A stretch of 64,000 nucleotides of DNA from an uncultured Beijerinckia sp. (lineage in GTDB: Bacteria > Pseudomonadota > Alphaproteobacteria > Rhizobiales > Beijerinckiaceae). Made by a program: the position numbers and the translations under genes. Positions 1-64,000 of the stretch are shown here, piece after piece. The notes under the pieces were generated by a model that did not search any database, had not been told where the DNA came from, and worked only from the letters and a program-made list of their open reading frames with translations. The stretch covers positions 868 through 64,867 of the forward strand of contig CAZTMN010000006.1 of assembly GCA_964615275.1 (NCBI GenBank), in the 5' to 3' direction. The number at the start of each line of letters is the position of its first letter. Position 1 is the stretch's first letter.

Positions 1-1
1 C

Positions 2-1072
2 AACGCGGCGGCCGAAGTGGACCGCGCCTTCTCGCTCGATTGGGGCGCACGCGGATCCGCGATGATCGGCGGCGCCATCTCGACCAACGCCGGCGGCATG
101 AATGTCCTGCGCTTCGGCAACACGCGCGACCAGGTGCTCGGCCTTGAAGTCGTGCTTCCGGACGGGCGCGTCTGGGACGGCATGCGGGCGCTGCGCAAGG
201 ATTCCTCCGGCTATGACATGAAACACCTGTTCATCGGCGCCGAGGGCACGCTGGGGATTGTGACCAAGGCGATCATGCGCCTGCACCCGCGCCCGGAACG
301 GGACCAGACCATGTTTGCATCCGTTGGCGATGCCGACCGGCTGATGGAATTGTTTGCGCTGGCCCGCCATGTCGCCAGCGACGGGCTGACCGCGTTCGAG
401 CTGGTTCCCGGGCACATGGTGGAAAAGGCGCTGGCGAAATACGATGTCCTGCGCCGTCCGCTGGAAACCCGCGCCGAATGGTACGTCATGGTGCGATTTT
501 CCGGCCGCGAGGAAATCGATCAGAAGTTCGAAACCTTCTTCGAACAGGCGCTGGAGAAGGGTCTTATCACCGATGCCTCGTTGGCGCAGAACATGGCGCA
601 GGAACAGAACCTGTGGGATCTGCGCGATGAAATCCCGCCGCTGAAACTGATGCACTCCAAAATGCTGAAATGGGACGCCTCGGTGCCGATCGACCGGATC
701 ATACCGTTTCTGAAGGAGGCCGAGGCAAGGTCAAAGGCGATCGAGCCGAACGCTAAACTGATCGCCTTCGGTCACGTCGGCGACGGCAATCTGCACATGA
801 GCGTCTGGCCGGAGGGAACCCAGGGCGATCCGGAGTTCGACGCGCTGTGCCATGAAATCGTCAGCACGATCGACCAGCTGATATTCTCCTATGGCGGTTC
901 GATCTGTGCAGAACACGGTGTCGGGGTAGAAAGTTTCGATCGCGTGCCCGGGCAGAAGCCTCAGCTTGAATTCGAGATGATGGCGAATATCAAGACCCTG
1001 TTCGATCCGGACAACCTGATGAACCCGGGGAAGATTTTCGATCCCGCCCGTTACGGAACGGCAGCGCAATAG
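2..1072 (+). CDS. FAD-binding oxidoreductase (D-lactate dehydrogenase/GlcD-like FAD-linked oxidase), 5'-partial
   Basis: Motifs IGGAISTNAGG, FIGAEGTLGIVT, GHVGDGNLH, AEHGVG and DPDNLMNPGK. The frame is open to the window edge. Confidence 0.9.
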   Translation, partial: NAAAEVDRAFSLDWGARGSAMIGGAISTNAGGMNVLRFGNTRDQVLGLEVVLPDGRVWDGMRALRKDSSGYDMKHLFIGAEGTLGIVTKAIMRLHPRPERDQTMFASVGDADRLMELFALARHVASDGLTAFELVPGHMVEKALAKYDVLRRPLETRAEWYVMVRFSGREEIDQKFETFFEQALEKGLITDASLAQNMAQEQNLWDLRDEIPPLKLMHSKMLKWDASVPIDRIIPFLKEAEARSKAIEPNAKLIAFGHVGDGNLHMSVWPEGTQGDPEFDALCHEIVSTIDQLIFSYGGSICAEHGVGVESFDRVPGQKPQLEFEMMANIKTLFDPDNLMNPGKIFDPARYGTAAQ

Positions 1073-1078
1073 GCAACG

Positions 1079-1104
1079 AAAAAGGGCCCGCGTTGCGGGC
1101 CCTT
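1079..1104 (-). terminator. Intrinsic terminator between convergent genes
   Basis: Stem AAGGGCCCGC-GTT-GCGGGCCCTT with an A-run on the left, which is a U-tract on the minus strand. Confidence 0.75.
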
Positions 1105-1125
1105 GTCCGGTAAAGGAGGCAGCGG

Positions 1126-2187
1126 TTATTTGCCGGCCTTGCCCTTGAACTCAACCGCTTTCTTGAACTTCGTGATGAAGCTGTCGGGCAGCGCGTTGAT
1201 GCCATCGACCAGCTTCTGTAGTTTTGTACCTTCCAGCGGATCGATTTTGAACTTCAGCTTTTTCGCATCCGCGAGGGCGGCCTTGTCTTTCCATGTGTCC
1301 ATGAACGCCCTGCGCAAGGCAGCGACGCGCTCGGCCGGAACCGCGCCGGAAACGAAATATGGCCGGGCGAACTGGCCTTGCGAATAGATCGTCGTCATGA
1401 ACTTCTTGTGTTCGTCGCTCTTGGCGAAGTCGACGGTCTTGGGAATGCCGGCCTTGTTGGCGACCGGATTTCCGACGCCCGATTCCTGCACCAGGATATG
1501 GGCAAGGCCGGAATCCAGGAACCGCTTGTAGCGCGAGTGAATCGACGTCCAGTTCATGCCGCACATGCCGTGCAACTCGCCTTTTTCGATGGCGGCGAAA
1601 ATCTGCCGGCTGCCCTTGTAGCCGACGATCAGCTTCAGTTTCGTACCCAGCAGGTTCTGGTGCATGATCGGCATCAGGCCGGATGATCCGCGCGTCGACG
1701 TACCGCCGACGACGATTTGTTTCTGGAAGGTTTCCTTGAACGTCTTGGCCGGGGCATCCTTGCGGACCAGGCAATTGTAGGTGTCTGTCGATGCCGAACC
1801 CAGGTATTTCAGCTTCTTGCCATCATAACCGAGCTTGGAAGCCGGCAGCAGCACCCGGCCCAGCGGCTGTCCGCTGAACACGGCCGCGATTACCGTTCCA
1901 TCCTTTGGCGCGACCTTAGCGACGTAGCCGGAAGCGCGGTGCGAACCGGCGCCTGGCATGTTCTGGACCACGAATTTCGGATTGCCGGGAATGTGCTTGC
2001 CCATGTGGCGCGACAACAGGCGGGCATAGGTGTCGTAGCCGCCGCCCGGGGAAGAGCCGACGATGATCGTCACGGTCTTGCCTTTGTAAAAGCCGGCTAC
2101 CTTGCCCTGTGCCGCGGCCGGTGCGGCGATCAGGGCGCTGGCGGCGGTCAACGCGGCGAGCGCGGGAATGGTGCTTGTTCTTGGCAT
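1126..2187 (-). CDS. Bug/TctC family tripartite tricarboxylate transporter substrate-binding protein
   Basis: Signal peptide, VTIIVGSSPGGGYDTYARL, VVQNMPGAGS and GYKGSRQIFAAIEKGE. Confidence 0.9.
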   Translation of the reverse strand: MPRTSTIPALAALTAASALIAAPAAAQGKVAGFYKGKTVTIIVGSSPGGGYDTYARLLSRHMGKHIPGNPKFVVQNMPGAGSHRASGYVAKVAPKDGTVIAAVFSGQPLGRVLLPASKLGYDGKKLKYLGSASTDTYNCLVRKDAPAKTFKETFQKQIVVGGTSTRGSSGLMPIMHQNLLGTKLKLIVGYKGSRQIFAAIEKGELHGMCGMNWTSIHSRYKRFLDSGLAHILVQESGVGNPVANKAGIPKTVDFAKSDEHKKFMTTIYSQGQFARPYFVSGAVPAERVAALRRAFMDTWKDKAALADAKKLKFKIDPLEGTKLQKLVDGINALPDSFITKFKKAVEFKGKAGK

Positions 2188-2404
2188 GTGAGTTCCTCTC
2201 CGGTTCCGGGCTTTACCTTCAGCCCATTGGGGCCAGCTTAGACGTCCTGTTCGCCGGACTCAACAACCGTTCCGGGAATTGCGGGCCGATTTCGGGGTTG
2301 TTCCGGTCCGCCGTCAATCGATCGCTTGACATTAACCGGGGCTTCTCCGCAAAAGTCTGTCATGCGCCGCCCGGATTTGGTGTGGCCCCCACGGAGGAAA
2401 AATC

Positions 2405-3169
2405 ATGGCCGATCTGGATGCCCTGCGGCAGGAACTCGTCACCGCGAACCGCATTCTGGCGATGGAAAACGTGCTCGATTCATTCGGGCATATCTCGTGC
2501 CGGCATCCGGACAATCCGGAGCGCTTCTTCATGTCCCGGGCCCGCGCGCCCGAGGTGCTGGTTGAAGAAGACATCATGGAATTCACGCTGACCGGCGAAG
2601 TGGTTGGCCCAACCCCGGCGCCAGGAAAGCCGTATTCGGAACGCTTCATCCACGGCGCAATCCTGGAAGCGCGCCCTGACGTCGTGTCGGTGATACACAA
2701 TCATTCGCCGAGCGTCATTCCATTCACGGTAACCGGGAAGCGTATGCGTCCGATCATGCATATGTGCGGGCCGATCGGGAACGACATTCCAACATGGGAC
2801 ATTCGCCACAAGTTCGGCGATACCAACCTGCTCGTCACCAACATGGATATGGCGCGGGATCTGGCTTCTACGCTGGGCGGGCGTACCGTTTCGCTGATGC
2901 GCGGCCACGGGTCGGTAATCGTCGGCAAGTCCGTGCGGGAAGTGGTATTCAATGCCAATTACATGGAAAAGAACGCCGACATGCTGATCAAGGCGCTTGG
3001 CATGGGCGAGGTGGAATATCTCTCGGACGGGGAAGTCGAAATCTGCGGCCGTGGCCGGGCCGGCTTTACCCTGGAACGCGGCTGGGAAAACTGGTGCAAG
3101 AAGACAGACCGGCCGTATATCGCCAGGGATTGGGAAATGGGTCCGGGATTTTCAAAGACCGACCAGTAA
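2405..3169 (+). CDS. Class II aldolase/adducin family protein (possibly decarboxylase-type)
   Basis: FGHISCR, SERFIHGAI, SVIHNHS and LMRGHG. RBS GGAGG lies upstream. Confidence 0.88.
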   Translation: MADLDALRQELVTANRILAMENVLDSFGHISCRHPDNPERFFMSRARAPEVLVEEDIMEFTLTGEVVGPTPAPGKPYSERFIHGAILEARPDVVSVIHNHSPSVIPFTVTGKRMRPIMHMCGPIGNDIPTWDIRHKFGDTNLLVTNMDMARDLASTLGGRTVSLMRGHGSVIVGKSVREVVFNANYMEKNADMLIKALGMGEVEYLSDGEVEICGRGRAGFTLERGWENWCKKTDRPYIARDWEMGPGFSKTDQ

Positions 3170-3205
3170 CGGCACGCCGCATTGCAATCAGACCGGGAGA
3201 GAAAC

Positions 3206-3586
3206 ATGGCGGAAGATAACCAAGCACACGGCCTGACGGATCACATGTATGCGAAGAAGCTGTGGGTCTGTCTGTCAAAGGCCGTGAAACCGCGCGAAGA
3301 AGTGATCAAGCATCTGCCGGAACACCTCAAGCACCAGATCAATCTGGAGAAAACCGGCGTCATGTTCGCCGCCGGCCCGATGGATCCCAAGGGCGACAAT
3401 GAACACCCGCGCCTCGGGCTCATCATTATCCGGGCCGAGAACGAGGAAGCGGCGCGCAATATATTCGACGCCGACCCCATGCATGCCTCTGGCGTTCGTA
3501 CATATTCGCTGTTCGAGTGGACGGCCAACGAAGGCAATATCGGCATTTCGATCAACCTGAGCGACAAGACCTATCACCTAGCCTGA
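3206..3586 (+). CDS. YciI family protein
   Basis: HLPEHLKH, FAAGP, GLIIIRAENEEAA and ADPMH. ATG at 3206 follows GGGAGAG. Confidence 0.8.
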   Translation: MAEDNQAHGLTDHMYAKKLWVCLSKAVKPREEVIKHLPEHLKHQINLEKTGVMFAAGPMDPKGDNEHPRLGLIIIRAENEEAARNIFDADPMHASGVRTYSLFEWTANEGNIGISINLSDKTYHLA

Positions 3587-3656
3587 ACGTCGGCGTTAGT
3601 TTGTTTTACCGGAACAATTATGCTGCGGCAAAAACAGGCTTGCGGGAACTGGCGCC

Positions 3657-3687
3657 AAAACAAAACCCGGAGCACGAATGCTCCGGG
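3657..3687 (-). terminator. Intrinsic terminator
   Basis: CCCGGAGCA-CGAA-TGCTCCGGG preceded by AAAACAAAA, between convergent genes. Confidence 0.7.
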
Positions 3688-3715
3688 CCATTGCGTTGCA
3701 TGATGATTGCGCGAA

Positions 3716-4741
3716 CTATTTGATGCCGAGCAGTTTCTGCGAGTTCTTGTAGCAGATCTTTTCCATGTCTTCCTTGGAATAATCGAGCTGCTCCATGATC
3801 GCGATGGTCTCGCGAATGTAGCCGGGACCCTTTTCCGGATCGAACGGGCAGTCGGATGCAAACAGGGCGTTGTCCGCACCGTAAAAGGCAAGCCCGCAGT
3901 CAGTCGCTGCTTTCGAACCGAACACTGCTGTGTCGGCGTAGAATTCCTTGAAGTATTGCAGCGGGCTCTTCTTCATGTTCGCGCGCAGCGTCTTGTAGTC
4001 CTCGTCGGTGGTGCGGTTGCCAAGCTGGTCCCAGCCCGGACCGACACGGCCTTCGAAATAGGGCACCATCGCGCCCAGGTGATGGGCCAGCACTTTCAGC
4101 AGCGGGAACTCGTCCAAAACGCCGCCGAAAACCAGCCGCGCCATCGCGACCGATGTTTCGTAGGGCCAGCCGAAGGTCCACCAGATTTCATACAGGGACT
4201 TCTTCTCGGTCTTGTAGTCCGGAAGATCGAACGCACCGCGCGAGGGATGCAGGAACACCATCTTGTCGTGGGCGGCAGCCACCTCGAAGACCGGCCGGAA
4301 TTCTTCCGCGTCCAGCGGCTTGCCGTTGATGTTGGTGTGAATCTGGACACCGCAGGCGCCGTTCTTGAATGCCCGTTCCAGTTCCTTGGCCGCGTTCGGC
4401 GAATTCATCGGCAGCGAAGCCAGCCAGCCGCAGAAATAATCGCTTTCCTTGGCGCACAGCTCGGCCATCCCGTCATTTCCGAGTTTGGCGAATTCTTCCA
4501 CTTCGGCAGGTTCGCCCAGCGCTTCCAGGGGTGGCATGCCAAGCGAGATGACCTGCGTATAGTCGTACTTTCCGCGGAACAGGTCACAGACTTCCTTGCG
4601 CCGGTCCAGGTCGTAGATGGCCGGGACGCCGCGCATGCGCGAGCCGATATCTGCTGCGGCGCCAGGCGTGGCCATCATCTTGTCCCACAACAAGCTTGGG
4701 AAAAAGTGGTTGAAACAATCGATATAGCGCATTTTTGCCAT
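3716..4741 (-). CDS. Amidohydrolase_2 family protein (ACMSD/aromatic acid decarboxylase-like)
   Basis: IDCFNHF, FLHP, FGWPYET, HHLGAMVPYF and FASDCPFDP. Start MAKMRY at 4741 has RBS GGAGG. Confidence 0.85.
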   Translation of the reverse strand: MAKMRYIDCFNHFFPSLLWDKMMATPGAAADIGSRMRGVPAIYDLDRRKEVCDLFRGKYDYTQVISLGMPPLEALGEPAEVEEFAKLGNDGMAELCAKESDYFCGWLASLPMNSPNAAKELERAFKNGACGVQIHTNINGKPLDAEEFRPVFEVAAAHDKMVFLHPSRGAFDLPDYKTEKKSLYEIWWTFGWPYETSVAMARLVFGGVLDEFPLLKVLAHHLGAMVPYFEGRVGPGWDQLGNRTTDEDYKTLRANMKKSPLQYFKEFYADTAVFGSKAATDCGLAFYGADNALFASDCPFDPEKGPGYIRETIAIMEQLDYSKEDMEKICYKNSQKLLGIK

Positions 4742-4910
4742 GTCCTCCGTTGCAGCCGTTGGGCCGATTTTTGTGTCCGCGCGGACACATAGCGGGGATT
4801 TGACCCCGGGGCAAAGAAATTCAGGCGCTACGAGCGCCGTTTCATGCGCGGCAAGACAGCACGCGCCATCACGGGCATAATCGCGCTGGCAGATTGCGAG
4901 TGGTGGTGAA

Positions 4911-6590
4911 ATGACCCAACAAGCCGATATCATCATCGAAGGGGCCCCGGTCTACGGCGAACCCGCAGCGCCGCACGGAGCCGATGCGGTCGCCATCGGC
5001 GGCGGCCGTATTCTGGCGGCCGGACGCAGCACGGAACTGATTGCACAGCATGGTCCGGCCAAGCGCGTGATCCGGCTGGCCGGCGGCTGCATAATTCCAG
5101 GTCTGATCGACGGCCACGCCCCTCTCGACCGGGAGGGACTGAAGACAATCTGGCCTTCACTCGATGGCGCCAATGACAAGCCGGCGGTTCTCGAACGAAT
5201 CGCGGAAATTGCTGCGCGGACACTTCCGGGGGAGTGGATTGTCACCATGCCCCTGGGCGGCGGCCCGGGCTATGCCGGTATCGACGGGTTCCTGGATGGC
5301 GGTCTTCCCGATCGCTGGGAACTTGATGCGGCCGCGCCTGAAAATCCTGTCTATATCTGTTCGATCTGGGGCTGTTGGCGCCCAAAGCCGCCGCTGGTTT
5401 CGATTGCCAATTCGCGTGCGCTCGCGCTGGCAGGCGTCGATCGCCACACGCGCCCGCCTTCGCCTTTGGTGACGATTGTGCGCGATAACAGAAATGGCGA
5501 ACCAAACGGCGTGTTCCTGGAAGACACGACCATGCCGATCGTTGAACTGACGTTGATGGCCTGCGCCCTGCATTTCACACCGGAGCAACGGGTGGAGGCG
5601 CTGGCCCGCTCCATGTCGATCTACAACGGCTTCGGTACGACCGGTATTTATGAAGGGCACGGCGCTTCGCCTGCCCTTGTGGAGGCTTATCGGCAATTGG
5701 GAGCCCGCAATGGGCATAGCGTTCGGGCGCGGCTGACATTCAGTCCGTCGTGGAGCGGGCAGGACCTGACGATGGCTTCTCAGCTTGTCGCTGACTGGGC
5801 GCAAAGCCTGCGCAAGCGCGGGTCCGACAGTCATTTGATGACGATGGATGGCTTTTACGCCGAGATCGACGAAACCCGCGGCAATTGGGTGCGCGCGCCT
5901 GCTGCGCCGCAAACCGGCTGGGCCGGGTTCAACTATGATTGCGGACTGCCGCGCGAACAACTCAAGCAGGTGCTGGTCGAGGCAGCCCGCAACCGGCTTC
6001 AGGTGTCCTGCATATTCGCTGCCATTCCGCCCTTGTTCGAAGAGATTCACAAGATTGCGCCGATTGACGGCCTGCGCTGGGCCTGGGGGCATATCGGCGT
6101 CGTGAGCGATGACGAAATCCGGCGCGCCTGCGATCTTGGTCTCGTGGTGGTCACCCACACCAACAGGCACATCGGCCGGCAGGGGTCATTGCATCGCGCT
6201 CGGCTCGGTGCGGAGCAGGAGGATACGATTGTTCCCCTGCGCAAGCTCCTTGATGCCGGAGTCCCGGTGTCTTTCGGATCGGACAACGTGCCGCCTTCGC
6301 TGTGGAACCCGGTTTCCCACGCGGTGTCGCGGCGCGACGGCTTTACCGGCGAGGTTATCGCGCCATTGCAAAAGCTGAGTCGCGCCGAGGCGCTTTACTG
6401 CGCAACCTGGAACGCGGCATACCTTTGCGGGCAGGAAGCCGAAACCGGGTCAATCGAGGCCGGTAAGCGCGCCGATATCGTCGTCCTCGACCGGGATTAT
6501 ATGTCCGTTCCGGAAGAGGAAATTCCCGCGATCCGGGCGCAATGGGTAATTTGCGACGGCTCCGTCGTACTGGAGCCGCCAACCGCGTGA
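4911..6590 (+). CDS. Amidohydrolase_3 (YtcJ-like) family protein with atypical metal ligands
   Basis: PGLIDGHA, R-ELD-AAPENPV, GSDNVP and GSIEAGKRADIVVLDRD. The HxH motif reads HAP. Confidence 0.85.
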   Translation: MTQQADIIIEGAPVYGEPAAPHGADAVAIGGGRILAAGRSTELIAQHGPAKRVIRLAGGCIIPGLIDGHAPLDREGLKTIWPSLDGANDKPAVLERIAEIAARTLPGEWIVTMPLGGGPGYAGIDGFLDGGLPDRWELDAAAPENPVYICSIWGCWRPKPPLVSIANSRALALAGVDRHTRPPSPLVTIVRDNRNGEPNGVFLEDTTMPIVELTLMACALHFTPEQRVEALARSMSIYNGFGTTGIYEGHGASPALVEAYRQLGARNGHSVRARLTFSPSWSGQDLTMASQLVADWAQSLRKRGSDSHLMTMDGFYAEIDETRGNWVRAPAAPQTGWAGFNYDCGLPREQLKQVLVEAARNRLQVSCIFAAIPPLFEEIHKIAPIDGLRWAWGHIGVVSDDEIRRACDLGLVVVTHTNRHIGRQGSLHRARLGAEQEDTIVPLRKLLDAGVPVSFGSDNVPPSLWNPVSHAVSRRDGFTGEVIAPLQKLSRAEALYCATWNAAYLCGQEAETGSIEAGKRADIVVLDRDYMSVPEEEIPAIRAQWVICDGSVVLEPPTA

Positions 6591-6769
6591 AGGCCGGTTC
6601 AGCCGATCCGACACATCATGCATGACAGAAGCGCCGCTTATGTGTATGGAAGGCACGAATAATTCCGCGGACTGATAGGTCTGCCGCAAGATTCGCCGAG
6701 TTTTTCAGCTGGATAGCCGGATCGTTGCGGCAATATTGGGCCGCCTGCCGTCCCGAAGGAGGAACTTTC

Positions 6770-7408
6770 ATGGATGATGACGCCAGGATAGCCAAAGGTG
6801 GCGCGGCCGCCGCCGATATCGGCCACAATTCCGAGGTGCTGGAAGAAAAGCGCGCCTCCATGTACCACAACAAGAAGGACCGGGTATTCGTTCGCGGCTT
6901 CCAGGGAGAATACAACGTAAAGCAGGAGCTGGAGCGCTTGCGCTCGGTGCCGCGGGTTCGCAAGGCCAAGGGCAATTCCTTCATCGACGGCCCGCAATGT
7001 TTCTCGCGTCATTATATAGAGCCGAAGGACGGCATCACCCAGACGTTCCACATGCATCTGGAAGAATATGCCCCCGGCGCCTCCTCGCAGAAGCACGGTC
7101 ACGTGAACGAAGCGGCGTTCTACATCCTTGATGGCGAGGGCTACGAAATTCACGACAACGTCCGCTATGACTGGAAGGCCGGCGATATCGCGATTGTCCA
7201 TAACAATTGCGTTCACCAGCACTTCAACGCGTCGAAGACCAAGCCGGCCCGCGCATTGGTGATCAAGACCAAGCCCATGTACCTGTTCCTGAACATGCTG
7301 TTCCAGAAGACGGTCAAGGAGCGGCCGGTCGATGTAACGCCGGAATGCGAAGGCTTTGTCGCCCGCGAGGAAGAAGAAGACTTCAACCATCCCAAGGGAG
7401 GCTATTGA
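6770..7408 (+). CDS. Cupin domain protein A (gentisate dioxygenase-like monocupin)
   Basis: Motif 1 PGASSQKHGHVNEAAFYILDGEG, motif 2 GDIAIVHNNCVHQHFN. RBS GGAGG lies before the ATG at 6770. Confidence 0.85.
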   Translation: MDDDARIAKGGAAAADIGHNSEVLEEKRASMYHNKKDRVFVRGFQGEYNVKQELERLRSVPRVRKAKGNSFIDGPQCFSRHYIEPKDGITQTFHMHLEEYAPGASSQKHGHVNEAAFYILDGEGYEIHDNVRYDWKAGDIAIVHNNCVHQHFNASKTKPARALVIKTKPMYLFLNMLFQKTVKERPVDVTPECEGFVAREEEEDFNHPKGGY

Positions 7409-7409
7409 T

Positions 7410-8015
7410 ATGGCGTGGGGTGAAGCTACCGCCTGGCTGGAAGGCAAGGAAAACGAACGCAATTACCAGCGCCTGCTTGACGAGGCGCGCGATGCGCCGA
7501 CCCGCAATGCCCGCCGCAAGAAGGTCGTGCGCCCGAGCGAAATGCCCTGGGAAATGGCGCGCCAGGGGCTGCTCAAGCACCTGATGAACGAGACGATGAA
7601 TACCCGCGTCGAGACGATGGATGCTTACATGCAGATCATCCCGCCGGGCTCGCGCTCCGGCAAGCACCGGCACCTGGCCGAAGAATGCGTCTACGTGATC
7701 GAAGGCCGTGGCTACGACATCCATCAGGATTGTGACGTTGAAATCAACGACGTGTTCGAGTGGCTGCCCCAGGACAAGACGCAGAAACTGGAATGGGAAG
7801 CCGGCGATTATATCTATATTCCGCCGATGACCATTCACCAGCATTTCAACGCCGATCCCGGCCAGCCGTGCCGGCTGATTTCCTGCACGGCGCGCATCTT
7901 CCGCCAGATGGGCCTTAACACGCTCGACCAGCTTGAGGATGCCCCGGAATACGATCCCTACGTCATTCTCAACGACGACATCATGCGCGAATACCTGCGT
8001 GGCGAGCGGAAGTAG
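7410..8015 (+). CDS. Cupin domain protein B (paralog of A)
   Basis: Motif 1 PGSRSGKHRHLAEECVYVIEGRG, motif 2 GDYIYIPPMTIHQHFN. It starts 1 nt after the stop of cupin A. Confidence 0.85.
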   Translation: MAWGEATAWLEGKENERNYQRLLDEARDAPTRNARRKKVVRPSEMPWEMARQGLLKHLMNETMNTRVETMDAYMQIIPPGSRSGKHRHLAEECVYVIEGRGYDIHQDCDVEINDVFEWLPQDKTQKLEWEAGDYIYIPPMTIHQHFNADPGQPCRLISCTARIFRQMGLNTLDQLEDAPEYDPYVILNDDIMREYLRGERK

Positions 8016-8159
8016 GGAGTGGCGCGCGCGCCGATAAGGAATATCTGGCGCTTGCGCCGGTAAAATGAGCGCTGCAATATCTGTTGTTGATTGGCCGTCA
8101 GCTATTGGGTTGACGGCCAATTGTTTGGCAAGCGCGCAATGATTGAAGGTAGAAGCCAG

Positions 8160-9335
8160 ATGCCTGAAAACCGCATCCTCACCACCCATGTCGGCTCGCT
8201 AGTGCGCCCGGACGATCTGGCCGGGTTTCTGCGCGCCGCAGAAGATGGCGAGGCGCTCGACAAGGCGGCCTTCGATACCTGTCTGAGCCGTTCGATCGCC
8301 GATGTCGTGCGTCAGCAGAAGGACAATGGCGTCGATATCGTCAGCGATGGCGAGTTCGGCAAGTTCCACAGCTGGTCGCGCTATATCATCGACCGGTTGG
8401 CAGGGTTCGAGGTCAAGACCGAGGAATCGGCCTCCAATCTGAAAAAGGGCGAAGTCATTTCGGCCGGCAACGACCGGCGGATGTTTCCCGAATTCTATGC
8501 CGAATACGACAAGAGCCAGGGGTTTCGCGCCGCCATGGGCACCTGGGTCTGCACCGGTCCGGTCCGCTACACCGGTCAGGAACTGTTGCGCCGTGATATC
8601 GATAACCTCAAGGCCGCCATGGCGGCGGCGGGCGTGGACAAGGGATTTTTGCCCGTCGTTGCGCCGGCCAGCGTCGCGCCGGAGCGCCGCGACGAGCACT
8701 ACGGCAATGACGCGGACTTCATGTTCGGTATCGCCGGGGCGCTGGCGGAGGAATACCGCACGATCATCGAGGCGGGGCTCCATGTGCAGGTCGACGATGC
8801 CCATCTGCCGTTCATGTACGACCGCATGGTCCCGCCCGCCAGCCTGGAGGATTATCGCAAATGGGCGCAGCTCCGCATCGATGCGCTCAACCATGCCCTG
8901 AAAGGCCTGCCGGAAGATCGCATCCGCTACCACATCTGCTGGGGCAGCTTTAATTCCCCCCATGTTGGTGACGTCGCGTTGAAGGATATTGTTGACCTGG
9001 TGTTGCAGGTCAATGCCGGCGCCTATTGCATAGAGGCGGCCAATCCGCGCCATGAACACGAATGGCGGGTTTGGGAGGACGTAAAGCTGCCGGAGGGCAA
9101 GGTGCTCATTCCCGGCGTCATCAGCCATGCAACGAACATTGTCGAGCATCCCGAACTCGTCGCCGAACGCCTGGTGCGCTACGCCGGCCTGGTCGGCCGG
9201 GACAACGTCATGGCCGGAACCGATTGCGGATTTGCGCAAGGTCCGCTGGTGCGCCGCGTTCACCCCTCTATCCAATGGGCCAAACTGGCGGCGATGGCGG
9301 AAGGGGCTGAGATCGCTTCAATGCGGTTGTGGTGA
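8160..9335 (+). CDS. Cobalamin-independent methionine synthase II family (MetE catalytic-core only) protein
   Basis: TTHVGSLVRP, VDIVSDGEFGK, QVDDA and Zn ligands HICWG / E / GTDCGF. About 390 aa, so it lacks the N-terminal half of full MetE. Confidence 0.9.
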   Translation: MPENRILTTHVGSLVRPDDLAGFLRAAEDGEALDKAAFDTCLSRSIADVVRQQKDNGVDIVSDGEFGKFHSWSRYIIDRLAGFEVKTEESASNLKKGEVISAGNDRRMFPEFYAEYDKSQGFRAAMGTWVCTGPVRYTGQELLRRDIDNLKAAMAAAGVDKGFLPVVAPASVAPERRDEHYGNDADFMFGIAGALAEEYRTIIEAGLHVQVDDAHLPFMYDRMVPPASLEDYRKWAQLRIDALNHALKGLPEDRIRYHICWGSFNSPHVGDVALKDIVDLVLQVNAGAYCIEAANPRHEHEWRVWEDVKLPEGKVLIPGVISHATNIVEHPELVAERLVRYAGLVGRDNVMAGTDCGFAQGPLVRRVHPSIQWAKLAAMAEGAEIASMRLW

Positions 9336-9363
9336 ATTCGGTTGCTGTTACAACAACTGCACC

Positions 9364-10947
9364 ATGAGTAGCGACGGTAAAAAGAGCAACAAGATCCACA
9401 CCGCCGAAGATCACATGTTCGGCCAGATGTCCGGGCACGTCCATGCGCCGTGGGAGGATGCCGATCACGATCACGATGCCGATTTCGAATTGCTGGAGGC
9501 CGGTTCCAGGGAACTGGAGCATGTGCCGCTGACGTCGATCGGTATCGATATCGGATCCTCCGGTACGCAGATTGTCTTTTCCAAACTGCTGATGCGCGGT
9601 CCCGGCGAGCCTGTGGCCATGCGGCGCAAGGCCAGGTCGCGCGAAACCCTGCACATGTCCCCGATAGTCCTGACCCCGTATGATCGTAACAACCGGATCG
9701 ACGCGGAGCGGCTGCGTGGATCTCTGGACCGCGCCTATCGGGACGCTGGCCTTTCGCCTGATGATATCGACACCGGTGTGGTCATCATGACCGGTGCAGC
9801 GGCGCGGCGCGAAAATGCGGCGGCCATTATCGAAGCGCTTGCCGCCGATACCGGCGACATTGTTGCAGCCGTCGCGGGCGATCACATGGAGGCGATGCTT
9901 GCTGCTTACGGCTCGGGGGCGGTGGAGCGCTCGGCAGCGGACTTTGCGCGCATCCTCAACGTCGACATCGGCGGCGCCACGACCAAGCTGGCGATCTGCG
10001 ACGGAGGCCGCGTCGTCGCTACCGCGGCCATGCACGGCGGCGGGCGGCAAATCGTTCTTGATTCGAATGACAGGATCATCCGCATCGAGCCGGAACTTGC
10101 AACTTTTGCCGCCAGGCGCGGGATCATATGGCAACAGGGTCTTGCGGTTCACCGCGAAGACGAGGCGATCGTCGCCGCAGCAATGGCGCGCGATCTCATG
10201 GCGGCGATCAAAGGCGACGCTGGCGAATTGGATCAATTCGTCACGGAGCCGATTAAACGCATGGGGAAACTCGACGGCGTGATGTTCTCCGGCGGCGTTG
10301 CCGAATATGTCTACGGCCGCGAAAAACGCGATTTCGGCGATTTCGGCCGGTTGCTGGGGCAGGCGCTGGCGAAAAGCATTGACGCGGGCTGTTTGCCCGC
10401 GCCGCTGCTTCCTGCCGGCGAATGCATCCGAGCCACGGCCCTGGGCGCATCGCAATATTCGGTGCAGATGAGTGGCGCAACGTCCTGCATTACCTCGCAC
10501 GCCAAATTGCTGCCGCGCAGGAATTTGCAGGTCATCCAGCCGGCCTACAGTTTCGCCGGCGATATCGACGCAGATGAGTTGGCCGCTGCGATCCGCGCCC
10601 ATCGCCGCCAGTTCGACGACACCGATCCCGGGCGCGAGATCGCGCTTGCTTTCCGCTGGCGCGGCGAGCCGGAATACGGCCGCGTCCTGCAATGGGCCAG
10701 GGCCATTGCCGCCGCCATGGCCGACAAGATCGCCGCGCGCACCAATCTATATGTTCTTGTCGAAGGTGATACTGCGCTGACCCTTGGTGGAATATTGCGC
10801 CAGGAATTGTCGGTGCAATCGGACATTCTGGTCATTGACGGAATAGTTCTGCGTGATTTCGATTTTGTCGATATCGGCCGTATCCGCCTGCCATCCGGCA
10901 TGGTGCCGGTGACGGTCAAAAGCCTGCTGTTCGCCGCGCCGGATTGA
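9364..10947 (+). CDS. eutA: EutA-like (ethanolamine ammonia-lyase reactivase family) ASKHA ATPase with a His/Asp-rich N-terminal extension
   Basis: SIGIDIGSSGTQ, TGVVIMTGAAARRENA, LNVDIGGATTKL, FSGGVAEY, ECIRATALGASQY and a C-terminal FDFVDIG...VPVTVKSL. Confidence 0.85.
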   Translation: MSSDGKKSNKIHTAEDHMFGQMSGHVHAPWEDADHDHDADFELLEAGSRELEHVPLTSIGIDIGSSGTQIVFSKLLMRGPGEPVAMRRKARSRETLHMSPIVLTPYDRNNRIDAERLRGSLDRAYRDAGLSPDDIDTGVVIMTGAAARRENAAAIIEALAADTGDIVAAVAGDHMEAMLAAYGSGAVERSAADFARILNVDIGGATTKLAICDGGRVVATAAMHGGGRQIVLDSNDRIIRIEPELATFAARRGIIWQQGLAVHREDEAIVAAAMARDLMAAIKGDAGELDQFVTEPIKRMGKLDGVMFSGGVAEYVYGREKRDFGDFGRLLGQALAKSIDAGCLPAPLLPAGECIRATALGASQYSVQMSGATSCITSHAKLLPRRNLQVIQPAYSFAGDIDADELAAAIRAHRRQFDDTDPGREIALAFRWRGEPEYGRVLQWARAIAAAMADKIAARTNLYVLVEGDTALTLGGILRQELSVQSDILVIDGIVLRDFDFVDIGRIRLPSGMVPVTVKSLLFAAPD

Positions 10948-11101
10948 TCCGGGTGCCGCTTGGGCCGTGTCCCATGAATTGGGATGTGATCTGATTATCG
11001 CCGGCGCTTTGCGGATTTTCCGGCGCTTTCTGTACTGTTGACGGAATATCCATTAAATTCAGGTCAGTCTGCGGCGTGTTCGCCGCAAGTCTGGAGTGGA
11101 A

Positions 11102-11629
11102 ATGTCGGGTGCGCATTCAGGTCATGGGCAGACTTCGCCGCCGGAAGCTGGCCGTGCAGGGCAGATTATCGCGGCTGAGATCGCAGCGGCGAAAGACTTC
11201 CTTGGCGCTGACGGGGTCAATGCCGCCGCGCTGTTGCCGGTGCTTCACGCCTTGCAGGCCGAATTTGGCTTCATCGATCCGGCGCTGATCCCCGAGATTG
11301 CGGCAGCCCTCAACATCACCAAGGCCGAGGTGCGCGGCGTTATCAGTTTCTACCATGACTTCCGCACTGCCCCGGCCGGTAAACACACGCTGCGATTGTG
11401 CATGGCGGAGGCGTGTCAGGCCACGGGCTGCAAACGGATCGCCGACCATCTGGCAGACCGCCACGGCCTGAAACCCGGCGATACGACGCCGGATGGATCG
11501 TTGACGCTTCAGGCCGCCTACTGCCTCGGCAATTGCGCACTGGGTCCCGCAGCGATGCTGGATGACCGGCTTGCCGGCCAGTTCGATGAAGCGGCCGTCG
11601 ATGCGCTGATTGCGGAGGTGCGGTCGTGA
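11102..11629 (+). CDS. fdsG: NAD-dependent formate dehydrogenase gamma subunit (NuoE-like, 2Fe-2S)
   Basis: LLPVLHALQAEFGFI, RGVISFYHDFR, CMAEACQATG and CLGNCALGP. Confidence 0.93.
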   Translation: MSGAHSGHGQTSPPEAGRAGQIIAAEIAAAKDFLGADGVNAAALLPVLHALQAEFGFIDPALIPEIAAALNITKAEVRGVISFYHDFRTAPAGKHTLRLCMAEACQATGCKRIADHLADRHGLKPGDTTPDGSLTLQAAYCLGNCALGPAAMLDDRLAGQFDEAAVDALIAEVRS

Positions 11630-13164
11630 GCGCGATCCGGGTATTCGTCCCCTGCGATGCCGCGGCCCTGTCGGCCGGCGCGGATGCAGTGGCGGCCGCC
11701 ATCGCCGTTGAAGCAGCATCCCGCGGTCTGGACGCTGCAATTGTGCGCAACGGTTCGCGCGGCATGTTCTGGCTTGAACCGCTCGTCGAGGTCGAAATGC
11801 CGGACGGGCGCATTGCCTATGGCCCGGTGAAGGTTTCCGATGTGCCGGGCCTGTTTGAGGCCGGGTTTCTGGACGGTAAGGCTCATGATCTTTTGCTCGG
11901 CCCGGCGGAGGAAATCGATTTTCTCAAGCGCCAGCAGCGCCTGACATTTGCCCGCATCGGCGTCACCGATCCCCTGTCGTTTGACGATTATCGCGATCAT
12001 GGCGGCATGGCGGGCTTTGAAAAAGCACGGGCGATGAAATCCGGAGCGATTGTTGAGAAAATAACCGCCTCCGGATTGCGCGGCCGCGGCGGCGCGGGTT
12101 TTCCGGCCGGTATCAAGTGGCGCACGGTGATGGAAGCTGACGCGCTGCAGAAGTATATCGTCTGCAACGCCGACGAGGGCGACAGCGGCACCTATGCCGA
12201 CCGGATGGTGATGGAAGGCGATCCTTTCATGCTGATTGAAGGCATGGCGATCGCGGGTATCGCCACGGGTGCGACCAAGGGTGTCGTCTACATCCGTTCC
12301 GAATATCCCCATGCGATCGCGGCGATGCAAAAGGCAATTGTCATAGCGCGTGACAACGGATTGCTGGGCGCCCATTTCGACATGATCGTGCGGGTTGGCG
12401 CCGGCGCTTACATTTGCGGCGAGGAAACCTCGCTGCTGGAAAGCATCGAGGGCAAGCGCGGGCAAGTTCGGGCCAAGCCGCCGTTGCCGGCCCACAGCGG
12501 CCTGTTTGGCCGCCCGACAATTATCAACAACGTACTGACGCTGGCCGCCGCACCGTGGATATTGACGCACGGCGGCAAGGCCTATGCGGAATACGGCATG
12601 GGCCGTTCGCTCGGCACTATGCCGCTCCAACTGGCCGGCAACATCAAGCGGGGCGGCCTGTTTGAAACGGCGTTCGGCATGACTTTGCGCGAAATCGTCG
12701 AGGATATCGGGGGCGGTACAGCGTCTGGCCGGCCTGTTCATGCTGTCCAGGTTGGAGGGCCGCTAGGGGCCTATTTCCCGGCTGGCATGCTGGATACGCC
12801 GCTCGATTACGAAGCCATGCTGGAGGCCGGTGGCATGCTTGGACACGGCGGGATTGTCGTGTTCGATGACACCGTCGACATGGCGGCCCAGGCGCGTTTT
12901 GCGTTCGAGTTTTGCGCAATCGAGAGCTGCGGTAAATGCACGCCGTGCCGTATCGGCTCGACTCGCGGCGTCGAAACGATTGACAAGATCGTCGCGGGTA
13001 TTTCGCCGGAGGCGAATGCCATGCTCATCGAGGATCTGTGCACCGTCATGACCGACGGTTCGCTTTGCGCTTTGGGCGGGTTGACGCCCATGCCGGTGCG
13101 CAGCGCTCTCAAACATTTCCCGGGGGATTTCGGGCAGGGCGCGAAACGCGCTGCGGCCGAATAG
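11626..13164 (+). CDS. fdsB: Formate dehydrogenase beta subunit (NuoF-like, FMN/NAD, 4Fe-4S)
   Basis: GLRGRGGAGFP, CNADEGDSGT, GAGAYICGEETSL and ESCGKCTPCRIG. GTGA overlap with fdsG. Confidence 0.95.
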   Translation: MSAIRVFVPCDAAALSAGADAVAAAIAVEAASRGLDAAIVRNGSRGMFWLEPLVEVEMPDGRIAYGPVKVSDVPGLFEAGFLDGKAHDLLLGPAEEIDFLKRQQRLTFARIGVTDPLSFDDYRDHGGMAGFEKARAMKSGAIVEKITASGLRGRGGAGFPAGIKWRTVMEADALQKYIVCNADEGDSGTYADRMVMEGDPFMLIEGMAIAGIATGATKGVVYIRSEYPHAIAAMQKAIVIARDNGLLGAHFDMIVRVGAGAYICGEETSLLESIEGKRGQVRAKPPLPAHSGLFGRPTIINNVLTLAAAPWILTHGGKAYAEYGMGRSLGTMPLQLAGNIKRGGLFETAFGMTLREIVEDIGGGTASGRPVHAVQVGGPLGAYFPAGMLDTPLDYEAMLEAGGMLGHGGIVVFDDTVDMAAQARFAFEFCAIESCGKCTPCRIGSTRGVETIDKIVAGISPEANAMLIEDLCTVMTDGSLCALGGLTPMPVRSALKHFPGDFGQGAKRAAAE

Positions 13165-13170
13165 GAGTCC

Positions 13171-16023
13171 ATGTTCATGTCCCTGCAACGCGAGGCAGAT
13201 AGCGGAACACCGATCCGGCAAAGCGGGCAGACCGTGACGCTGGTCATTGATGGCAAATCGGTCAGCGTACCGGATGGAACGTCCGTCATGGCGGCGGCCT
13301 CGGTGGCCGGAAACCAGATTCCGAAATTGTGCGCGACCGACATGCTTGAGGCGTTCGGATCCTGCCGCTTGTGCCTCGTGGAAATTGAAGGGCGCCGCGG
13401 GACGCCGGCGTCCTGTACGACCCCGGCCGAAGACGGCATGGTCGTTCATACCCAGACCCGGCGTTTGCGCGATCTGCGCAAAGGCGTGATGGAGCTGTAC
13501 ATATCCGATCACCCGCTTGACTGCCTGACATGTTCAGCCAACGGTGATTGCGAATTGCAGGACATGGCGGGCGCCGTGGGGTTGCGCGACGTGCGTTACG
13601 GATATGACGGCGAAAAGCATCGCACCGGGGAAGTCGACTCGAGCAATCCGTATTTTTCCTTCGATTCGTCCAAGTGCATTGTCTGCTCGCGTTGTGTGCG
13701 GGCCTGCGAGGAGGTTCAGGGCACGTTTGCACTGACGATCGACAACCGCGGGCTGTTGTCAAAAGTTGCGACCGGCACGGACGATTTCCTGTCGTCGGAA
13801 TGCGTTTCCTGCGGAGCCTGCGTTCAGGCTTGTCCAACCGCGACCCTGAACGAGAAGTCGGTTATCGAATTGGGCACTCCGACCGCGACGACAATTACCA
13901 CCTGCGCCTATTGCGGCGTGGGCTGTTCGTTCCGGGCCGAGACGCAGGGCGACAAGGTTGTGCGCATGGTCCCGCACAAGCAGGGCGGCGCCAACGAGGG
14001 GCATTCCTGCGTCAAGGGGCGCTTTGCGTGGGGCTATGTCAATCACAAGGATCGCATCACATCGCCAATGATCCGCAAGTCAATCGATGATCCCTGGCAG
14101 GAAGTAAGCTGGGAGGAGGCGTTTGAATATGCCGCATCCGAGTTCAAACGCATTCAATCGCAGTATGGCCGCGATGCAATCGGCGGCATTACGTCCTCCC
14201 GCTGCACCAATGAAGAAACGTTCCTTGTACAGAAACTCATTCGCGCCGGTTTCGGCAACAATAACGTCGATACCTGCGCGCGCGTATGCCACTCGCCAAC
14301 CGGCTACGGATTGAAAACCACTTTCGGCACGTCGGCCGGTACGCAGGACTTCAAGTCGGTCGCCAAGGCCGACGTTGTGCTGGTTATCGGGGCGAACCCG
14401 ACCGACGGCCATCCGGTATTTGCCTCGCGTTTGAAGCGGTGCTTGCGCGAGGGCGCCAAATTGATTGTTGCCGATCCCCGCCGTATCGATCTCGTACGCT
14501 CTCCACATATCGAAGCTGCGCATCATCTGGCGCTGCTGCCGGGAACCAATGTTGCGATGATCAACGCGCTTGCCCATGTCATTGTTACCGAGGGCCTGGT
14601 AGACGATGAATTTGTGCGTGAACGCTGCGATGCGCAGGATTTCGAGGTCTGGGCCCGGTTCATCGCGCAGGACATCAATTCGCCGGAAGCGATGGAGTCG
14701 CACACGGGAGTCCCGGCTGCCGAGGTACGCGCTGCAGCTCGCTTGTTTGCAGGCGCTGGCAATGCCGCCATCTATTACGGGCTGGGCGTTACCGAGCATT
14801 CGCAAGGTTCGACCATGGTGATGGGCATGGCGAACCTGGCGATGGTCACCGGTAATCTCGGTCGCGACGGCGTTGGGGTAAATCCGCTGCGCGGCCAGAA
14901 CAATGTGCAGGGCGCCTGCGACATGGGTTCGTTTCCGCACGAGTTTTCCGGGTACCGGCATGTGTCCGATGATGCGACCCGCGACATGTTTGAAAGTCTG
15001 TGGGGCGTATCGCTGCAAAACGAACCGGGCCTGCGCATCCCTAACATGCTCGACGAGGCCGTGAACGGCAGCTTCAAGGGCATGTATGTTCAAGGTGAAG
15101 ATATCGCCCAGTCCGACCCCGACACAAAACATGTCGTGGACGGGTTGAAATCGATGGAATGCGTGGTCATCCAGGACTTGTTCCTGAACGAGACCGCCAA
15201 GTACGCCCACGTGTTTTTCCCCGGGTCGTCGTTCCTGGAGAAGGACGGGACGTTCACCAACGCCGAGCGGCGCATCAATCTGGTGCGCAAGGTCGTCGAA
15301 CCAGCAGCCGGACTGGCCGACTGGGAGATAACCCTGCGGTTCGCTGCAGCGCTTGGCTATCCCATGCACTACGATCATCCCTCGCAAGTCATGGACGAGA
15401 TCGCGCAACTGACCCCGACCTTTGCAGGCGTGAGTTACGACAGGATCGAGGCGATGGGATCGCTGCAATGGCCCTGTAACGATGCAGCGCCGGCAGGTAC
15501 GCCGATCATGCACGTCGATCGTTTCGTGCGCGGCGCCGGCAAGTTCATGGTCACAGAATACATTCCGACCGATGAACGTACTGGTCCGCGTTTCCCGCTG
15601 CTGCTGACGACCGGGCGGATCCTGTCGCAATACAACGTCGGCGCCCAGACCGCCCGTACGGATAACAATGTCTGGCATGATCAGGATGTGCTTGAGATAC
15701 ATCCGTTCGATGCAGAAAACCGCGGCATCCGCGACGGCGATCTCGTGTCTCTCTCCAGCCGCTCCGGTGAAATCAGCCTGCGCGCCGAGATCACCGACCG
15801 CGTGCAGCCGGGTGTGGTCTACACGACTTTCCACCACGCCAGGACCGGCGCCAATGTCATAACAACCGACTATTCCGACTGGGCGACCAATTGCCCGGAA
15901 TACAAGGTAACGGCGGTTCAGGTGCAACGGACGAACCGGTATTCCGATTGGCAACAGGAAGACCGTGAAAACAGCGATCGTTTGCGCCGTATCGAAGGCA
16001 CTTTCAACAATGCCGCCGAATAG
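13171..16023 (+). CDS. fdsA: Formate dehydrogenase alpha subunit (Mo-bisPGD, Cys ligand)
   Basis: N-terminal Fe-S motifs (CRLCLVE, CIVCSRCVRAC, CVSCGACVQACP, CAYCGVGC), plus CARVCH and PLRGQNNVQG. Confidence 0.96.
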   Translation: MFMSLQREADSGTPIRQSGQTVTLVIDGKSVSVPDGTSVMAAASVAGNQIPKLCATDMLEAFGSCRLCLVEIEGRRGTPASCTTPAEDGMVVHTQTRRLRDLRKGVMELYISDHPLDCLTCSANGDCELQDMAGAVGLRDVRYGYDGEKHRTGEVDSSNPYFSFDSSKCIVCSRCVRACEEVQGTFALTIDNRGLLSKVATGTDDFLSSECVSCGACVQACPTATLNEKSVIELGTPTATTITTCAYCGVGCSFRAETQGDKVVRMVPHKQGGANEGHSCVKGRFAWGYVNHKDRITSPMIRKSIDDPWQEVSWEEAFEYAASEFKRIQSQYGRDAIGGITSSRCTNEETFLVQKLIRAGFGNNNVDTCARVCHSPTGYGLKTTFGTSAGTQDFKSVAKADVVLVIGANPTDGHPVFASRLKRCLREGAKLIVADPRRIDLVRSPHIEAAHHLALLPGTNVAMINALAHVIVTEGLVDDEFVRERCDAQDFEVWARFIAQDINSPEAMESHTGVPAAEVRAAARLFAGAGNAAIYYGLGVTEHSQGSTMVMGMANLAMVTGNLGRDGVGVNPLRGQNNVQGACDMGSFPHEFSGYRHVSDDATRDMFESLWGVSLQNEPGLRIPNMLDEAVNGSFKGMYVQGEDIAQSDPDTKHVVDGLKSMECVVIQDLFLNETAKYAHVFFPGSSFLEKDGTFTNAERRINLVRKVVEPAAGLADWEITLRFAAALGYPMHYDHPSQVMDEIAQLTPTFAGVSYDRIEAMGSLQWPCNDAAPAGTPIMHVDRFVRGAGKFMVTEYIPTDERTGPRFPLLLTTGRILSQYNVGAQTARTDNNVWHDQDVLEIHPFDAENRGIRDGDLVSLSSRSGEISLRAEITDRVQPGVVYTTFHHARTGANVITTDYSDWATNCPEYKVTAVQVQRTNRYSDWQQEDRENSDRLRRIEGTFNNAAE

Positions 16024-16870
16024 TCAGCCCGGACGGAATGTGGTCCGAAGTTTCGACGGGATGGCCGTGCGGTACGACGGCGGGGCGGCGGAACCGGGCG
16101 CTCATGCAATAGCCGTCGAAACGCCGGTTAACATAATTTATGGTTCGCTCCCCTTCGCGGTAATGATGGCCAGCCCCGCCGATCTGGAAGACTTTGCCTA
16201 CGGGTTCAGTTTTACCGAAGGCATCATAGACGCAGCGGACGACGTCCGCGATTTCGTAGTTGCGGAAACCGACGCCGGCATAAAGGTATCGCTGACGCTC
16301 AAAGCCGAAAACATGCAGCGGCACCTCGGCCGGGCGCGAAACCTGGCTGGACGCTCAGGCTGCGGCATCTGCGGTATATCCGATCTCTCTGAAATGCCGG
16401 ACATGCCGGCGCTTGCAAATCACGCTGACGGATACGATCCGGCTGCAATAGCGCGCGCGCTGCGCAAGTTGGAAGAGATACAAACGCTCAATGCTGCGAC
16501 CCGTTCGGTTCATGGTGCGGCGTTTTGCAATTGGCGCGGTGAAGTGATCGCGTTGCGCGAGGATGTCGGCCGCCACAACGCGCTTGATAAGCTGGTCGGC
16601 GCGATGCTGCGAAGCGGCAACAGTGCGGCCGACGGATTCGTGCTTATTACCAGCCGCGCCTCCTACGAGATGGTCGAGAAAACCGTGCGTGCCGGGGCGC
16701 CGGTCCTGGTTGCTATGTCGGCTCCGACGTCCCTGGCGATAGAGCGGGCGCAGCAATATGGCCTGACTTTGATCGCGGTCGCACGCGACGATGGCGCCAT
16801 CGCGTTTACCAGCGCAATATCAGCGCGATCGCGGCCACCGCGCAGTGAAACGGGAAAGACACCAGAATGA
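16010..16870 (+). CDS. fdhD: Formate dehydrogenase sulfurtransferase FdhD/FdsC
   Basis: MMASPADLEDFAYGF, SGCGICG, REDVGRHNALDK and SRASYEMV. Confidence 0.93.
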   Translation: MPPNSQPGRNVVRSFDGMAVRYDGGAAEPGAHAIAVETPVNIIYGSLPFAVMMASPADLEDFAYGFSFTEGIIDAADDVRDFVVAETDAGIKVSLTLKAENMQRHLGRARNLAGRSGCGICGISDLSEMPDMPALANHADGYDPAAIARALRKLEEIQTLNAATRSVHGAAFCNWRGEVIALREDVGRHNALDKLVGAMLRSGNSAADGFVLITSRASYEMVEKTVRAGAPVLVAMSAPTSLAIERAQQYGLTLIAVARDDGAIAFTSAISARSRPPRSETGKTPE

Positions 16871-17103
16871 GCGCAGAAAAACTTGTGCGCATGGCCAACC
16901 AGATTGCCGGGTTTTTCCGCACCCAACCGAGGGACGCGGCGGTTGCCGCCGCCGCCGACCACATGAAAAGTTTTTGGAATCCCGTCATGCGCCGGCAGAT
17001 CTACGTCCATCTCGACGCCGGCGGCGATGGTCTGAGCGAACTGGCGCGTGCCGCGGTTGAGATGATGCGCGCTGGCGATGAGCGCGCGGCGGTAAAAACC
17101 TAA
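16867..17103 (+). CDS. fdsD: Formate dehydrogenase delta subunit
   Basis: KLVRMANQIAGFF and HMKSFWNPVMR. ATGA overlap with fdhD. Confidence 0.92.
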   Translation: MSAEKLVRMANQIAGFFRTQPRDAAVAAAADHMKSFWNPVMRRQIYVHLDAGGDGLSELARAAVEMMRAGDERAAVKT

Positions 17104-17301
17104 CAATAAATCGGGGCGTCCGCATACAGGCTACGCTTGCCGCCGGCCAACTCCGCAGATCATCCGCTTTGATCGCCCGGGACGTTGTTTTTCGTGCCGA
17201 TTTTGCCGCAGGCGCCCACCAAAACATCGCTTGTGATGCAATTTGTATCCCGCTAATGTCCCGATGGATGGGGAAATTCAGCTGAAAAACGGAGGGAATC
17301 C

Positions 17302-18342
17302 ATGTCAGCATTCACAAAAACACTGCTCGCCGGAGCCGTCGCGCTCTCGGCCTTTGCCTTGCCGGGCGCAGCTTCGGCGCAGACCGTAACCCTGAAATTG
17401 ACGACATTTGTGCCGCCAGTTTCGAACCCGCCCAAGACGTTTCTGATTCCCTGGATCAAGAAGGTCGAAAAGGCGTCCAAGGGCAAGCTGAAGATTCAGG
17501 GTTTTTGGTCGATGCAACTCGGCGGCAAGCCGACCCAATTGCTGGACCAGGTAAAGGACGGCGTTGTCGACATCGTTTGGACACTACCAGGTTTCACGCC
17601 GGGCCGTATGCCAAGTGTCGAGCCTTTCGAATTGCCGTTTGTACACAAGGACGCGCTTTCTTCAACCCTGGCGCTTCAGGACTATCAGGACAAATATCTG
17701 AAGAAGGACCTGTCACCCTATCATCCGCTGCTCGTTCACGTGCATGAAGGTTTCTTTTTTCAGACCAAGAAGCCGGTCAAGACAATGGCCGATCTGAAGG
17801 GCATGAAGATTCGCGCCGCCTCGCGTGCGGGCGTGTGGCTGTTGGGCGCTTTGGGCGCAACCGGCATCGGCATGCCGCTGCCGCGCATTCCGGCCGCCCT
17901 ATCCAAGGGCGTGATTGACGGCGTAACACTACCGTACGAAATCGCCCCTGCCGTGAAGACGCCAGACCTCGTCAGCCATTTCACGACCCTGGCCGGTCCG
18001 CAGCCGCGCCTTGGCACCAATGTGTTCACGTTCCTGATGAACAAGAACGCCTATGCCAAGCTGCCAGCCGATCTGAAGAAGGTCATCGACGACCATTCCG
18101 GCCGCAATATCGCCAAGTGGGCTGGTCAGAACTGGCGTGACATTGAAAAGCCCGGGCTGGCGCAGGTCAAGAAGCGCAAGAAGAACAAGTTCTACATAAT
18201 CCCCGCTGCGGAAGTTGCCAAGATTCGCAAGGCTGCGGAGCCGGTCTTCGACCGCTGGTTTGCGGAAATGAAAAAAGTAGGTCTTGATGGTCCCGCCATG
18301 CTGGCGGATGCCCGCAAACTGATCGACAAGTACTCCAAGTAA
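17302..18342 (+). CDS. dctP: TRAP transporter substrate-binding protein
   Basis: Signal peptide, MQLGGKP, DGVVDIVWTLPGFTPGR and DLKGMKIR. Confidence 0.92.
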   Translation: MSAFTKTLLAGAVALSAFALPGAASAQTVTLKLTTFVPPVSNPPKTFLIPWIKKVEKASKGKLKIQGFWSMQLGGKPTQLLDQVKDGVVDIVWTLPGFTPGRMPSVEPFELPFVHKDALSSTLALQDYQDKYLKKDLSPYHPLLVHVHEGFFFQTKKPVKTMADLKGMKIRAASRAGVWLLGALGATGIGMPLPRIPAALSKGVIDGVTLPYEIAPAVKTPDLVSHFTTLAGPQPRLGTNVFTFLMNKNAYAKLPADLKKVIDDHSGRNIAKWAGQNWRDIEKPGLAQVKKRKKNKFYIIPAAEVAKIRKAAEPVFDRWFAEMKKVGLDGPAMLADARKLIDKYSK

Positions 18343-18394
18343 TATCTACGGGGCGCCGCGCGCGCCCAGGCCAACCCGGACCGGTCGATCCGCG

Positions 18395-18934
18395 ATGGAA
18401 GAAACCAATACAAAAATTGTCCGGCCTGCCGATCCGGCAGGCCGTGTCCTGTTTGAAATATCGCGTGTTCTCGCGATCGCAAGTGGCATTCTGTTGAGTT
18501 GCACTGCGGCACTTGTCACCGTCAGCGTCTTTGGCCGCAAGTTTCTGGATTTGCCTGTACCGGGTGATTTCGAGTTGGTTGCCATCGCAACCGGCCTGTG
18601 CATCTTCGGCATTTTACCCTATTGCCAAATGACCCGCAGCAATGTGCTGGTCGATTTCTTCATGGCCAAGGCTCCGACCCGCGCAAAGGCCGTCTGTGAT
18701 CTGTTCGGCAACATCCTGTTTTTGGTGATATCGGCGCTACTGACCTGGCGCCTGATCTACGGCGGCATCGACATGTACAACAACAATGAATTGTCGATGA
18801 CCATCAATTTCCCGCGCTGGACGACATTCCCGGCCTCGGTTCTGTTGATGGCGTTTCTGACGCTCGTCGTTCTGTATACGGTCTGGCGGTCCTTCGAGGA
18901 AATTCGTCAGGGCCGTTTTCTTGATCCGCAATAG
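18395..18934 (+). CDS. dctQ: TRAP transporter small permease
   Basis: Four hydrophobic segments and PVPGDFELV. Lies between dctP and dctM. Confidence 0.88.
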   Translation: MEETNTKIVRPADPAGRVLFEISRVLAIASGILLSCTAALVTVSVFGRKFLDLPVPGDFELVAIATGLCIFGILPYCQMTRSNVLVDFFMAKAPTRAKAVCDLFGNILFLVISALLTWRLIYGGIDMYNNNELSMTINFPRWTTFPASVLLMAFLTLVVLYTVWRSFEEIRQGRFLDPQ

Positions 18935-18961
18935 CGCCGGATCACCGGGGGAATTCCTGCG

Positions 18962-20290
18962 ATGAGCTCGCTACAATTAGGCTTGATCGGCTTTGTCGTA
19001 CTGTTGGCGCTATTGGCCATTCGCATCCCCATCGCCATTGCGATGCTTAGTGTCGGTTTGACCGGTTATTACATTATTGCCGGCGAGACAGCCCTGTTGA
19101 GTTTCCTGAAGACTCAAACTTATTGGGCGTTCACCAGTGATTCTCTTTCGGTTGTTCCGCTGTTCATCCTGATGGGCCAGTTCGCGTCCAAGGCAGGACT
19201 TAGCACGGCCCTGTTCCGTGCCGCCAACGTCTGGCTCGGCCACCATCGCGGCGGCATTGCCATGGCCGCCGTTGGCGGTTGCGCGGGCTTTGGCGCAATC
19301 ACCGGATCCTCGCTCGCGACCGCAGCCACGATGGGCCAGGTTGCCCTGCCGGAGTTGCGGCGCTTCAATTATTCTGGCGGTCTTTCGACCGCGTGTCTCG
19401 CGGCCGGCGGTACGCTCGGCATCTTGATTCCGCCGTCGATCGTTCTGATCATCTTCGCCGTCATGGTCGAAGCGAATGTCGCCACGCTGTTTCAGGCTGC
19501 GTTCATTCCCGGCGTACTCGCCGCTATCGGATACATAATCGCTATCGCCATCGTTGTCCGTGTCAATCCCGATGCCGGGCCGGCCGGACCGCGCGAACCC
19601 TATTCGGTGCGCTTCCGCGCCCTGCTTGATATCTGGCCGGTGCTGTTGATTTTCCTGCTGGTCATGGGCGGTATTTACGCCGGCATCTTCACGCCGACGG
19701 AAGGCGCGGCGGTTGGAGCCATCGGGACTTTCATCATTGCTGTCACGGCCGGCGGCATGCGCACCCACGGCTTTCTTGAGGCCTTGCTTGAAACAGCGCA
19801 GACGACCGGCATGATTTTTCTGATCCTGTTGGGCGCGACGATCTTCAACGCGTTTCTGGGATTTTCCCAGTTGCCGATATTCGCCGCGGACTTCTTCCAG
19901 AATTCCGGCATGTCGCCTTATACCGTTTTGTTTGGAATGATCGTTTTGTACATCGTGCTCGGGATGGTGATGGATTCCTTGTCGATGATCCTGCTGACCA
20001 TCCCGATATTCTGGCCAATCATCATGGGGCTTGAGGGGGGCTTCCCGGTGCAGGGGGAAGACCTGAAAATCTGGTTCGGCATAATTACGCTGATTGTCGT
20101 TGAAATGGGATTGATTACCCCGCCGGTCGGGCTGAACGTTTTCGTAATCAACTCCATGGCCAAGGATGTGCCGATGATTGAAACCTTCAAGGGCGTAATT
20201 CCCTTCCTTGCGTCAGATTTCATTCGCGTCGGTATTTTGATTGCCGCGCCAATATTGGTCCTGTTCCTGCCACGGCTCGTGGCCGGGTAA
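18962..20290 (+). CDS. dctM: TRAP transporter large permease
   Basis: PLFILMG, GGTLGILIPPS, TPTEGAA and ITPPVGLNVF. Confidence 0.93.
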   Translation: MSSLQLGLIGFVVLLALLAIRIPIAIAMLSVGLTGYYIIAGETALLSFLKTQTYWAFTSDSLSVVPLFILMGQFASKAGLSTALFRAANVWLGHHRGGIAMAAVGGCAGFGAITGSSLATAATMGQVALPELRRFNYSGGLSTACLAAGGTLGILIPPSIVLIIFAVMVEANVATLFQAAFIPGVLAAIGYIIAIAIVVRVNPDAGPAGPREPYSVRFRALLDIWPVLLIFLLVMGGIYAGIFTPTEGAAVGAIGTFIIAVTAGGMRTHGFLEALLETAQTTGMIFLILLGATIFNAFLGFSQLPIFAADFFQNSGMSPYTVLFGMIVLYIVLGMVMDSLSMILLTIPIFWPIIMGLEGGFPVQGEDLKIWFGIITLIVVEMGLITPPVGLNVFVINSMAKDVPMIETFKGVIPFLASDFIRVGILIAAPILVLFLPRLVAG

Positions 20291-20465
20291 CACGCTTCAC
20301 TCGCGTCTCACCTTCTTGTGTGCAAAGCATGTACGGGGACACAATGCGCTCGCGGCTGTGTGATTGGCGTCACGCGCGTGTAATTGGCAAGTGAAAAAAA
20401 ACTTCTGGCTATATCGCTCCTGTCGAAACCGGGAACACACCCGAACTCAAAACAGGAGAAAGAAC

Positions 20466-20714
20466 ATGAAGTCTGCAACCAAAATCATCGCTGCCGCTGT
20501 CGTTGCCATGGGCGTAAGCGGCTTGTCCGCGCCGGCGTTTGCCGATGCCGACGATTATGGCCAGCATGTCTATACGAAGGAAAGCCAGTCGCGGTTTGCG
20601 CCTCCCGGCCTCTCCGGCGAAGCGGTCCGGGCGCTGAATGCCTCAAAGACCGGCATTGCACTCGGACGCGATCGCCTGTTCAGTTCGATCGACATGGAAC
20701 ACAAGGCGTACTGA
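20466..20714 (+). CDS. Small exported hypothetical protein (82 aa)
   Basis: RBS AGGAG, signal peptide MKSATKIIAAAVVAMGVSGLSAPAFA, and its own terminator downstream. Confidence 0.7.
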   Translation: MKSATKIIAAAVVAMGVSGLSAPAFADADDYGQHVYTKESQSRFAPPGLSGEAVRALNASKTGIALGRDRLFSSIDMEHKAY

Positions 20715-20760
20715 GCGACGATGCAAACCTGCGGTCGCAGGGCGTACCTTTCCAGTCCGG

Positions 20761-20794
20761 ACAGGGTTCTGAAATTTCAGAACCCTGTTTTTTT
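20761..20794 (+). terminator. Intrinsic terminator (perfect 28-bp palindrome plus T7)
   Basis: ACAGGGTTCTGAAA|TTTCAGAACCCTGT running into a T-tract. Confidence 0.85.
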
Positions 20795-20925
20795 GGTGCG
20801 ACCGGCAATATCCGGTTCCGTGTGCCGTTAGAGCCGGATTTGTTCTTGACGCCGGCATGTCATCGGGTCCACATTTCATTAGATGCCGAAGAAAAGTCAG
20901 ACCCTTGTGCTGACGCAAAACGGGC

Positions 20926-21723
20926 ATGGAAATTTTGCTGGAGGACGCTTTGGAACGGAGCACCATCGACATCGCTGGTTGTGAGATAGAACTGCATCAA
21001 AAAGGAAGCAGCGCGCCTTTGCTGTTCCTGCATTCGGCAGGCGGTTTCCGGCCCGATGAAGCCTTTGTTGATCTGCTTGCTGCCGATCGCAAACTGATCT
21101 GCCCGTCGCATCCGGGCTTTGGCAGGTCGGCACTGCCGGACTGGATCGACAACGTCGACGACATCGCCCACATCTATCTTGAGTTGATGGACCGGCTGGG
21201 GCTGGCGAAGGTCGACGTTATCGGCTGTTCGCTCGGTGGCTGGATTACGGCGGAAATGATAACCAAGGCGCCAGAGCGGTTTGGCAAGATCATTCTTGTT
21301 GCTCCGGTAGGCGTAAAGACCGGTCCCGCGGATAAACTCGACATTCCTGATCTCTTCACGATGGCGCCGCCGGACGTGCAGAAACTCATGTTCCACAATC
21401 CGGAAAAATTCGCCGTCGACTTTTCCAAACTTCCTGACGAAGCGCTCGCGATCATGGTGCGCAATCGTGAATCGCTGGCCTTGCTCGCCTGGGAGCCGTA
21501 CATGCACAACCCCAAACTGCCGCACCGGCTGCACCGGGTTTCGTCGCCGGCCCTGTTTTTGCGTGGGGAAAGCGATGGCCTGGTAAGCGGCGAATATGTC
21601 GATTCCTACGCCGGTCTGGTGCCGGGCGCGGCGGTCAAGACGATACCGGAGGCCGGCCATGCGCTCACAACTGAGCAACCCGGGGCGTTTGCAGCGGCGG
21701 TAAAGGAATTCCTCGCCGGCTAA
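20926..21723 (+). CDS. Alpha/beta fold hydrolase
   Basis: LLFLHSAGG, HPGFG, nucleophile elbow GCSLGG, RGESDG and EAGH. Confidence 0.88.
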   Translation: MEILLEDALERSTIDIAGCEIELHQKGSSAPLLFLHSAGGFRPDEAFVDLLAADRKLICPSHPGFGRSALPDWIDNVDDIAHIYLELMDRLGLAKVDVIGCSLGGWITAEMITKAPERFGKIILVAPVGVKTGPADKLDIPDLFTMAPPDVQKLMFHNPEKFAVDFSKLPDEALAIMVRNRESLALLAWEPYMHNPKLPHRLHRVSSPALFLRGESDGLVSGEYVDSYAGLVPGAAVKTIPEAGHALTTEQPGAFAAAVKEFLAG

Positions 21724-21797
21724 GACGCAACACGTATGGGAAACGGGCTGGCGTCCGCCAGTCCGCACAAAAGATTAGTGGTTCTTGGAGGGCAACG

Positions 21798-23075
21798 ATG
21801 CAAGCCTGGCATTTTAGTGAGACCGCATATCCCTATCTACCGCCGCAGGATTCGTATCCGTCGATCCGGGTCAGCCTGCCGAACAAGCATTACGATCCGC
21901 AAAAAGGCGCCGATCTCTGGGATCGCTATTTGAAGGAATGGCAGATTGCGGAGGAGGAGGGCCTGGACATCATGTTCAACGAGCATCACCAGACCGCGAC
22001 TTGCGTTGATCCGGCTGCGCCACTGATCATGGCCGCGCTGGCCCGGCTGACATCCAAGGCGCGGCTTCTTATTCTTGGCAATCCGATCGCCAATCGCCGC
22101 CAGCCGATCCGCGTTGCTGAGGAAATGGCAATGGTCGATGTGTTGTCGCGCGGCCGCGTCGAGGCGGGCTTTGTGCGCGGCGTGCCCTATGAAATTTCGC
22201 CGGCCAACAGCAATCCAGTCCGTATGAACGAGCGGTTCTGGGAAGCGCTTGAACTGATCGTCAAGGCCTGGAAGAATCATGATGGCCCATTCAGCCACGA
22301 AGGCCGGTTCTTCCATCACCGCAATATCAATATCTGGCCGCGGCAATGGCAGGATCCGCATCCGCCGGTGTGGGTTTCGACGACCAGTACCGGTGGCGCC
22401 CGTCAGGTTGGCGAGCACGGATTTATTCAGGCGACTTTCCTGACCGGGTATCAGGCGACAAAACGTGTATTTGAAGCCTACCGTGAAGGCTGGCGCTCGG
22501 CTGGTCTGGGAAATGATGTGCCGAACGATCGCCTTGCCTATGCGGCGCTGGTGTATGTCGGGGAAACGGAAGCGGAGGCCCATGCCGGCGCAGAAAAGCT
22601 CCTGTGGTATGTCACCGCCAACAAGGTTGCGCCGCAATATGCCAATCCGCCCGGTTATGTGCCCGTGGAGGCCAACGTTCAAATGATGCGCGGTGCGGAG
22701 CATCCCTTGAGCGCGTTCGCAAAGGCCGCCAATGTGGAAGCTGCCATTCGTGCCGGCTTCATGTTCGCAGGTACGCCTGATCAGGTGTACGAGCAGATCA
22801 AGCGCCACTACGAATACGTCGGCGGTTACGGGCATCTGCTCAACATGGGCCAGGCCGGCTTTCTGGAGCACGACGATTCGGTCAAGGGTATCCGCATGTT
22901 CGGGCGTGAAGTTTACCCGCGCCTGAAGGAGGCGTTCCCAAAGACGACGATATCAGGCCAGTTTGGTGATGTGCCGCCCGAGCCGCCGGAAACGGCAATT
23001 CTGAAATCGTCGGACAAGGGAATTGACCTGACAGCGAAAGGCCCGCTGGCCACGGCGCTCGGGGCGGGCCGCTGA
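21798..23075 (+). CDS. LLM class (luciferase-like) flavin-dependent monooxygenase
   Basis: MFNEHH, PIRVAEEMAMVDVLSRGRVEAGFVRG, PHPPVWV and AGTPDQV. Confidence 0.9.
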   Translation: MQAWHFSETAYPYLPPQDSYPSIRVSLPNKHYDPQKGADLWDRYLKEWQIAEEEGLDIMFNEHHQTATCVDPAAPLIMAALARLTSKARLLILGNPIANRRQPIRVAEEMAMVDVLSRGRVEAGFVRGVPYEISPANSNPVRMNERFWEALELIVKAWKNHDGPFSHEGRFFHHRNINIWPRQWQDPHPPVWVSTTSTGGARQVGEHGFIQATFLTGYQATKRVFEAYREGWRSAGLGNDVPNDRLAYAALVYVGETEAEAHAGAEKLLWYVTANKVAPQYANPPGYVPVEANVQMMRGAEHPLSAFAKAANVEAAIRAGFMFAGTPDQVYEQIKRHYEYVGGYGHLLNMGQAGFLEHDDSVKGIRMFGREVYPRLKEAFPKTTISGQFGDVPPEPPETAILKSSDKGIDLTAKGPLATALGAGR

Positions 23076-23286
23076 TCGGGGCGGTGGTCCCGGCCGTCAT
23101 AGAGCTTTACTGGCCCAGCCATGTTCGCTAGCCTCAAGGTGCTGCGTGTCGTGGGAAGCGCGATGGGCGGGTTAGAAGATGGCGCGACTGCCCGGGTTAA
23201 ACTGCGGGACAAACAGCGTTGAGCAGGCATTTCCGGTTCCGTCAATTTTGCCGATGCCGGTTGCACCAAAACAAATGGGAGTAAAC

Positions 23287-24273
23287 ATGGCATACAGACA
23301 ACCAGGGAAATTTGTCCTCGCCGCCTAGGCGGCGGTTGCGCTGACCGGGCCCAGTATAGCCAAGGACGTCAAACTTCTTGCCAGCTGGTCGCTTGCGAAC
23401 AAGGGTACCTACCTCAGCGAAAAAACTTTCATCAAGCTTGTGAGCGAGACCTCCAAGGGCAAACTCACAGTCAAGCGCAGCGGTCCGGAAGTTGTGCCGG
23501 GATTTCAGCAAATCCAGCCAGTGAAAGCCGGTGTGTTCGACCTGTTGTTGACGCACGGCGCCTATCACTACGGCACCATCGGCATTGGCGTGGCGATGGA
23601 CGCGATCAATGGCGATCCCGTTAAGCGCCGCAGCACCGGTATCTGGGATGCTGTTGACAAATTGTACAACAAGCAGGGTTTGAAGATGATCGCGATGGTG
23701 CCGCAAGGCAAGTCCGGCTATCAGATGATCCCGAAGAAACCGATCACAAAGGCTGGCGATATCAAGGGCCTGAAGATTCGCGGGACAATTACATATCATC
23801 CGCTGATCAAGGCATTTGGTGGATCGCCCGTTGTTATTCCCGGTGGCCAGGTTTACTCCGCACTCGAAAAGGGCGTGGTCGATGGCGCCTGCTGGCCGAC
23901 CGTCGGTCCGCTTGACCTGAAATGGACCGAAGTGACGAAGTATTACGTTCGGCCATCATTCGGTGTCAGTACGCTTCTGATTCTCGCCAACATGAGCAAG
24001 TTCAAGGCTCTGAGTGCTGACGAACAGAAGGCGTTGCTTGAGGCCGGCAAGAAACTGGAAACGACGATTTACGCGGATTTCGACAAACTGGCTGCGGAGG
24101 AAGAAGCTGGCTACAAGAAAGCAGGCATGAAAGAAGTGCGCTTTTCCAAGGCCAACGAGGCGCGGATTGGCGGATTGTGGTCGCAGGGCATCTGGGGCCT
24201 GGTCAAGAAAAAACATCCCAAGGAAGCGGCTGCGCTGCAGAAGCTCGTGAACGACAAGAAGATGGGCATGTAA
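23287..24273 (+). pseudogene. dctP: TRAP substrate-binding protein interrupted by an in-frame TAG at codon 14 (23326-23328)
   Basis: ATG at 23287 with RBS GGGAG reads MAYRQPGKFVLAA*AAVALTGPSIAKDVKLLASW and continues in frame into the GTG ORF at 23440 (GLKIRG, ALEKGVVDG). Confidence 0.8.
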
Positions 24274-24286
24274 GGCACCGGTCTTC

Positions 24287-24310
24287 CAGGGCGGCGTCAG
24301 CGCCGCCCTG
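24287..24310 (+). other. GC-rich intergenic hairpin after the TRAP SBP gene
   Basis: CAGGGCGGCG-TCAG-CGCCGCCCTG with no immediate U-tract. Possibly an mRNA-stabilising element. Confidence 0.5.
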
Positions 24311-24354
24311 CATTATGGGAACCGGGCTTTTCCTTTTTAGCTGGGGTTCGATTC

Positions 24355-24882
24355 ATGAGCGATGCCAATGAACATCGCCCGGCGGCGTGGTATGACCGGC
24401 TGCTCAACGGCTTGATAGAATTAAGTGCAGTTTTCGCCACCCTCGGCCTGGGTGCGATTGTTGTCATGTACAGTATCGAAATTTTTTCGCGCTATTTCCT
24501 GAATGCTCCGACCACCTGGGCGAGCGACTTCATTGTTTTTACCCTGTGCGCATCGATCTTCATGATGATGCCGGAAATTACGCGCTCTGGCGGCCATGTC
24601 GCGGTCACGCTCCTGACGGATTTGCTGCCACCCGGGGGACGTGCGGTCTCCCGTCGCCTGCTTGCCCTGGTCGGGTTTTGTGTCTGCGTGTTTGCCACCT
24701 ACATCAGTCTCCAGGAAAACGTCCGCCAGTATGTTGAAGGCTTGACGACTGTCACAACGATTACGACGCCCAAGTGGATGATTACGATTTTTATTACCTA
24801 TGGCCTTGCGGTCTCGGCGCTGGAATTTTTTCGTCAGGCGCTTTCAACAACACCGCCGTCCAGTGCGTCGGTAATAGGTTAG
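24355..24882 (+). CDS. dctQ: TRAP transporter small permease
   Basis: SRYFLNAPTTWA, GGHVAV and four TM segments. Confidence 0.88.
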   Translation: MSDANEHRPAAWYDRLLNGLIELSAVFATLGLGAIVVMYSIEIFSRYFLNAPTTWASDFIVFTLCASIFMMMPEITRSGGHVAVTLLTDLLPPGGRAVSRRLLALVGFCVCVFATYISLQENVRQYVEGLTTVTTITTPKWMITIFITYGLAVSALEFFRQALSTTPPSSASVIG

Positions 24883-24892
24883 GTGAACGATC

Positions 24893-26206
24893 ATGCTGAC
24901 CGGAATTACCGCCGTAGTTGTCGCAATCGCAGTTCTGCTTGGATTGTTCGCGCTTGGATTGCCGATTGTCGTGGCGTTTCTGCTGGCCAACCTGGTCGGC
25001 GTTCTCATGCTTATGGGCCCGCCCGGCTTCGGCATGTTCGCCAACTCGATCTACGATACTGCAACGACCGTAGAGCTCGCTACGATTCCGCTGTTTCTGC
25101 TTGTGGGCGAATTGCTGTTTCGGGGCAGGGCGATCGACGTGCTGTTTGAATCGGTCGATACCCTGGTCAGCAAGATGCGCGGCCGGCAATATGTTTTGAC
25201 AATGTTGTTGTCGGTGATATTCGCCGCATTGTCCGGTGCCGCAATGGGCGTGGCGGCAATGCTGGGCAGATCGGTGCTGCCTGGAATGCAAAAACGCGGC
25301 TATGATGCGAAGCTCTCCGCAGGCGCGATACTGGCAGGCGCCTCGCTGGCGCCGATCATACCGCCCAGTGTTCTGGCGATTATCATCGGAACCCTTGCCG
25401 GGGTTTCCATTTCAGGTTTGTTGATAGCCGGAATCATACCCGGCCTGATCCTCGCAGCTTTGTTCTTCGTCTATATTTACGGCCGGATGTTGCTCAATCC
25501 TGCGCTTGCACCGGCGGAAGCAGACGACGGTGGCCGCAATGCCGGCTGGAAGGACAAGCTGTGGTCGATCGCACGCCTCGCGCCGTTCAGCCTGATCATC
25601 ATTACGATCATGGGCTTTATTTTACTTGGTATTACGACCCCGTCAGAATCAGCGGCGACAGGTGTAATCGGCGCATTGCTGGCAGCATTGCTTTACCGCA
25701 AACTGTCGCTGCGCATGGTCTGGGACTCCCTGCGTTCTTCCATGGGGGTCGCCTCGATGATCCTCGTCATTATGGCAAGCTCGAAAATGTTCGGCCAGTT
25801 CTTGGCGTTCACTGGCGGGACAACCGCTTTGACAGCCATGGTTGCCGCGCTTGATTGGCATCCCGCGGCAATGTTTTTCATCATGATGTTTTTCCCGTTC
25901 ATCGTGTGTATGTTTATCGACCAGATTGCCCTGATGTTGATCGTTATCCCGATCTACAAACCGTTGATCGCGGCGTTTGGATTCGATCCGATCTGGTTTT
26001 GGCTGATTTTCCTGATCAACATCACCATAGGCGGGATGACGCCGCCCTTTGGATACACCTTGTTTGCACTCAAGGGCGCCGCGCCGCAGCTCAAACTGGG
26101 AGATGTGTTTTCGGCCGCCTGGCCATTCGTGCTTTTGTTCATTATCGGAATCGTCATCCTTTGGGCGTTTCCGGGTCTGGTCACCTACCTTCCGGGCAAG
26201 CTATAA
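24893..26206 (+). CDS. dctM: TRAP transporter large permease
   Basis: TIPLFLLVG, LAPIIPPS, TTPSESAA and MTPPFG. Confidence 0.92.
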   Translation: MLTGITAVVVAIAVLLGLFALGLPIVVAFLLANLVGVLMLMGPPGFGMFANSIYDTATTVELATIPLFLLVGELLFRGRAIDVLFESVDTLVSKMRGRQYVLTMLLSVIFAALSGAAMGVAAMLGRSVLPGMQKRGYDAKLSAGAILAGASLAPIIPPSVLAIIIGTLAGVSISGLLIAGIIPGLILAALFFVYIYGRMLLNPALAPAEADDGGRNAGWKDKLWSIARLAPFSLIIITIMGFILLGITTPSESAATGVIGALLAALLYRKLSLRMVWDSLRSSMGVASMILVIMASSKMFGQFLAFTGGTTALTAMVAALDWHPAAMFFIMMFFPFIVCMFIDQIALMLIVIPIYKPLIAAFGFDPIWFWLIFLINITIGGMTPPFGYTLFALKGAAPQLKLGDVFSAAWPFVLLFIIGIVILWAFPGLVTYLPGKL

Positions 26207-26444
26207 GACCGGGAGAAGCGTTATCGGCCCTGCCACGGCGTTGCCGGGAGCACAGGACACGGCTATTGCGTTCCATCGATCTGAATACTTGAAGTTCCGA
26301 TTTTGGTATTCGCGGCGATGAGTAAACGTGCCACATCATGGATCCGGAGTCGGAAGACGCTTCTGCAATATCGCGAGCGGCTCTGGTGCGAGGTATCGGA
26401 AATTAGGGTCGGCGGCGCATTCTGCGTCCAATTTTTGAGGAAAA

Positions 26445-27425
26445 ATGATGCATACACGAACGCTTGGCAAGGACAAGGCTGCACTTCAGGTGCCCGCGGT
26501 CGGGTTGGGCTGCATGAGCATGACACCAATCTACGGCACTCCGGATCCGCAATCCGCAATCGCGACCATGCACCGGGCCATGGAACTGGGCGTTGCGTTT
26601 CTTGATACCGCTGATGCATATGCGGGCGGCAAGAATGAGGAACTCGTCGGACAAGCCATAAAGGGCAAACGCGACAAGGTTATCCTGGCCACGAAGTTCG
26701 GCAATTTCGGCGTCAAGGGCGCCAACGGCCGGCCTGAATATGTCGTCGAAGCCTGCGACAAGAGCTTGCAGCGCCTGGGAGTCGACGAGATCGATCTCTA
26801 TTACCAGCATCGCATCGATGCAGGTGTACCGGTCGAAGAGACGGTTGGCGCTATGTCGCGCCTCGTCGAACAGGGCAAGGTGCGCTACCTTGGCCTGTCG
26901 GAGGCTTCGGAAAACACCATCCGCAAGGCCCATGCGACCCATCCGATTACGGCGCTGCAAACCGAATACTCGCTGTTCACCCGCATTGTCGAAGACGATG
27001 TGCTGCCTGCCTGCCGGGAACTCGGCATCGGCTTTGTGGCCTATTCGCCGCTTGGCCGCGGTTTTCTGACTGGCACCATTTCCGGCGCCGGCGATCTTGC
27101 CGAAAATGACAGGCGCAAGGAGCATCCGCGATATCAGGAAGGAAATATCGAGAACAATGCTGGCCTGGTGAACCCGCTGCGTGACCTGGCTGCCAAGGCG
27201 GGGATATCGCCGGGCCAACTGGCGCTGGCGTGGCTTTTGTCGCGCGGCGACGATGTCGTGCCGATCCCCGGCACATCCAAAGCGGCACGGCTGGAAGAGA
27301 ACATCAAGGCCGCCGATATCACAGTTGACCCGGCGTTGCTGGATGAATTGGGAGCAGCCATCGATCCGCAACGCGTCAGCGGAACCCGTTATCCGCAGGC
27401 CCAGATGGCGTTTGTCGGCGTCTGA
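26445..27425 (+). CDS. Aldo/keto reductase
   Basis: GLGCMSM, DTADAY, ATKFG, DLYYQHRID, VAYSPLGRG and PIPGT. Confidence 0.93.
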   Translation: MMHTRTLGKDKAALQVPAVGLGCMSMTPIYGTPDPQSAIATMHRAMELGVAFLDTADAYAGGKNEELVGQAIKGKRDKVILATKFGNFGVKGANGRPEYVVEACDKSLQRLGVDEIDLYYQHRIDAGVPVEETVGAMSRLVEQGKVRYLGLSEASENTIRKAHATHPITALQTEYSLFTRIVEDDVLPACRELGIGFVAYSPLGRGFLTGTISGAGDLAENDRRKEHPRYQEGNIENNAGLVNPLRDLAAKAGISPGQLALAWLLSRGDDVVPIPGTSKAARLEENIKAADITVDPALLDELGAAIDPQRVSGTRYPQAQMAFVGV

Positions 27426-27449
27426 GGCCGGTTTCCTGAGGCCGGTTTC
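27422..27449. repeat. 14-bp tandem duplication spanning the AKR stop codon
   Basis: CTGAGGCCGGTTTC twice, exact. Confidence 0.8.
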
Positions 27450-27484
27450 CGGATGTCGCAGGCACGGCCCCCGATTGTACCGGT

Positions 27485-28651
27485 CTAATCCGGTCCGGTG
27501 CGCCCGTCGTTGGCCGCTTCAGCGTCGCCGTTTTCGTCGACGCTCAGCAAGTGCCCGGCGCGTTCGCGTTTGGCCGACAGGTAGCGGACGTTGAAGTCGT
27601 TAAGGCGCCCCTCGATCCGCTGTTCGGCGGCAACGTCGAGGCCCGCGGATTTTAACGCTGCAATCTTGGTGGGGTTGTTTGTCATGATCCGCACCGCTTT
27701 CACCCCCAGCTGGTGCAGCATGCCGGCTGCGAAATCGAACAATCGCTGGTCGCGATCGAAGCCAATCACCTCGTCGGCATCGTATGTGTCGAGGCCGGTG
27801 GCTTGCAGCCGGTAAGCCCGGATCTTGTTGGACAAGCCATTACCGCGGCCTTCCTGGTCCAGATACAGCAGAATGCCGCCGCCGTTGTCCGACATGAATT
27901 TGACCGTCTCGCGCAATTGGTCGCCGCAATCGCATTTCAAACTGCCAAACAGGTCTCCTGTCAGGCAGGCCGAGTGCAGGCGGACGGTCACCGGCTTGCT
28001 CATGTCCGGTTCGCCAACAATTATCGCCACCTGGTCGCGCATTCCCTCGCCGCCGCGAAAGACCACGAATTCTGTATTGTTGGCGTCCTCAAGCGGCACG
28101 GCGGCGCGTGATATAAGCTCGAGCTCTGTTGATTGCTTGCTGCGATAGGCAAGGACGTCGTTGGCCTCGGCAAGCAGCGGATCAAACTGCGGCAGCACGT
28201 TGGCGGAAACTGGCACCACGAGTACGGATGGGTGAACAAGCGCCAAATGGACCAGTTCCAGGGCGGCGAGATCCAGTTTTGAAGCGTTGGCCACTGGAGC
28301 GTCGAACCGCGCCCCCTGCTCCATTGCCAGCATTGCCAGCCGTTCCATATCGATACGGGGCGCGGCGATCACGCCTGGCTTTGCCCGGTCAAAGCCCAGC
28401 CTGCGCAGCCTGGGGGCAGGCAGAACCAGCCTTGGAGTCCGGCGGGCAACCGCTTCCAGTTGCCTGGCCAGCCTCATCGACAGGGCTTCAACGCCAAGCA
28501 CAAGCACATAACTGCGGCCCGAGCGGATCGCTGCGACGCGGCCTGCGCGGATCTCCGCGATGGCCCGCTCAACAGCGATCATGCCGCCGTTATCCGGTGA
28601 AACCCTGGTGCTATCGTCGGTTTTTCTGGAATTTTCTTGATGCTCTGACAC
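27485..28651 (-). CDS. ribA: GTP cyclohydrolase II with a degenerate RibB-like N-terminal domain
   Basis: RLHSACLTGDLFGSLKCDCG, QEGRG, NKIRAY, TNNPTK and RAGHLL. Confidence 0.9.
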   Translation of the reverse strand: MSEHQENSRKTDDSTRVSPDNGGMIAVERAIAEIRAGRVAAIRSGRSYVLVLGVEALSMRLARQLEAVARRTPRLVLPAPRLRRLGFDRAKPGVIAAPRIDMERLAMLAMEQGARFDAPVANASKLDLAALELVHLALVHPSVLVVPVSANVLPQFDPLLAEANDVLAYRSKQSTELELISRAAVPLEDANNTEFVVFRGGEGMRDQVAIIVGEPDMSKPVTVRLHSACLTGDLFGSLKCDCGDQLRETVKFMSDNGGGILLYLDQEGRGNGLSNKIRAYRLQATGLDTYDADEVIGFDRDQRLFDFAAGMLHQLGVKAVRIMTNNPTKIAALKSAGLDVAAEQRIEGRLNDFNVRYLSAKRERAGHLLSVDENGDAEAANDGRTGPD

Positions 28652-28773
28652 TACAACCTCAAGCTGCTGGAGCCATGTTTCTTCACAGCTCCTGATCTAG
28701 ATAGCACGGTAGCGTGTTCCAGCATCCCGGCATCAATAAATTCTGCCACACTTTTTTGTGACGGAATATACCT

Positions 28774-29538
28774 ATGCCGTACCGTGATTATATTGCAAAC
28801 CCGCCTATGGTGTCCGGGAAAAGCCTTAAATCGCCTACCGAGGGGATAGAATTTTTGAATCGAGACACGGTTTACAAGGAAATAATGAACCCATTGTGGC
28901 AAGCCCCGGGGGACAGACCCTTTGTTATTGCCCAGATCGGTCAATCGCTGGACGGCCGCATTGCGACGGCAGGGGGTGACGCAAAAAATGTCGGAGGCCG
29001 CAGCGGACTGGATCAGTTGCACCGATTGCGCGCAAACGTCGATGTCGTCGTTGTCGGAGCTGCAACCGTGCTGGCGGACGATCCGCAACTTACCGTGCGC
29101 CGTGTGTGCGGCTCCAATCCTGCCAGGGCGATCATCGACCCGCACCGCCGTGTGCCCGCGGGCCTGCGATGGCAGGCGGAGAACGGCGTGCGCCGGATTT
29201 TGATTACCAGTAGCGAGCAGCCGGGTTGCACTGAATCCGCAATACATCTGCCTTGCGGCGAAGACGGTATAGCGCCCCGGGAAATTGTGAAAAAGCTGTT
29301 TGCCCTGGGACTGAAAAAGATCTTGATCGAGGGCGGTCCGGCAACCATTCGCCGGTTCCTGCTGGCACGATGCCTGGATCGTCTGCATGTTTGCGTATCC
29401 CCGATGATCATAGGCCCGGGCAAGCACGGCATCGATGTCGATCCGGTACACAGTCTCGACCAGGCATTGCGGCCCGCAACCAGGACATTTCTGCTGGATG
29501 ACGGCGAGGTTCTGTTCGATTGCGACATGCGCGCGTGA
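28774..29538 (+). CDS. RibD C-terminal (pyrimidine reductase) family protein without a deaminase domain
   Basis: QSLDGRIAT, HRLRA, VGAATVLADDPQLTVR and ILIEGG. The start is uncertain. Confidence 0.88.
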   Translation: MPYRDYIANPPMVSGKSLKSPTEGIEFLNRDTVYKEIMNPLWQAPGDRPFVIAQIGQSLDGRIATAGGDAKNVGGRSGLDQLHRLRANVDVVVVGAATVLADDPQLTVRRVCGSNPARAIIDPHRRVPAGLRWQAENGVRRILITSSEQPGCTESAIHLPCGEDGIAPREIVKKLFALGLKKILIEGGPATIRRFLLARCLDRLHVCVSPMIIGPGKHGIDVDPVHSLDQALRPATRTFLLDDGEVLFDCDMRA

Positions 29539-29664
29539 CCGGATTGCCGCTCAACCCGTTGATTGTTATTCAAGCCGGCGGCAGCATGTCGAAATACTTC
29601 GACTTGTGTGCAGGCTCCTGTACTATGTCGTCCTGATCACTCTTGTCCTTCAGGTACATTGTCT

Positions 29665-30222
29665 ATGACTTCAAAGACCGCGCCCGAGCACTATTCAGCA
29701 GCGGCGAAATGGCTTCACTGGCTGACGGCGCTCTGCATATTTGTCATTATTCCAATGGGTATCGTGATGCACGAAATGAAGCCCGGCGCGTTGCAGAACC
29801 AGCTCTACGATTTGCATCGTTCATTGGGATTTGTCGTGCTGGTTCTTGTAGTGTTGCGCCTTGTCGTGCGGGCGGTTCTGGGCGCTCCGCCACCTTATGT
29901 TGGCTTGACCGCATTTGAACGTATCGCTTCGGTCGCCGTGCATCACTTGCTGTACTTGTTGTTGGTTGCAATGCCCATCGTCGGCTGGCTGATGACCAAT
30001 GCATACAGCGCTACGCTGGATGTGTCGGTTTTTGGACTGTTCAAACTTCCGCACTTGATCGGTGAAGACAAGACGCTGTTTGCAACATTGCAGGTGCTGC
30101 ACAAAGCCGGCGGTATTGCGATGGCGGTTTTGGTGCTGTTTCATATTGCCGGCGCGCTGATGCACACGTTTGTCAGGCGCGATACGGTGTTGTGGCGCAT
30201 GCTGCCCCACAAATGGGGTTGA
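29665..30222 (+). CDS. Cytochrome b561 (YceJ/CybB-like)
   Basis: Four TM helices with heme His in WLHW, LHRSLG, LHKAG and FHIAGALMH. Confidence 0.9.
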   Translation: MTSKTAPEHYSAAAKWLHWLTALCIFVIIPMGIVMHEMKPGALQNQLYDLHRSLGFVVLVLVVLRLVVRAVLGAPPPYVGLTAFERIASVAVHHLLYLLLVAMPIVGWLMTNAYSATLDVSVFGLFKLPHLIGEDKTLFATLQVLHKAGGIAMAVLVLFHIAGALMHTFVRRDTVLWRMLPHKWG

Positions 30223-30246
30223 TCTTCTGGGATCGATCTTCGCCTG

Positions 30247-31101
30247 TTACTTGCCGGCACGTCGAATGGGGACGCCAAAGATGTCCGCGTGGCCGACGAC
30301 ACAGGATGCAGCGTCGCGACGGGCGCTTTGCCAGCTGGCGATTTGCGCAGGCCGAACCATACCGGTTTGCGCTACGGCCTGAGCGCTGCCTTGCGCCAGC
30401 GCGTCAATGAGTTCTTTGTGCCGGACATCGAGCCGCCAGGGGCTCGGCGACTGCCGGACAGAATATCCGCTTTCTTCAAGCGCCTTCGCCAGTTGCGCTG
30501 CCGCTTGTGGCCCGGCCGCCGGCCCAAATCCCTTGTCGCGACGCTGGTCGTGGTGAAACGCGCGCAGCATGTCTGGGTCCGCCGGGTGAGGAGGTTGCCA
30601 GACTTCGCTTCCGTCATAGGTTAGCAGCGCATACAGCGGGGCCGACAATTCCGCCAGCGTCCGGCAGAAGTTCTTGATCCAGGCCTCCGAGGTCAGGTCG
30701 AAAAATGCGCTCGCCGTCACCAATTGCGCGCCGTCAACATGTCGTTGCGGCAATCGGGCGCCGATATCGGCTTCCTTAAATTCGACCTTGATCTGCTGTT
30801 CGCCGCGAACGAGGTGGAGATGGTCTCCGGAATCGTATCCGCGGTCGGCCCAGCGGCTTAATCTCCGGCGGGCGTGATCGAGCAGGAGTCGATCGTTGTC
30901 TACCAGTCGCCATGTCTGGTTTGCAGGCAGCACCGGCGAAATCGCCCGCAGGCTGGAGCCGGATCCCGAACCCAGGTCGGTGACGGTAATGTCCGCCTGC
31001 CCGGCGAAATGGGCCGCAACCTGCTTGAGTAATTCGGGGTTGATGGCTGCGTGATCTACAGGTTCCCGCAAAGATAACCAGTGTTCAGAAAATCCGCTCA
31101 T
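30247..31101 (-). CDS. Class I SAM-dependent methyltransferase
   Basis: WLSLREPVDHAA, TDLGSGSGS and VTASAFFDL. ATGA-coupled to the GT gene. Confidence 0.85.
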   Translation of the reverse strand: MSGFSEHWLSLREPVDHAAINPELLKQVAAHFAGQADITVTDLGSGSGSSLRAISPVLPANQTWRLVDNDRLLLDHARRRLSRWADRGYDSGDHLHLVRGEQQIKVEFKEADIGARLPQRHVDGAQLVTASAFFDLTSEAWIKNFCRTLAELSAPLYALLTYDGSEVWQPPHPADPDMLRAFHHDQRRDKGFGPAAGPQAAAQLAKALEESGYSVRQSPSPWRLDVRHKELIDALAQGSAQAVAQTGMVRPAQIASWQSARRDAASCVVGHADIFGVPIRRAGK

Positions 31102-32177
31102 CGGGAAAGCTCCTGCGCCACGTCGTCGACCGGTTGCAGAAAGCGCATTGCCGTATCGCTCCAGCGCGGCAGGGATTGTCCTGCCTGCCAGGACGCGTCC
31201 GCCAGGCTGGCGCGCAAACCCTTGTTTGTCAGCAGCGTTTCCAGGGCCCGCCTGAGCGAAGGCACATCGTCTGGCGGAACCTTGAGTGCCGCGCTATCGG
31301 GGACCGTGTGCGCCGCCGCGCCACCGGTCGCGGTTATGACGGGCAGGCCACAGGCCATTGCTTCGGCGAGAACCATTCCATAGCCTTCATAGCGCGAAGA
31401 CAAGACGAAAGCGTCCGAGCGATGATACAGGCGCGCCAGATCGTCCGCCGTGGTTTCACCGCAAAACTCCACCTGGCCATCGAGCTGGAGTTCAGCGGTT
31501 AGCCGGATAATGCTTTCGGCATAGACGGGAGCACGATCGGTGGCCCCGGCAATTCGCAGGCGCCAGGGAAGTCCTTTCAGTGGCTCGAGCGCCTGCAACA
31601 ACAAATCATGGCCTTTACGCGGGACGACTGAACCCACAGATAGAAAATCGGTTGTCTCGTCATGACTTCCGGCTGCGCGGGGCATCGGATCGGTGCCGGG
31701 TTCCGCAACAACAATCCTGTCTGCCGGAACAGCAAACTCCCGCGCGAGGAAGTCCGCGGTGGTTTTACTGGGCACGATGAACCGCCGCGCCAGCGCAAGA
31801 TTGGCCCGTTCGTTGTCCTGGAACCAGGCGGCCTTCTCGCCGGGCAGTCCCGCTTCGAGGGCCAACGGGTGGTGACACAGCGCGATCAGCCCTTTGCGCA
31901 GCCGGCGGGCTGCATCATGGGGGATCGCACCAAACGCAAGGCCGTCGACAACGACGGGCGCCGCCGGATCGCAACCATTGATTTGATCGATGGTTTGCCT
32001 GACATCGTCGTGTGATGGAAACGGATACGAGGCCGCCAGGGCGCAATGGTTCACGGCGACGCCAGCGGTGCGCAACTCACCCATGACCCGGCGATCATAT
32101 GTGTAGCCGCCGGTGAGTGTGGCCAGGTCGCCGGGCACAGCAAAGGTGAGGGCCCGCTTGGCGGAATGCCGGTTCAT
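31098..32177 (-). CDS. Glycosyltransferase family 4
   Basis: LTGGYTYDRR, VGSVVPRKG and the EX7E motif in SRYEGYGMVLAEAMACGLPV. Confidence 0.92.
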   Translation of the reverse strand: MNRHSAKRALTFAVPGDLATLTGGYTYDRRVMGELRTAGVAVNHCALAASYPFPSHDDVRQTIDQINGCDPAAPVVVDGLAFGAIPHDAARRLRKGLIALCHHPLALEAGLPGEKAAWFQDNERANLALARRFIVPSKTTADFLAREFAVPADRIVVAEPGTDPMPRAAGSHDETTDFLSVGSVVPRKGHDLLLQALEPLKGLPWRLRIAGATDRAPVYAESIIRLTAELQLDGQVEFCGETTADDLARLYHRSDAFVLSSRYEGYGMVLAEAMACGLPVITATGGAAAHTVPDSAALKVPPDDVPSLRRALETLLTNKGLRASLADASWQAGQSLPRWSDTAMRFLQPVDDVAQELSR

Positions 32178-32182
32178 CGCTT

Positions 32183-32584
32183 TCAGTTGACCGCAGCTTC
32201 GAACCAGGCACGGGCGACGTGCGATTCATGCAGCGTTACACGAATTTTCGCGATGCCTTCACCGCCCGGCCCGAGTGCACCGGAGCTTGCGGCCCGGGCC
32301 ATTGCGTCGAAGACGTGCTTGCACAGGAATTCGGTCGTCGTTTGCTGTCCGGCGAACGCGGGAACCTCGTCGAGATTGCGGTAATTCAGCGGTTCCAGAA
32401 CTTGCTTGAGGGCGTCGTGGGCGCGTCCGATGTCGATGACCACGCCGTCCGCGGTCAATTCATCGCGGAAGAATGCGACGTCCGCAATAAAGGTTGCGCC
32501 ATGCAGGCGCTGGGCGGGGCCGAACAATTCTCCCTTGAAGGAATGCGCGATCATGATGTGATCGCGAACTTCTACCGCAAACAT
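32183..32584 (-). CDS. 6-pyruvoyl-tetrahydropterin synthase/QueD homolog, PTPS-IV type
   Basis: HIMIAHSF...FGPAQRLHGATF, TTEFL and VTLHES. It lacks the Cys-x3-HGH motif of QueD. ATG at 32584 follows GGAG. Confidence 0.88.
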   Translation of the reverse strand: MFAVEVRDHIMIAHSFKGELFGPAQRLHGATFIADVAFFRDELTADGVVIDIGRAHDALKQVLEPLNYRNLDEVPAFAGQQTTTEFLCKHVFDAMARAASSGALGPGGEGIAKIRVTLHESHVARAWFEAAVN

Positions 32585-32666
32585 CTTCAACTCCACAAAA
32601 TGGCGCTTTCGCACCGGCAATTGTGCCGGTCATGCCCCGCCTTATTTGGGACACCTGGATGGCACA

Positions 32667-33677
32667 TCAATACCGCACCACCGCCGCAAGTCCGGTTTCC
32701 GGCCCCAGGAGATAGTCGGGCAATACTTGCGGCAAATCTTCGAAACGGAATTCATCCGTGATCAATGCGTCAAGGCGATCATCGCACAGCAGGTCGAGCG
32801 CCTTTGCTAGGCGCCTGTTATGGGACCATCGCTGACGCCGGGATGGGGCGACACGTCCGACCTGCGAGGAAACGAGTTGCAGCCGCCGGCTGTGAAACTC
32901 TGCGCCCAGCGGGATCGGCACCTCCTCGTCGCCGTACCAGCTCACTTCGACAATGCGCGATTCCATGCCGGCCGTGCGCAGGGCGCTGGACAGTCCCGCC
33001 GGGGTAGCGCTGGCGTGAAAGACAACATCAGCGCCAATGCTATTGCCGCTCCGCGATCCCAGCTCTTCCGGCAGCAGGAATTGTGCGCCGAACGCCCGTG
33101 CCAGCGGAGCTCGGGATTGCTGCGGGTCTACAGCGGTCACGTAGGCGCCTGGCATCCCGGCACACAGGTAGCAGATCATCAGGCCAACGATCCCCGCACC
33201 GATCACAACAATGTTATCGCCGGGCGCCGCACCACTGTCCCAGACAGCGTTGAGCGCGGTCTCCATATTGGCGGCGAGCGGGGCCCGCCTTGGAGGTAGC
33301 GCTTCCGGAAATGGGCAAACCCTGTCGGCCGGCACCAGGAATCGATCCTGGTGCGGGTGCAACACGAATACATTGCGCCCGGTCAGTTCCGGTGGCCCTT
33401 CTTCGACGGATCCGGCGGTGCAATAGCCGTACTTCACCGGAAAAGGGAAATCCCCGCACTGGTATGGCGCGCGCATGCGCGCATATTCGGACCGCGGGAC
33501 CTTACCGGACATGACCAACCGCTCGGTCCCGCGGCTGATTGCACTCCACTGGGTTGCAACCAGCGCCATTGGCGTTGCGGAACCGGCTTCCGGGTAGCAC
33601 AACGTTTCGGCCCGCAGCTCCGCATGGGCCGGATTGTCGTACCAGAGCGCCCTGGCGCTCAATTTGTCACCACGCAT
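32667..33677 (-). CDS. MDR-family (zinc-binding alcohol dehydrogenase-like) oxidoreductase
   Basis: SAISRGTE, FPFPVKYGY, HPHQD, ANMETALNAVWD, IGAGIVG and SSQVG. The start may be 33725. Confidence 0.88.
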   Translation of the reverse strand: MRGDKLSARALWYDNPAHAELRAETLCYPEAGSATPMALVATQWSAISRGTERLVMSGKVPRSEYARMRAPYQCGDFPFPVKYGYCTAGSVEEGPPELTGRNVFVLHPHQDRFLVPADRVCPFPEALPPRRAPLAANMETALNAVWDSGAAPGDNIVVIGAGIVGLMICYLCAGMPGAYVTAVDPQQSRAPLARAFGAQFLLPEELGSRSGNSIGADVVFHASATPAGLSSALRTAGMESRIVEVSWYGDEEVPIPLGAEFHSRRLQLVSSQVGRVAPSRRQRWSHNRRLAKALDLLCDDRLDALITDEFRFEDLPQVLPDYLLGPETGLAAVVRY

Positions 33678-33860
33678 TTGTGAGGTCACAACCAGTTCAT
33701 TTCCCTTTAGACACATGATTGCCAAAGTTCACATGTCATTCACTTGGCTAGAGTTAGGCGAACCGGGCCGCATTGGCCAGCCCCTTGGTCAACCCCGTGT
33801 CCCGCCGCGGTGTATTCGTAAGGCAGGTTCAGAATACAAGTCGGATTTTTTGAGTAGACC

Positions 33861-35789
33861 ATGACGATCCACCAGCAGTTTGATGGCGCCGGTATTCCCG
33901 CGGCAGGCGATGTATCAAGGCCCCTCCGTTTGCGGCCACATTGGATCGGCAAAACGCCTGCCGGAATTCAGCGTCGCCATCTCCTGAAGCGCCGCCGTAC
34001 CGTTTTCGCTTTTCTGAACGTAGCCACCTGGTTTGCGCTGATCCTGTGGCTGGGCACCATATTGCGCGCCGGCGGATGGAGCGGCATCGACATCGCGATC
34101 ATGTCGTGTTTCGCCCTTGCGGCGCCCTGGGGCGTCCTGGGAATCTGGAATGCGCTGACTGGCTTGTGGCTGCTATACCGGCGCCAGGACGGCAGGCGGA
34201 ACTGGCTCGCGCAAGTCGCACCCTATGCCGCGGCCGGCAAGGCGGATGCACCCATTCGCTCCCGCACCGCGATTGTCATGACAATCTGCAACGAAGCCCC
34301 GGAAAGGGCCATCGCCCGGCTTGCGGCAGTGCGCGACAGCCTTGAGCGCACATCGGCTCCAGAGGCGTACGACTACTTCATTCTCAGCGACACCAATGAT
34401 GACGCGATCGCTGCCGTTGAAGCGCGGGAATTTGCGCGTTGGCAGGAGCAGGCGGGTCTGGTTCAAAGCGCCGCCGCCGGCGCGCAACCAAGACTTGTCT
34501 ACCGCCGCCGGGACCGAAATTCCGGCTTCAAGGCTGGCAATATCCGCGATTTCTGCGAGCGTTGGGGATCGCGATACGATTTTTTCTTGCCACTCGATGC
34601 AGACAGCCTGATGTCCGGAGAAACCATCGAGCGCATGGTCCGCATTTGCCAGGCGTGGCCGCGCATCGGCATCCTGCAAAGTCTGGTAGTTGGCGCGCCC
34701 AGCAATTCGCTGTTTGCGCGCATTTTCCAGTTTGGAATGCGGCAGGGTATGCGCCCCTACGCGATTGGCAGCGCCTGGTGGAATGGCGATTGCGGTCAAT
34801 ATTGGGGCCACAACGCATTGGTCCGCACAGAGCCGTTCCTCGAACATTGCGAACTGCCGGAGCTACCTGAAGGGGCGCTGTTCGGGGAACGAATTTTGTC
34901 GCACGATCAGGTCGAGGCCGTGCTGATGCGCAAGGCCGGCTACGAAGTGCGGGTGTTGCCAATTGAGACCGGCAGCTGGGAGGACAATCCGCCTGACCTG
35001 CTGGAATTCATGCAGCGGGACACGCGCTGGTGCCAGGGCAACCTGCAATATGTGCACCTGCTAGGCATGAAGAACATCGAGCCGACGAGCCGCTTTCAAT
35101 TGATCTGGGCAGTCATGATGTTCCTGAACCTGCCGGCCTGGACGTCGATCATCGCGCTGATAGCACTAAAGCCCCTTGATGGAGAGCCCTTGACCGGGGT
35201 CACGGCAATATCGGCGATCGGCTTTTACGTGTTTTTCTTGCTGATGTTCCTGGCGCCCAAGCTCGCCGGTTATGCGGACATTGCCCTGACACGGGGTGAA
35301 CTGGCCCGGTATGGCGGGGGGCTGCGCTTTGCCGTGAGTGCCACCTTTGAAATCGTCTTCTCCTTCCTCCTGGCTGCGGTCGTCAGTTTCCGCACCAGTA
35401 TCTTCATGGCTGGCCTGTTGTTCGGCAAACAAATTCGCTGGGGCGGCCAGCATCGCGATGCGCGCTCTATGCGCTTCGCTACGGCGGCTTCGGCCTTGTG
35501 GCCGCATTTGCTCTTTGGTCTGGCGATCTATGCAATTGCAATGCAAACAGCGCCACAATTGATCCTGTGGTCCTTGCCGCTTACCTTGGGTTATGTGCTT
35601 GCGATACCGTTTGCAATCGCTGGAGCATCGCCTCGCCTCGGCGCGCTGGCGGCGCGGCGGCGCATTTGCGCAATACCGGAGGATTTCAATTTGCCGCCAG
35701 TGCTTGCGCAGATGGCGCGTGCAGACGGGTTATCCGGCGATGCCAGCGAAAACAACGGGAAGCGGACGCCTGCGATTGCAACATCCTGA
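33861..35789 (+). CDS. mdoH: Glucans biosynthesis glucosyltransferase H
   Basis: FILSDT, YRRRDRNSGFKAGNI, LDADS, YWGHNA, LSHDQVEA, GSWEDNPP and RWCQGNLQ. Confidence 0.93.
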   Translation: MTIHQQFDGAGIPAAGDVSRPLRLRPHWIGKTPAGIQRRHLLKRRRTVFAFLNVATWFALILWLGTILRAGGWSGIDIAIMSCFALAAPWGVLGIWNALTGLWLLYRRQDGRRNWLAQVAPYAAAGKADAPIRSRTAIVMTICNEAPERAIARLAAVRDSLERTSAPEAYDYFILSDTNDDAIAAVEAREFARWQEQAGLVQSAAAGAQPRLVYRRRDRNSGFKAGNIRDFCERWGSRYDFFLPLDADSLMSGETIERMVRICQAWPRIGILQSLVVGAPSNSLFARIFQFGMRQGMRPYAIGSAWWNGDCGQYWGHNALVRTEPFLEHCELPELPEGALFGERILSHDQVEAVLMRKAGYEVRVLPIETGSWEDNPPDLLEFMQRDTRWCQGNLQYVHLLGMKNIEPTSRFQLIWAVMMFLNLPAWTSIIALIALKPLDGEPLTGVTAISAIGFYVFFLLMFLAPKLAGYADIALTRGELARYGGGLRFAVSATFEIVFSFLLAAVVSFRTSIFMAGLLFGKQIRWGGQHRDARSMRFATAASALWPHLLFGLAIYAIAMQTAPQLILWSLPLTLGYVLAIPFAIAGASPRLGALAARRRICAIPEDFNLPPVLAQMARADGLSGDASENNGKRTPAIATS

Positions 35790-35829
35790 TACATTGCACG
35801 TTGCGGCAGGCAACACGTCGGCAGGAAAC

Positions 35830-36873
35830 ATGTCGATTGTCCGGATCGGGCCGATGTCTAGCGCTCGCCGTCCCCGGGCCCGCTGCACTGTTCTGCGATG
35901 TGCGGTGGCTCTGGCCCTTGCTGTTTCGCTTGCTGGTCCCGCTGCTGCCCAGGGCGGGCAAGAAAACCGCCCTGCCGGAATGGCCGGCAAACCGATAGAC
36001 GTGATCGCAATCAACAAGAGCAAGCCGGTATTATGCGCCGAGCATGATAACGTGCACATCGATTTTGTCTCGCCCGATGTCAGGCAATTCCAAATCCAGG
36101 CGCGGCACCCCACCTACATTGCGTCGATCCGCAACGAACGGGCCGAGTTTGATCTGGCGAATTGCAGCTTCCACAAGGACCCGGTTGTACCTGCGAAACC
36201 GCGCAAGAAGACGTTCTGGGAATCGCGGAAATTTTGGCTGACCGGATACACGTTTGGCGGATTCTGGCGCGCCAATAATGTGCCTGTGCGCGTCGGCCGC
36301 CATGTCGGACGCGGTTTTCACATGGTACAATTGTGGATGCTGCACCGGGAACGGGCCGAAGAGGTCATGGTTTTCTATCCGCCTGACGGCTACTGGCGCG
36401 CCCGGCCGCTTCCGTTTGCGGACATGCGCTGGACGGCCTACGGCTCATCTTTCCTGGTTGGACCGGTAGAATTTGAAAAGCGGCCGTTGGTGCGGTTGAA
36501 GGAAATCGAATTCGATCCCGCAGCGAACCGCTTTACGCTACATTTCATGGCTGGCGGCTCGGCCACCATCACGCTGAAATCGATTGATCAGAAGCAGATT
36601 ACCTTGGATGTCGCCTTTCCGCGGGCAATGCCTCGCGGGCTACCGTTTGCTTCGCTTCGTTCCATGTACGTTACCGAGACAAATTCGGACGTGGCCCGCC
36701 TGGCCTGGCGGTCAATGCGCTCAAAGCGATGGCTTGAATCTCCGGTCATGGAATTCAAGAAAGCCGCGACAAGTCATTTTTGGGCTGGCCGGCGGGTTAT
36801 GTCGCGGCACAACCAGAGCGCCCCCGATTTTGTTTTCCGCTCGTTTGCTGGTCCGCTCGTGCCGGCGCGATAA
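35830..36873 (+). CDS. Exported hypothetical protein
   Basis: RBS AGGA before the ATG at 35830, signal peptide ending AGPAAA-QG, and a long Trp/Phe-rich open frame with no family I recognise. Confidence 0.7.
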   Translation: MSIVRIGPMSSARRPRARCTVLRCAVALALAVSLAGPAAAQGGQENRPAGMAGKPIDVIAINKSKPVLCAEHDNVHIDFVSPDVRQFQIQARHPTYIASIRNERAEFDLANCSFHKDPVVPAKPRKKTFWESRKFWLTGYTFGGFWRANNVPVRVGRHVGRGFHMVQLWMLHRERAEEVMVFYPPDGYWRARPLPFADMRWTAYGSSFLVGPVEFEKRPLVRLKEIEFDPAANRFTLHFMAGGSATITLKSIDQKQITLDVAFPRAMPRGLPFASLRSMYVTETNSDVARLAWRSMRSKRWLESPVMEFKKAATSHFWAGRRVMSRHNQSAPDFVFRSFAGPLVPAR

Positions 36874-37168
36874 TGCCTTCACCAGAAAAAGCGTTGTTCC
36901 CGTTACTAACCTTTCGATTTTCAGTTGCAACAGATCACGCCCACAGATTGTGCCCGGGCTGGCCATAGTAACGCCGCAATATAGTTATGATATGCGCCTA
37001 ACCATACCTTGACGGCAATAGCCATTGAAGAACCGTCGGATCGAAAGATCTCGCAGAATGCGGATGCTTGCCGGGTTTGCATCGGTGGCCAGTGCTTCGC
37101 TGGAAATGTGATCGCTGCGGATCAGGTGCGCGGTTTGTAGACAAATGCGGCAACAGGAAGATGTTCAG

Positions 37169-37465
37169 ATGAGCGACAACCCATCCAATGATCAACCACG
37201 CAAATCCACACGCGGTTTTGCCTCGATGGATCCGGAGAAGCAGCGCGCGATAGCTCGAAAGGGCGGTACCAGCGTGCCGAAGGAAAAACGCAGTTTTTCC
37301 AGAAATCACGAGCTGGCCGCTGCAGCCGGCCGCAAGGGCGGTTTGAGCGTGCGGCCATCCATGCGCAGTTTTTCCCGGGACCACGAGCTTGCCAGCGCTG
37401 CGGGCCGCAAAGGTGGGCAGGCTTCCCACAAGTCTCCCAAACGGCAGAAAAATCAGCCTTCCTAG
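37169..37465 (+). CDS. KGG-repeat general stress protein (YciG/GsiB/Con-10-like)
   Basis: RGFASMDPEKQRAIARKGG followed by two RSFSRxHELAxAAGRKGG repeats. Confidence 0.9.
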   Translation: MSDNPSNDQPRKSTRGFASMDPEKQRAIARKGGTSVPKEKRSFSRNHELAAAAGRKGGLSVRPSMRSFSRDHELASAAGRKGGQASHKSPKRQKNQPS

Positions 37466-37768
37466 CCTGCTTTCGTTTCGCAGAACCGTAGCCGGAATGC
37501 GATGAAATCGTGAATGGCTCCCACCGAATGGAGAGACGCACGCCGTGCGCCGGTTAGACCGGCAATCCGTGGATTGCAAAATCTTCCTTTATCTTTGCCA
37601 GGAAATCGCTACCTTTTGCTGCAGGCTCGATCATCCTCTCTTGCACCGTTGAACGTGCCTGGTTTTTGAATTGACGCGTTTCCGGGTGGAATTCCGGATT
37701 CGCCCTTTCTGGAAGCGCAATTGCCGGCCGGTAATAAAACTCCGCGGCCGTAGCATCGGGAGGCGAAA

Positions 37769-38137
37769 ATGCCTGGCATTCGTACTTGCCGCGCCGGGCG
37801 GCGTGGTGGATTTTCTCGGTTCCGGGTTTTGCTTCTGGGCGCGCTTTGTGCCGTGGCAAGCGCGCAGTCCGCCCGGGCGGACGCCATTGACGGTCAGTGG
37901 TGCAGTCCCAAGGGAAAGCACATGAAGATTGAGGGGCCAACCATCGTTACCCCGGGCGGCACGACAATGAAGGGTGACTACGGCCGTCATTCCTTCACTT
38001 ACGTGGTTCCCCCGAAGGAGCCGGGCGCTGGAACCAAGATCTACATGTCCCTGCTTGGCGAAGAAGATCTGGACGTTCATACCGGATCGCCGGTCGCCAA
38101 GCCCGTGCGTTGGAAGCGTTGTCAGCACATTAGCTAG
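37769..38137 (+). CDS. Small exported hypothetical protein with two Cys in the mature part
   Basis: RBS GGGAGG, signal peptide ending ARA-DAIDGQWC, and C-terminal WKRC. Confidence 0.7.
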   Translation: MPGIRTCRAGRRGGFSRFRVLLLGALCAVASAQSARADAIDGQWCSPKGKHMKIEGPTIVTPGGTTMKGDYGRHSFTYVVPPKEPGAGTKIYMSLLGEEDLDVHTGSPVAKPVRWKRCQHIS

Positions 38138-38273
38138 ATCGTGGTCGGCAATTGCGGGTGCTGTTTTTATCGATATACCCCGCGCTCGAAGAGCGCGGGC
38201 AAGGTGCTGCGGTTTGTCTGCAGATTAATCTCTCAAGGACAATGCACTACCGGAATGCCTGCCTCGAACAGCA

Positions 38274-38645
38274 TTATCCATCGTAACACAGGTAGGCGTG
38301 CTGTGGCGCCGACGGTGTTCCCTCAAGCGCACCTCCATCCGTGTCCGGTCGCCAGTCAAGAACTGAATCCAGTTTTGCCGCCAGGGCAAAATCGCGTTCG
38401 GTAACTCCGCCCGAATCATGGCTCCACAATGCGACTTCGACGCAATCGTACGTGACCGTCATTTGTGGATGGTGCCAGGCAACCTCGCACAGATGAGCGA
38501 TGGCATTGACCGCCATCAGCGTTCCCTTCCAGCCATGGGTTCTGAAATTGCGCCGTATGGCTCCGTCGCGGAAGGTCCAGTTGGGTAGGTCCGCTGCAAG
38601 GCGGGTGACGATCTCCTGATCGGTGTGAGCATATCTGGAATTCAT
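38274..38645 (-). CDS. phhB: Pterin-4-alpha-carbinolamine dehydratase
   Basis: LPNW, AWHHP, LWSHDSGGVTERDFALAAKLD. Confidence 0.9.
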   Translation of the reverse strand: MNSRYAHTDQEIVTRLAADLPNWTFRDGAIRRNFRTHGWKGTLMAVNAIAHLCEVAWHHPQMTVTYDCVEVALWSHDSGGVTERDFALAAKLDSVLDWRPDTDGGALEGTPSAPQHAYLCYDG

Positions 38646-38978
38646 GGGGCCATCCTCAACAGTTTGCGCGCTGTGACACTACAACATTTGCACGAATTGT
38701 GGTCGCGTGCATTCAAACGAAATAAGGTGCAGCCGGGACCAGGTATGAGACAGCGAATGTCGATGTCGTTTTCAAGTAAAAGGGCTGCCGGTTCACGATA
38801 CATCAACCCGAACCGGGGTTTTCCGATTTTGGGAATTCGGACATGGTGATGGTCAGAAAATACCCGCCGCCTTATTCGGAAGGCCCGACGCCTCCCCGGG
38901 GTGAGGTGTGAACATGCTGCAAACCGGTAGTCGTGCAGCGCTTCTGTAAACCGCTCCGGGCGGTTTTGCCCATGCCTC

Positions 38979-40028
38979 TCAACCGCTGGCGGCGCTTGGC
39001 GTGTCGCGTCCCGGCTTTGCACCGGTACCGGTTGCGTAGCGGTCCTGGAGAACAGCACTGGTCGTCTCGAAGTTCTCCTGCAGCCGCCTGGCGTATTCGC
39101 TGCCAAACTCGGCCAGGTTGCGATCGTCCGCTTCACGCCATTCAAGGCACATTTCATAGATTCCGCGGGCGCCGACATTCGCTGCACAGGGCCGTAAGGT
39201 GTGCGCTTGTTCGCGGAATGTGGCGCCATCCTGCGTGGCAATGGATGCCGTGATGTCCTTCAATATACGCGCGCCGTCGCTGACAAACTGGCCGACGATT
39301 TCGGCGGCGAAGTCAGGACCGCCAAGCGTAATCAAGTCCTGCATTGCCTGATCGTCAATCCGGCAGTCGCCGGTAGCATCGATCGGGCTCTCTCCGCCAC
39401 GGCTGGTTGCGGCGATCTGGAGGTTCGTCCCGTCTTTGGTAACACTATCGTGTAAGTCTTTGCTACGCGGGTTGAAATCGGCACTGCCGGACGATTTCGC
39501 CGGCGCCTGCCCGGCTGTTTCGCCATCGCTCTGGTTGGTTTCCGCGCCCGGTTCGCTGGCCGCGGCCTGCGCCTTCGCTGGTTACAACAGGGTATGGACC
39601 AGTTCAACAATCGCGGCAGGATCGAGCGGGCGCGTTATACTCCCGGAGAATTCCGTTTCCGCCTCGGGTGGCATGCCCGCTGCCTCGCCAGAAAACGTCT
39701 GCTCCAGGCGGACAAACGGTGTGCGTGGCGGCATCGGAAGGATAGGGCGCAATTGACGAGCCCAGGTGTCCTGTTCGTCGCGGGAACGTCCGCCGCCGAT
39801 AACCACAAGAGCGATATCCTTGTCTTCGTCCGGCAAGTGAAGTCCTTCGTCCGGCCGATCCACGCAAGTTACCTGGTACCCTGATTTCCGCAGTACGCTC
39901 GCGAGCATCACGCACGTGACCGGGTTCCGCTCGATCAGCAGGATGTGTGAATTTTCTTGCCCGGTCATCGTCCGTAAACCCGTCATGGGAATGTCTTGAT
40001 CAATTGTTCGCGCGCGGCTCAACTGCAA
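38979..40028 (-). pseudogene. Pseudo-receiver + linker + Hpt protein split by an in-frame TAA (39582-39584)
   Basis: The REC-like ORF 39582-40028 and the Hpt ORF 38979-39344 (AHTLRPCAANVGA) share a frame and are joined by 79 stop-free codons. Two separate genes is the alternative reading. Confidence 0.6.
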
Positions 40029-40085
40029 TATACGTACTTAACCTAGGCTACAAATCTTTATCAATCGTAATGAGCACGGACAAGG

Positions 40086-42268
40086 TCAGGCCGCCGGCGA
40101 AATCGCCCGGCGATACCCTGTGTGCCCCGGCCGATCACCGTGATTGGCCTGTTCAAGAAACTGTACCAATTCCGGCTCGCCCATCGGCTTGGCGAACAAA
40201 TAGCCTTGCAGTATGTCGCAATCTTCAATGCGAAGTTTCTCAGCTTGTTCGCTGGTTTCAACACCTTCGGCGACCACTTGCAGGTTGAGCGACCGCCCAA
40301 GCGTGATGATTGCCCGCACGATTGCTTCGTCACTTGGGTCACTGACGATGTTTTTCACGAAGCTTTGGTCGATCTTCAACACCGACACAGGCATGCGCTT
40401 GACGTAGCTCAGCGACGAGTAGCCGGTTCCAAAGTCATCAATCGATAGTTTCACGCCCATATCGACGAGTTGCTTGAGCTCGGTGCAGATATAATCGACG
40501 TCGTCAATCAGGATGCTTTCGGTAAGTTCAAGGGTAAGCCGTGAGGGCGGCAGACCTGTGTCGGCGAGTACGCGTGCAACAAGCAAGGGCACAGTACGCC
40601 GGCGGAATTGTACCGGCGACAGATTGACACTTACGCTCAGGGGACCGTCTGGTCCATCGGGCCAGCGTACGCATCCATGCAGGCTTGGCGCAACACCCAT
40701 TCGTTTATGGGTATGATGAGTCCATTCTCTTCCGCCCGTGGCAGGAAGTTGTTTGGAGATACCAGTCCGCGCGCCGGATCATTCCAGCGCAGCAAAGCCT
40801 CGACACTGACTGGCTGGCCCGTACGCGCATCGACAAGCGGCTGGTAATGCAGCACGAATTGCTTGCGTTCAACAGCTTTGCGTAACCGGCCATCGAGTAG
40901 CGCCGCCTCCCGCGCCCGCGCATCCATGTCCGCGGCGAAGAAGCAGAAATGATTGCCGCTTACGCGTTTTGCCTGGTACATGGCCAGGTCTGCATTCTTG
41001 AGCAGCTCCTCGTCTTGCTCGCCATCGGTTGGATACAGGGCGATACCGATCGAGGCGGTCACGTTCAGCGGCGCTTCTTCAAATTCCAGATTTTCCTCGA
41101 TGAGTTTCAATATGCGCGCCGCGCATTCCGCGGCGTCATCGCTGCAGGTGACCGCCGCCTGAACGACAGCGAACTCGTCGCCGCCCAGGCGCACAAGCAT
41201 ATCCTCATCGCGCATGTTTTCCTGCAACACGCTGGCCAGTTTCACGATAAAGCGGTCCCCTGCCGCATGCCCGAGTAGATCGTTGATCTGCTTGAACCCG
41301 TCCAGGTCGAACACATGAACCGCGAACAAGTGGTAGCCCCGCCGCGAACGCGCAATCAGTTTTCGCAATGCATCGTGGAGATAGGCCCGGTTCGGCAGTC
41401 CCGTCAGACTGTCGTGATGCGCCAGGTGGCGCAGGTGACTTTCCGTTCGTTTGCGCGCCGTGATATCAAGCGAGCTGGTGAGTACCGCTGATACCGAGCC
41501 GTCGTGCCGCATCAGGGACGCCTTGTTGGTCAGGTAGACTTTTGTTTCCCCGTCGGCGTCGGTCAATTCTTCCTCAAAGGGCGGCAGGGGTTTCGCGGAA
41601 TTCAGGACCAGTTCATCGAGAGCCCGATGGCGCGCCGCGTGCTCTGCACTCAGGAATTCCGAACCCTGCCGGCCTGCGATATCCTGCAGTTCCCGGCCGC
41701 AAAAACTGGCTTGGGCGGCGTTCGCGAATTGCAGCGTTCCATTCTGATCGATAGCCGAAATCATAACTGGAACCGTATCGATTACTTGCGCCAGTTGTTC
41801 CGAGGAATCGCGGAGCGCCGTTTCCCTGGTGCGCTCCGACAATTCAAGTTCGTGTGCCAGATGCGAGGCGCGTTCGCTCAGTAATTGTTGATGCTTTTGC
41901 AATTTGAGAAGATTGCGTGCCCGGGTAACGAATTCATAATGATCAACCGGGGAGTGTAGGAAGTCGGTGGCTCCTGCTTCCAACGCGCTCAGTCGGAAAC
42001 TGCGTTCTTCATAGACGGTAATAACGATCACCGGCACATCTTCGCAGTCCTCGATCGTCCGGAAGCGCCGGATGAACTCTGCACCGTTCAGATTGGGCAT
42101 CTTGTAATCTGTAATAATCAGGTCTGGCTTGTTGTCCTGAAGCCATTCAAGAGCTTCCTTGGGGTCTCCAAATGTCCGCACGGTCAAATTGGCTTCGATT
42201 GACGCCGCCAGCTTGGCAAAAATATTCCGGTTGCTAACCCGGTCGTCGACAATGACGATCAATGACAT
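40086..42268 (-). pseudogene. REC-PAS-GGDEF-EAL protein with a frameshift inside the EAL domain (about 40670)
   Basis: IVDD/ITDYKMP receiver, PAS region, [14 protein letters not shown] and VEALLRW. After QACMDA the EAL domain continues in another frame (VRWPDG...VNLSPVQF...ELTES...IDDFGTGYSSL...KIDQSF...EGVE...QGY). Confidence 0.85.
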
Positions 42269-42307
42269 GAAACCAACCCATGGCGGCTGGCCGTCGCCGC
42301 CCAATTA

Positions 42308-42323
42308 TTAACCTGCCGTCAAC
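42308..42323. promoter_or_regulatory. Possible CtrA-like site (one mismatch)
   Basis: TTAA-CCTGCCG-TCAAC, 40 nt upstream of the GGDEF-EAL start. Confidence 0.3.
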
Positions 42324-42504
42324 CCCTGTGAGCCGGGGGCTGTTCATCCGAGGTTGCCTCAGACAGCCAAATTTGCGCAATAAAGTTAAGTAATTGACTA
42401 ATACCGCTGGGGAAGATTGCGAATTTTGCCATCCCTGCCGGTCAAAGATCGACGCCAGATGCGTCATTCCGCCGCACATGCGTGTGCGGGCCTGCGGATT
42501 TTGG

Positions 42505-44601
42505 CTATTCCAGCCGAACAACAACGCTGTGCGTGTGTCCGTTTGCGTCAATAACGGATACCCGTGTAAAGCCCGGCCCATCAGGTTTCCATAACGCTTG
42601 CCGCCGCAAATTCGGCGCGCCGGACAATGGCGCCCCGTTGACCAGCCAGCGGAACGGTGCTTCGCCGCCTTGCACTTTCATAGCAAGTCTTGAGGCAATT
42701 CCATTCTTCCGCGTCAGGCCGAGGTCAACACGCGCCCCGTCCGGGGGATAGGCAATTTTCAATGTGCCGGTGCGTGTTGCCGCTACTGTCTTCGGTGCGT
42801 CCTTGCGCAGGTTTCGCAAGGGAGGGGGCAGTTGCGAGGTGCGTGCGACAATTGCGCCGGGAGGCTGGCGGATGACCTCCCGCGCGCCGCCAAGGCGGGA
42901 AAAAGCGTCGAACAGCGCAGGTGCTGCGAATTCGCGCGCGATCATCCCAGGCACCGCTCCATTGTCCGGCCGGCCGAACCAGACGGCGATCGTGTGCCCG
43001 CGGTCAAAGCCAACCGCGATGGCGTCACGAAACCCGTAAGACGTACCGGTTTTGAACGCGATGACGCCGCCGCGAGCGCTGGCGGGTGGTGGCGCACCGC
43101 GCAAAATATCCGCGACGTACCAGGCCGCGACATTTGAGGTAATGTGGCGGATCGGTTCGGGCTTGGCGACGGCATCCATCCGGTCACGCAATTCGGGTAG
43201 CGCTCCACCGCGCGCCAGACCCGAATAGAGCCGGCCAAGATCGTTGAGAGTAATACCCAGTCCGCCAAGCGCCAGCGCCAGTCCGGCGGGTGATGTATCG
43301 GGGATGACGATCCCGGCTCCGGCGTTCTTCAGGCGGGCAACGAATTGCGGCGCACCGATCTCATTGAGAACGGATACAGCCGGGATGTTGAGCGAATGCT
43401 GCAAGGCGGTGCGTGCCGTCACCTGGCCCTGGAATGCGAAGTCGAAATTTTCCGGCGCGTATTCGCCGTAGCGTGTACGCCGGTCTTCCAGCATGGTTTC
43501 CGGATGCGCCACTCCGTTTTCAAACGCCAGCGCGTAGATGAAAGGCTTTAGAGCAGAACCCGGGGAGCGCAACGCACGGGTCATGTCGTTGGCGCCGGCG
43601 CGCCGCCTGGAAAAGAAATCAGCGGAGCCGACGCGCGCCAAAACCTCGCCGGTGCGATTGTTTATGACAATCGCGGCGCCGGAAATCTCCGGGCCAATGC
43701 GATGGGCGTGCTCTGCGATCAATTGTTCTAGCGCCGTCTGCAAATCCTTGCTGTACGTGAAGCGCAATATTTTCTGGCTTCGATCGGTGCGGTGCGCCGC
43801 TTCGGTTGCATGGGCGGCCAGAGCAGGAAACCGACGGCGCGCGCGCGGCACGGGTTCGTTTTCGGCGCGCTCGGCCTCGGCCAGCGGCAGTAATCCGCTG
43901 TCGACCGCTCGTTTGAGCACGCGGGCGCGTGCAGCGCGGGCCACCTTCGCGAACCGATCTGGCCGGCGTGTTTCCGGTGATTGCGGCAGCGCTACCAGAA
44001 GCGCCCGTTCGCCGGTCGAAAGCCGCTTGGGTTCCTTGCCGAAATAGGCGATGGATGCAGCGCGCAGACCTTCGAGATTGCCGCCGTAGGGCGCCATTGC
44101 TAGATATAGATTGAGTATCTGTTTTTTTGAAAACCGCGCTTCCAGTTGCCATGCACGGGCAATCTGGCGCAGCTTTGTCGCCATTCCGCGCTTTTGGCCT
44201 GGCTCCAAAAGCCGCGCCAATTGCATGGTGAGTGTTGATCCGCCGGAGACGATTGCGCCGTTGGCCGCGTATTGCCAGGCCGCACGGGCGAGCCCCGCAA
44301 AATCCACGCCGCCATGATGATCGAAGCGCTTGTCTTCGTACATTATCAGCATGGCGATGAATCGCGGATCGGCGTCGGCAACCTTGATCGGCAGGCGCCA
44401 GCGGCCACCGGTTGTTGTAAACGGGCGGAGCAAACGTCCGGTGCGGTCAACGGCAATCGTGGAGGATTGCGCCGCTAGCGACAGGTCCAGCGGTCCGATC
44501 GAGCGCATGTATGCGCCCCAGCTCCACGGAACGCCGAGAGCCAGGGCCCCGGTTATGGCTGCACCATACAGCCAGCCCTTGTGCCGCGCGGCCTTCGCCA
44601 T
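42505..44601 (-). CDS. pbpC: Penicillin-binding protein 1C
   Basis: N-terminal anchor, YEDKRF, SGGSTLTMQLARLL, SALK (SxxK), SLN, KTGTS and a C-terminal PBP1C domain. Confidence 0.95.
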   Translation of the reverse strand: MAKAARHKGWLYGAAITGALALGVPWSWGAYMRSIGPLDLSLAAQSSTIAVDRTGRLLRPFTTTGGRWRLPIKVADADPRFIAMLIMYEDKRFDHHGGVDFAGLARAAWQYAANGAIVSGGSTLTMQLARLLEPGQKRGMATKLRQIARAWQLEARFSKKQILNLYLAMAPYGGNLEGLRAASIAYFGKEPKRLSTGERALLVALPQSPETRRPDRFAKVARAARARVLKRAVDSGLLPLAEAERAENEPVPRARRRFPALAAHATEAAHRTDRSQKILRFTYSKDLQTALEQLIAEHAHRIGPEISGAAIVINNRTGEVLARVGSADFFSRRRAGANDMTRALRSPGSALKPFIYALAFENGVAHPETMLEDRRTRYGEYAPENFDFAFQGQVTARTALQHSLNIPAVSVLNEIGAPQFVARLKNAGAGIVIPDTSPAGLALALGGLGITLNDLGRLYSGLARGGALPELRDRMDAVAKPEPIRHITSNVAAWYVADILRGAPPPASARGGVIAFKTGTSYGFRDAIAVGFDRGHTIAVWFGRPDNGAVPGMIAREFAAPALFDAFSRLGGAREVIRQPPGAIVARTSQLPPPLRNLRKDAPKTVAATRTGTLKIAYPPDGARVDLGLTRKNGIASRLAMKVQGGEAPFRWLVNGAPLSGAPNLRRQALWKPDGPGFTRVSVIDANGHTHSVVVRLE

Positions 44602-47600
44602 TATCGCGGCGCGGCAATCTTGATCGAACCGTAGGCCGTGCGGCCAAACCGGTCGGGCCGGTACATGTCCTCGATCACCGCCGGAGGCACAACATAATTG
44701 CCCGGCGTAACCGCCCGCACGATGTAGGCTGCGTAGAAGAAGGCCTTCTGGCGGCCATTGCGGTTGAACGCGGCAACAAAACGATCGTCGCGATACTCTG
44801 TATGAACCGGCGAAACCTTGCTTTTCAGCCAGGGCAATGAACGTACCGATCCACTGTCCACAAGGTTTGGATTGTCGATTTCGAGACCGGCCGGGAGCAT
44901 GTCGACCAGCAATAATCGGCCATAGGCAGCTTCGGTTTCCGTTACTTTCAGAACTGCGACCAGCCGATCGTTCTGGCGGATGTTGGCGAGATTGGCCGGC
45001 TTTCCGTTCATTGTGTAATAGGTGCGCTCGACAGAATAGCCCCGGGCTTCCGCCGGTCCGCGCACCGCCGGGAAACCGGAAGACGTCAGCACAACCTGAA
45101 CGGGCGCTGTCCCGGAGTTTCCGATTGATATCGAGCGGCCTTCAAGGGCACGGCCCTTTAGCGTCCGGTAGTAGGAACCACTATGGGGCTGGCCATCGAT
45201 CGTCAAAGCCATGTCGTTGGCCCGGTTTACAAGCGATGCGGCCGCCAGCACCATCCAGGCATTTTCCTGGGTGCTGGTGTAGGCAAGGGAACTGCGTTCC
45301 TCCTGCAGTTTTGCCGCCGCCTGGCTGATCAGGTTGGCTCCGGCTTTTGCCTCTGCTGCCAGCGCCAGGAAGCCGGCACTGTCGCGCAGGACCGATCCAT
45401 AGTCGGCGCGCGAATATTTCGAGCGCTTCGCGTCGCTTAGCGCCTGTCCGGCCGCTTCGAAGGCACGTGACGACCGGCCCCTGTCGCCGAGCAGCGCCAG
45501 CGCGGCGCCGATTTGCGCCCGCGCCAGAGCCGTCGTGAAGGAATTGATTTTTGTTTCTGCCATGTACCGCAGGTCGCCCATGACTGGCCGGCCGTTGCGC
45601 GCAAGAACGTAAACCGCATATGCGATATCGCGATTGTTGGAATTATTGATATCGGTTGTATTGGCGACCTGATTGCGCAGCCAGTCGAGAGCCTGGCTGA
45701 AGCCGCGCGCCGGAACCGAATATCCGCTTTCGCGGGCGCGGGTCAGGAAGTCGGTGACAAAGGCATCCAGCCACAGGTCCTGAGACCCGCCTGCCGACCA
45801 CAGGCCGAAGCGGCCGGCCGAGTCCTGACGCGCCATGACCCGGTCGATGGCCTTTTGCACCCGGGCCTTGGTGTCTCCGTCCAGCGCCAGTTGTTTCGAC
45901 GTCGCCAACTGGCTGACGTAGAGCAGCGGCATTGCGCGGCTGACAGTTTGTTCTGTGCAACCGTAGGGATACCGGTCGAGGGCCTGGAGCAGTGCGGGTA
46001 CATCAATGCCGGCATAGGGCGATGCCGCCAGCGAGATTGCCGCGGTACCCGGCAGGAAATCCGCCAGCACGTCGCTCGATACGGTGATCGATTGCCCCGG
46101 CGCAATACTGCGCACGACACGCCGATACAATTGAGCTGTTCCCGGTGCGATCCGCAGGCTGAATCTCTGCGGCGCTTTCAGATTGGGACCGTTGAGGGTC
46201 ATGGCAATTTCCGCCGTACCAATGCCGGCAGCCCGAACCGGGATGGAGAAAGCCGTCTTTTGTTTCGCTGCAAGCTGGAAGCGGTGGCGCAATGCGTCGG
46301 CCGCAATGGTGACCGGTCCGCGGACATCCACATCAACCGAATAATCGCCCGGCGCCCAATCGACATTGTCGATCTGGATATGGAACCGCGAAGCATCGCC
46401 GAAATTCAGGAACCGCGGCAGTGTCGCCTGCACAACGACCGGATCGCGGATGATCAGGTTCTTTTCCGCCGAGCCGACGCTGTTCTTCGACCACGCGACC
46501 GCCATGATCCGCGCGGTGCCGTTGAACGCCGGCAGCTCGAAGTTGATTTTTGCCGTGCCGTCTTCGCCGACTTTCACGATGCCGGAAAAGCGCGACAGCG
46601 GTTCCTGGGTCGGGCGGTTGCCTTCCGGCCCGCCGGGCGCCGCGTCGCCGCCGCTACGGATGGCTCCGCGTGTTCCCTGCATGCCATCGATCAACAGGCC
46701 GTAGACGTCGCGGATCGCCGACGACAATTGCCGCTGACCAAAGAAGTAAGGCGTCGGGTTCGGTGTTTTGAAGCGGGTGAGATTGAGAATCCCGACATCG
46801 ACCGCTGCAACGGTGACATAGGCTTCTTCGTTTGGCGCAAGCCCGTCGATTCTCAGCGGGACCGTCAGCGTCTGGCGTGGCCGGACCTTGTCGGGCGTCT
46901 GGATTGCGATTGCCAGCTTGCGCTTGCCTGCGTCGACGGAAAATGCAGCAAGGCCGAGCGCGCGCCCGGGCATGCGCCGCGCTGCGCTGTCAAGCGGCCG
47001 GTGCGCGATGGCGATCGCATAGGCGGACGCGCCCCAATCGCCGGTAACCGGAATCGCGATTTCATTGTCGCCGGTCTTGACGTCCGCCAGCCGCATCTCG
47101 CGAACCTGGTCGCTGACGATCACGATGGTGGCCCTGCCGTTGAAGCGCGAATTGATGCGCAGCTTCATGGTCTCACCGGCGGCGTAGTCTTTATTGTCGA
47201 GAGAAATTTCCAGGAGATCGGGAGTGTTGGCGGAAACGTCGCCGGACCAGCCAGCGCTGAAATTGACACTGACCGGTGCAAAGCTTGCGTCGTCGGATTT
47301 TATTTCGAGCCTGTGCGCACCCCAGCGCACCGGCATCGACAATTTGGCCGCCTGGCCGGACAGTGCATCCACACTGCCTTCGAGAATTTTCTGCGAGGAT
47401 CGAACGCGTTCGAATTGCCAGCGCCCGCCGGAATTGTACCATTGGTAGGAATTGCTGACACGGTATAGCGTCCAGCTCAGTTTCGGCGCGGCAACGCGCT
47501 TGCCGTCCGCATCAAGAGCGATCAGGTCGAAAGTCGCGTTGGAGCCCTCGCGTAAACTATCAAACGTGTTCTTGATCGCCAGCAGCTTTTTGCCTTGGGT

Positions 47601-49907
47601 AACGGGAAGGACCAGCACCCGTTCGACGGCCCTGCCACCGGGCTCGGCAGCGCGAATGACAAACCGTGCTTCCAGCGGACGGTTGGTTGTCGCCGGCGGC
47701 AATTCCGTTTCGATCACGGTATTGCCTCTTGCATCTGTCTTGGCGTTTGCCTCGACTTCCTTCTTGACGCTCTCGAACTCCTGGTCGGCCAGGCCGGAGC
47801 GGAAACCTGGATGGCCGGGAACAAATCCCTGTCCGGCCAATCGCAAATAGACTTCGCCGGAAACCGAAAGGTTGGAGCCTGCTGCGCCGTACAGGAACCG
47901 CGCATTGGCCTTGACGGTTACGGGCTTGCCGAGGTGAGCGACCTTTCCTTCCGGCGTGAGCGTCAGTTCCAGCCGCTCGGGAACATAGTCTTCAACAAGG
48001 AACTTCGTTTCGCCGATCGCCGGGCTTTTCGGATCGCCGTAGACCAGAGCGCGCCATGTGCCGGTGGGCACGCTCGATAACAACGGCAGCGACAGGCTGC
48101 GCCCGCCAAGACCCTGATCGCCGACGCGAATGCGCTTGTATTCGACGCCATCGGGACGTTTGACGACCATTGTCAGCGGCATGCCGGTGACGGGTTCCCC
48201 TTTGGCGTTTCGCAGCAGCGCGGTCAGATTGACCGTCTCGCCGGACCGGTAAACGCCGCGCTCGGCATAAACGAATGCGTCGAGCGGTTGAGCGGCGGGG
48301 CGGCCCTTCACCCCGCGGTCGGAAAGATCGAATGCGTTCTGCGACAGGTCGAGAAAATTGTAGTCGCCTTCTCCGTTGATAGCGACGAGCAGTCCCGGCG
48401 CATGCCCGCCAGTGCCGCGCGCCAGACCGGGTGCGAATTTCGCATAGCCCTTGGCGTCGGTCTTGACTTTCGCCAAAATCTCGTTGTTGCGGGCCACGAG
48501 ACGCACTTCGACATTGGCCAGCGGCGCTGCGCTGGCGAGCGAGCGCAGCAGCACGTGAACGCCGTCCTTGCCGGAAAACGCCGTCAGGCCGAGGTCGGAT
48601 ACCACGAACCATTGTGTCGCGATCTGATCGACATAATCGTCGTTGTCCACGATCCGTTTCGATATGGGCTTGTCGCCGGGTACGGCGAGCATGGCGTAAA
48701 CGCCCGGTTCCAGTTTCTTGACCGCATCAAGCACCGGGATGGCGGTCGTTACATCCTCGTTCAGTTTTGGTTTTACATCGAGCGAACCGGTCCAGACTTT
48801 CACACCTTCGCTGCCCAGCAGGTCCTTGGCCTTGTAGGTGCCAATCTGCGACAGAAAGTTGGACGAGCGCACGGTTTGCAACAGACCGCGGTCACCGACG
48901 CGGACTATGTCCAGCGCAACCTTGCTGGTGTTGGTTGAAACGAGCGGAATGCCTTCCTGCCCAACGCGCGGAAGAACGTAGTTCTTGCCTGTGAAGCGCA
49001 CTTGCGGCGAGCGGTCGCGTACGAAGATTTCGTAATCTGCGGACTTCAGGAGGTCTTCGCCGATTGCAGACGGCAATCCCTGACGCAACACGATGGAATA
49101 GCGCTTGCCGTGTTTCAGACCTTCGACGCACAGGCGGCTGCCTTCTTTCACGATAGCGCCCGTCGCGCTGCCAGAAATTGCGACATAGGGAGCAAAGTCC
49201 ACCTTGCCGTGGGCGAGGGTCTCGGAAAACCTGAAACAGATCCGCGGGTTCAGGGAATCCTTTTCAACCTTGTAGCCGGTTACCCGGAACCCGTAGCGCA
49301 AACGGAATTTCTCATAGCGTTTGCGCAGCGATGTCTTGTCCGCCAGATCGAGACTGCGCTTGTAATTGTTCAGTGCCCGCCGCCACGAACGTTGATGGCC
49401 ATAGGAGTCACCGAGAATTTCCAGCGCCAGCGCTTCTGCCGCGATCGTCCCGGCCTTGCGATAGGACATGTATGCGGCGGTGGCAGCCTGGTTGAGGTAA
49501 CGCCAGCGGGCGCTGCGGTTTTTCAGCGACGCGAGAATGAGCGCGCGCGAGTATTGATACCAGTAGGCAGCGTTGTCCGGCGATGCCAGAACCGCAGCGC
49601 CAATGACCGGAACAGCCGCCTGGCGATCGCCCCGGCGGATCAGGGCCAGCGCCTGCTGGTACAATTGCTGCGGCGGAATATTCTTGAGATTGGGGGGCGT
49701 CGCTTTTGCCAATCCTCCCAGCAAGCGTACGCCGCTGCTCTCCAGGTTCACATCCTTGTATGTCTTGCCTGACTTGGCGCCCGCGGCATCATTTTTCAGG
49801 CCGGGCTGCGCGAGTACCTCAAAAATCCCGGGCTGGGCGACTGGTGCGGCCAGCGTGATGAGCGAGAGGAGGCACGTCATTGTGAAAATACGGCGAGACA
49901 GACTCAT
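44601..49907 (-). CDS. yfhM: Bacterial alpha-2-macroglobulin
   Basis: ERGVYRSGE, FLVEDYVPER, AVDVGILNL, thioester motif YPYGCTEQ and EDMYRP. Coupled to pbpC. Start MSLSRR has RBS GGAGG. Confidence 0.95.
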   Translation of the reverse strand: MSLSRRIFTMTCLLSLITLAAPVAQPGIFEVLAQPGLKNDAAGAKSGKTYKDVNLESSGVRLLGGLAKATPPNLKNIPPQQLYQQALALIRRGDRQAAVPVIGAAVLASPDNAAYWYQYSRALILASLKNRSARWRYLNQAATAAYMSYRKAGTIAAEALALEILGDSYGHQRSWRRALNNYKRSLDLADKTSLRKRYEKFRLRYGFRVTGYKVEKDSLNPRICFRFSETLAHGKVDFAPYVAISGSATGAIVKEGSRLCVEGLKHGKRYSIVLRQGLPSAIGEDLLKSADYEIFVRDRSPQVRFTGKNYVLPRVGQEGIPLVSTNTSKVALDIVRVGDRGLLQTVRSSNFLSQIGTYKAKDLLGSEGVKVWTGSLDVKPKLNEDVTTAIPVLDAVKKLEPGVYAMLAVPGDKPISKRIVDNDDYVDQIATQWFVVSDLGLTAFSGKDGVHVLLRSLASAAPLANVEVRLVARNNEILAKVKTDAKGYAKFAPGLARGTGGHAPGLLVAINGEGDYNFLDLSQNAFDLSDRGVKGRPAAQPLDAFVYAERGVYRSGETVNLTALLRNAKGEPVTGMPLTMVVKRPDGVEYKRIRVGDQGLGGRSLSLPLLSSVPTGTWRALVYGDPKSPAIGETKFLVEDYVPERLELTLTPEGKVAHLGKPVTVKANARFLYGAAGSNLSVSGEVYLRLAGQGFVPGHPGFRSGLADQEFESVKKEVEANAKTDARGNTVIETELPPATTNRPLEARFVIRAAEPGGRAVERVLVLPVTQGKKLLAIKNTFDSLREGSNATFDLIALDADGKRVAAPKLSWTLYRVSNSYQWYNSGGRWQFERVRSSQKILEGSVDALSGQAAKLSMPVRWGAHRLEIKSDDASFAPVSVNFSAGWSGDVSANTPDLLEISLDNKDYAAGETMKLRINSRFNGRATIVIVSDQVREMRLADVKTGDNEIAIPVTGDWGASAYAIAIAHRPLDSAARRMPGRALGLAAFSVDAGKRKLAIAIQTPDKVRPRQTLTVPLRIDGLAPNEEAYVTVAAVDVGILNLTRFKTPNPTPYFFGQRQLSSAIRDVYGLLIDGMQGTRGAIRSGGDAAPGGPEGNRPTQEPLSRFSGIVKVGEDGTAKINFELPAFNGTARIMAVAWSKNSVGSAEKNLIIRDPVVVQATLPRFLNFGDASRFHIQIDNVDWAPGDYSVDVDVRGPVTIAADALRHRFQLAAKQKTAFSIPVRAAGIGTAEIAMTLNGPNLKAPQRFSLRIAPGTAQLYRRVVRSIAPGQSITVSSDVLADFLPGTAAISLAASPYAGIDVPALLQALDRYPYGCTEQTVSRAMPLLYVSQLATSKQLALDGDTKARVQKAIDRVMARQDSAGRFGLWSAGGSQDLWLDAFVTDFLTRARESGYSVPARGFSQALDWLRNQVANTTDINNSNNRDIAYAVYVLARNGRPVMGDLRYMAETKINSFTTALARAQIGAALALLGDRGRSSRAFEAAGQALSDAKRSKYSRADYGSVLRDSAGFLALAAEAKAGANLISQAAAKLQEERSSLAYTSTQENAWMVLAAASLVNRANDMALTIDGQPHSGSYYRTLKGRALEGRSISIGNSGTAPVQVVLTSSGFPAVRGPAEARGYSVERTYYTMNGKPANLANIRQNDRLVAVLKVTETEAAYGRLLLVDMLPAGLEIDNPNLVDSGSVRSLPWLKSKVSPVHTEYRDDRFVAAFNRNGRQKAFFYAAYIVRAVTPGNYVVPPAVIEDMYRPDRFGRTAYGSIKIAAPR

Positions 49908-50297
49908 TCGATCCTCCAGACCGGGCATTCAGGCACCGCTATTTGCCCCAGCTTGAGGTCCAAATTGGGCGTCAAGCGGGCAGAGAGCCAGATTCATGTG
50001 ACATCCGGCACATCGTCGACAGGATGGCACATATTACGCTCCAAAAGAACCGTTTTTCCTGTTCCTTTTGTGCGATTGCGCACAGACGGATTGCCGATGG
50101 TGTGAACGCTTTTCCCGCACGGCATTGCTTGCGGGCACAGCCGGTCGCATGCAGGCCATTGGTGCGTGGTGGGCTTTCCATTTCATCGTTCTTTTGTGCT
50201 AGCCTTGCGGGGCCGGCCACGCCGTTGTGGTTTATCATCGCCACCGCGGCCGGCGGATCAGCCGGTACCGCCTTGCGCATCGCCAGGGAGTAAAAGA

Positions 50298-51803
50298 GTG
50301 ACACCGAACAGGTTGAGTTGGCGCCGCCAAGGCTTTCGATACGTGTCCATCACGCCGCTTTTGGCAGGTGTTTTGTTTGCGGCAAGTGTGTCCATGATCG
50401 CACATGCGCAAAATTCTCGCCAGAACGCGTCGCCATTTGCGCTGGCACAAAGAGCGTTTGAGCAATTGTCCGAGGCGCAACGCAAGCAAATCCAGGATGG
50501 ATTGGTCTGGAGCGGCGACTACAAGGGCGCCGTAGACGGTGAATTTGGCCCGATGACGATGCGCGCAATTCAGGCCTACGAGGCGCGCGGGGGTGACCGG
50601 CGCGATGGCATATTGGCGCCGCGCGACATCAGCGCGTTATCGAAGGAGGCTAGCCGTCGTAAGGCTGCCGTTGAATTCCGCATACTATCCGAACCGCGCG
50701 CCGGGGTCAGAATTGGCGTGCCTGCCAAGTTCATGCAGCGGCGGAACAACAAGGAAGGTGCGATTTTTCGCGCCGCCGATCGGTCGCTCATATTGCGCAC
50801 GTTTACCGTTCCGGAAAGTCGCCAGACATTGCGTGACCTGTTTGGCGTCCTTACCAAGCCCGTTCGCGGTCGCCGCATCCCCTACAAGGTGCTGCGCGAT
50901 GGTTTTCTCGTCGTCACGGCGCAGTCGCGGGCCCGCTTTTCCTACACACGGGTCGCGCGGGTAACCGGCGCTGACGGTGCGAGCATCTTGCGCGGTTACA
51001 CATTCTCTGTTTCGCAGTCGTTACGCCGGGAACGGGCGCACCAGATCGGGATCCTGACGATCGCCATTTCCAACAGTTTTGATCCCTCGCCTGCGGCGAA
51101 CGGCAAGTCCGGGACAAATGTCAAAACCGCCACGAACAAACCGGAGCGCGAAATCCAGGCGAAACCTGTGCAGAATGCCGAGGTCATGGTGGCAACGGCG
51201 CTTGCGGTTGCCGCTGATACCTACGTCACGATAATTCCGGCAGGCCAGTGCAACTCGGTCCGGATCGGGAAGGCGCCGGCGCGCCTGCTGGCCAGCGACA
51301 AGGCCAGCGGCTTGGCCTTGTTCAGTGCCCCTGTCGGCGGTGGCGTGCCGGGGACCTACCGATTTACGCCGGCTCCTGCTCCTGGACCGGCATATGCGTT
51401 GTTCGCCGAGCTGCCATTCTCTGGCGCCAATCCGCAAATCTCGCTGGCGCGTGGCAGTATGGAGAAGGGACCTGGGCCATTGCCGCGGGTTCGCGTCATC
51501 ACGCCAGCCAGCGCCACGGGCGGCGTTATTCTGACGGGAAATGGCGATCTGGCGGGTTTTGTTGCCCGCGTATCACTCGCAGGCAAGAAGGTCGCCGGGC
51601 CGATGCCTCGGCTCTCGTTGTCTTTGATTTCGCCCTCGAAAATCAGTGCATTCGTGACCGGGGCCGGCCTCAAGGCATCGCCATTTAATGCGCGTCAGGC
51701 AAAAGGCCCCGCACCGAAAGTTAATCCGGACACCGCTAAAAGCGCCGCTGCCGTTTCCTCCGGTTATGTTCAGGCGCTCTCGCCGGTCTGGTGCCGGAAA
51801 TAA
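50298..51803 (+). CDS. Exported peptidoglycan-binding protein with a degenerate trypsin-like C-terminal domain
   Basis: Signal peptide and PG_binding_1-like IQDGLVWSGDYKGAVDGEFGPMTMRAIQAY. The C-terminal segment follows the trypsin pattern but lacks the triad. GTG at 50298 follows AGGGAG. Confidence 0.72.
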   Translation: MTPNRLSWRRQGFRYVSITPLLAGVLFAASVSMIAHAQNSRQNASPFALAQRAFEQLSEAQRKQIQDGLVWSGDYKGAVDGEFGPMTMRAIQAYEARGGDRRDGILAPRDISALSKEASRRKAAVEFRILSEPRAGVRIGVPAKFMQRRNNKEGAIFRAADRSLILRTFTVPESRQTLRDLFGVLTKPVRGRRIPYKVLRDGFLVVTAQSRARFSYTRVARVTGADGASILRGYTFSVSQSLRRERAHQIGILTIAISNSFDPSPAANGKSGTNVKTATNKPEREIQAKPVQNAEVMVATALAVAADTYVTIIPAGQCNSVRIGKAPARLLASDKASGLALFSAPVGGGVPGTYRFTPAPAPGPAYALFAELPFSGANPQISLARGSMEKGPGPLPRVRVITPASATGGVILTGNGDLAGFVARVSLAGKKVAGPMPRLSLSLISPSKISAFVTGAGLKASPFNARQAKGPAPKVNPDTAKSAAAVSSGYVQALSPVWCRK

Positions 51804-51892
51804 CGCCGCTGCGGCCCCAGACTCGTAATATCGCGGAAAAGGCAGATGTGCCGCAATGCTTCGCGCATCCAGGCGACGAACTCGCTGGTGTG

Positions 51893-51908
51893 TCAAAAAA
51901 TTTTTTGA
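51893..51908. promoter_or_regulatory. 16-bp perfect AT-rich palindrome
   Basis: TCAAAAAA|TTTTTTGA in the intergenic region. Confidence 0.45.
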
Positions 51909-51958
51909 ATCAATAAATTACTGGTATTTATGCGGCACGCAGGGCGCCGTCTTTTCAG

Positions 51959-51974
51959 GTTAACGAAGTTTTAA
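51959..51974 (-). promoter_or_regulatory. Full CtrA consensus box TTAA-N7-TTAAC
   Basis: The reverse complement reads TTAA-AACTTCG-TTAAC, about 80 nt upstream of the MprF-like gene. Confidence 0.6.
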
Positions 51975-52052
51975 AGTAATGCCCGTTTCGGGTCTGTTTG
52001 GTCTTGCCGTCAACCGGCGACTTCGTCATAAGCGATTAGCAATGGGTACGGC

Positions 52053-53126
52053 ATGACCATTTTGCATAATGATGCGGCAAATTCGGCATCCGGCAGCGGC
52101 GCAATGAGCCATGTTGGCGAATCCGCCGACCAGGCTGGACGGCCAATTAACCTGTCGGCAGATTCTGCCCGGCGGAGATTCTGGTGGCGTGTTGTCGCGA
52201 CCGGCTTCAGCGCCCTGCTGTTGATTTTAAGCGCCATTATCGTGTCGCGCATCCTGTTAAGGACAGACTATAACGCCCTGCGCCTGGCCATCCAGAACAC
52301 CAGCATGGAGCAATTTGCTGTCGCCTTTGTATTCACGTTGATTTCCTATCTCGCCCTGACCGGGTACGACGCCATCGCGATCCGGCAATTAAAACTGCAG
52401 GTAAAATACCGGACAACCGCCCTGGCCTCCTTCACCAGCTACGCAATTTCCTTCACCCTTGGCTTTGCGCTGGTGACGGCCGGCACCGTGCGCTACTGGA
52501 TATACTCGCAAGTGGGTGTGCGGGCGGGCAGCGTTGCCAGTTTGACGTTGATCGCGGGACTTACCTTTTGGCTCGGAATGATCCTGGTGACCGGCCTAGC
52601 GTTCCTGTTGCGTCCGGAAGCCCTTTCCTGGGTCAATCAGCTTTCGCCAATCGTGAATGTTCTGATCGGGCTGGCTGCCGTCGGCTTCATTCTGGTTTAC
52701 GTGCTCTGGGTATCATTCGGCCGGCGGCGTTTGAGTGTCCGCGGAATGATTCTGGAACTGCCCGGTTTTCGGCTGACCTCCGGCCAGCTCTTGCTCGGCG
52801 CCATTGATCTGATTTTTGCCTCGGCCGTCCTTTTCGTTCTGCTACCGGATGGGCACGGTCTCGATTTCATGACTTTTGTGGCGATTTATGTGTTCGGTTG
52901 TCTGCTTGGCATCGCCAGCAACGCCCCAGGGGGTATCGGTGTGTTCGAGGTGACGATCCTGAACATGGTTCCCTCGCCATCGACGGAGGCCTTGCTGGCC
53001 GCCTTGCTTCTTTTCCGTGTCGTCTACTATTTCGTGCCGTTTGTGCTGGCCTTCGCCCTGCTTGGCGCGCATGAGGTCTTGCGACGCTGGAAGGGCTTGC
53101 GAGCGGAGATGAAGGCGGACACCTAG
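52053..53126 (+). CDS. Lysylphosphatidylglycerol synthase TM-domain (UPF0104/MprF flippase-like) membrane protein
   Basis: SYLALTGYD, GTVRYWIYS, APGGIGVFE and LLLFRVVYY. There is no synthase domain. Confidence 0.85.
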   Translation: MTILHNDAANSASGSGAMSHVGESADQAGRPINLSADSARRRFWWRVVATGFSALLLILSAIIVSRILLRTDYNALRLAIQNTSMEQFAVAFVFTLISYLALTGYDAIAIRQLKLQVKYRTTALASFTSYAISFTLGFALVTAGTVRYWIYSQVGVRAGSVASLTLIAGLTFWLGMILVTGLAFLLRPEALSWVNQLSPIVNVLIGLAAVGFILVYVLWVSFGRRRLSVRGMILELPGFRLTSGQLLLGAIDLIFASAVLFVLLPDGHGLDFMTFVAIYVFGCLLGIASNAPGGIGVFEVTILNMVPSPSTEALLAALLLFRVVYYFVPFVLAFALLGAHEVLRRWKGLRAEMKADT

Positions 53127-53236
53127 ATCTGAATGCGGTCAGACGGGTTCGCTTGAACGCCCAAAGGCGATGGATTCCAGCGAACAAAGCGTCCCTGCCG
53201 ACAAACCATGTTTCGGTAGGCCAGCCGCTCGCCGGA

Positions 53237-54211
53237 TCAACCCCAGGAGATATTGTTTTCCTCTCCGCCGAGGTTCAGGAAGGTCGCGGCCGGCATCACG
53301 ATGCCGTTGTCGATATTGGCCACAAGTCTTGCGTCTCTTCCGCCGTAGGGAAGCATTTTTAAGATATACCGGATCGCTTCGAGACGAAGCCGCCGCTTGT
53401 CGTTGGCTCGCAATACGGTCCAGGGCGCCGCTGCGGTATCGGTATGCCGCAACATGTGCTCGTAGGCTGCGGAGTATTCCTCCCAGTTTTCGATCGCCTT
53501 GAAGTCGAGATCCGAGAGTTTCCAGCGCGCTAGTGGATCGTGCCACCGCGCATGCAATCGTTTCATTTGCATTTCGGGACCGATTGTCAGGAAAAACTTG
53601 ATCAGGAATTTTCCGTCGCGCGCAAGTATGGCTTCAAACCCCGGTGCTTCGGCAATGAACGCGCCTGCCTCTTGTTGCGTACAGAACCCGAATACTTTTT
53701 CGACGCCGGCCCGGTTGTACCAGGAACGGTCAAACAGGGTCATCTCGCCGCGCGGCGGGAAGTGGGCAACATAGCGCTGGAAATACCATTGAGCGCGCTC
53801 CTGTTCGGTCGGCTTACCAAGCGCCACGACTTTGGCCGATCGCGGGTTCAGATGTTCGCGCACGCGTTTGATCGTGCCGCCCTTGCCGGCGGAATCGCGT
53901 CCTTCGAACAATACGACAACGCGTTCGCCGTTTTTCTTGATCCAGTCCAGCGCCTTCAGCAACTCGATTTGCAGCTGCCGTAACTCTTGCTCGTATTCCT
54001 TGCGCTTGAGCCTGCTCTCATATGGATATCCGCCCGATTGCAGTGCGCTGTCGGCGACCCAGTCTGGCAACTGACTGGCGCGAATGTCAAACCCGTCCCC
54101 GGCGCGGCGCCGGGGTTTTGCCCTGGCCTTCTTCGCGGTTTTGGCTGCCGGCTTTCTGGTTGCCGGTTTCCTGGTAACCGGACCATTGTCCTTCGCATTG
54201 CTCTTCGCCAT
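53237..54211 (-). CDS. ppk2: Polyphosphate kinase 2
   Basis: FEGRDSAGKGGTIK, QWYFQRY, FDRSWYNRAGVE and WKLS. Confidence 0.95.
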   Translation of the reverse strand: MAKSNAKDNGPVTRKPATRKPAAKTAKKARAKPRRRAGDGFDIRASQLPDWVADSALQSGGYPYESRLKRKEYEQELRQLQIELLKALDWIKKNGERVVVLFEGRDSAGKGGTIKRVREHLNPRSAKVVALGKPTEQERAQWYFQRYVAHFPPRGEMTLFDRSWYNRAGVEKVFGFCTQQEAGAFIAEAPGFEAILARDGKFLIKFFLTIGPEMQMKRLHARWHDPLARWKLSDLDFKAIENWEEYSAAYEHMLRHTDTAAAPWTVLRANDKRRLRLEAIRYILKMLPYGGRDARLVANIDNGIVMPAATFLNLGGEENNISWG

Positions 54212-54426
54212 GTTCCGCTCCTGCCCGCGGCGCCGAGATTGACACCGCTAGCAGGCAGATAGTCAGGTGCAATGTCAATGCCCGCGCCGGCGCGTATACC
54301 TGCCATGCGCCCGCCCTGGCAAAATCTGTTGCGCACCCCGGCGTGGTGGAAACAGTCTTGGGACTTGCAAGCAACCGCGCCGGCAGGTTCTATGCAGGCA
54401 GCCACAATTCGGACAAAGGGAAGGTG

Positions 54427-55191
54427 ATGCTCAAGAAGCTGAAATTCGATGGGGCCCCGGTGTTGGTGACAGGCGGTGGCCAGGGGATAGGCAAGGCCGC
54501 AGCCGAGGCATTGGCCGAGATGGGCGCTCACGTTCTCATTGCCGAGCTCAAGGAAGAGATACTCGAGGCGGCCGCCGCAGACATCCGTGCCTGTGGCGGG
54601 GCATGCGATACCTACCAGCTGGATGTTTCCTCCGAATTGGCGGTCAATGATCTAGCGGCGGAGATTGAGCGCAAGTTCGGCAAGTTGAAATCCCTGATCA
54701 ACAATGCGGGCAACAATTTTCGCACCCCGTTGCATGAATTGCCGACGGAAAAATGGGAGCAAATCCGTGGCGTCAATCTTGATGGCGTGTTTTACATGTG
54801 TCGCGCATTCATCCCGCTGTTGCTGAAAGCCGACCAGCCATCGATCGTCAACGTGGCATCCAGCTTCGGCGTCATCGGCAACCCGTTGATGCCGGTGTAT
54901 TGCGCTACCAAGGGAGCGGTCGTGAACCTTTCCCGGCAGCTTGCGGTCGATTATGGACCAAAGGGTCTGCGCGTAAACTCCGTGTGTCCGGGCCCGACCC
55001 GCTCGCCACGCGTCCAGGGCTACATTGACAAGGGGCTTACCGATCCCGCCAGACTGCAGGCCCATGTGATGCTCGGACGACTAGCGGATTGCAACGAGAT
55101 TGGTGATGTGATGGCGTTTCTTGCTTCCGATGCCGCGTCGTTTGTAAACGGTTCTACAATCGTCGTAGACGGCGGCCAGACGATCAATTGA
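54427..55191 (+). CDS. SDR family oxidoreductase
   Basis: TGGGQGIG, NNAG, YCATK and RVNSVCPG. Confidence 0.92.
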   Translation: MLKKLKFDGAPVLVTGGGQGIGKAAAEALAEMGAHVLIAELKEEILEAAAADIRACGGACDTYQLDVSSELAVNDLAAEIERKFGKLKSLINNAGNNFRTPLHELPTEKWEQIRGVNLDGVFYMCRAFIPLLLKADQPSIVNVASSFGVIGNPLMPVYCATKGAVVNLSRQLAVDYGPKGLRVNSVCPGPTRSPRVQGYIDKGLTDPARLQAHVMLGRLADCNEIGDVMAFLASDAASFVNGSTIVVDGGQTIN

Positions 55192-55214
55192 CATCGATTG
55201 GATGAGGGAAGGAA

Positions 55215-56384
55215 TTGTCCATGTTGCTCGAGGGTATCCGGGTTGTCGACCTCGGTTCGTTCATCACCGCCCCGCTTGCCGCGCAATTGCTCGGCGATCT
55301 TGGCGCTGATGTTATCAAGATCGAACGTCCCCAGGGTGATCCCTTCCGGCGCAGCGACGGGAGCCTGTATAGCGCTACCTTCCTCGCCTACAATCGCAAC
55401 AAACGGTCGATTACCCTGGACACCACAACGGCCGCCGGACGCGAGGCGCAGCTCAAAATAATCGCGGGCTCCGACGTGATTATCGACAATTACCGCACGC
55501 CGGTTTTGAAAAAGCTCGGGCTTGATCCCGACGACCTGCGCAAGCGCAATCCGCGGCTGGTGCATTGTTCGATAACCGGTTTCGGCTCCAAGGGGCCTTA
55601 CCAGGCGCGCGCCGCTTTCGATACGGTGGGGCAAGCGCTGAGCGGGCTTGCCGGCATGATGGTTGACCCGGACAAGCCCGAGGCCTTCGGTCCGACCATT
55701 TCCGATAATGTTACCGGCATGTACGCGGCCTATGGCATCATGGGTGCGCTGATCGAGCGCCAGCGCACTGGCAAGGGCCGGCGCATCGAAGTCAACATGC
55801 TCGAAAGCTCCATGGCTTTCATGCCCGATATTTTCACGAACTTTACCCGCGAGGGTCATGCCGGCGGTCGTCGCAGCCGGGTCATGCGATCCCAGAGTTT
55901 TGTCTTCGCCTGTTCGGACGGAAAGATGCTCGCGTTTCACTTGTCGACCGGCGAAAAATTCTGGGGCGAACTGGTCCGGGCGATCGACATGGAACATCTC
56001 AACGACGATGACCGGTTTTGCAAGCATGTATTGCGGGTGAAAAATTACCCGGCGCTTGAGGAAATTTTGAAGAAACGGTTTCTGGAACGAACGCAGGGCG
56101 AATGGGTCGAGCGCTTGTCGCAATTCGACGTCACTTTTGCGCCGGTCAACACGATTGCTGAAGCTGTTTCGGACGAGCAGGTTCGCGCACTCGGTACAAT
56201 GGCTGCGGCCGTCCACCCGCGCGAGGGTGAAGTTGTATCCGTGGAAACACCGCTGTTCTTTGACGGCGGACGGGCGCTGGAAACCAACAAGGCGCCGCCG
56301 GTTTTGGGCGAACATTCAAGGGAAATTTGCGCCGAGTTCGGCATTGACCCCGAAACTATCCAGGCGGAAATTCAAGGCAAGTGA
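55215..56384 (+). CDS. CaiB/BaiF family III CoA-transferase
   Basis: LGDLGADVIKIE, NRNKRSITLD, CSITGFG, catalytic Asp in SDNVTG, and PVLGEHS. Confidence 0.92.
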   Translation: MSMLLEGIRVVDLGSFITAPLAAQLLGDLGADVIKIERPQGDPFRRSDGSLYSATFLAYNRNKRSITLDTTTAAGREAQLKIIAGSDVIIDNYRTPVLKKLGLDPDDLRKRNPRLVHCSITGFGSKGPYQARAAFDTVGQALSGLAGMMVDPDKPEAFGPTISDNVTGMYAAYGIMGALIERQRTGKGRRIEVNMLESSMAFMPDIFTNFTREGHAGGRRSRVMRSQSFVFACSDGKMLAFHLSTGEKFWGELVRAIDMEHLNDDDRFCKHVLRVKNYPALEEILKKRFLERTQGEWVERLSQFDVTFAPVNTIAEAVSDEQVRALGTMAAAVHPREGEVVSVETPLFFDGGRALETNKAPPVLGEHSREICAEFGIDPETIQAEIQGK

Positions 56385-56418
56385 ACCAGTAACAGACACA
56401 GCTGCGAGGGAGGTAGAA

Positions 56419-56943
56419 ATGAACGATGGAGGCTGGAGCCCGTCTCCCATTCGCCGGGTCATTACCGGGCACGACAGGAACAATGTCGCCAAAGTACTGA
56501 TCGATGGCCCATCCGCTTACGTCCGCAGCCGCACAGCGGGAACCGCTTCGTCGCTGGTCTGGTGCACCGAGGGCACGCCGTCGGATATTTCCATTGGCGA
56601 AGATATCGAAGACATGGGCGCACGCCAGCTCGGCACCTATCCGCCGGCCGGTGGCGCGCGCTTCATCGTCATGGAGTTCGAGCCCGGCTTGCCGGGAACC
56701 ATGCATCGTACCGAAACTATCGATTACATTACCTGTATCGAGGGTGAGATCGACATGGACATGGATGATGGCGCGACGGTCACCTTGCGCCAGGGTGATA
56801 CGATGGTGCAGCGTGGCACCAATCATTCCTGGGTCAACCGCAGCAAGGCGAAGGCAAAAATCTCCATCGTGCTGGTCGACGCCAAGCCGCTCGGCATAGG
56901 TCACGCCGTTGCGCGCGGCGGGGTGGTGGAAGATGCCAAGTAA
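56419..56943 (+). CDS. Cupin domain protein
   Basis: RRVITGHD, MHRTETIDY and GDTMVQRGTNHSWVN. RBS GGAGG. Confidence 0.87.
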   Translation: MNDGGWSPSPIRRVITGHDRNNVAKVLIDGPSAYVRSRTAGTASSLVWCTEGTPSDISIGEDIEDMGARQLGTYPPAGGARFIVMEFEPGLPGTMHRTETIDYITCIEGEIDMDMDDGATVTLRQGDTMVQRGTNHSWVNRSKAKAKISIVLVDAKPLGIGHAVARGGVVEDAK

Positions 56944-56946
56944 CGC

Positions 56947-57333
56947 TTAAGCGAAACGCTGCATTCCGATCCACAGGAGCAAGGCTGCCGCGAGCACCCA
57001 GATGACTGCCACCGCAATTATCCCGGCGCGGCTCGTTGGCCGCGCCGTCATTATTTCCGCCTGCCTGCGCAGTTCGGCGAATATGTCCGCCGGTATTAAT
57101 TTCACTGCGATAAGGATGCCGAGCGGTACAAGTATCAGATCGTCGACATAGCCCAGCACCGGAATAAAATCCGGGATGAGGTCAATAGGCGACAGGGCAT
57201 AGGCGGCGACCACAGCTGCCAGCATTTTCGCGTATCCCGGCACGCGCGGGTCGCGCGCCGCCAACCACAGGGCGATGACATCGCGTTTGACTGTCCGCGC
57301 CCAAACTTTTAATCGCGCAAGCAATGTTCTCAC
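56947..57333 (-). CDS. YkvA/DUF1232 family membrane protein
   Basis: YALSPIDLIPDFIPVLGYVDD. Confidence 0.92.
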   Translation of the reverse strand: MRTLLARLKVWARTVKRDVIALWLAARDPRVPGYAKMLAAVVAAYALSPIDLIPDFIPVLGYVDDLILVPLGILIAVKLIPADIFAELRRQAEIMTARPTSRAGIIAVAVIWVLAAALLLWIGMQRFA

Positions 57334-57962
57334 GCTTTGGGCTCCAATCCGCCCATCAACCCGCTTGCTACCAGCCGCTCATAATCCCCAGGTTCATCGA
57401 CATCCCAGACCGTTCGTAACTCACGCCAGTCGTATTCCAGGCGCAAAAGCCGCCGGCGGGTTTCGTTCATGACCTCCGCGGTGCTCCACACCATATCCGT
57501 GAATATCTCCGGGCAGGGCTCGGCAAGACCAACCAGTCCATAGCCGCCATCCTGCGCCGGCAGGAAAACCGCCCCGGCCCCGTCATCAAGCGCCTGTGCG
57601 GCATGCTCCAGGTCTGCCGCCGTGATGCAGGGGCTGTCGGTGCCTATCAGGATCAATGGGTTCTTTGCGTTTTGAAACGCATGGTCCATGCGGGCGCCGA
57701 GGTCAGCGCCTCGCTGGGCCAATAATTCGATGTCGAATTGCGCAGCGCATTGGGCAAAGAACGGATGCGCCACATCTGGCGAACACCATAATTCGACCTT
57801 TTCCGCCGCCGTTGCCACCGCGGTTTTCAACGCGTGTATTGTCAGCCTGGCTTGCAGTTCCGCGGCACCCTCCGGTCCCAGACGCGGAATCAGCCGCGTT
57901 TTGCACTGGCCTGCTACAGGCGCGCGCGCAAATATCGCGATTTTGAACCCAGCTCCTGTCAT
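57330..57962 (-). CDS. TIGR04282/DUF2064 family glycosyltransferase-like protein
   Basis: IFARAPVAGQCKTRL, QRGADLGARM, LIGTDSP, PAQDGGYGLVG and DVDEPGD. Confidence 0.88.
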   Translation of the reverse strand: MTGAGFKIAIFARAPVAGQCKTRLIPRLGPEGAAELQARLTIHALKTAVATAAEKVELWCSPDVAHPFFAQCAAQFDIELLAQRGADLGARMDHAFQNAKNPLILIGTDSPCITAADLEHAAQALDDGAGAVFLPAQDGGYGLVGLAEPCPEIFTDMVWSTAEVMNETRRRLLRLEYDWRELRTVWDVDEPGDYERLVASGLMGGLEPKA

Positions 57963-58639
57963 GCCTGGTCCCCGCGCGGCCTGTAACCGTAGCGCCGTGC
58001 CAGTCCGGCCGGATCGGCGCCGAAGAAATAGGCCGCCCGCAGCCGCCACATCGTCCATATTGTCCGCAGGACGCCGTGTTTTTCCCAGCGCCGGCCCGAG
58101 GTTGAAACCCTTTCGCGCAGGCACAGCGGACGCCCGAAGCGCTTCAACCGCTTTGACATCGCGATGTCTTCCATCAGCGCAATGTCGGGAAATCCGCCCG
58201 TGGTTTCAAATATGTCGCGCCGGACAAAAATCGCCTGGTCACCGGTCGCGATGCCGGTGAGCCGCGAGCGCAGGTTCATCAATGCCGCGACTATTGGCAA
58301 CAGGAAGTGATTGCCTTCGATCTCTACGTCAAAACGGCCCCAGTTGTGGCCGGTCCTTGCCATGTTCTCCAGCATCGCTTCGAGGCCCCCCTGCGGCAGG
58401 CGGGTATCGGCGTGCAGGAACAGCAAAATGTCATTCGATGCTGCGGCAGCGCCGGCATTCATCTGGCTTCCCCGGCCGCGCGGCGCTGTTATGAGTGCAT
58501 CGCACAGGGCGCGCGCCCGCGCGGCTGTCTCATCGCTGCTGCCGCCATCGGCGACAATGATGCTTGCGCCTTGCCGGCGCGCTGGGGCCAGCGCGTCAAG
58601 GCAATCTTTAATCGCCTGCGCCTCGTTGAGCACAGGCAC
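57959..58639 (-). CDS. TIGR04283 family GT2 glycosyltransferase (start uncertain)
   Basis: IVPVLNE, DGGSSD, GRGSQMNAGA, FLHADT, GDQAIF, MEDI and TSGRRW. The frame continues upstream through a 15-bp repeat to a stop at 58715 with no ATG. Confidence 0.88.
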   Translation of the reverse strand: MPVLNEAQAIKDCLDALAPARRQGASIIVADGGSSDETAARARALCDALITAPRGRGSQMNAGAAAASNDILLFLHADTRLPQGGLEAMLENMARTGHNWGRFDVEIEGNHFLLPIVAALMNLRSRLTGIATGDQAIFVRRDIFETTGGFPDIALMEDIAMSKRLKRFGRPLCLRERVSTSGRRWEKHGVLRTIWTMWRLRAAYFFGADPAGLARRYGYRPRGDQA

Positions 58640-58642
58640 AAT

Positions 58643-58681
58643 GATTGCCAGGTTCTGGATTGCCAGGTTCTGGATTGCCAG
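58643..58681. repeat. 15-bp tandem repeat (2.6 copies)
   Basis: GATTGCCAGGTTCTG twice plus GATTGCCAG. It encodes NLAIQ-NLAIQ-NLAI on the minus strand. Confidence 0.85.
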
Positions 58682-58949
58682 ATTTCTCAGCGTTCCGGTC
58701 CCGCTGCTGTTGATTCAGGCGCCTCTGGCCGGTTCCAGCCAGCGAAGCCGCTTATAAAGCAATTGACGCGCCCGGAAAGGCGTGCCACCGGAATATCTGG
58801 AACGGGGGCAAATATCCGGGCCGCGCAAGCCATCGAACTGGACGTCGCTATCGTCCAGGAGCGCTTGGCTGTGCCGCATGGAAACCGGTCTTGCCAAGCC
58901 AGACACAAACGCCGCGCACGCATTGCGCGCACAGATCGGGAGGTAACGC

Positions 58950-60707
58950 ATGCCGTATTTGGATACGCCGGAAGGCCAGCCGGATGACAAGATCGCCTGG
59001 GGGTCGGATGTCGCGGCGCAGATGTTGCGCCGCTGTGGTATAAAATACGTCGCGCTCAATCCCGGCGCCAGTTACCGGGGCTTCCACGATTCCATCGTCA
59101 ACCATTTGGGCAACCGCGATCCGGGCATGTTGCTGTGCCTGCACGAAGATCATGCGGTCGGTGTTGCCCATGGCTACGCCAAGGCGTCCGGCGTGCCGAT
59201 GGGTGCAATCGTTCATTCCAACGTCGGGCTCATGCACGGCCACATGGCGATTTTCAACGCGTTCTGCGACCGCGTTCCATTGATGATCATGGGCGCAACG
59301 GGCCCGATGGATTCCCATCAGCGCCGCCCGTGGATCGACTGGATTCACACCTCCGCCGATCAGGCGAGCATCATTCGCGAGATTATCAAGTACGACAACC
59401 AGCCATCCTCGCCGGAAGGCATCGTCGACGCCATGTCGCGAGCCTACATCCTGACCCGCACTCAGCCATCTGCTCCGGTCTATGTCGTGCTCGACGCGGG
59501 ATTGCAGGAAAGTTCCCTGGAAACCGTGCCGGACATTCCGGACATGAGCCGTCACCAGCCGCCGGGCAATGTACACGCTGCTCCCGCTGATATCGCTGCG
59601 ATTGCGGACATGCTCAAGGGCGCCGAACGGCCGGTGATTTTATTTGGCCGGGGCAGCCGCAAACGGGAAGACTGGGACGCGCGCGTCCAACTGGCGGAGG
59701 CCACAGGCGCTTGCGTCATGACCGACCTGAAGCTGGCGGCGGCATTTCCGACCGATCATCCAGCCCATGTCATCGAGCCCTACAACCAGGCCGGCAAGGT
59801 GGAGCGTGAAATCATCGCCGATGCGGATTTGATCCTCGCGCTCGAATGGGTCGATGCCGGCGGTCTGCTGTGCGCCCCGAATGCCGTTGGCAATACTCAC
59901 GCAAAGATCGTTCAGGTATCGCTGGATCACCATCTGCACAACGGCGCCCATTCGGTCTACCAGCTTATGTCGCCAGCTGATCTGCGTATCTCCGCGTCAT
60001 CCGATGCGGTGGTGGCTGACCTTAACGCCACGCTCGGCGCAGGGTCGAAAAAGCCATGGCGCGATGCAGTCAAAAAGAACCGCAAGGGTGATCCCGACCG
60101 CATCACCATGGTTTCGGTTTGCGAGACGCTGCGCGGCGCCGTGGACGATCCGGACGAGATTTGCCTGGCTGCGGTCAGCCGCGGCTGGCCTTGCGAAATG
60201 TGGCCGCACACCGGCCCGCACGCCTATATGGGCAAGGACGGTGGCGGCGGCATCGGCTCCGGTCCGTCCATCTCGATCGGCGTTGCGCTGGCAAACGATG
60301 ATGCCGGACGCAAGACCGTGGCTGTGCTCGGCGACGGCGATTTCATGATGGGCGGCCACGCGATTTACACTGCGGTGAAGCACAAAATTCCGCTTCTGGT
60401 GCTGATCAACAACAACCAGTCCTATTTCAATGACGAGTTGCATCAGGAAACGGTCGCCAAGCGGCGCAATCGGCCGGTTTCCAACCGCTGGATTGGCCAG
60501 GCCATGACCGATCCGATACTTGATATCGCCAAATTTGTCGAAGCCCAGGGCGCTACCGGCATCGGTCCGGTCACCGACCCCAAGGACCTGCAGGCAGCGA
60601 TCGAAAAAGGCGTCGCCGTATTGAATGCAGGCGGCGTCGCGGTGGTCGATATTCACGTACCTCCGGGCGACCGCGGGACGGCCTCGACAGGCCTGAGGAA
60701 CACGTAG
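58950..60707 (+). CDS. Thiamine diphosphate-dependent enzyme (ALS/benzoylformate decarboxylase-like)
   Basis: LNPGASYRG, CLHEDHAV and the ThDP motif LGDGDFMM...NN. Confidence 0.9.
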   Translation: MPYLDTPEGQPDDKIAWGSDVAAQMLRRCGIKYVALNPGASYRGFHDSIVNHLGNRDPGMLLCLHEDHAVGVAHGYAKASGVPMGAIVHSNVGLMHGHMAIFNAFCDRVPLMIMGATGPMDSHQRRPWIDWIHTSADQASIIREIIKYDNQPSSPEGIVDAMSRAYILTRTQPSAPVYVVLDAGLQESSLETVPDIPDMSRHQPPGNVHAAPADIAAIADMLKGAERPVILFGRGSRKREDWDARVQLAEATGACVMTDLKLAAAFPTDHPAHVIEPYNQAGKVEREIIADADLILALEWVDAGGLLCAPNAVGNTHAKIVQVSLDHHLHNGAHSVYQLMSPADLRISASSDAVVADLNATLGAGSKKPWRDAVKKNRKGDPDRITMVSVCETLRGAVDDPDEICLAAVSRGWPCEMWPHTGPHAYMGKDGGGGIGSGPSISIGVALANDDAGRKTVAVLGDGDFMMGGHAIYTAVKHKIPLLVLINNNQSYFNDELHQETVAKRRNRPVSNRWIGQAMTDPILDIAKFVEAQGATGIGPVTDPKDLQAAIEKGVAVLNAGGVAVVDIHVPPGDRGTASTGLRNT

Positions 60708-60734
60708 AAAACTGTAATAAAAGAGAAAATATGG

Positions 60735-60763
60735 CCGGTCGCAATCTTGCGGCCGGTTTTTTT
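60735..60763 (+). terminator. Intrinsic terminator
   Basis: CCGGTCGCAA-TC-TTGCGGCCGG followed by T7. Confidence 0.75.
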
Positions 60764-60800
60764 GTGACAGAAAGCGAGGCAGAAAATCCCCAATTTGCAA

Positions 60801-60839
60801 CATTATTGTTTCATAAAAATGTTTTTAGAAACAATTATG
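60801..60839. promoter_or_regulatory. Imperfect inverted repeat, probable TA operator
   Basis: ATTGTTTC-A-TAAAAA-TG-TTTTTA-GAAACAAT with CAT/ATG flanks, in AT-rich DNA upstream of the antitoxin. Confidence 0.55.
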
Positions 60840-60909
60840 ATATATGCTTGTGAAGTACGGTGCGAAAAAGCGGGTCGAAGACACGCTGACCTGGTCCCGG
60901 AGCAAGCAA

Positions 60910-61245
60910 ATGAACGCTATCGTCCGGTTTATCGATGCGCTGACTTCAGAAGGCGGGCTCAAAGGCATTGATATCGCGAACATTACCGACGTTTCCAAGG
61001 CAACCGTTTCGCGCTGGAAGGCTGGCGATATCAAGCCGCAACCGCGCAACGAGCTGATCCTGTCCGATCTGCACTATGTCGTCGGCCGTTTGCGCGATTT
61101 CTACAGCCCGGCGGAAATCCGCACCTGGCTCTACGCCCGCCACCCTCAGTTGAATGGCGAGCGGGCCATAGATCTCATCCACGACGACCGGACCCTCGAA
61201 GTGCTGACCGTAATCGACCGGCTTGAAAACGAGGTCTACATCTAG
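60910..61245 (+). CDS. Xre/MbcA/ParS-type antitoxin (HTH plus DUF2384-like domain)
   Basis: HTH IANITDVSKATVSRWKAG and C-terminal WLYARHPQLNGERAIDLI. Confidence 0.85.
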   Translation: MNAIVRFIDALTSEGGLKGIDIANITDVSKATVSRWKAGDIKPQPRNELILSDLHYVVGRLRDFYSPAEIRTWLYARHPQLNGERAIDLIHDDRTLEVLTVIDRLENEVYI

Positions 61246-61248
61246 CCG

Positions 61249-61809
61249 ATGGCTCGCCCGCCTGTCCGCCGCCGCCGCGACAACAAGCTCCTCGACGCCA
61301 TTGAAGCGATCGAGCCGGTAGCATGGTCCGGCGCGGTCTGGCGTGTCGTACGGCAAGGGCGCGATCCGCTGCAATGTTCGAGATCCGGCGGCCGCTGGGA
61401 CGACGGCACCTTTGACGTCCTCTACACCGCACAGGAGCTCGACGGTGCGATTGAGGAAATGCGTTTTCACCTGATGCGCGGACAACCGATATTTCCCTCG
61501 CAGGTTCGCTACAGGCTACATGAGCTAAATATCGCGCTGGCGCGTTCGCTGCGGCTGCTTGACCTGGATGCCCTTGCAGCGCTTGCCCTGGACACGGCCC
61601 GTTACGGTCAATTGTCCTGGCAGGAAAAGAACGCTGAATACCCGCGGTCCCAGGATGTCGCCGAAGCCGCGCACTTTCTCGACTATGACGGCTTGATCCT
61701 TCCAAGCGCCCGCCATGCCAGTCTGAACGTCGTTGTGTTCTGCGACCGCGTGCCACCACAGGCTATGGAGGCGGTAGCAGACCATGGACTTGTCGACTGG
61801 AACGGGTGA
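61249..61809 (+). CDS. RES domain toxin (MbcT/ParT-like, NAD+-consuming family)
   Basis: R in VWRVV, GGRWD, VLYTA, E in AIEEM and S in LILPSAR. It lies directly downstream of the antitoxin. Confidence 0.85.
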   Translation: MARPPVRRRRDNKLLDAIEAIEPVAWSGAVWRVVRQGRDPLQCSRSGGRWDDGTFDVLYTAQELDGAIEEMRFHLMRGQPIFPSQVRYRLHELNIALARSLRLLDLDALAALALDTARYGQLSWQEKNAEYPRSQDVAEAAHFLDYDGLILPSARHASLNVVVFCDRVPPQAMEAVADHGLVDWNG

Positions 61810-61836
61810 TTTCCGCTGCGGCGATTGTTCCCAAAC

Positions 61837-62463
61837 CTACAATTTTCTGAATACCACGCTCAGGTTGTTCGCCGGCATTTCGATCACCTGCGGCGCGCCA
61901 AAGCCGTTCCGGCCGGCGCAAGCCGCTACGTCCGCGAGGTCTCGCACACCGAAATCAACGCTTTGACCCTTTAGCCAGCCCTCGAATTTCTCGTTGCTCG
62001 GCGCGGTATGCCTGCCGTCTCGCTTGTAAGGACCATAGAGGTAAAGCGGACTGCCCTGTGGTAACAGCCTGGCGGCGCCGCGCATCAACCCTTCGGTTGC
62101 CGTCCAGGGCGAAATATGGATCATGTTGATGCACAGCACCGCATCGGCTGATTGCACCGGCCAGTCGCCCGCCGCCGCGTCCACGGCGATCGGTGGCAGA
62201 ATATTCGCAAGCGCTTCATGGGCGATCCAGGCTGCTATGCTTTCGCCCGCGGCGGGATCGGGATCGCTCGGCAGAAACGTAAGGTGCGGAAATGATCGCG
62301 CGAAATGCACCACATGCTCGCCGCTGCCTTCGGCTATCTGCAGGATTGTTCCCGCTTCCGGCAATACCCCCTGCAGTACCTTGGCGATAGCCTCGCGATT
62401 GCGCTGAGCTGACGGTGCAAAACGCCGCGCATCTGATTGTTCACTGGCCTGCCGGTCCGTCAT
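61837..62463 (-). CDS. DUF938 family SAM-dependent methyltransferase-like protein
   Basis: APSAQRNREAI, IAEGSGEH, INMIHISPW, LYGPY and MPANN. Confidence 0.9.
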   Translation of the reverse strand: MTDRQASEQSDARRFAPSAQRNREAIAKVLQGVLPEAGTILQIAEGSGEHVVHFARSFPHLTFLPSDPDPAAGESIAAWIAHEALANILPPIAVDAAAGDWPVQSADAVLCINMIHISPWTATEGLMRGAARLLPQGSPLYLYGPYKRDGRHTAPSNEKFEGWLKGQSVDFGVRDLADVAACAGRNGFGAPQVIEMPANNLSVVFRKL

Positions 62464-62628
62464 TGCGTGTTCCTGTTCATGTCGCGGCAACCAGGGCCGG
62501 CTTGGCCTCGCGGGGCAAAACTCGCGGTGCAAAAAATGGCTTCCCTTCCGGCCCGTGATGCTCTTTTATGCGCTTGGGCGGAGCGCCCTTATCATCTTAA
62601 CGCGCGTTCGCATAATTGAGAGGGTACT

Positions 62629-63303
62629 ATGGGAGAAAATATCAGACTTACGGCCAAGGATGGCTTTGAACTGGGCGCCTATGTTGCCAAGCCGGCTGGC
62701 GCCCCTAAGGGTGCTATCATCGACATTCAGGAAATCTTTGGCGTCAATCAACACATGCGGGCCGATACGGATCGTTACGCCGCCGCCGGATATCTGGCAA
62801 TTGCGCCGCAGCTTTACGACCGCGTCGAACCCAACGTCGAACTCGGTTACACAGGAGACGAGCCCAAGAAGGGCATGGATATCCGCGCCAAAACCGAGAT
62901 GGACAAGGTTTTGATGGATATCCAGGCTGCCATTGATCACGTCAAGTCGGCTGGCAAGATCGGCGTGGTCGGTTATTGCTGGGGCGGCACGCTGACTTTT
63001 GCTTCCGCGGTGAATCTGCCAGATGTTGCTGCCGCAGTAGCCTATTACGGCGGCGGCGTACCTGATATGGCCGACCAGAAGCCGAACTGCCCGACGATGA
63101 TGCATTTCGGCGACCAGGATCACGGCATTCCGATGGACAAGGTAGCCGTCGTTCAGGAAAAGCGTGGCGGCGATTGCGAAATCCATGTCTATGAAGGCGC
63201 TGGACATGGCTTCAACTGCGATGAGCGCGCCTCCTGGCATGAAAGCGCGGCGAAGACAGCGCAGCAGCGTTCGCTGGACTTCTTCGGCAAGCATCTGGGC
63301 TGA
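62629..63303 (+). CDS. Dienelactone hydrolase family protein
   Basis: IQEIFGVN, nucleophile GYCWGG, GDQD and AGHGFNCDER. Confidence 0.93.
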   Translation: MGENIRLTAKDGFELGAYVAKPAGAPKGAIIDIQEIFGVNQHMRADTDRYAAAGYLAIAPQLYDRVEPNVELGYTGDEPKKGMDIRAKTEMDKVLMDIQAAIDHVKSAGKIGVVGYCWGGTLTFASAVNLPDVAAAVAYYGGGVPDMADQKPNCPTMMHFGDQDHGIPMDKVAVVQEKRGGDCEIHVYEGAGHGFNCDERASWHESAAKTAQQRSLDFFGKHLG

Positions 63304-63328
63304 CTTCGGCCTGGCCCATCGAGGGCAT

Positions 63329-63369
63329 GACGACCCCGTTTCGCGCCAGTGAAGCGGGGTCGTTGTTTT
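63329..63369 (+). terminator. Hairpin terminator
   Basis: GACGACCCCGTTTCGC-GCCA-GTGAAGCGGGGTCGTT followed by GTTTT. Confidence 0.65.
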
Positions 63370-63485
63370 GGCGTGTTGCGGGTACGCAGCCTTTAATTGA
63401 TTGCGGTCAAGGCATTTGCGCTATCGGCTTGGACGCCCGCTAGGCGCAGTGGTAGAAGAACGGAAAGCATGTCCGGAGGCACGCC

Positions 63486-64000
63486 ATGATCATCAAGAAC
63501 CAGACCCAGTTGACTGAAGCCGTCATGGAAGTGATGCGCACCAGCGGCGAAGACGCCCGGTTTCAGGAAATCATGACCTCGCTGGTCAAGCACCTGCATG
63601 CCTTCGTCAAGGAAGTGAAGCTGACCGAGAAGGAATTTCAACTCGGTGTCGAGCAGATCATCAAGGTGGGTCAACAGTGCAACGATTCGCATAACGAAGT
63701 GGTGTTGATGGCTGGCTCGCTCGGCGTTTCCCAGCTTGTGTGCCTGCTCAACAATACCGACGATGTCGATGGCGACACGACCGCCAATCTGCTTGGCCCG
63801 TTCTGGCGCGATCACACGCCGCCGGCGGAAAACGGATCCTCCATCGTCCGTTCGGAGACGCTGGGCGAGGACATGTTCGTCAAGGGCACCGTCACCGACG
63901 ACGACGGCACGCCGGTTTCCGGGGCAAGGGTCGATATCTGGCACTCGGCTACCAATGGCCTGTATGAACAACAGGACGCCGATCAGGTCGAGATGAACCT
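63486..64000 (+). CDS. Intradiol ring-cleavage dioxygenase (hydroxyquinol/catechol 1,2-dioxygenase-like), 3'-partial
   Basis: Missing from the ORF track because it runs off the window. RBS GGAGG, then MIIKNQ...LVKHLHAFVKEVKLTEKEF...GPF...VDIWHSATNGLYEQQD. Confidence 0.9.
   Translation, partial: MIIKNQTQLTEAVMEVMRTSGEDARFQEIMTSLVKHLHAFVKEVKLTEKEFQLGVEQIIKVGQQCNDSHNEVVLMAGSLGVSQLVCLLNNTDDVDGDTTANLLGPFWRDHTPPAENGSSIVRSETLGEDMFVKGTVTDDDGTPVSGARVDIWHSATNGLYEQQDADQVEMN

Follow-up and report, generated by a model that had tools for sequence, protein, structure and literature searches.

The window, the whole 64-kb stretch of DNA analyzed here, carries four neighboring genes on one strand: two for cupin proteins (cupA and cupB, separated by a 1-nt intergenic gap), one for a MetE-like protein and one for a EutA-like ATPase (Table 1). 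The sequence-only reading of the window had described these four same-strand genes at essentially these positions, and a public gene call made independently for this DNA agrees with it, giving lengths of 212, 201, 391, and 527 aa. The MetE-like gene has an alternative start at 8139. No terminator-like site was found on the + strand between the four genes.

Table 1. Features of the window around the cupin and EutA-like genes
Feature	Position	Strand	Basis and remarks
TctC-type solute receptor	1126-2187	-	Pfam
Class II aldolase/adducin-family protein	2405-3169	+	Pfam
Amidohydrolase_2 (ACMSD/decarboxylase-type metallohydrolase)	3716..4936	-	Pfam at 105 bits
cupA	6770-7408	+	212 aa; Cupin_2 at 52 bits (Pfam); strong Shine-Dalgarno sequence
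cupB	7410-8015	+	201 aa; Cupin_2/Cupin_7 (Pfam)
MetE-like gene	8160-9335	+	391 aa; Meth_synt_2 at 38 bits
EutA-like gene	9364-10947	+	527 aa; PF06277 at 347 bits
N-terminal His/Asp motif of the EutA-like protein, putative metal-binding	9397..9477	+	Conservation in homolog alignments
fdsGBA-fdhD-fdsD NAD-linked formate dehydrogenase operon	11096..17103	+	Pfam, NCBIfam

The fds operon begins 148 nt downstream of the EutA-like gene. On the other side, the Amidohydrolase_2 gene is a conserved divergent neighbor of cupAB, found upstream of cupA in ~20 related loci (67%–92% identity) and also in clusters with another cupin class, B2, in Sinorhizobium/Ensifer and Aminobacter (60%–66% identity). The TctC-type receptor and the class II aldolase (families 2 and 8 of the neighborhood analysis) recur across loci; the aldolase-like protein is nearest to the 3,4-dihydroxyphthalate decarboxylase PhtC (91 bits, below the cut-off).

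The two cupins and the MetE-like gene

CupA and CupB are distantly related paralogs (25% identity, E 2e-15). Both retain complete HxHxxxE...H sites: the putative metal motif of CupA is H109-x-H111-x3-E115 ... H149/H151, invariant across 38 homologs, and that of CupB is H-R-H-x3-E ... H-Q-H. At related loci cupB always follows cupA after 1–5 nt and, in Streptomyces (L063), a single 351-aa fusion protein combines both halves. Judged from these alignments and gene arrangements, CupA and CupB are the two halves of a split, heteromeric bicupin.

The nearest solved structure for CupA is the C-terminal cupin of the Silicibacter pomeroyi gentisate 1,2-dioxygenase (3bu7, E 3.6e-7), which CupB matches with E 1.7e-6; the structure model of CupA itself is poor (pLDDT 56). 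The cupin classes seen with EutA-like genes are the split cupA/cupB and the bicupins B1, B2, and B3. For all of them the best relatives are the gentisate 1,2-dioxygenase (GDO), salicylate, and 5-aminosalicylate dioxygenases, ring-cleaving bicupin Fe(II) enzymes (matches to 3bu7 at E 1e-6 to 1e-7, and to the MabB model at up to 36 bits). Shared are the HxH...WHxH-type motifs, the bicupin architecture, and an aromatic-catabolic context. However, scores against the GDO-type families are 19–36 bits versus cut-offs of 442–650, the metal site predicted in both halves of CupA/CupB is 3His+Glu, and the bicupin is split over two genes. The cupin enzyme is probably a C–C or ring-cleaving dioxygenase. 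To our knowledge, the gentisate-type dioxygenases known so far are Fe(II) enzymes that require no chaperone, and we know of no GDO with a dedicated ATPase partner.

The MetE-like protein belongs to the family of cobalamin-independent methionine synthase II and matches PDB 1ypx (E 5e-10), and it falls below every NCBIfam MetE cut-off. Only the window and the two relatives closest to it (L001/L162 and L002/L161) have its gene between cupB and the EutA-like gene; the four-gene module described in the sequence-only reading is not the unit that is conserved. Homologs are very numerous and occur in other catabolic settings, with neither EutA-like nor cupAB genes. From this distribution, the MetE-like gene is an unrelated catabolic enzyme gene inserted in this lineage and not a conserved partner. 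The MetE-core enzyme had also been considered as a client of the ATPase; this is unlikely, because elsewhere it is found in a very large independent family with other contexts.

The branch of the EutA-like ATPase

The PF06277 match of the EutA-like protein is full length (model positions 3–474 of 475) and automatic annotations label the protein EutA. It could thus be an ordinary EutA, reactivating an adenosylcobalamin-dependent ethanolamine ammonia-lyase whose genes lie in another part of the genome. Several observations make this extremely improbable. The protein shares ~31% identity with E. coli EutA (residues 56–525), and 30%–36% with canonical EutA versus 50%–75% with its relatives of the H-type (His-tail) subtype, to which it belongs. 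It scores under all four NCBIfam EutA equivalog cut-offs (for the best of them, 294 bits vs. a cut-off of 598 bits). In a neighbor-joining tree, a cupin-linked superclade stands apart from the eutBC-linked EutA of archaea, Firmicutes, and Proteobacteria, so that the separate clade looked for in the follow-up of the first reading does exist. Within the window, no match to E. coli EutB or EutC was obtained by tblastn (E<=1e-3) and no B12-dependent enzyme was seen in Pfam scans of 39 of the called ORFs across the window; the absence of such genes, noted from the sequence at the outset, is upheld. The same tblastn finds EutB and EutC near canonical EutA at 76/77 loci, but near members of this clade at 0/80. 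In archaea and Firmicutes, too, canonical EutA lies next to eutBC. Canonical EutA also lacks the His-rich motif described below.

By these comparisons, the EutA-like gene is a member of a separate and widespread branch of EutA (PF06277) ASKHA ATPases, and its product is not an ethanolamine ammonia-lyase reactivase. The ATPase motifs (D62, D201/G203/G204/T206, and G310/G311) are kept in all groups. The AF2 model (pLDDT 77) has the ASKHA fold, with structural matches to PPX/GppA, PilM, and HgdC.

Pairing of EutA-like genes with cupins

Among 92 true EutA-like genes, 45 immediately adjoin a cupin gene and 66 have one within five genes, in a set where many contigs end short; at the control loci with canonical EutA there are none (0/77). 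These cupins are gentisate-dioxygenase-like. The H-type EutA-like genes pair with cupA/cupB (the CupA relatives that adjoin them being 65%–96% identical) or with the bicupin B1. The tail-less EutA-like genes pair with the bicupin B2, which is directly upstream in 24/24 loci with a gap of ~15 nt, in Phyllobacterium, Sinorhizobium/Ensifer, Aminobacter, Brucella anthropi, Rhizobium, and Paracoccus. A third EutA-like type pairs with B3. Both cupin/EutA-like pairs are present in one genome in Rhizobium sp. P32RR-XVIII.

The pairing is not universal. A EutA-like gene lies within 10 kb at only ~17/36 cupB-centered loci, and no cupin was found in the fetched flank of several H-type genes (e.g., L028, L042, L058, and L070-L075). 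Beijerinckia sp. and Terripilifer ovatus have the EutA-like gene flanked by uvrC and the fds operon, a long way from cupAB. Cupin–EutA adjacency is thus frequent without being general, and cupin and EutA-like genes still occur together in these genomes, where they are unlinked.

The adjacency might be without functional meaning, either inherited synteny or a gene hitch-hiking in mobile catabolic islands. Many loci do come from related MAGs and the counts are therefore not independent, and the MetE-like insertion shows that the operon takes passengers. Yet the pairing is seen repeatedly, in four groups at the level of phylum or class, where the flanking genes differ and either gene may come first, and at least four cupin classes each have their own ATPase subtype; we regard a meaningless adjacency as highly improbable.

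The tight and subtype-specific pairing, with a B2 gap suggestive of translational coupling, could also be that of an enzyme complex. ASKHA ATPases serve as catalytic subunits in other systems, and the intact ATPase motifs and generic ASKHA fold fit such a role. The EutA-like protein would then belong to an ATP-dependent cupin enzyme complex as a subunit, catalytic or structural, with ATP spent at each turnover (as in hydantoinase/acetone-carboxylase type ASKHA proteins) and the His-rich segments holding a catalytic or structural metal. This is unlikely. Evolution is much faster in the ATPase than in the cupins. When the window is compared with L001, identity is 92% for CupA and 95% for CupB but only 74% for the EutA-like protein, and B2 cupins are 85%–100% identical versus 67%–96% for their EutA-like partners. 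Cupins far more conserved than the ATPase follow the usual pattern of an enzyme with an accessory factor. In addition, there are isolate genomes in which the EutA-like gene is not linked to cupAB, the long disordered poly-His tails and the membrane-permease fusions described below are typical of metal-handling accessory proteins and not of catalytic subunits, and the nearest function in the family, that of EutA, is a reactivase.

A general cytoplasmic metal buffer, a storage or transporter-coupled protein or, here, a helper of formate dehydrogenase is another reading, with the cupin adjacency due to shared regulation in catabolic islands. In the window, L001, L003, L004, L005, and L227 (with FdhD only in L007), fdsGBACD directly follows the EutA-like gene, which stays at fds in the Beijerinckia sp. 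and Terripilifer genomes with cupAB elsewhere; the H-type genes with no cupin in their flank, the ABC permease fusions, and the neighboring NiCoT genes point the same way. However, the fds adjacency is limited to one subclade, and in Alpha-, Beta-, and Gammaproteobacteria and Actinobacteria the majority of loci include cupins but lack fds. Paralogous EutA-like subtypes that track particular cupin classes are not expected of a general buffer, cupin and EutA-like genes co-occur even in the genomes with the two unlinked, and we consider this reading quite unlikely.

Putative metal binding and proposed function

Compared with canonical EutA of E. coli and Salmonella, which has the same family, whole-core fold, and ASKHA ATP-binding motifs, the EutA-like protein has a 55-residue N-terminal His/Asp motif and often a C-terminal poly-His tail. 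The N-terminal residues (H12, D16, H17, G20, H25, H27, D34, H35, H37, and D38) are (near-)invariant in 35 aligned homologs of 52%–78% identity and present in >=94% of 81 H-type sequences, but absent from canonical EutA; the HxxxDHxxG pattern occurs in 113/115 top homologs. The segment is predicted to be disordered. The poly-His tail is found at 48/80 clade loci, with up to 39 His, and at three loci a poly-His linker fuses the EutA-like protein to an ABC permease. These putative metal-binding segments favor the idea of metal handling raised in the sequence-only reading. The partners of B2 and B3 are without a His tail and, consequently, metal delivery by the tail cannot explain everything.

The neighbors also differ from those of EutA: cupins, decarboxylase-type hydrolases, transporters, and sometimes Ni/Co uptake genes. 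In Phyllobacterium (7 loci), a HoxN/NixA transporter and NikR follow the cupin–EutA-like pair; a canonical HoxN is beside the split cupins in L043, and a NiCoT-like permease occurs in 7 betaproteobacterial loci. The link to nickel extends over only some three independent lineages. The ABC system, whether fused or adjacent, belongs to the PhnS2T2U2/Pot/Fbp type and its substrate may be an organic compound instead of a metal.

We favor, with a probability of roughly 0.55, the reading that the EutA-like protein is an ATP-dependent metallochaperone or reactivase dedicated to cupin enzymes, here CupA/CupB. Of the original proposal, a client other than ethanolamine ammonia-lyase, and probably the cupin pair, is retained on comparative grounds (the clade, the absence of eutBC, the cupins, and the His segments), without the four-gene module and the universal adjacency. 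The disordered N-terminal motif would capture a divalent metal, most likely Ni(II), at which the neighbors only hint, otherwise Fe(II) or Co(II); in relatives, the huge poly-His tails would add to this capture. The ATPase core would dock on the cupin, and ATP binding and hydrolysis would open or remodel the buried 3-His/1-Glu site. The correct metal could then be inserted, or an oxidized or wrong metal exchanged, the direction of transfer being presumed. Canonical EutA performs an ATP-driven exchange of a damaged metal cofactor, cobalamin, and the exchange at the cupin would be its metal-ion counterpart. Both would be accessory ATPases encoded beside their client enzyme. The cupin itself would act, together with the TTT transporter, the Amidohydrolase_2, and aldolase-II-type decarboxylases, in a catabolic island whose substrate would be a carboxylic acid, aromatic or otherwise.

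Known systems offer partial parallels. The G3E NTPases (UreG, HypB, CobW/ZNG1, and MeaB for B12 enzymes) and CooC are accessory NTP hydrolases encoded beside their client metalloenzyme, often with His-rich stretches and sometimes beside NiCoT or Nik transporters. One family there spans B12-enzyme chaperones (MeaB) and metal-ion chaperones, as would EutA and the EutA-like clade. Their P-loop GTPase fold is, however, unrelated to the ASKHA ATPase, with no sequence similarity, and we know of no G3E member that serves cupin enzymes. The XylT-type ferredoxins, small accessory proteins of aromatic-catabolic operons, restore inactivated catechol 2,3-dioxygenase and parallel the concept of a helper restoring a ring-cleaving dioxygenase. 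But XylT, a [2Fe-2S] ferredoxin, works by in-place reduction of Fe(III), uses no ATP, has no His-rich metal-binding tail, and serves an enzyme of another fold.

Full-text literature searches found no experiment or paper on a cupin-linked EutA-like ATPase. The cupin-linked branch of EutA would be a large and undescribed one.

The four genes and their branch of the EutA family

The sequence-only reading placed four genes in a row on one strand of the window, and publicly available gene predictions for this DNA agree on all four products. The two cupins are distant paralogs (25% identity). Within and between the four genes, no terminator-like site was found on the + strand, and the promoter scan of the region gave no match. 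No RNA sequencing run containing the locus was found; the DNA runs with it are salt-marsh and marine metagenomes only. On the − strand, an ORF of 474 aa (window 9268–10692) beat EutA-like in gene calling by ORF length and GC3 codon composition. It has no family support and was rejected as a real gene; Pfam and independent gene calls both back the + strand gene. We regard the antisense ORF as a GC-rich shadow ORF, and gene calling in the neighborhoods was homology-guided, in place of the ORF-length/GC3 calls.

Coordinates of the four window genes and of the fused genes in relative loci (L038, L044, and L054 are fetched loci)
Feature	Location	Strand	Length	Remarks
cupA	6770–7408	+	212 aa	GGAGG ribosome-binding site ahead; Pfam Cupin_2
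cupB	7410–8015	+	201 aa	starts 1 nt past the cupA stop; Pfam Cupin_2
MetE-like	8160–9335	+	391 aa	weak Pfam Meth_synt_2 (38 bits, cut-off 21)
EutA-like	9364–10947	+	527 aa	full-length Pfam EutA domain (PF06277, 347 bits, cut-off 27; model positions 3–474 of 475)
EutA-like::double ABC permease fusion	L038:4486–8025
EutA-like::double ABC permease fusion	L044:2509–6051
EutA-like::double ABC permease fusion	L054:9968–13564

The EutA-like protein aligns with E. coli EutA end to end from its residue 56 (31% identity) and scores under the cut-off of every NCBIfam EutA equivalog model (NF007991–NF007994), with 294 versus 598 bits for the best and 213 versus 769, 199 versus 952, and 160 versus 799 for the others. 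The nucleotide-binding motifs of ASKHA proteins (D62/G64, D201/G203/G204/T206, and G310/G311) are invariant among its homologs. The AF2 model (pLDDT 77) has a two-lobed RNase-H-like ASKHA fold, with matches to PPX/GppA, PilM, HgdC, and MreB (E 1e-10 to 1e-7), so that motifs (phosphate-1, phosphate-2, and adenosine) and fold agree on ASKHA membership. PDB sequence searches return no solved structure of the EutA family. In a neighbor-joining tree of 107 sequences, all EutAs linked to eutBC fall apart from a superclade, linked to cupins, that contains the window protein. Identity to the latter is 30%–36% for canonical EutA, 36%–41% for two tail-less subtypes, and 50%–75% within its own subtype (H-type, the subtype with His tails). 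A database search gives 6671 relatives, the best-scoring 120 of which share 52% identity or more with the window protein; the current label for proteins of the clade is EutA. A second EutA paralog of ~581 aa, which came out of the first neighborhood clustering, was rejected: the sequences are double ABC permeases, clustered with the EutA family because three genuine EutA-like::permease fusions bridged them, and the idea of a heterodimer of two EutA paralogs was therefore dropped.

Canonical EutA is encoded with eutBC, also in a haloarchaeon and in Listeria. With E. coli EutB and EutC as queries, tblastn gives no match within the 64-kb window, and no B12 enzyme is present among the 39 window ORFs scanned with Pfam, in agreement with the absence of both claimed in the sequence-only reading. 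The same search finds EutB or EutC in 0/80 loci of the clade (relatives at least 50% identical, from Alpha-, Beta-, and Gammaproteobacteria and Actinobacteria; 1.36 Mb) but, among 77 control loci fetched for E. coli EutA and its relatives, detects the two together in 76; cupins of the window type are in turn absent from these controls (0/77). With a separate clade, scores under the equivalog cut-offs, and no eutBC alongside, the view that the EutA-like protein is a canonical EutA, as its database label has it, is hardly tenable.

Cupin partners and catabolic context

A cupin directly adjoins 45 of the 92 true EutA-like genes and lies within five genes of 66 of them. Together with the tree and the 80 loci devoid of eutBC, this is the pattern anticipated at the outset for an EutA homolog with another client: a distinct clade, co-occurring with cupins, away from eutBC. 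Some 30 of the 80 loci have EutA-like directly after a cupA–cupB pair 65%–95% identical to that of the window, and in Streptomyces (locus L063) the two are fused into a single protein. Clustering of the neighbors yields three further classes beside EutA-like genes, all bicupins: B1 (372 aa), B2 (~407 aa), and B3 (383–404 aa). In the tree, the ATPase subtypes pair with cupin classes: the H-type with cupA/cupB or B1, a tail-less type with B2, and a third type with B3. A separate scan, aimed at the B2-type ATPase, gave 25 loci, 24 of them complete, and in 24/24 the B2 cupin is directly upstream (gap ~15 nt). In these loci the cupin is 85%–100% identical, versus 67%–96% for the ATPase; a comparison of the window with L001, its closest relative, gives 92% for cupA, 95% for cupB, and 74% for EutA-like.

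In each of the window cupins the HxHxxxE...H site is complete and does not vary among homologs. The best relatives of cupA/cupB, of B1–B3, and of the fused form are the cupin domains of gentisate dioxygenase, but none of these proteins reaches the cut-offs for gentisate or 5-aminosalicylate dioxygenase (cupA and cupB score 19–31 bits against TIGR02272 and NF049978, with cut-offs of 442 and 650). PDB sequence searches show no close relative of cupA, cupB, B1, or B2, and the alignment for cupA is too shallow for a good AF2 model (pLDDT 56). The main rival explanation of such matched pairs is that the EutA-like protein is a true catalytic, ATP-dependent subunit of the enzyme, which we consider unlikely. 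The evidence, comparative throughout, favors instead a reactivase or accessory NTPase whose combination of fold and client is new.

The adjacency, frequent as it is, is not universal. A reciprocal scan centered on cupB gave 36 new loci, about 17 of which have an EutA-like gene at most 10 kb away. Two cultured organisms have the modules unlinked. Beijerinckia sp. GCA_900104955.1 carries both on one contig, with EutA-like at 5.68 Mb, flanked by uvrC and fdsGBACD, and cupAB at 0.06 Mb; in Terripilifer ovatus the two are on different contigs. cupAB and EutA-like therefore co-occur without always being co-transcribed. We regard meaningless synteny as a highly improbable explanation of the adjacency. 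For some H-type genes the fetched flank lacks a cupin and has, for example, an S10-like peptidase gene upstream instead. In L070 (4299–9672), and also in L071 and L075, a His-tailed EutA-like gene whose flank contains no cupin is directly preceded by three tandem genes for PQQ-dependent dehydrogenases of the methanol/ethanol type (573–596 aa).

A formate dehydrogenase operon follows EutA-like in one subclade only (the window and the loci L001, L003, L004, L005, L007, and L227). This neighbor would favor a general metal-handling or formate dehydrogenase-related protein; we treat the adjacency as probable lineage-specific synteny and regard that explanation as doubtful. In the window the operon (NAD-linked, 11096–17103) shares the contig with a family III CoA-transferase (55215–56384, + strand) and, near it, a TPP enzyme (58950–60707, + strand), which could form a formate-producing pair of the formyl-CoA transferase/oxalyl-CoA decarboxylase kind.

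Only the window and the two relatives nearest to it have the MetE-like gene between cupB and EutA-like. The sequence-only reading had counted this gene in a fixed four-gene module and as a possible client of the ATPase. Its lack of conservation there led us to give up both the module and the MetE-like client; the central idea, an EutA homolog with a client other than ethanolamine ammonia-lyase, survives the comparative test. The MetE-like protein reaches at best 85 versus 576 bits against NCBIfam MetE models, and the H-x-C and D-C-G motifs of its translation are consistent with a predicted Zn site. Its family, named "methionine synthase II family protein" in the sources, is very large (at least 8000 candidates at E ≤ 1e-10, all those scored). 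Three sampled homologs are found in catabolic settings of other kinds, accompanied in varying combinations by genes for Rieske oxygenase, amidohydrolase_2, CMD, glyoxalase, SnoaL, and TRAP or TTT transporters, and have neither EutA-like nor cupAB nearby. By this distribution, the MetE-like protein is a putative passenger enzyme of the pathway and not the client.

Conserved companions are a divergent amidohydrolase_2 (60%–66% identical in B2 clusters too), a class II aldolase-like protein whose nearest match is 3,4-dihydroxyphthalate decarboxylase, and parts of a TTT transporter. In other lineages there are IclR or LysR regulators, a flavin monooxygenase, UbiD, TPP enzymes, and a Rieske oxygenase with its ferredoxin and reductase. 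By gene make-up this is a predicted catabolic island for aromatic or related carboxylates, in which the cupin would be the C–C or ring-cleaving oxygenase.

Elsewhere in the window, a response-regulator–PAS–GGDEF–EAL gene (40086–42304, − strand) is apparently broken, its EAL domain being spread over two overlapping ORFs (40637–42304, model positions 3–74, and 40086–40700, positions 78–236), which suggests a frameshift or an assembly error. A bacterial alpha-2-macroglobulin (1775 aa) and a PBP1C-type penicillin-binding protein with BiPBP_C (698 aa) are side by side at 42505–49928 (− strand), the usual A2M–Pbp1C pair. Between 27485 and 33725, a protein with a GTP cyclohydrolase II domain, a RibD_C protein, a 6-pyruvoyl-tetrahydropterin synthase, a Zn-dehydrogenase-like protein, and glycosyltransferases may constitute a module related to pterins or modified nucleosides.

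Histidine-rich segments, permease fusions, and nickel genes

The 55 residues before the Pfam domain of EutA-like are predicted to be disordered, yet they are strongly conserved. Among 35 homologs (52%–78% identity), seven residues (H12, H17, G20, H25, H27, D34, and H35) show no variation and three more (D16, H37, and D38) almost none. At least 94% of 81 H-type sequences share this His/Asp motif, which canonical EutA lacks; HxxxDHxxG occurs in 113 of the 115 top database homologs. Outside the window's subgroup, 48 of the 80 loci encode a poly-His C-terminal tail with up to 39 His, after the conserved VTIKSLVFSEDPR. Motif and tails are conserved putative metal-binding segments. A phmmer search with the 61-residue N terminus against 1.84 billion proteins gives no link to a known metal-binding domain; it matches only EutA-like N termini and low-complexity His/Asp proteins. 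The B2 bicupins at L047:5553–6776 and L082:7696–8934 have an N-terminal motif containing His (..THWHEPAG..). The EutA-like partner of B2 is without a His tail, and in the B2 pair the metal-binding segment may sit on the cupin enzyme itself.

In three independent betaproteobacterial MAGs, EutA-like is fused to a double ABC permease (~1180 aa in all), with an ABC ATPase gene following. The joint is a poly-His linker of 60–90 residues and the permease is FbpB/PotBC/PhnU2-like, within a transporter of the PhnS2T2U2/Pot/Fbp type; in sister loci, the EutA-like and permease genes are separate and adjoining. Being of this type, the fused importer may take up an organic compound or a metal.

Nickel/cobalt genes occur in some loci. 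On a Phyllobacterium plasmid (NZ_CP104971) and in six further genomes, the cupin–EutA-like pair is followed by a HoxN/NixA permease and NikR; in the plasmid of Phyllobacterium zundukense (L082), the hoxN/nixA and nikR genes are at 10476–12078, right after the pair. L043 has a canonical HoxN beside split cupins, and a NiCoT-like permease is present in seven betaproteobacterial loci. Pfam scans of the window ORFs find no gene for Ni/Co uptake or regulation. These roughly three independent associations amount to a hint of nickel or cobalt. Between hoxN and nikR of L082 there is an inverted repeat (GTATGAT-N14-ATCTTAC, ~11619–11646), a putative NikR-box-like element to which little weight is given; no such repeat is seen upstream of the L082 cupin gene.

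A candidate role in cupin metalation

The mechanism we propose is as follows. The His/Asp motif and the tails would collect a divalent metal, the ASKHA core would bind the cupin, and ATP would open the buried site of the cupin, where the metal would be inserted or a wrong or oxidized one exchanged. We infer these steps from gene context and conserved motifs and give them a probability of about 0.55. EutA is an ATP-driven exchanger of cobalamin, and the metal exchange proposed here would parallel it. There is a precedent for both cargoes in one family: G3E GTPases include a chaperone of B12 enzymes (MeaB) and metal-ion chaperones (UreG, HypB, CobW), as the EutA family would with canonical EutA and this clade.

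Cupins bind any metal present at folding, and the correct metalation of cytoplasmic cupin enzymes is an open problem in protein metalation. We know of no dedicated cupin chaperone, and the literature searched contains no paper linking EutA homologs to cupins, histidine-rich tails, or nickel. The Mn-cupin MncA has been used as a "metal trap" (PMC11742986).

A wider reading, somewhat short of an even chance, joins these elements. The His-tailed EutA-like proteins would be the first ASKHA-fold metallochaperones for cytoplasmic cupin dioxygenases, the metal being plausibly nickel. The ATPase would act as an ATP-driven insertase or exchanger, physically coupled in some bacteria to a membrane importer. 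All of the EutA family would then use ATP to swap firmly bound metal cofactors: one branch would exchange cobalamin, and the other would exchange bare metal ions. The cupin classes served (cupA/cupB, B1, B2, and B3) would be new C–C-cleaving enzymes of carboxylate or aromatic catabolism, perhaps Ni-dependent.

Such a role would be of high interest for the field of metalloprotein maturation. Culturable hosts exist (Phyllobacterium, Sinorhizobium/Ensifer, Beijerinckia sp., Terripilifer ovatus, and Streptomyces spinosisporus), and a rule for heterologous expression of these cupins would follow, namely to co-express the partner ATPase. If the clade loads or exchanges cupin metal, a new fold would join the few metallochaperone NTPases, four uncharacterized classes of cupin enzymes would be recognized in soil, freshwater, and salt-marsh bacteria, and thousands of proteins misannotated as ethanolamine-utilization factors would receive a function.

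Follow-up and report, generated by a model that had tools for sequence, protein, structure and literature searches.

The DNA analysed here, from a salt-marsh bacterium, is a stretch of 64,000 nucleotides (the window). A sequence-only reading had placed seven genes at 27485–33725, and Pfam and NCBIfam identities put all of them where that reading had them, so that the observation of a gene cluster is confirmed. On the reverse strand lies ribA (27485–28651), encoding a GTP cyclohydrolase II (GCH II; PF00925). It diverges, across a promoter region (28652–28773) in which Rfam found no match, from two co-directional forward-strand genes encoding a stand-alone RibD_C reductase (28774–29538) and a membrane di-haem cytochrome b561 (29665–30222; PF01292, E=1e-28; the ORF opens at 29563 but 29665 is the likely start). 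The remaining genes lie on the reverse strand: an NAD(P)-dependent MDR oxidoreductase comes first (32667–33677, the likely start being 33677 although the ORF extends to 33725), followed by a PTPS-IV protein, a SCO6650-like T-fold member of a COG0720 subfamily (32183–32584; 133 residues starting MFAVEV, the 145-residue ORF beginning too early), a GT-B glycosyltransferase of the retaining-type family GT4 (31098–32177) and, last, a class I SAM methyltransferase-like protein (MT, 30247–31101). The end of GT4 and the beginning of MT share 4 nt, and 5 nt part the PTPS stop codon from GT4, so that we consider MDR-PTPS-GT4-MT an operon.

The earlier boundaries were nevertheless too narrow. Comparison by tblastn of every window ORF with the PTPS-IV loci of 80 genomes revealed that the conserved block is 27485–36873 and nothing else; conservation extends about 3 kb beyond the former right boundary, to two members that had been left out. 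These are an OpgH/MdoH-like processive GT2 membrane glucan synthase (33861–35789, forward strand), separated from the MDR gene by a short shared divergent promoter region (33678–33860), and, downstream of it, orfX (35830–36873, forward strand), encoding a putative secreted protein. Metatranscriptome contigs span b561, the MDR/PTPS junction, the OpgH-like gene and orfX. A Pfam scan of the approximately 60 window ORFs returned no lumazine synthase, riboflavin synthase, queC, queE, folE or cof gene, in agreement with the sequence-only reading for the first five, and Rfam found no FMN riboswitch in the window. As had been proposed, this is no operon for riboflavin, queuosine or folate.

That one set of genes should surround PTPS-IV in 80 genomes goes far beyond chance. 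The 80 loci are the best-scoring matches, mostly from Proteobacteria and none from Actinobacteria or archaea, and neighbour counts rest on the 49 related loci with full flanks, where PTPS-IV is accompanied by MDR (45 loci), GT4 (46), MT (46), OpgH (34), RibD_C (29), b561 (20) and GCH II (19). Cytochrome b561 stands beside RibD_C in each of those 20 loci and in 3 of 3 RibA-centred look-ups. The divergent RibA/RibD_C-b561 pair recurs in other loci, and gene order differs between them: the distant locus L093 is a one-strand operon of MatE, a short GCH II, RibD_C, MDR, PTPS-IV and GT4; a Paracoccus locus (L075) reads RibA-MDR-PTPS-MT-RibD_C on one strand; in L078 a short RibA lies immediately upstream of MDR. 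Such varied orders in several phyla, together with the L093 and L075 operons, support at the level of gene neighbourhood the functional coupling, put forward earlier, of GCH II and a deaminase-less RibD reductase to MDR, PTPS-IV, GT4 and MT. Alternatively, RibA and RibD_C could be ordinary or back-up riboflavin genes that lie nearby, while MDR, PTPS-IV, GT4, MT and OpgH use a non-GTP substrate, for example a sugar or polyol decorating periplasmic glucans or lipids. We regard this as unlikely. That only 19 and 29 of the 49 loci have GCH II and RibD_C adjacent would fit it, as would a locus (L083) where RibA-RibD_C-b561 occurs without PTPS-IV within 10 kb; what does not fit is that both genes recur with PTPS-IV in different phyla, in changing order and orientation, at times within a one-strand operon. 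An independent neighbourhood analysis of PTPS-IV (AGeNNT, 2017) also found PF00925 and PF01872 as neighbours (PMC5445326). As RibD_C is adjacent in ∼60% and GCH II in ∼35–40% of loci, supply in trans must be assumed elsewhere.

RibA matches PF00925 with E=5e-49 and scores 455 bits against NF006456, ‘GTP cyclohydrolase II RibA’ (cutoff 464). Alignment to E. coli RibA (2BZ0) established that the three zinc Cys, the KIRAY Tyr and the RDQR Arg are kept. The protein has two domains, an N-terminal one (approximately residues 20–175) with a DHBP-synthase (RibB) fold and an intact C-terminal GTP cyclohydrolase II. In a Foldseek search with the AlphaFold model, the N-terminal domain resembled RibB structures (E∼2e-6, TM∼0.6) and the whole protein matched RibBA 4I14 (1.6e-16). 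The acidic RENEGD loop is missing from the N-terminal domain; judged from sequence and model, the RibB-fold domain is catalytically dead. RibA belongs to the family that NCBI names RibA and is the sole GCH II of the window, two points that would suit bystander riboflavin genes, and it may double as a housekeeping enzyme.

The RibD_C protein (PF01872, E=3e-32) is a reductase domain only: Pfam found no deaminase domain in it, nor is there a deaminase in the cluster. In the PDB it comes closest to archaeal 2,5-diamino-6-ribosylamino-pyrimidinone 5'-phosphate reductases (6P8C, 3.6e-25; 2AZN, 1.2e-22), while bacterial RibD matches score worse (1e-10 to 1e-16). It carries the signature GQxGQSLDGRIAT, whose Gln, present in 38 of 40 cluster homologues, stands where bacterial RibG recognises its substrate via a Lys. 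By these comparisons the protein resembles the pre-deamination reductases of archaea and is a member of a distinct Gln-signature subfamily. Without a deaminase it cannot be the RibD of riboflavin synthesis or complete that pathway, which counts against the presence of bystander riboflavin genes. The possibility that the genome has no other ribA and ribD and that these serve riboflavin synthesis, which the sequence-only reading had itself raised, therefore fails for ribD and may hold in part for RibA. Could the core genes instead supply or modify a precursor of riboflavin or of the deazaflavin F420, PTPS-IV for instance providing a missing step after the reductase, such as deamination? An archaeal-like RibD_C in a cluster without deaminase is compatible with this, and Zallot et al. 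(2016) stated of PTPS-IV, as unpublished work, that it ‘is involved in’ F420 synthesis (PMC5041015). We hold it to be very unlikely, since the window has no cofC, cofD, cofE, cofG, cofH, lumazine synthase or riboflavin synthase, since cof and lumazine/riboflavin synthase genes are not among the recurrent neighbours at the 80 loci, and since GT4, MT, OpgH, FkbM and ChvA would be left unexplained. Moreover, F420 production is not known for most alphaproteobacteria that have the cluster.

The PTPS homologue, in which the FGPAQRLHGAT motif was found, is a true PTPS-IV relative as previously read: it matches Streptomyces coelicolor SCO6650 (PDB 3D7J) over its full length (E=3.7e-45). Among 23 diverse homologues, FGPAQ, H14, H28, D51, D72, T84, E85 and E120 are invariant. 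The third zinc His is replaced by Ala, N67/Y68 are found where rat PTPS has its catalytic Asp/His, and the catalytic Cys is absent; PTPS-IV thus has none of the known PTPS catalytic residues. The SCO6650 crystal reportedly contained no metal and the protein had no PTPS activity, so that PTPS-IV could serve in binding and not in catalysis. Its lack of the catalytic residues would agree with a non-GTP substrate, but the invariant Thr-Glu/Glu residues, which in PTPS bind the 2-amino-4-oxo-pyrimidine ring, are kept.

In the MDR protein (PF00107, E=9e-10) Pfam detected the Rossmann half (ADH_zinc_N) only, with no ADH_N and no recognisable zinc catalytic domain. Over that half alone, its profile is closest to polyol and polyol-phosphate dehydrogenases; GxGxxG and the Asp that follows it (D200) are invariant in homologues. 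GT4 (PF00534, E=1.5e-31; PF13692, E=2e-28) falls below every NCBIfam equivalog cutoff, with partial matches to MshA, BshA and sucrose-phosphate synthase. The Pfam match of MT to Methyltransf_25 is weak; its profile matches in the PDB are SAM methyltransferases only, and motif I DLGxGxG (D42, G46, G48), plus D68, is invariant in 35 homologues. The modified GTP-derived heterocycle of the Burkholderia toxoflavin (tox) cluster is likewise made with a GCH II (toxB), a RibD-family protein (toxE) and a SAM methyltransferase (toxA), and a MATE exporter heads the L093 operon, which could suggest that the cluster makes a secondary metabolite, a secreted toxin or antibiotic of toxoflavin or azapteridine type. 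This is extremely improbable: the deaminase domain of toxE is missing from the RibD-like protein, no tox counterpart is known for PTPS-IV, MDR, GT4 and OpgH, and no other tox-like genes are found among the recurrent neighbours. Furthermore, the cluster is kept with stable synteny in hundreds of free-living species, unlike sporadic biosynthetic clusters, and its tight pairing with OpgH suggests an envelope function.

The OpgH-like protein scores 810 bits against NF003963, 501 against NF003958 (cutoff 419) and 464 against NF003962 (cutoff 328). Such a gene lies within 4 kb of PTPS-IV, in divergent orientation, in 47 of the 62 genome loci with enough flank; the divergent OpgH/MDR pair is found in 52 loci, with a short spacer of mostly 10–130 nt. 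An FkbM methyltransferase is located downstream of OpgH in 32 loci and a ChvA/NdvA glucan exporter (NF010178, 888 bits) occurs in 10; in betaproteobacteria the OpgH-ChvA operon includes the pathway MT. Loci without OpgH often bear, instead, an orthologous CDP-alcohol phosphatidyltransferase and a sulfatase-superfamily membrane protein. The orfX product, conserved downstream of OpgH in 13 loci, has a signal-like N-terminus, no Pfam or NCBIfam match and 3177 homologues, every one annotated ‘hypothetical’; it is predicted to be all-beta, and its confident model (pLDDT 81, pTM 0.81) has no PDB fold match and is dissimilar to OpgG.

Although membrane partners that are glycan or lipid enzymes throughout would also suit a non-GTP substrate, this neighbourhood points to a product destined for the envelope rather than for a cytoplasmic cofactor role, and the steady pairing makes the cofactor or pigment suggested earlier, at least as a simple soluble compound, less likely. 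A soluble, unattached glycoside (a compatible solute, stress protectant or pterin-glycoside-like photoprotectant) co-regulated with the osmoregulated glucan appears distinctly unlikely. The salt-marsh source, the osmoregulation of OPG synthesis and the MatE and ChvA exporters of some loci speak for it, as does the fact that GT4 enzymes, including those partially matched here, make several small-molecule glycosides. However, covalent phospho-transfer chemistry at the membrane is suggested by the CDP-alcohol phosphatidyltransferase and the sulfatase-family transferases, and the place of the pathway MT within the OpgH-ChvA operon of betaproteobacteria also speaks against an unattached product.

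We therefore favour, with somewhat better than even confidence, the view that the window holds one copy of a conserved PTPS-IV cluster specifying a dedicated branch from GTP, whose product would be envelope-bound or exported. That the branch is GTP-derived and dedicated is well supported by sequence, because the RibA residues are kept, the reductase is archaeal-like, there is no deaminase and the genes co-occur. It would start with the first two riboflavin-type steps in the archaeal/fungal order. Firstly, RibA would convert GTP into 2,5-diamino-6-ribosylamino-4(3H)-pyrimidinone 5'-phosphate, a predicted step that is close to shown since all catalytic residues are present. Secondly, RibD_C would reduce the ribosyl to a ribityl group before deamination, keeping the 2-amino-4-oxo-pyrimidine, as its archaeal likeness, the Gln in place of Lys and the lack of a deaminase suggest. 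Thirdly, the NAD-type MDR and PTPS-IV may remodel the side chain or ring, for example by oxidation of a ribityl hydroxyl, after which ring closure or tautomerisation would yield a pterin-like core. Going by family membership only, GT4 would add a sugar and the SAM methyltransferase a methyl group. Finally, from synteny alone, the product would reach a glycan or lipid of the envelope, by export or by attachment, the membrane partners in the window being the divergent OpgH-like synthase, the secreted orfX product and cytochrome b561. The end product appears to be a sugar-bearing, methylated pyrimidine- or pterin-like compound; between the pterin, lumazine and azapteridine classes named earlier the sequence does not decide.

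Several known systems resemble parts of this scheme. S. coelicolor SCO6655, the partner of SCO6650, is said in work by Spoonamore in 2006 to have Met for the catalytic Tyr and to make a formylated product, whereas RibA here keeps the Tyr. The SCO6650 cluster shares FGPAQ, a PTPS missing the catalytic Cys and one zinc His, and GCH II/RibD_C neighbours (PMC5445326), but the proteobacterial clusters add the OpgH-like synthase, b561 and orfX, which we did not find reported in the literature for the PTPS-IV family. A canonical GCH II with an archaeal-type reductase recalls early archaeal/fungal riboflavin synthesis, although a deaminase, lumazine and riboflavin synthases, an active DHBP synthase and an FMN riboswitch are all absent from the window. 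Bacterial pterin glycosides such as biopterin glucoside (made by BGluT) likewise arise when a group-1/GT4-type enzyme glycosylates a GTP-derived heterocycle, and cyanopterin carries a methylated sugar; these pathways start with GTP cyclohydrolase I and a catalytic PTPS, whereas the window has GTP cyclohydrolase II and a PTPS without the triad. For the periplasmic glucans of E. coli, OpgH makes the backbone, PgsA phosphatidylglycerol, and OpgB transfers phosphoglycerol to the glucan. These three families, as OpgH-like GT2, CDP-alcohol phosphatidyltransferase and sulfatase-superfamily membrane transferase, also lie beside PTPS-IV clusters, but OpgG/OpgD were not found in the window and orfX is unlike OpgG. 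We know of no GTP-derived substituent on any periplasmic glucan. A precedent for a pyrimidine glucoside derived from GCH II is vicine: in the vicine/convicine pathway of faba bean the product of a RibBA-type enzyme (VC1) is diverted to a glycosylated aminopyrimidine (bioRxiv 10.1101/2020.02.26.966523). This plant pathway, as proposed, differs in that the ribosyl group is hydrolysed off and that it runs without a reductase, a T-fold protein, an MDR, a methyltransferase or a membrane partner.

In line with the sequence-only reading, we found no publication that identifies the end product of a PTPS-IV cluster, and neither PMC5041015 nor PMC5445326 gives one. The proposed link of the cluster to the envelope is new and testable.

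The genes named in the sequence-only reading were all recovered by an ORF listing combined with Pfam and NCBIfam scans. RibA (27485-28651, - strand) lies divergent from a RibD_C-only reductase (28774-29538, +), which is followed by a cytochrome b561 (29665-30222, +). This reductase-b561 pair converges with genes for an oxidoreductase (MDR; 32667-33677, -), a PTPS homologue (32183-32584, -), a GT4 glycosyltransferase (31098-32177, -) and a SAM methyltransferase-like protein (MT; 30247-31101, -). GT4 shares 4 nt with MT and lies only 5 nt from PTPS, implying that MDR-PTPS-GT4-MT form an operon. A scan of the 27-37.5 kb region for promoters and terminators gave no signal exceeding shuffle expectation. 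The window sequence derives from salt-marsh metagenomes, its closest relatives being Beijerinckiaceae, Methylocystis and Alsobacter; small contigs from a salt-marsh metatranscriptome cover b561, the MDR-PTPS junction (32514-32676), an OpgH-like gene and the secreted-protein gene orfX, which is weak evidence for transcription of the cluster genes and for a common MDR-PTPS transcript.

We examined the identity of the PTPS homologue. Firstly, it matches S. coelicolor SCO6650 (3D7J) over its full length (residues 1-131 aligned to 21-151, E=3.7e-45) and catalytic PTPS at E~1e-3 only. Secondly, it carries FGPAQRLHGAT at residues 21-31, where F21, G22, P23 and A24 are invariant among 23 diverse homologues, as are H14, H28, D51, D72, T84, E85 and E120. 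The TE and E residues of PTPS-IV are presumably those that grip the 2-amino-4-oxo-pyrimidine ring in PTPS. Thirdly, aligned to rat PTPS (1B66), it has A30 in place of the third zinc His and N67 and Y68 in place of the catalytic Asp and His, while the catalytic Cys position falls, by ungapped extrapolation only, on Gly22 of the invariant FGPAQ. The catalytic triad and the complete three-His zinc site are hence lost, in agreement with the earlier description of a homologue devoid of the catalytic Cys. FGPAQ has been given as the PTPS-IV signature, and the PTPS-IV neighbourhood had already been tied to PF00925 and PF01872 (PMC5445326); the window contains both neighbours, GTP cyclohydrolase II (GCH II) and RibD_C. 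By its sequence, then, we regard the window protein as a true PTPS-IV: signature, full-length match, triad loss and neighbours bear out its placement in the SCO6650-like subfamily of COG0720. Ever since the SCO6650 structure of 2008 and the COG0720 survey of 2012, PTPS-IV has been recognised as a "known unknown", and our literature search found no identified end product of a PTPS-IV cluster. Domain fusions were considered as a functional clue and discarded, the ten multi-domain representatives being PTPS repeats or a probable chimera only. Two or three tandem PTPS-IV-like domains per chain are present in the proteins P0132, P0146, P0157, P0173, P0187 and P0220, and two tandem proteins (824-855 aa) also hold about 400 residues without a Pfam domain.

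The GTP-side enzymes were compared with characterized relatives. Aligned to E. coli RibA (2BZ0), the C-terminal domain of RibA keeps CxxxxxxxxxxCxC, the Tyr of KIRAY and the Arg, which we take to be the three zinc ligands, the catalytic residue and the nucleophile, respectively; judged from these residues, the enzyme should yield the normal diaminopyrimidine product. In the S. coelicolor paralogue SCO6655, Met stands in place of the catalytic Tyr, and the enzyme makes the formylated product. The conserved N-terminal 175 residues of RibA adopt a DHBP-synthase fold in a structure model (Foldseek E~2e-6, TM~0.6), and the whole model matches RibBA 4I14 (E=1.6e-16); a sequence-profile search of this domain against the PDB gave no match, so that the RibB fold is visible in the structure model only. 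Since the domain has the RibB fold and misses the acidic catalytic loop of DHBP synthase, RibA descends from RibBA and its RibB domain is dead. The reductase contains PF01872 only (residues 49-218 of 254), and its best matches are archaeal pre-deamination reductases (6P8C, 3.6e-25; 2AZN, 1.2e-22), bacterial RibD being weaker (1e-10 to 1e-16). In B. subtilis RibG, a Lys at one position recognises the deaminated ring; the aligned position is Asn in the archaeal enzymes and Gln in 38 of 40 cluster reductases. The cluster has no deaminase, and the 2-amino group is therefore most likely retained.

We then weighed known pathways that use such genes. With respect to riboflavin synthesis, RibA is the sole GCH II within the window and belongs to the family that NCBI names RibA; it may serve this pathway as well as the cluster. 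A riboflavin-type RibD with a deaminase domain is absent from the cluster (Pfam), no active DHBP synthase occurs among the ~60 window ORFs, the loop-less RibB-fold domain of RibA included, and, as the sequence-only reading had stated, none of these ORFs matched lumazine synthase, riboflavin synthase, queC, queE or folE. No FMN or other riboswitch was matched by Rfam at gathering thresholds in the 64 kb window, bearing in mind that not every rib operon has an FMN riboswitch. With respect to the deazaflavin cofactor F420, the sole functional statement that we found for PTPS-IV is an unpublished remark on this cofactor (PMC5041015); the F420/FO genes cofG/cofH, cofC, cofD and cofE are found neither among the ~60 scanned window ORFs nor among the recurrent neighbours. 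Relative to the toxoflavin cluster, RibD_C is without deaminase, and the block holds no other recurrent conserved genes.

To compare the cluster across genomes, a PTPS-IV pattern scan with one genome per species was used, which detected at least 598 species. The 80 best loci made up the comparison set; most are from Alphaproteobacteria, and some from Beta- and Gammaproteobacteria and Acidobacteriota. Among the 49 loci flanked by 6 kb or more on either side, the core genes MDR, GT4 and MT were found in 45, 46 and 46, the GTP-side genes RibD_C and GCH II in 29 and 19, and b561 in 20. Under a looser flank requirement, RibD_C was found in 40/63 and GCH II in 22/63. The arrangement of the GTP-side genes varies. 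A Paracoccus locus reads RibA-MDR-PTPS-MT-RibD_C on a single strand; in an acidobacterial locus, a short RibA sits immediately upstream of MDR; and a distant locus (L093, 46% PTPS identity) is a one-strand operon of MatE, a short GCH II, RibD_C, MDR, PTPS-IV and GT4. In look-ups centred on RibA, this gene was divergent from RibD_C-b561 in 3/3 loci, with the full cluster in 2/3; among distant PTPS-IV loci, 3/5 of the contigs looked up were too short to use. Such variety in order and strand argues strongly that GCH II and the reductase supply the core of MDR, PTPS-IV, GT4 and MT.

Within this core, MDR carries an invariant Asp after its GxGxxG, a sequence feature that suggests NAD as cofactor, and its profile is closest to polyol and polyol-phosphate dehydrogenases (iditol, galactitol-1-phosphate and sorbitol dehydrogenases). 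Its match to PDB profiles covers positions ~80-310 only, the Rossmann half (ADH_zinc_N), and no zinc-dependent ADH_N catalytic domain with zinc ligands was detectable by Pfam or PDB profile search. In MT, SAM motif I is invariant and the acidic residue of motif II is present; GT4 is a typical group-1 glycosyltransferase that stays below every NCBIfam equivalog cutoff. A chemically reasonable route would oxidise a ribityl hydroxyl, ring closure or tautomerisation then taking place on the T-fold protein. The sequence-only reading had proposed a glycosylated, methylated GTP-derived compound of a pterin-, lumazine- or azapteridine-like kind. This proposal is supported in part. The reading we favour, on balance a probable one, is a dedicated branch leading from GTP to a product that is glycosylated and methylated; pterin-, lumazine- and azapteridine-like compounds are candidates for it.

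The limits first assigned to the cluster (27485-33725) fell short on the right side, where two genes had been missed. An unbiased tblastn of every window ORF against the 80 loci revealed a conserved stretch of 27485-36873 only, which takes in an OpgH/MdoH-like processive GT2 (33861-35789, +; NCBIfam) and orfX (35830-36873, +), a secreted protein conserved downstream of OpgH. Beyond it, the flanks contain genes unrelated to the cluster: TRAP transporters, an aldo-keto reductase, an alpha-2-macroglobulin/PBP1C pair and a GGDEF regulator. A pterin-4a-carbinolamine dehydratase gene (38274-38645, -; PF01329, E=5e-25), 1.4 kb past orfX, is suggestive for a possible pterin product; it was rejected as a cluster member, being near the cluster in 1/80 related loci only. 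The bacterial alpha-2-macroglobulin (1775 aa) and its PBP1C partner (42505-49928, -) also occur near the PTPS-IV/RibA cluster in the loci L084 and L086, so synteny in relatives reaches beyond the cluster. The response regulator (40637-42304, -) has PAS, GGDEF and EAL domains, the last of which looks truncated since it matches profile positions 3-74 of 236 only. Two TRAP transporter sets (DctP, DctQ, DctM) lie at 17302-20290 and 23440-26206 (+), with a few kb between; the second DctP may be N-terminally shortened or mis-started, because it matches profile positions 93-269 only. Further away, a NuoE-like 2Fe-2S protein, a NuoF-like FMN protein and a 950-aa molybdopterin oxidoreductase (11096-16023, +) have the appearance of a soluble NAD-linked formate dehydrogenase, and an Xre/MbcA/ParS-type antitoxin followed by a RES-domain toxin (60844-61809, +) is a likely toxin-antitoxin pair.

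The OpgH-like gene passes two NCBIfam cutoffs (NF003958, 501 bits against 419; NF003962, 464 bits against 328). It is divergent from MDR. In 52 loci this pair is separated by a short spacer of mostly 10-130 nt, and the pairing with MDR persists despite a changed orientation in the loci L073 and L080. A riboswitch within this spacer was ruled out, the spacer being too short. OpgH-like genes were found in 34 of the 49 full-flank loci and, under the looser requirement, within 4 kb in 47/62. OrfX (~347 aa) is conserved in 13 loci and has 3177 homologues, every one annotated 'hypothetical'. Its sequence matched neither Pfam nor NCBIfam, and its AlphaFold model, all-beta and confident (pLDDT 81, pTM 0.81), gave no significant PDB fold match; the modelled fold may be new, and orfX is thus unlike solved OpgG. 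No match to the MdoG family, to which an OpgG/OpgD partner would belong, was found in the scanned window ORFs.

Other envelope genes recur in related loci. An FkbM-family methyltransferase comes next after OpgH in 32 loci, the window not being one of them (23 of the 49 full-flank loci have the gene). A genuine glucan exporter of the ChvA/NdvA type (NF010178, 888 bits, cutoff 733) was recognised in 10 loci, and in 8 of the full-flank set. In beta-proteobacteria, the pathway MT is located within the OpgH-ChvA operon. Loci without OpgH often hold orthologous CDP-alcohol phosphatidyltransferases (7 loci; 6 in the full-flank set) and sulfatase-superfamily membrane proteins (6 loci; 4 in the full-flank set). 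A ~770-aa membrane protein that weakly matches YfhO (GT-C-like) lies downstream of RibA in about 8 loci, including L083, L084, L086, L006, L065, L069 and L076, and is absent from the window. In the distant PTPS-IV locus L091, an extra CMAS-type (cyclopropane-fatty-acid-synthase-like) methyltransferase (11151-11990, +) follows the pathway MT beside a CDP-alcohol phosphatidyltransferase, which is a further hint of lipid chemistry.

In E. coli, OpgH, a CDP-alcohol phosphatidyltransferase (PgsA) and a sulfatase-family transferase (OpgB) represent the three families that build osmoregulated periplasmic glucans and decorate them with phosphoglycerol. From the synteny with OpgH, ChvA, CDP-alcohol phosphatidyltransferases and sulfatase-family proteins we infer an envelope destination for the product, which may be exported, or attached to glucan or lipid. 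A more specific scheme, which we hold to be rather unlikely as it stands, is that a GTP-derived head group, a glycosylated and methylated 2-amino-pyrimidine or pterin-like polyol, is put on envelope molecules: on periplasmic glucan in OpgH-type loci including the window, and in other lineages on phospholipid first, by the CDP-alcohol phosphatidyltransferase, with sulfatase-family transfer thereafter. Cytochrome b561 hints that such a head group may be redox-active outside the cytoplasm. If true, the scheme would provide the first example of a periplasmic glucan or lipid decorated with a heterocycle.

The window cluster is thus a member of the already noticed, uncharacterised PTPS-IV cluster family, and the envelope link is, as far as we found, a new and testable lead. 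Solving the PTPS-IV pathway would open a new branch of GTP/riboflavin-precursor metabolism. The envelope link directs the search for the product to periplasmic glucan and lipid fractions, beyond soluble extracts, and suggests that soil, plant-associated and marine Proteobacteria, as well as Acidobacteriota, decorate their envelope in a previously unseen way.
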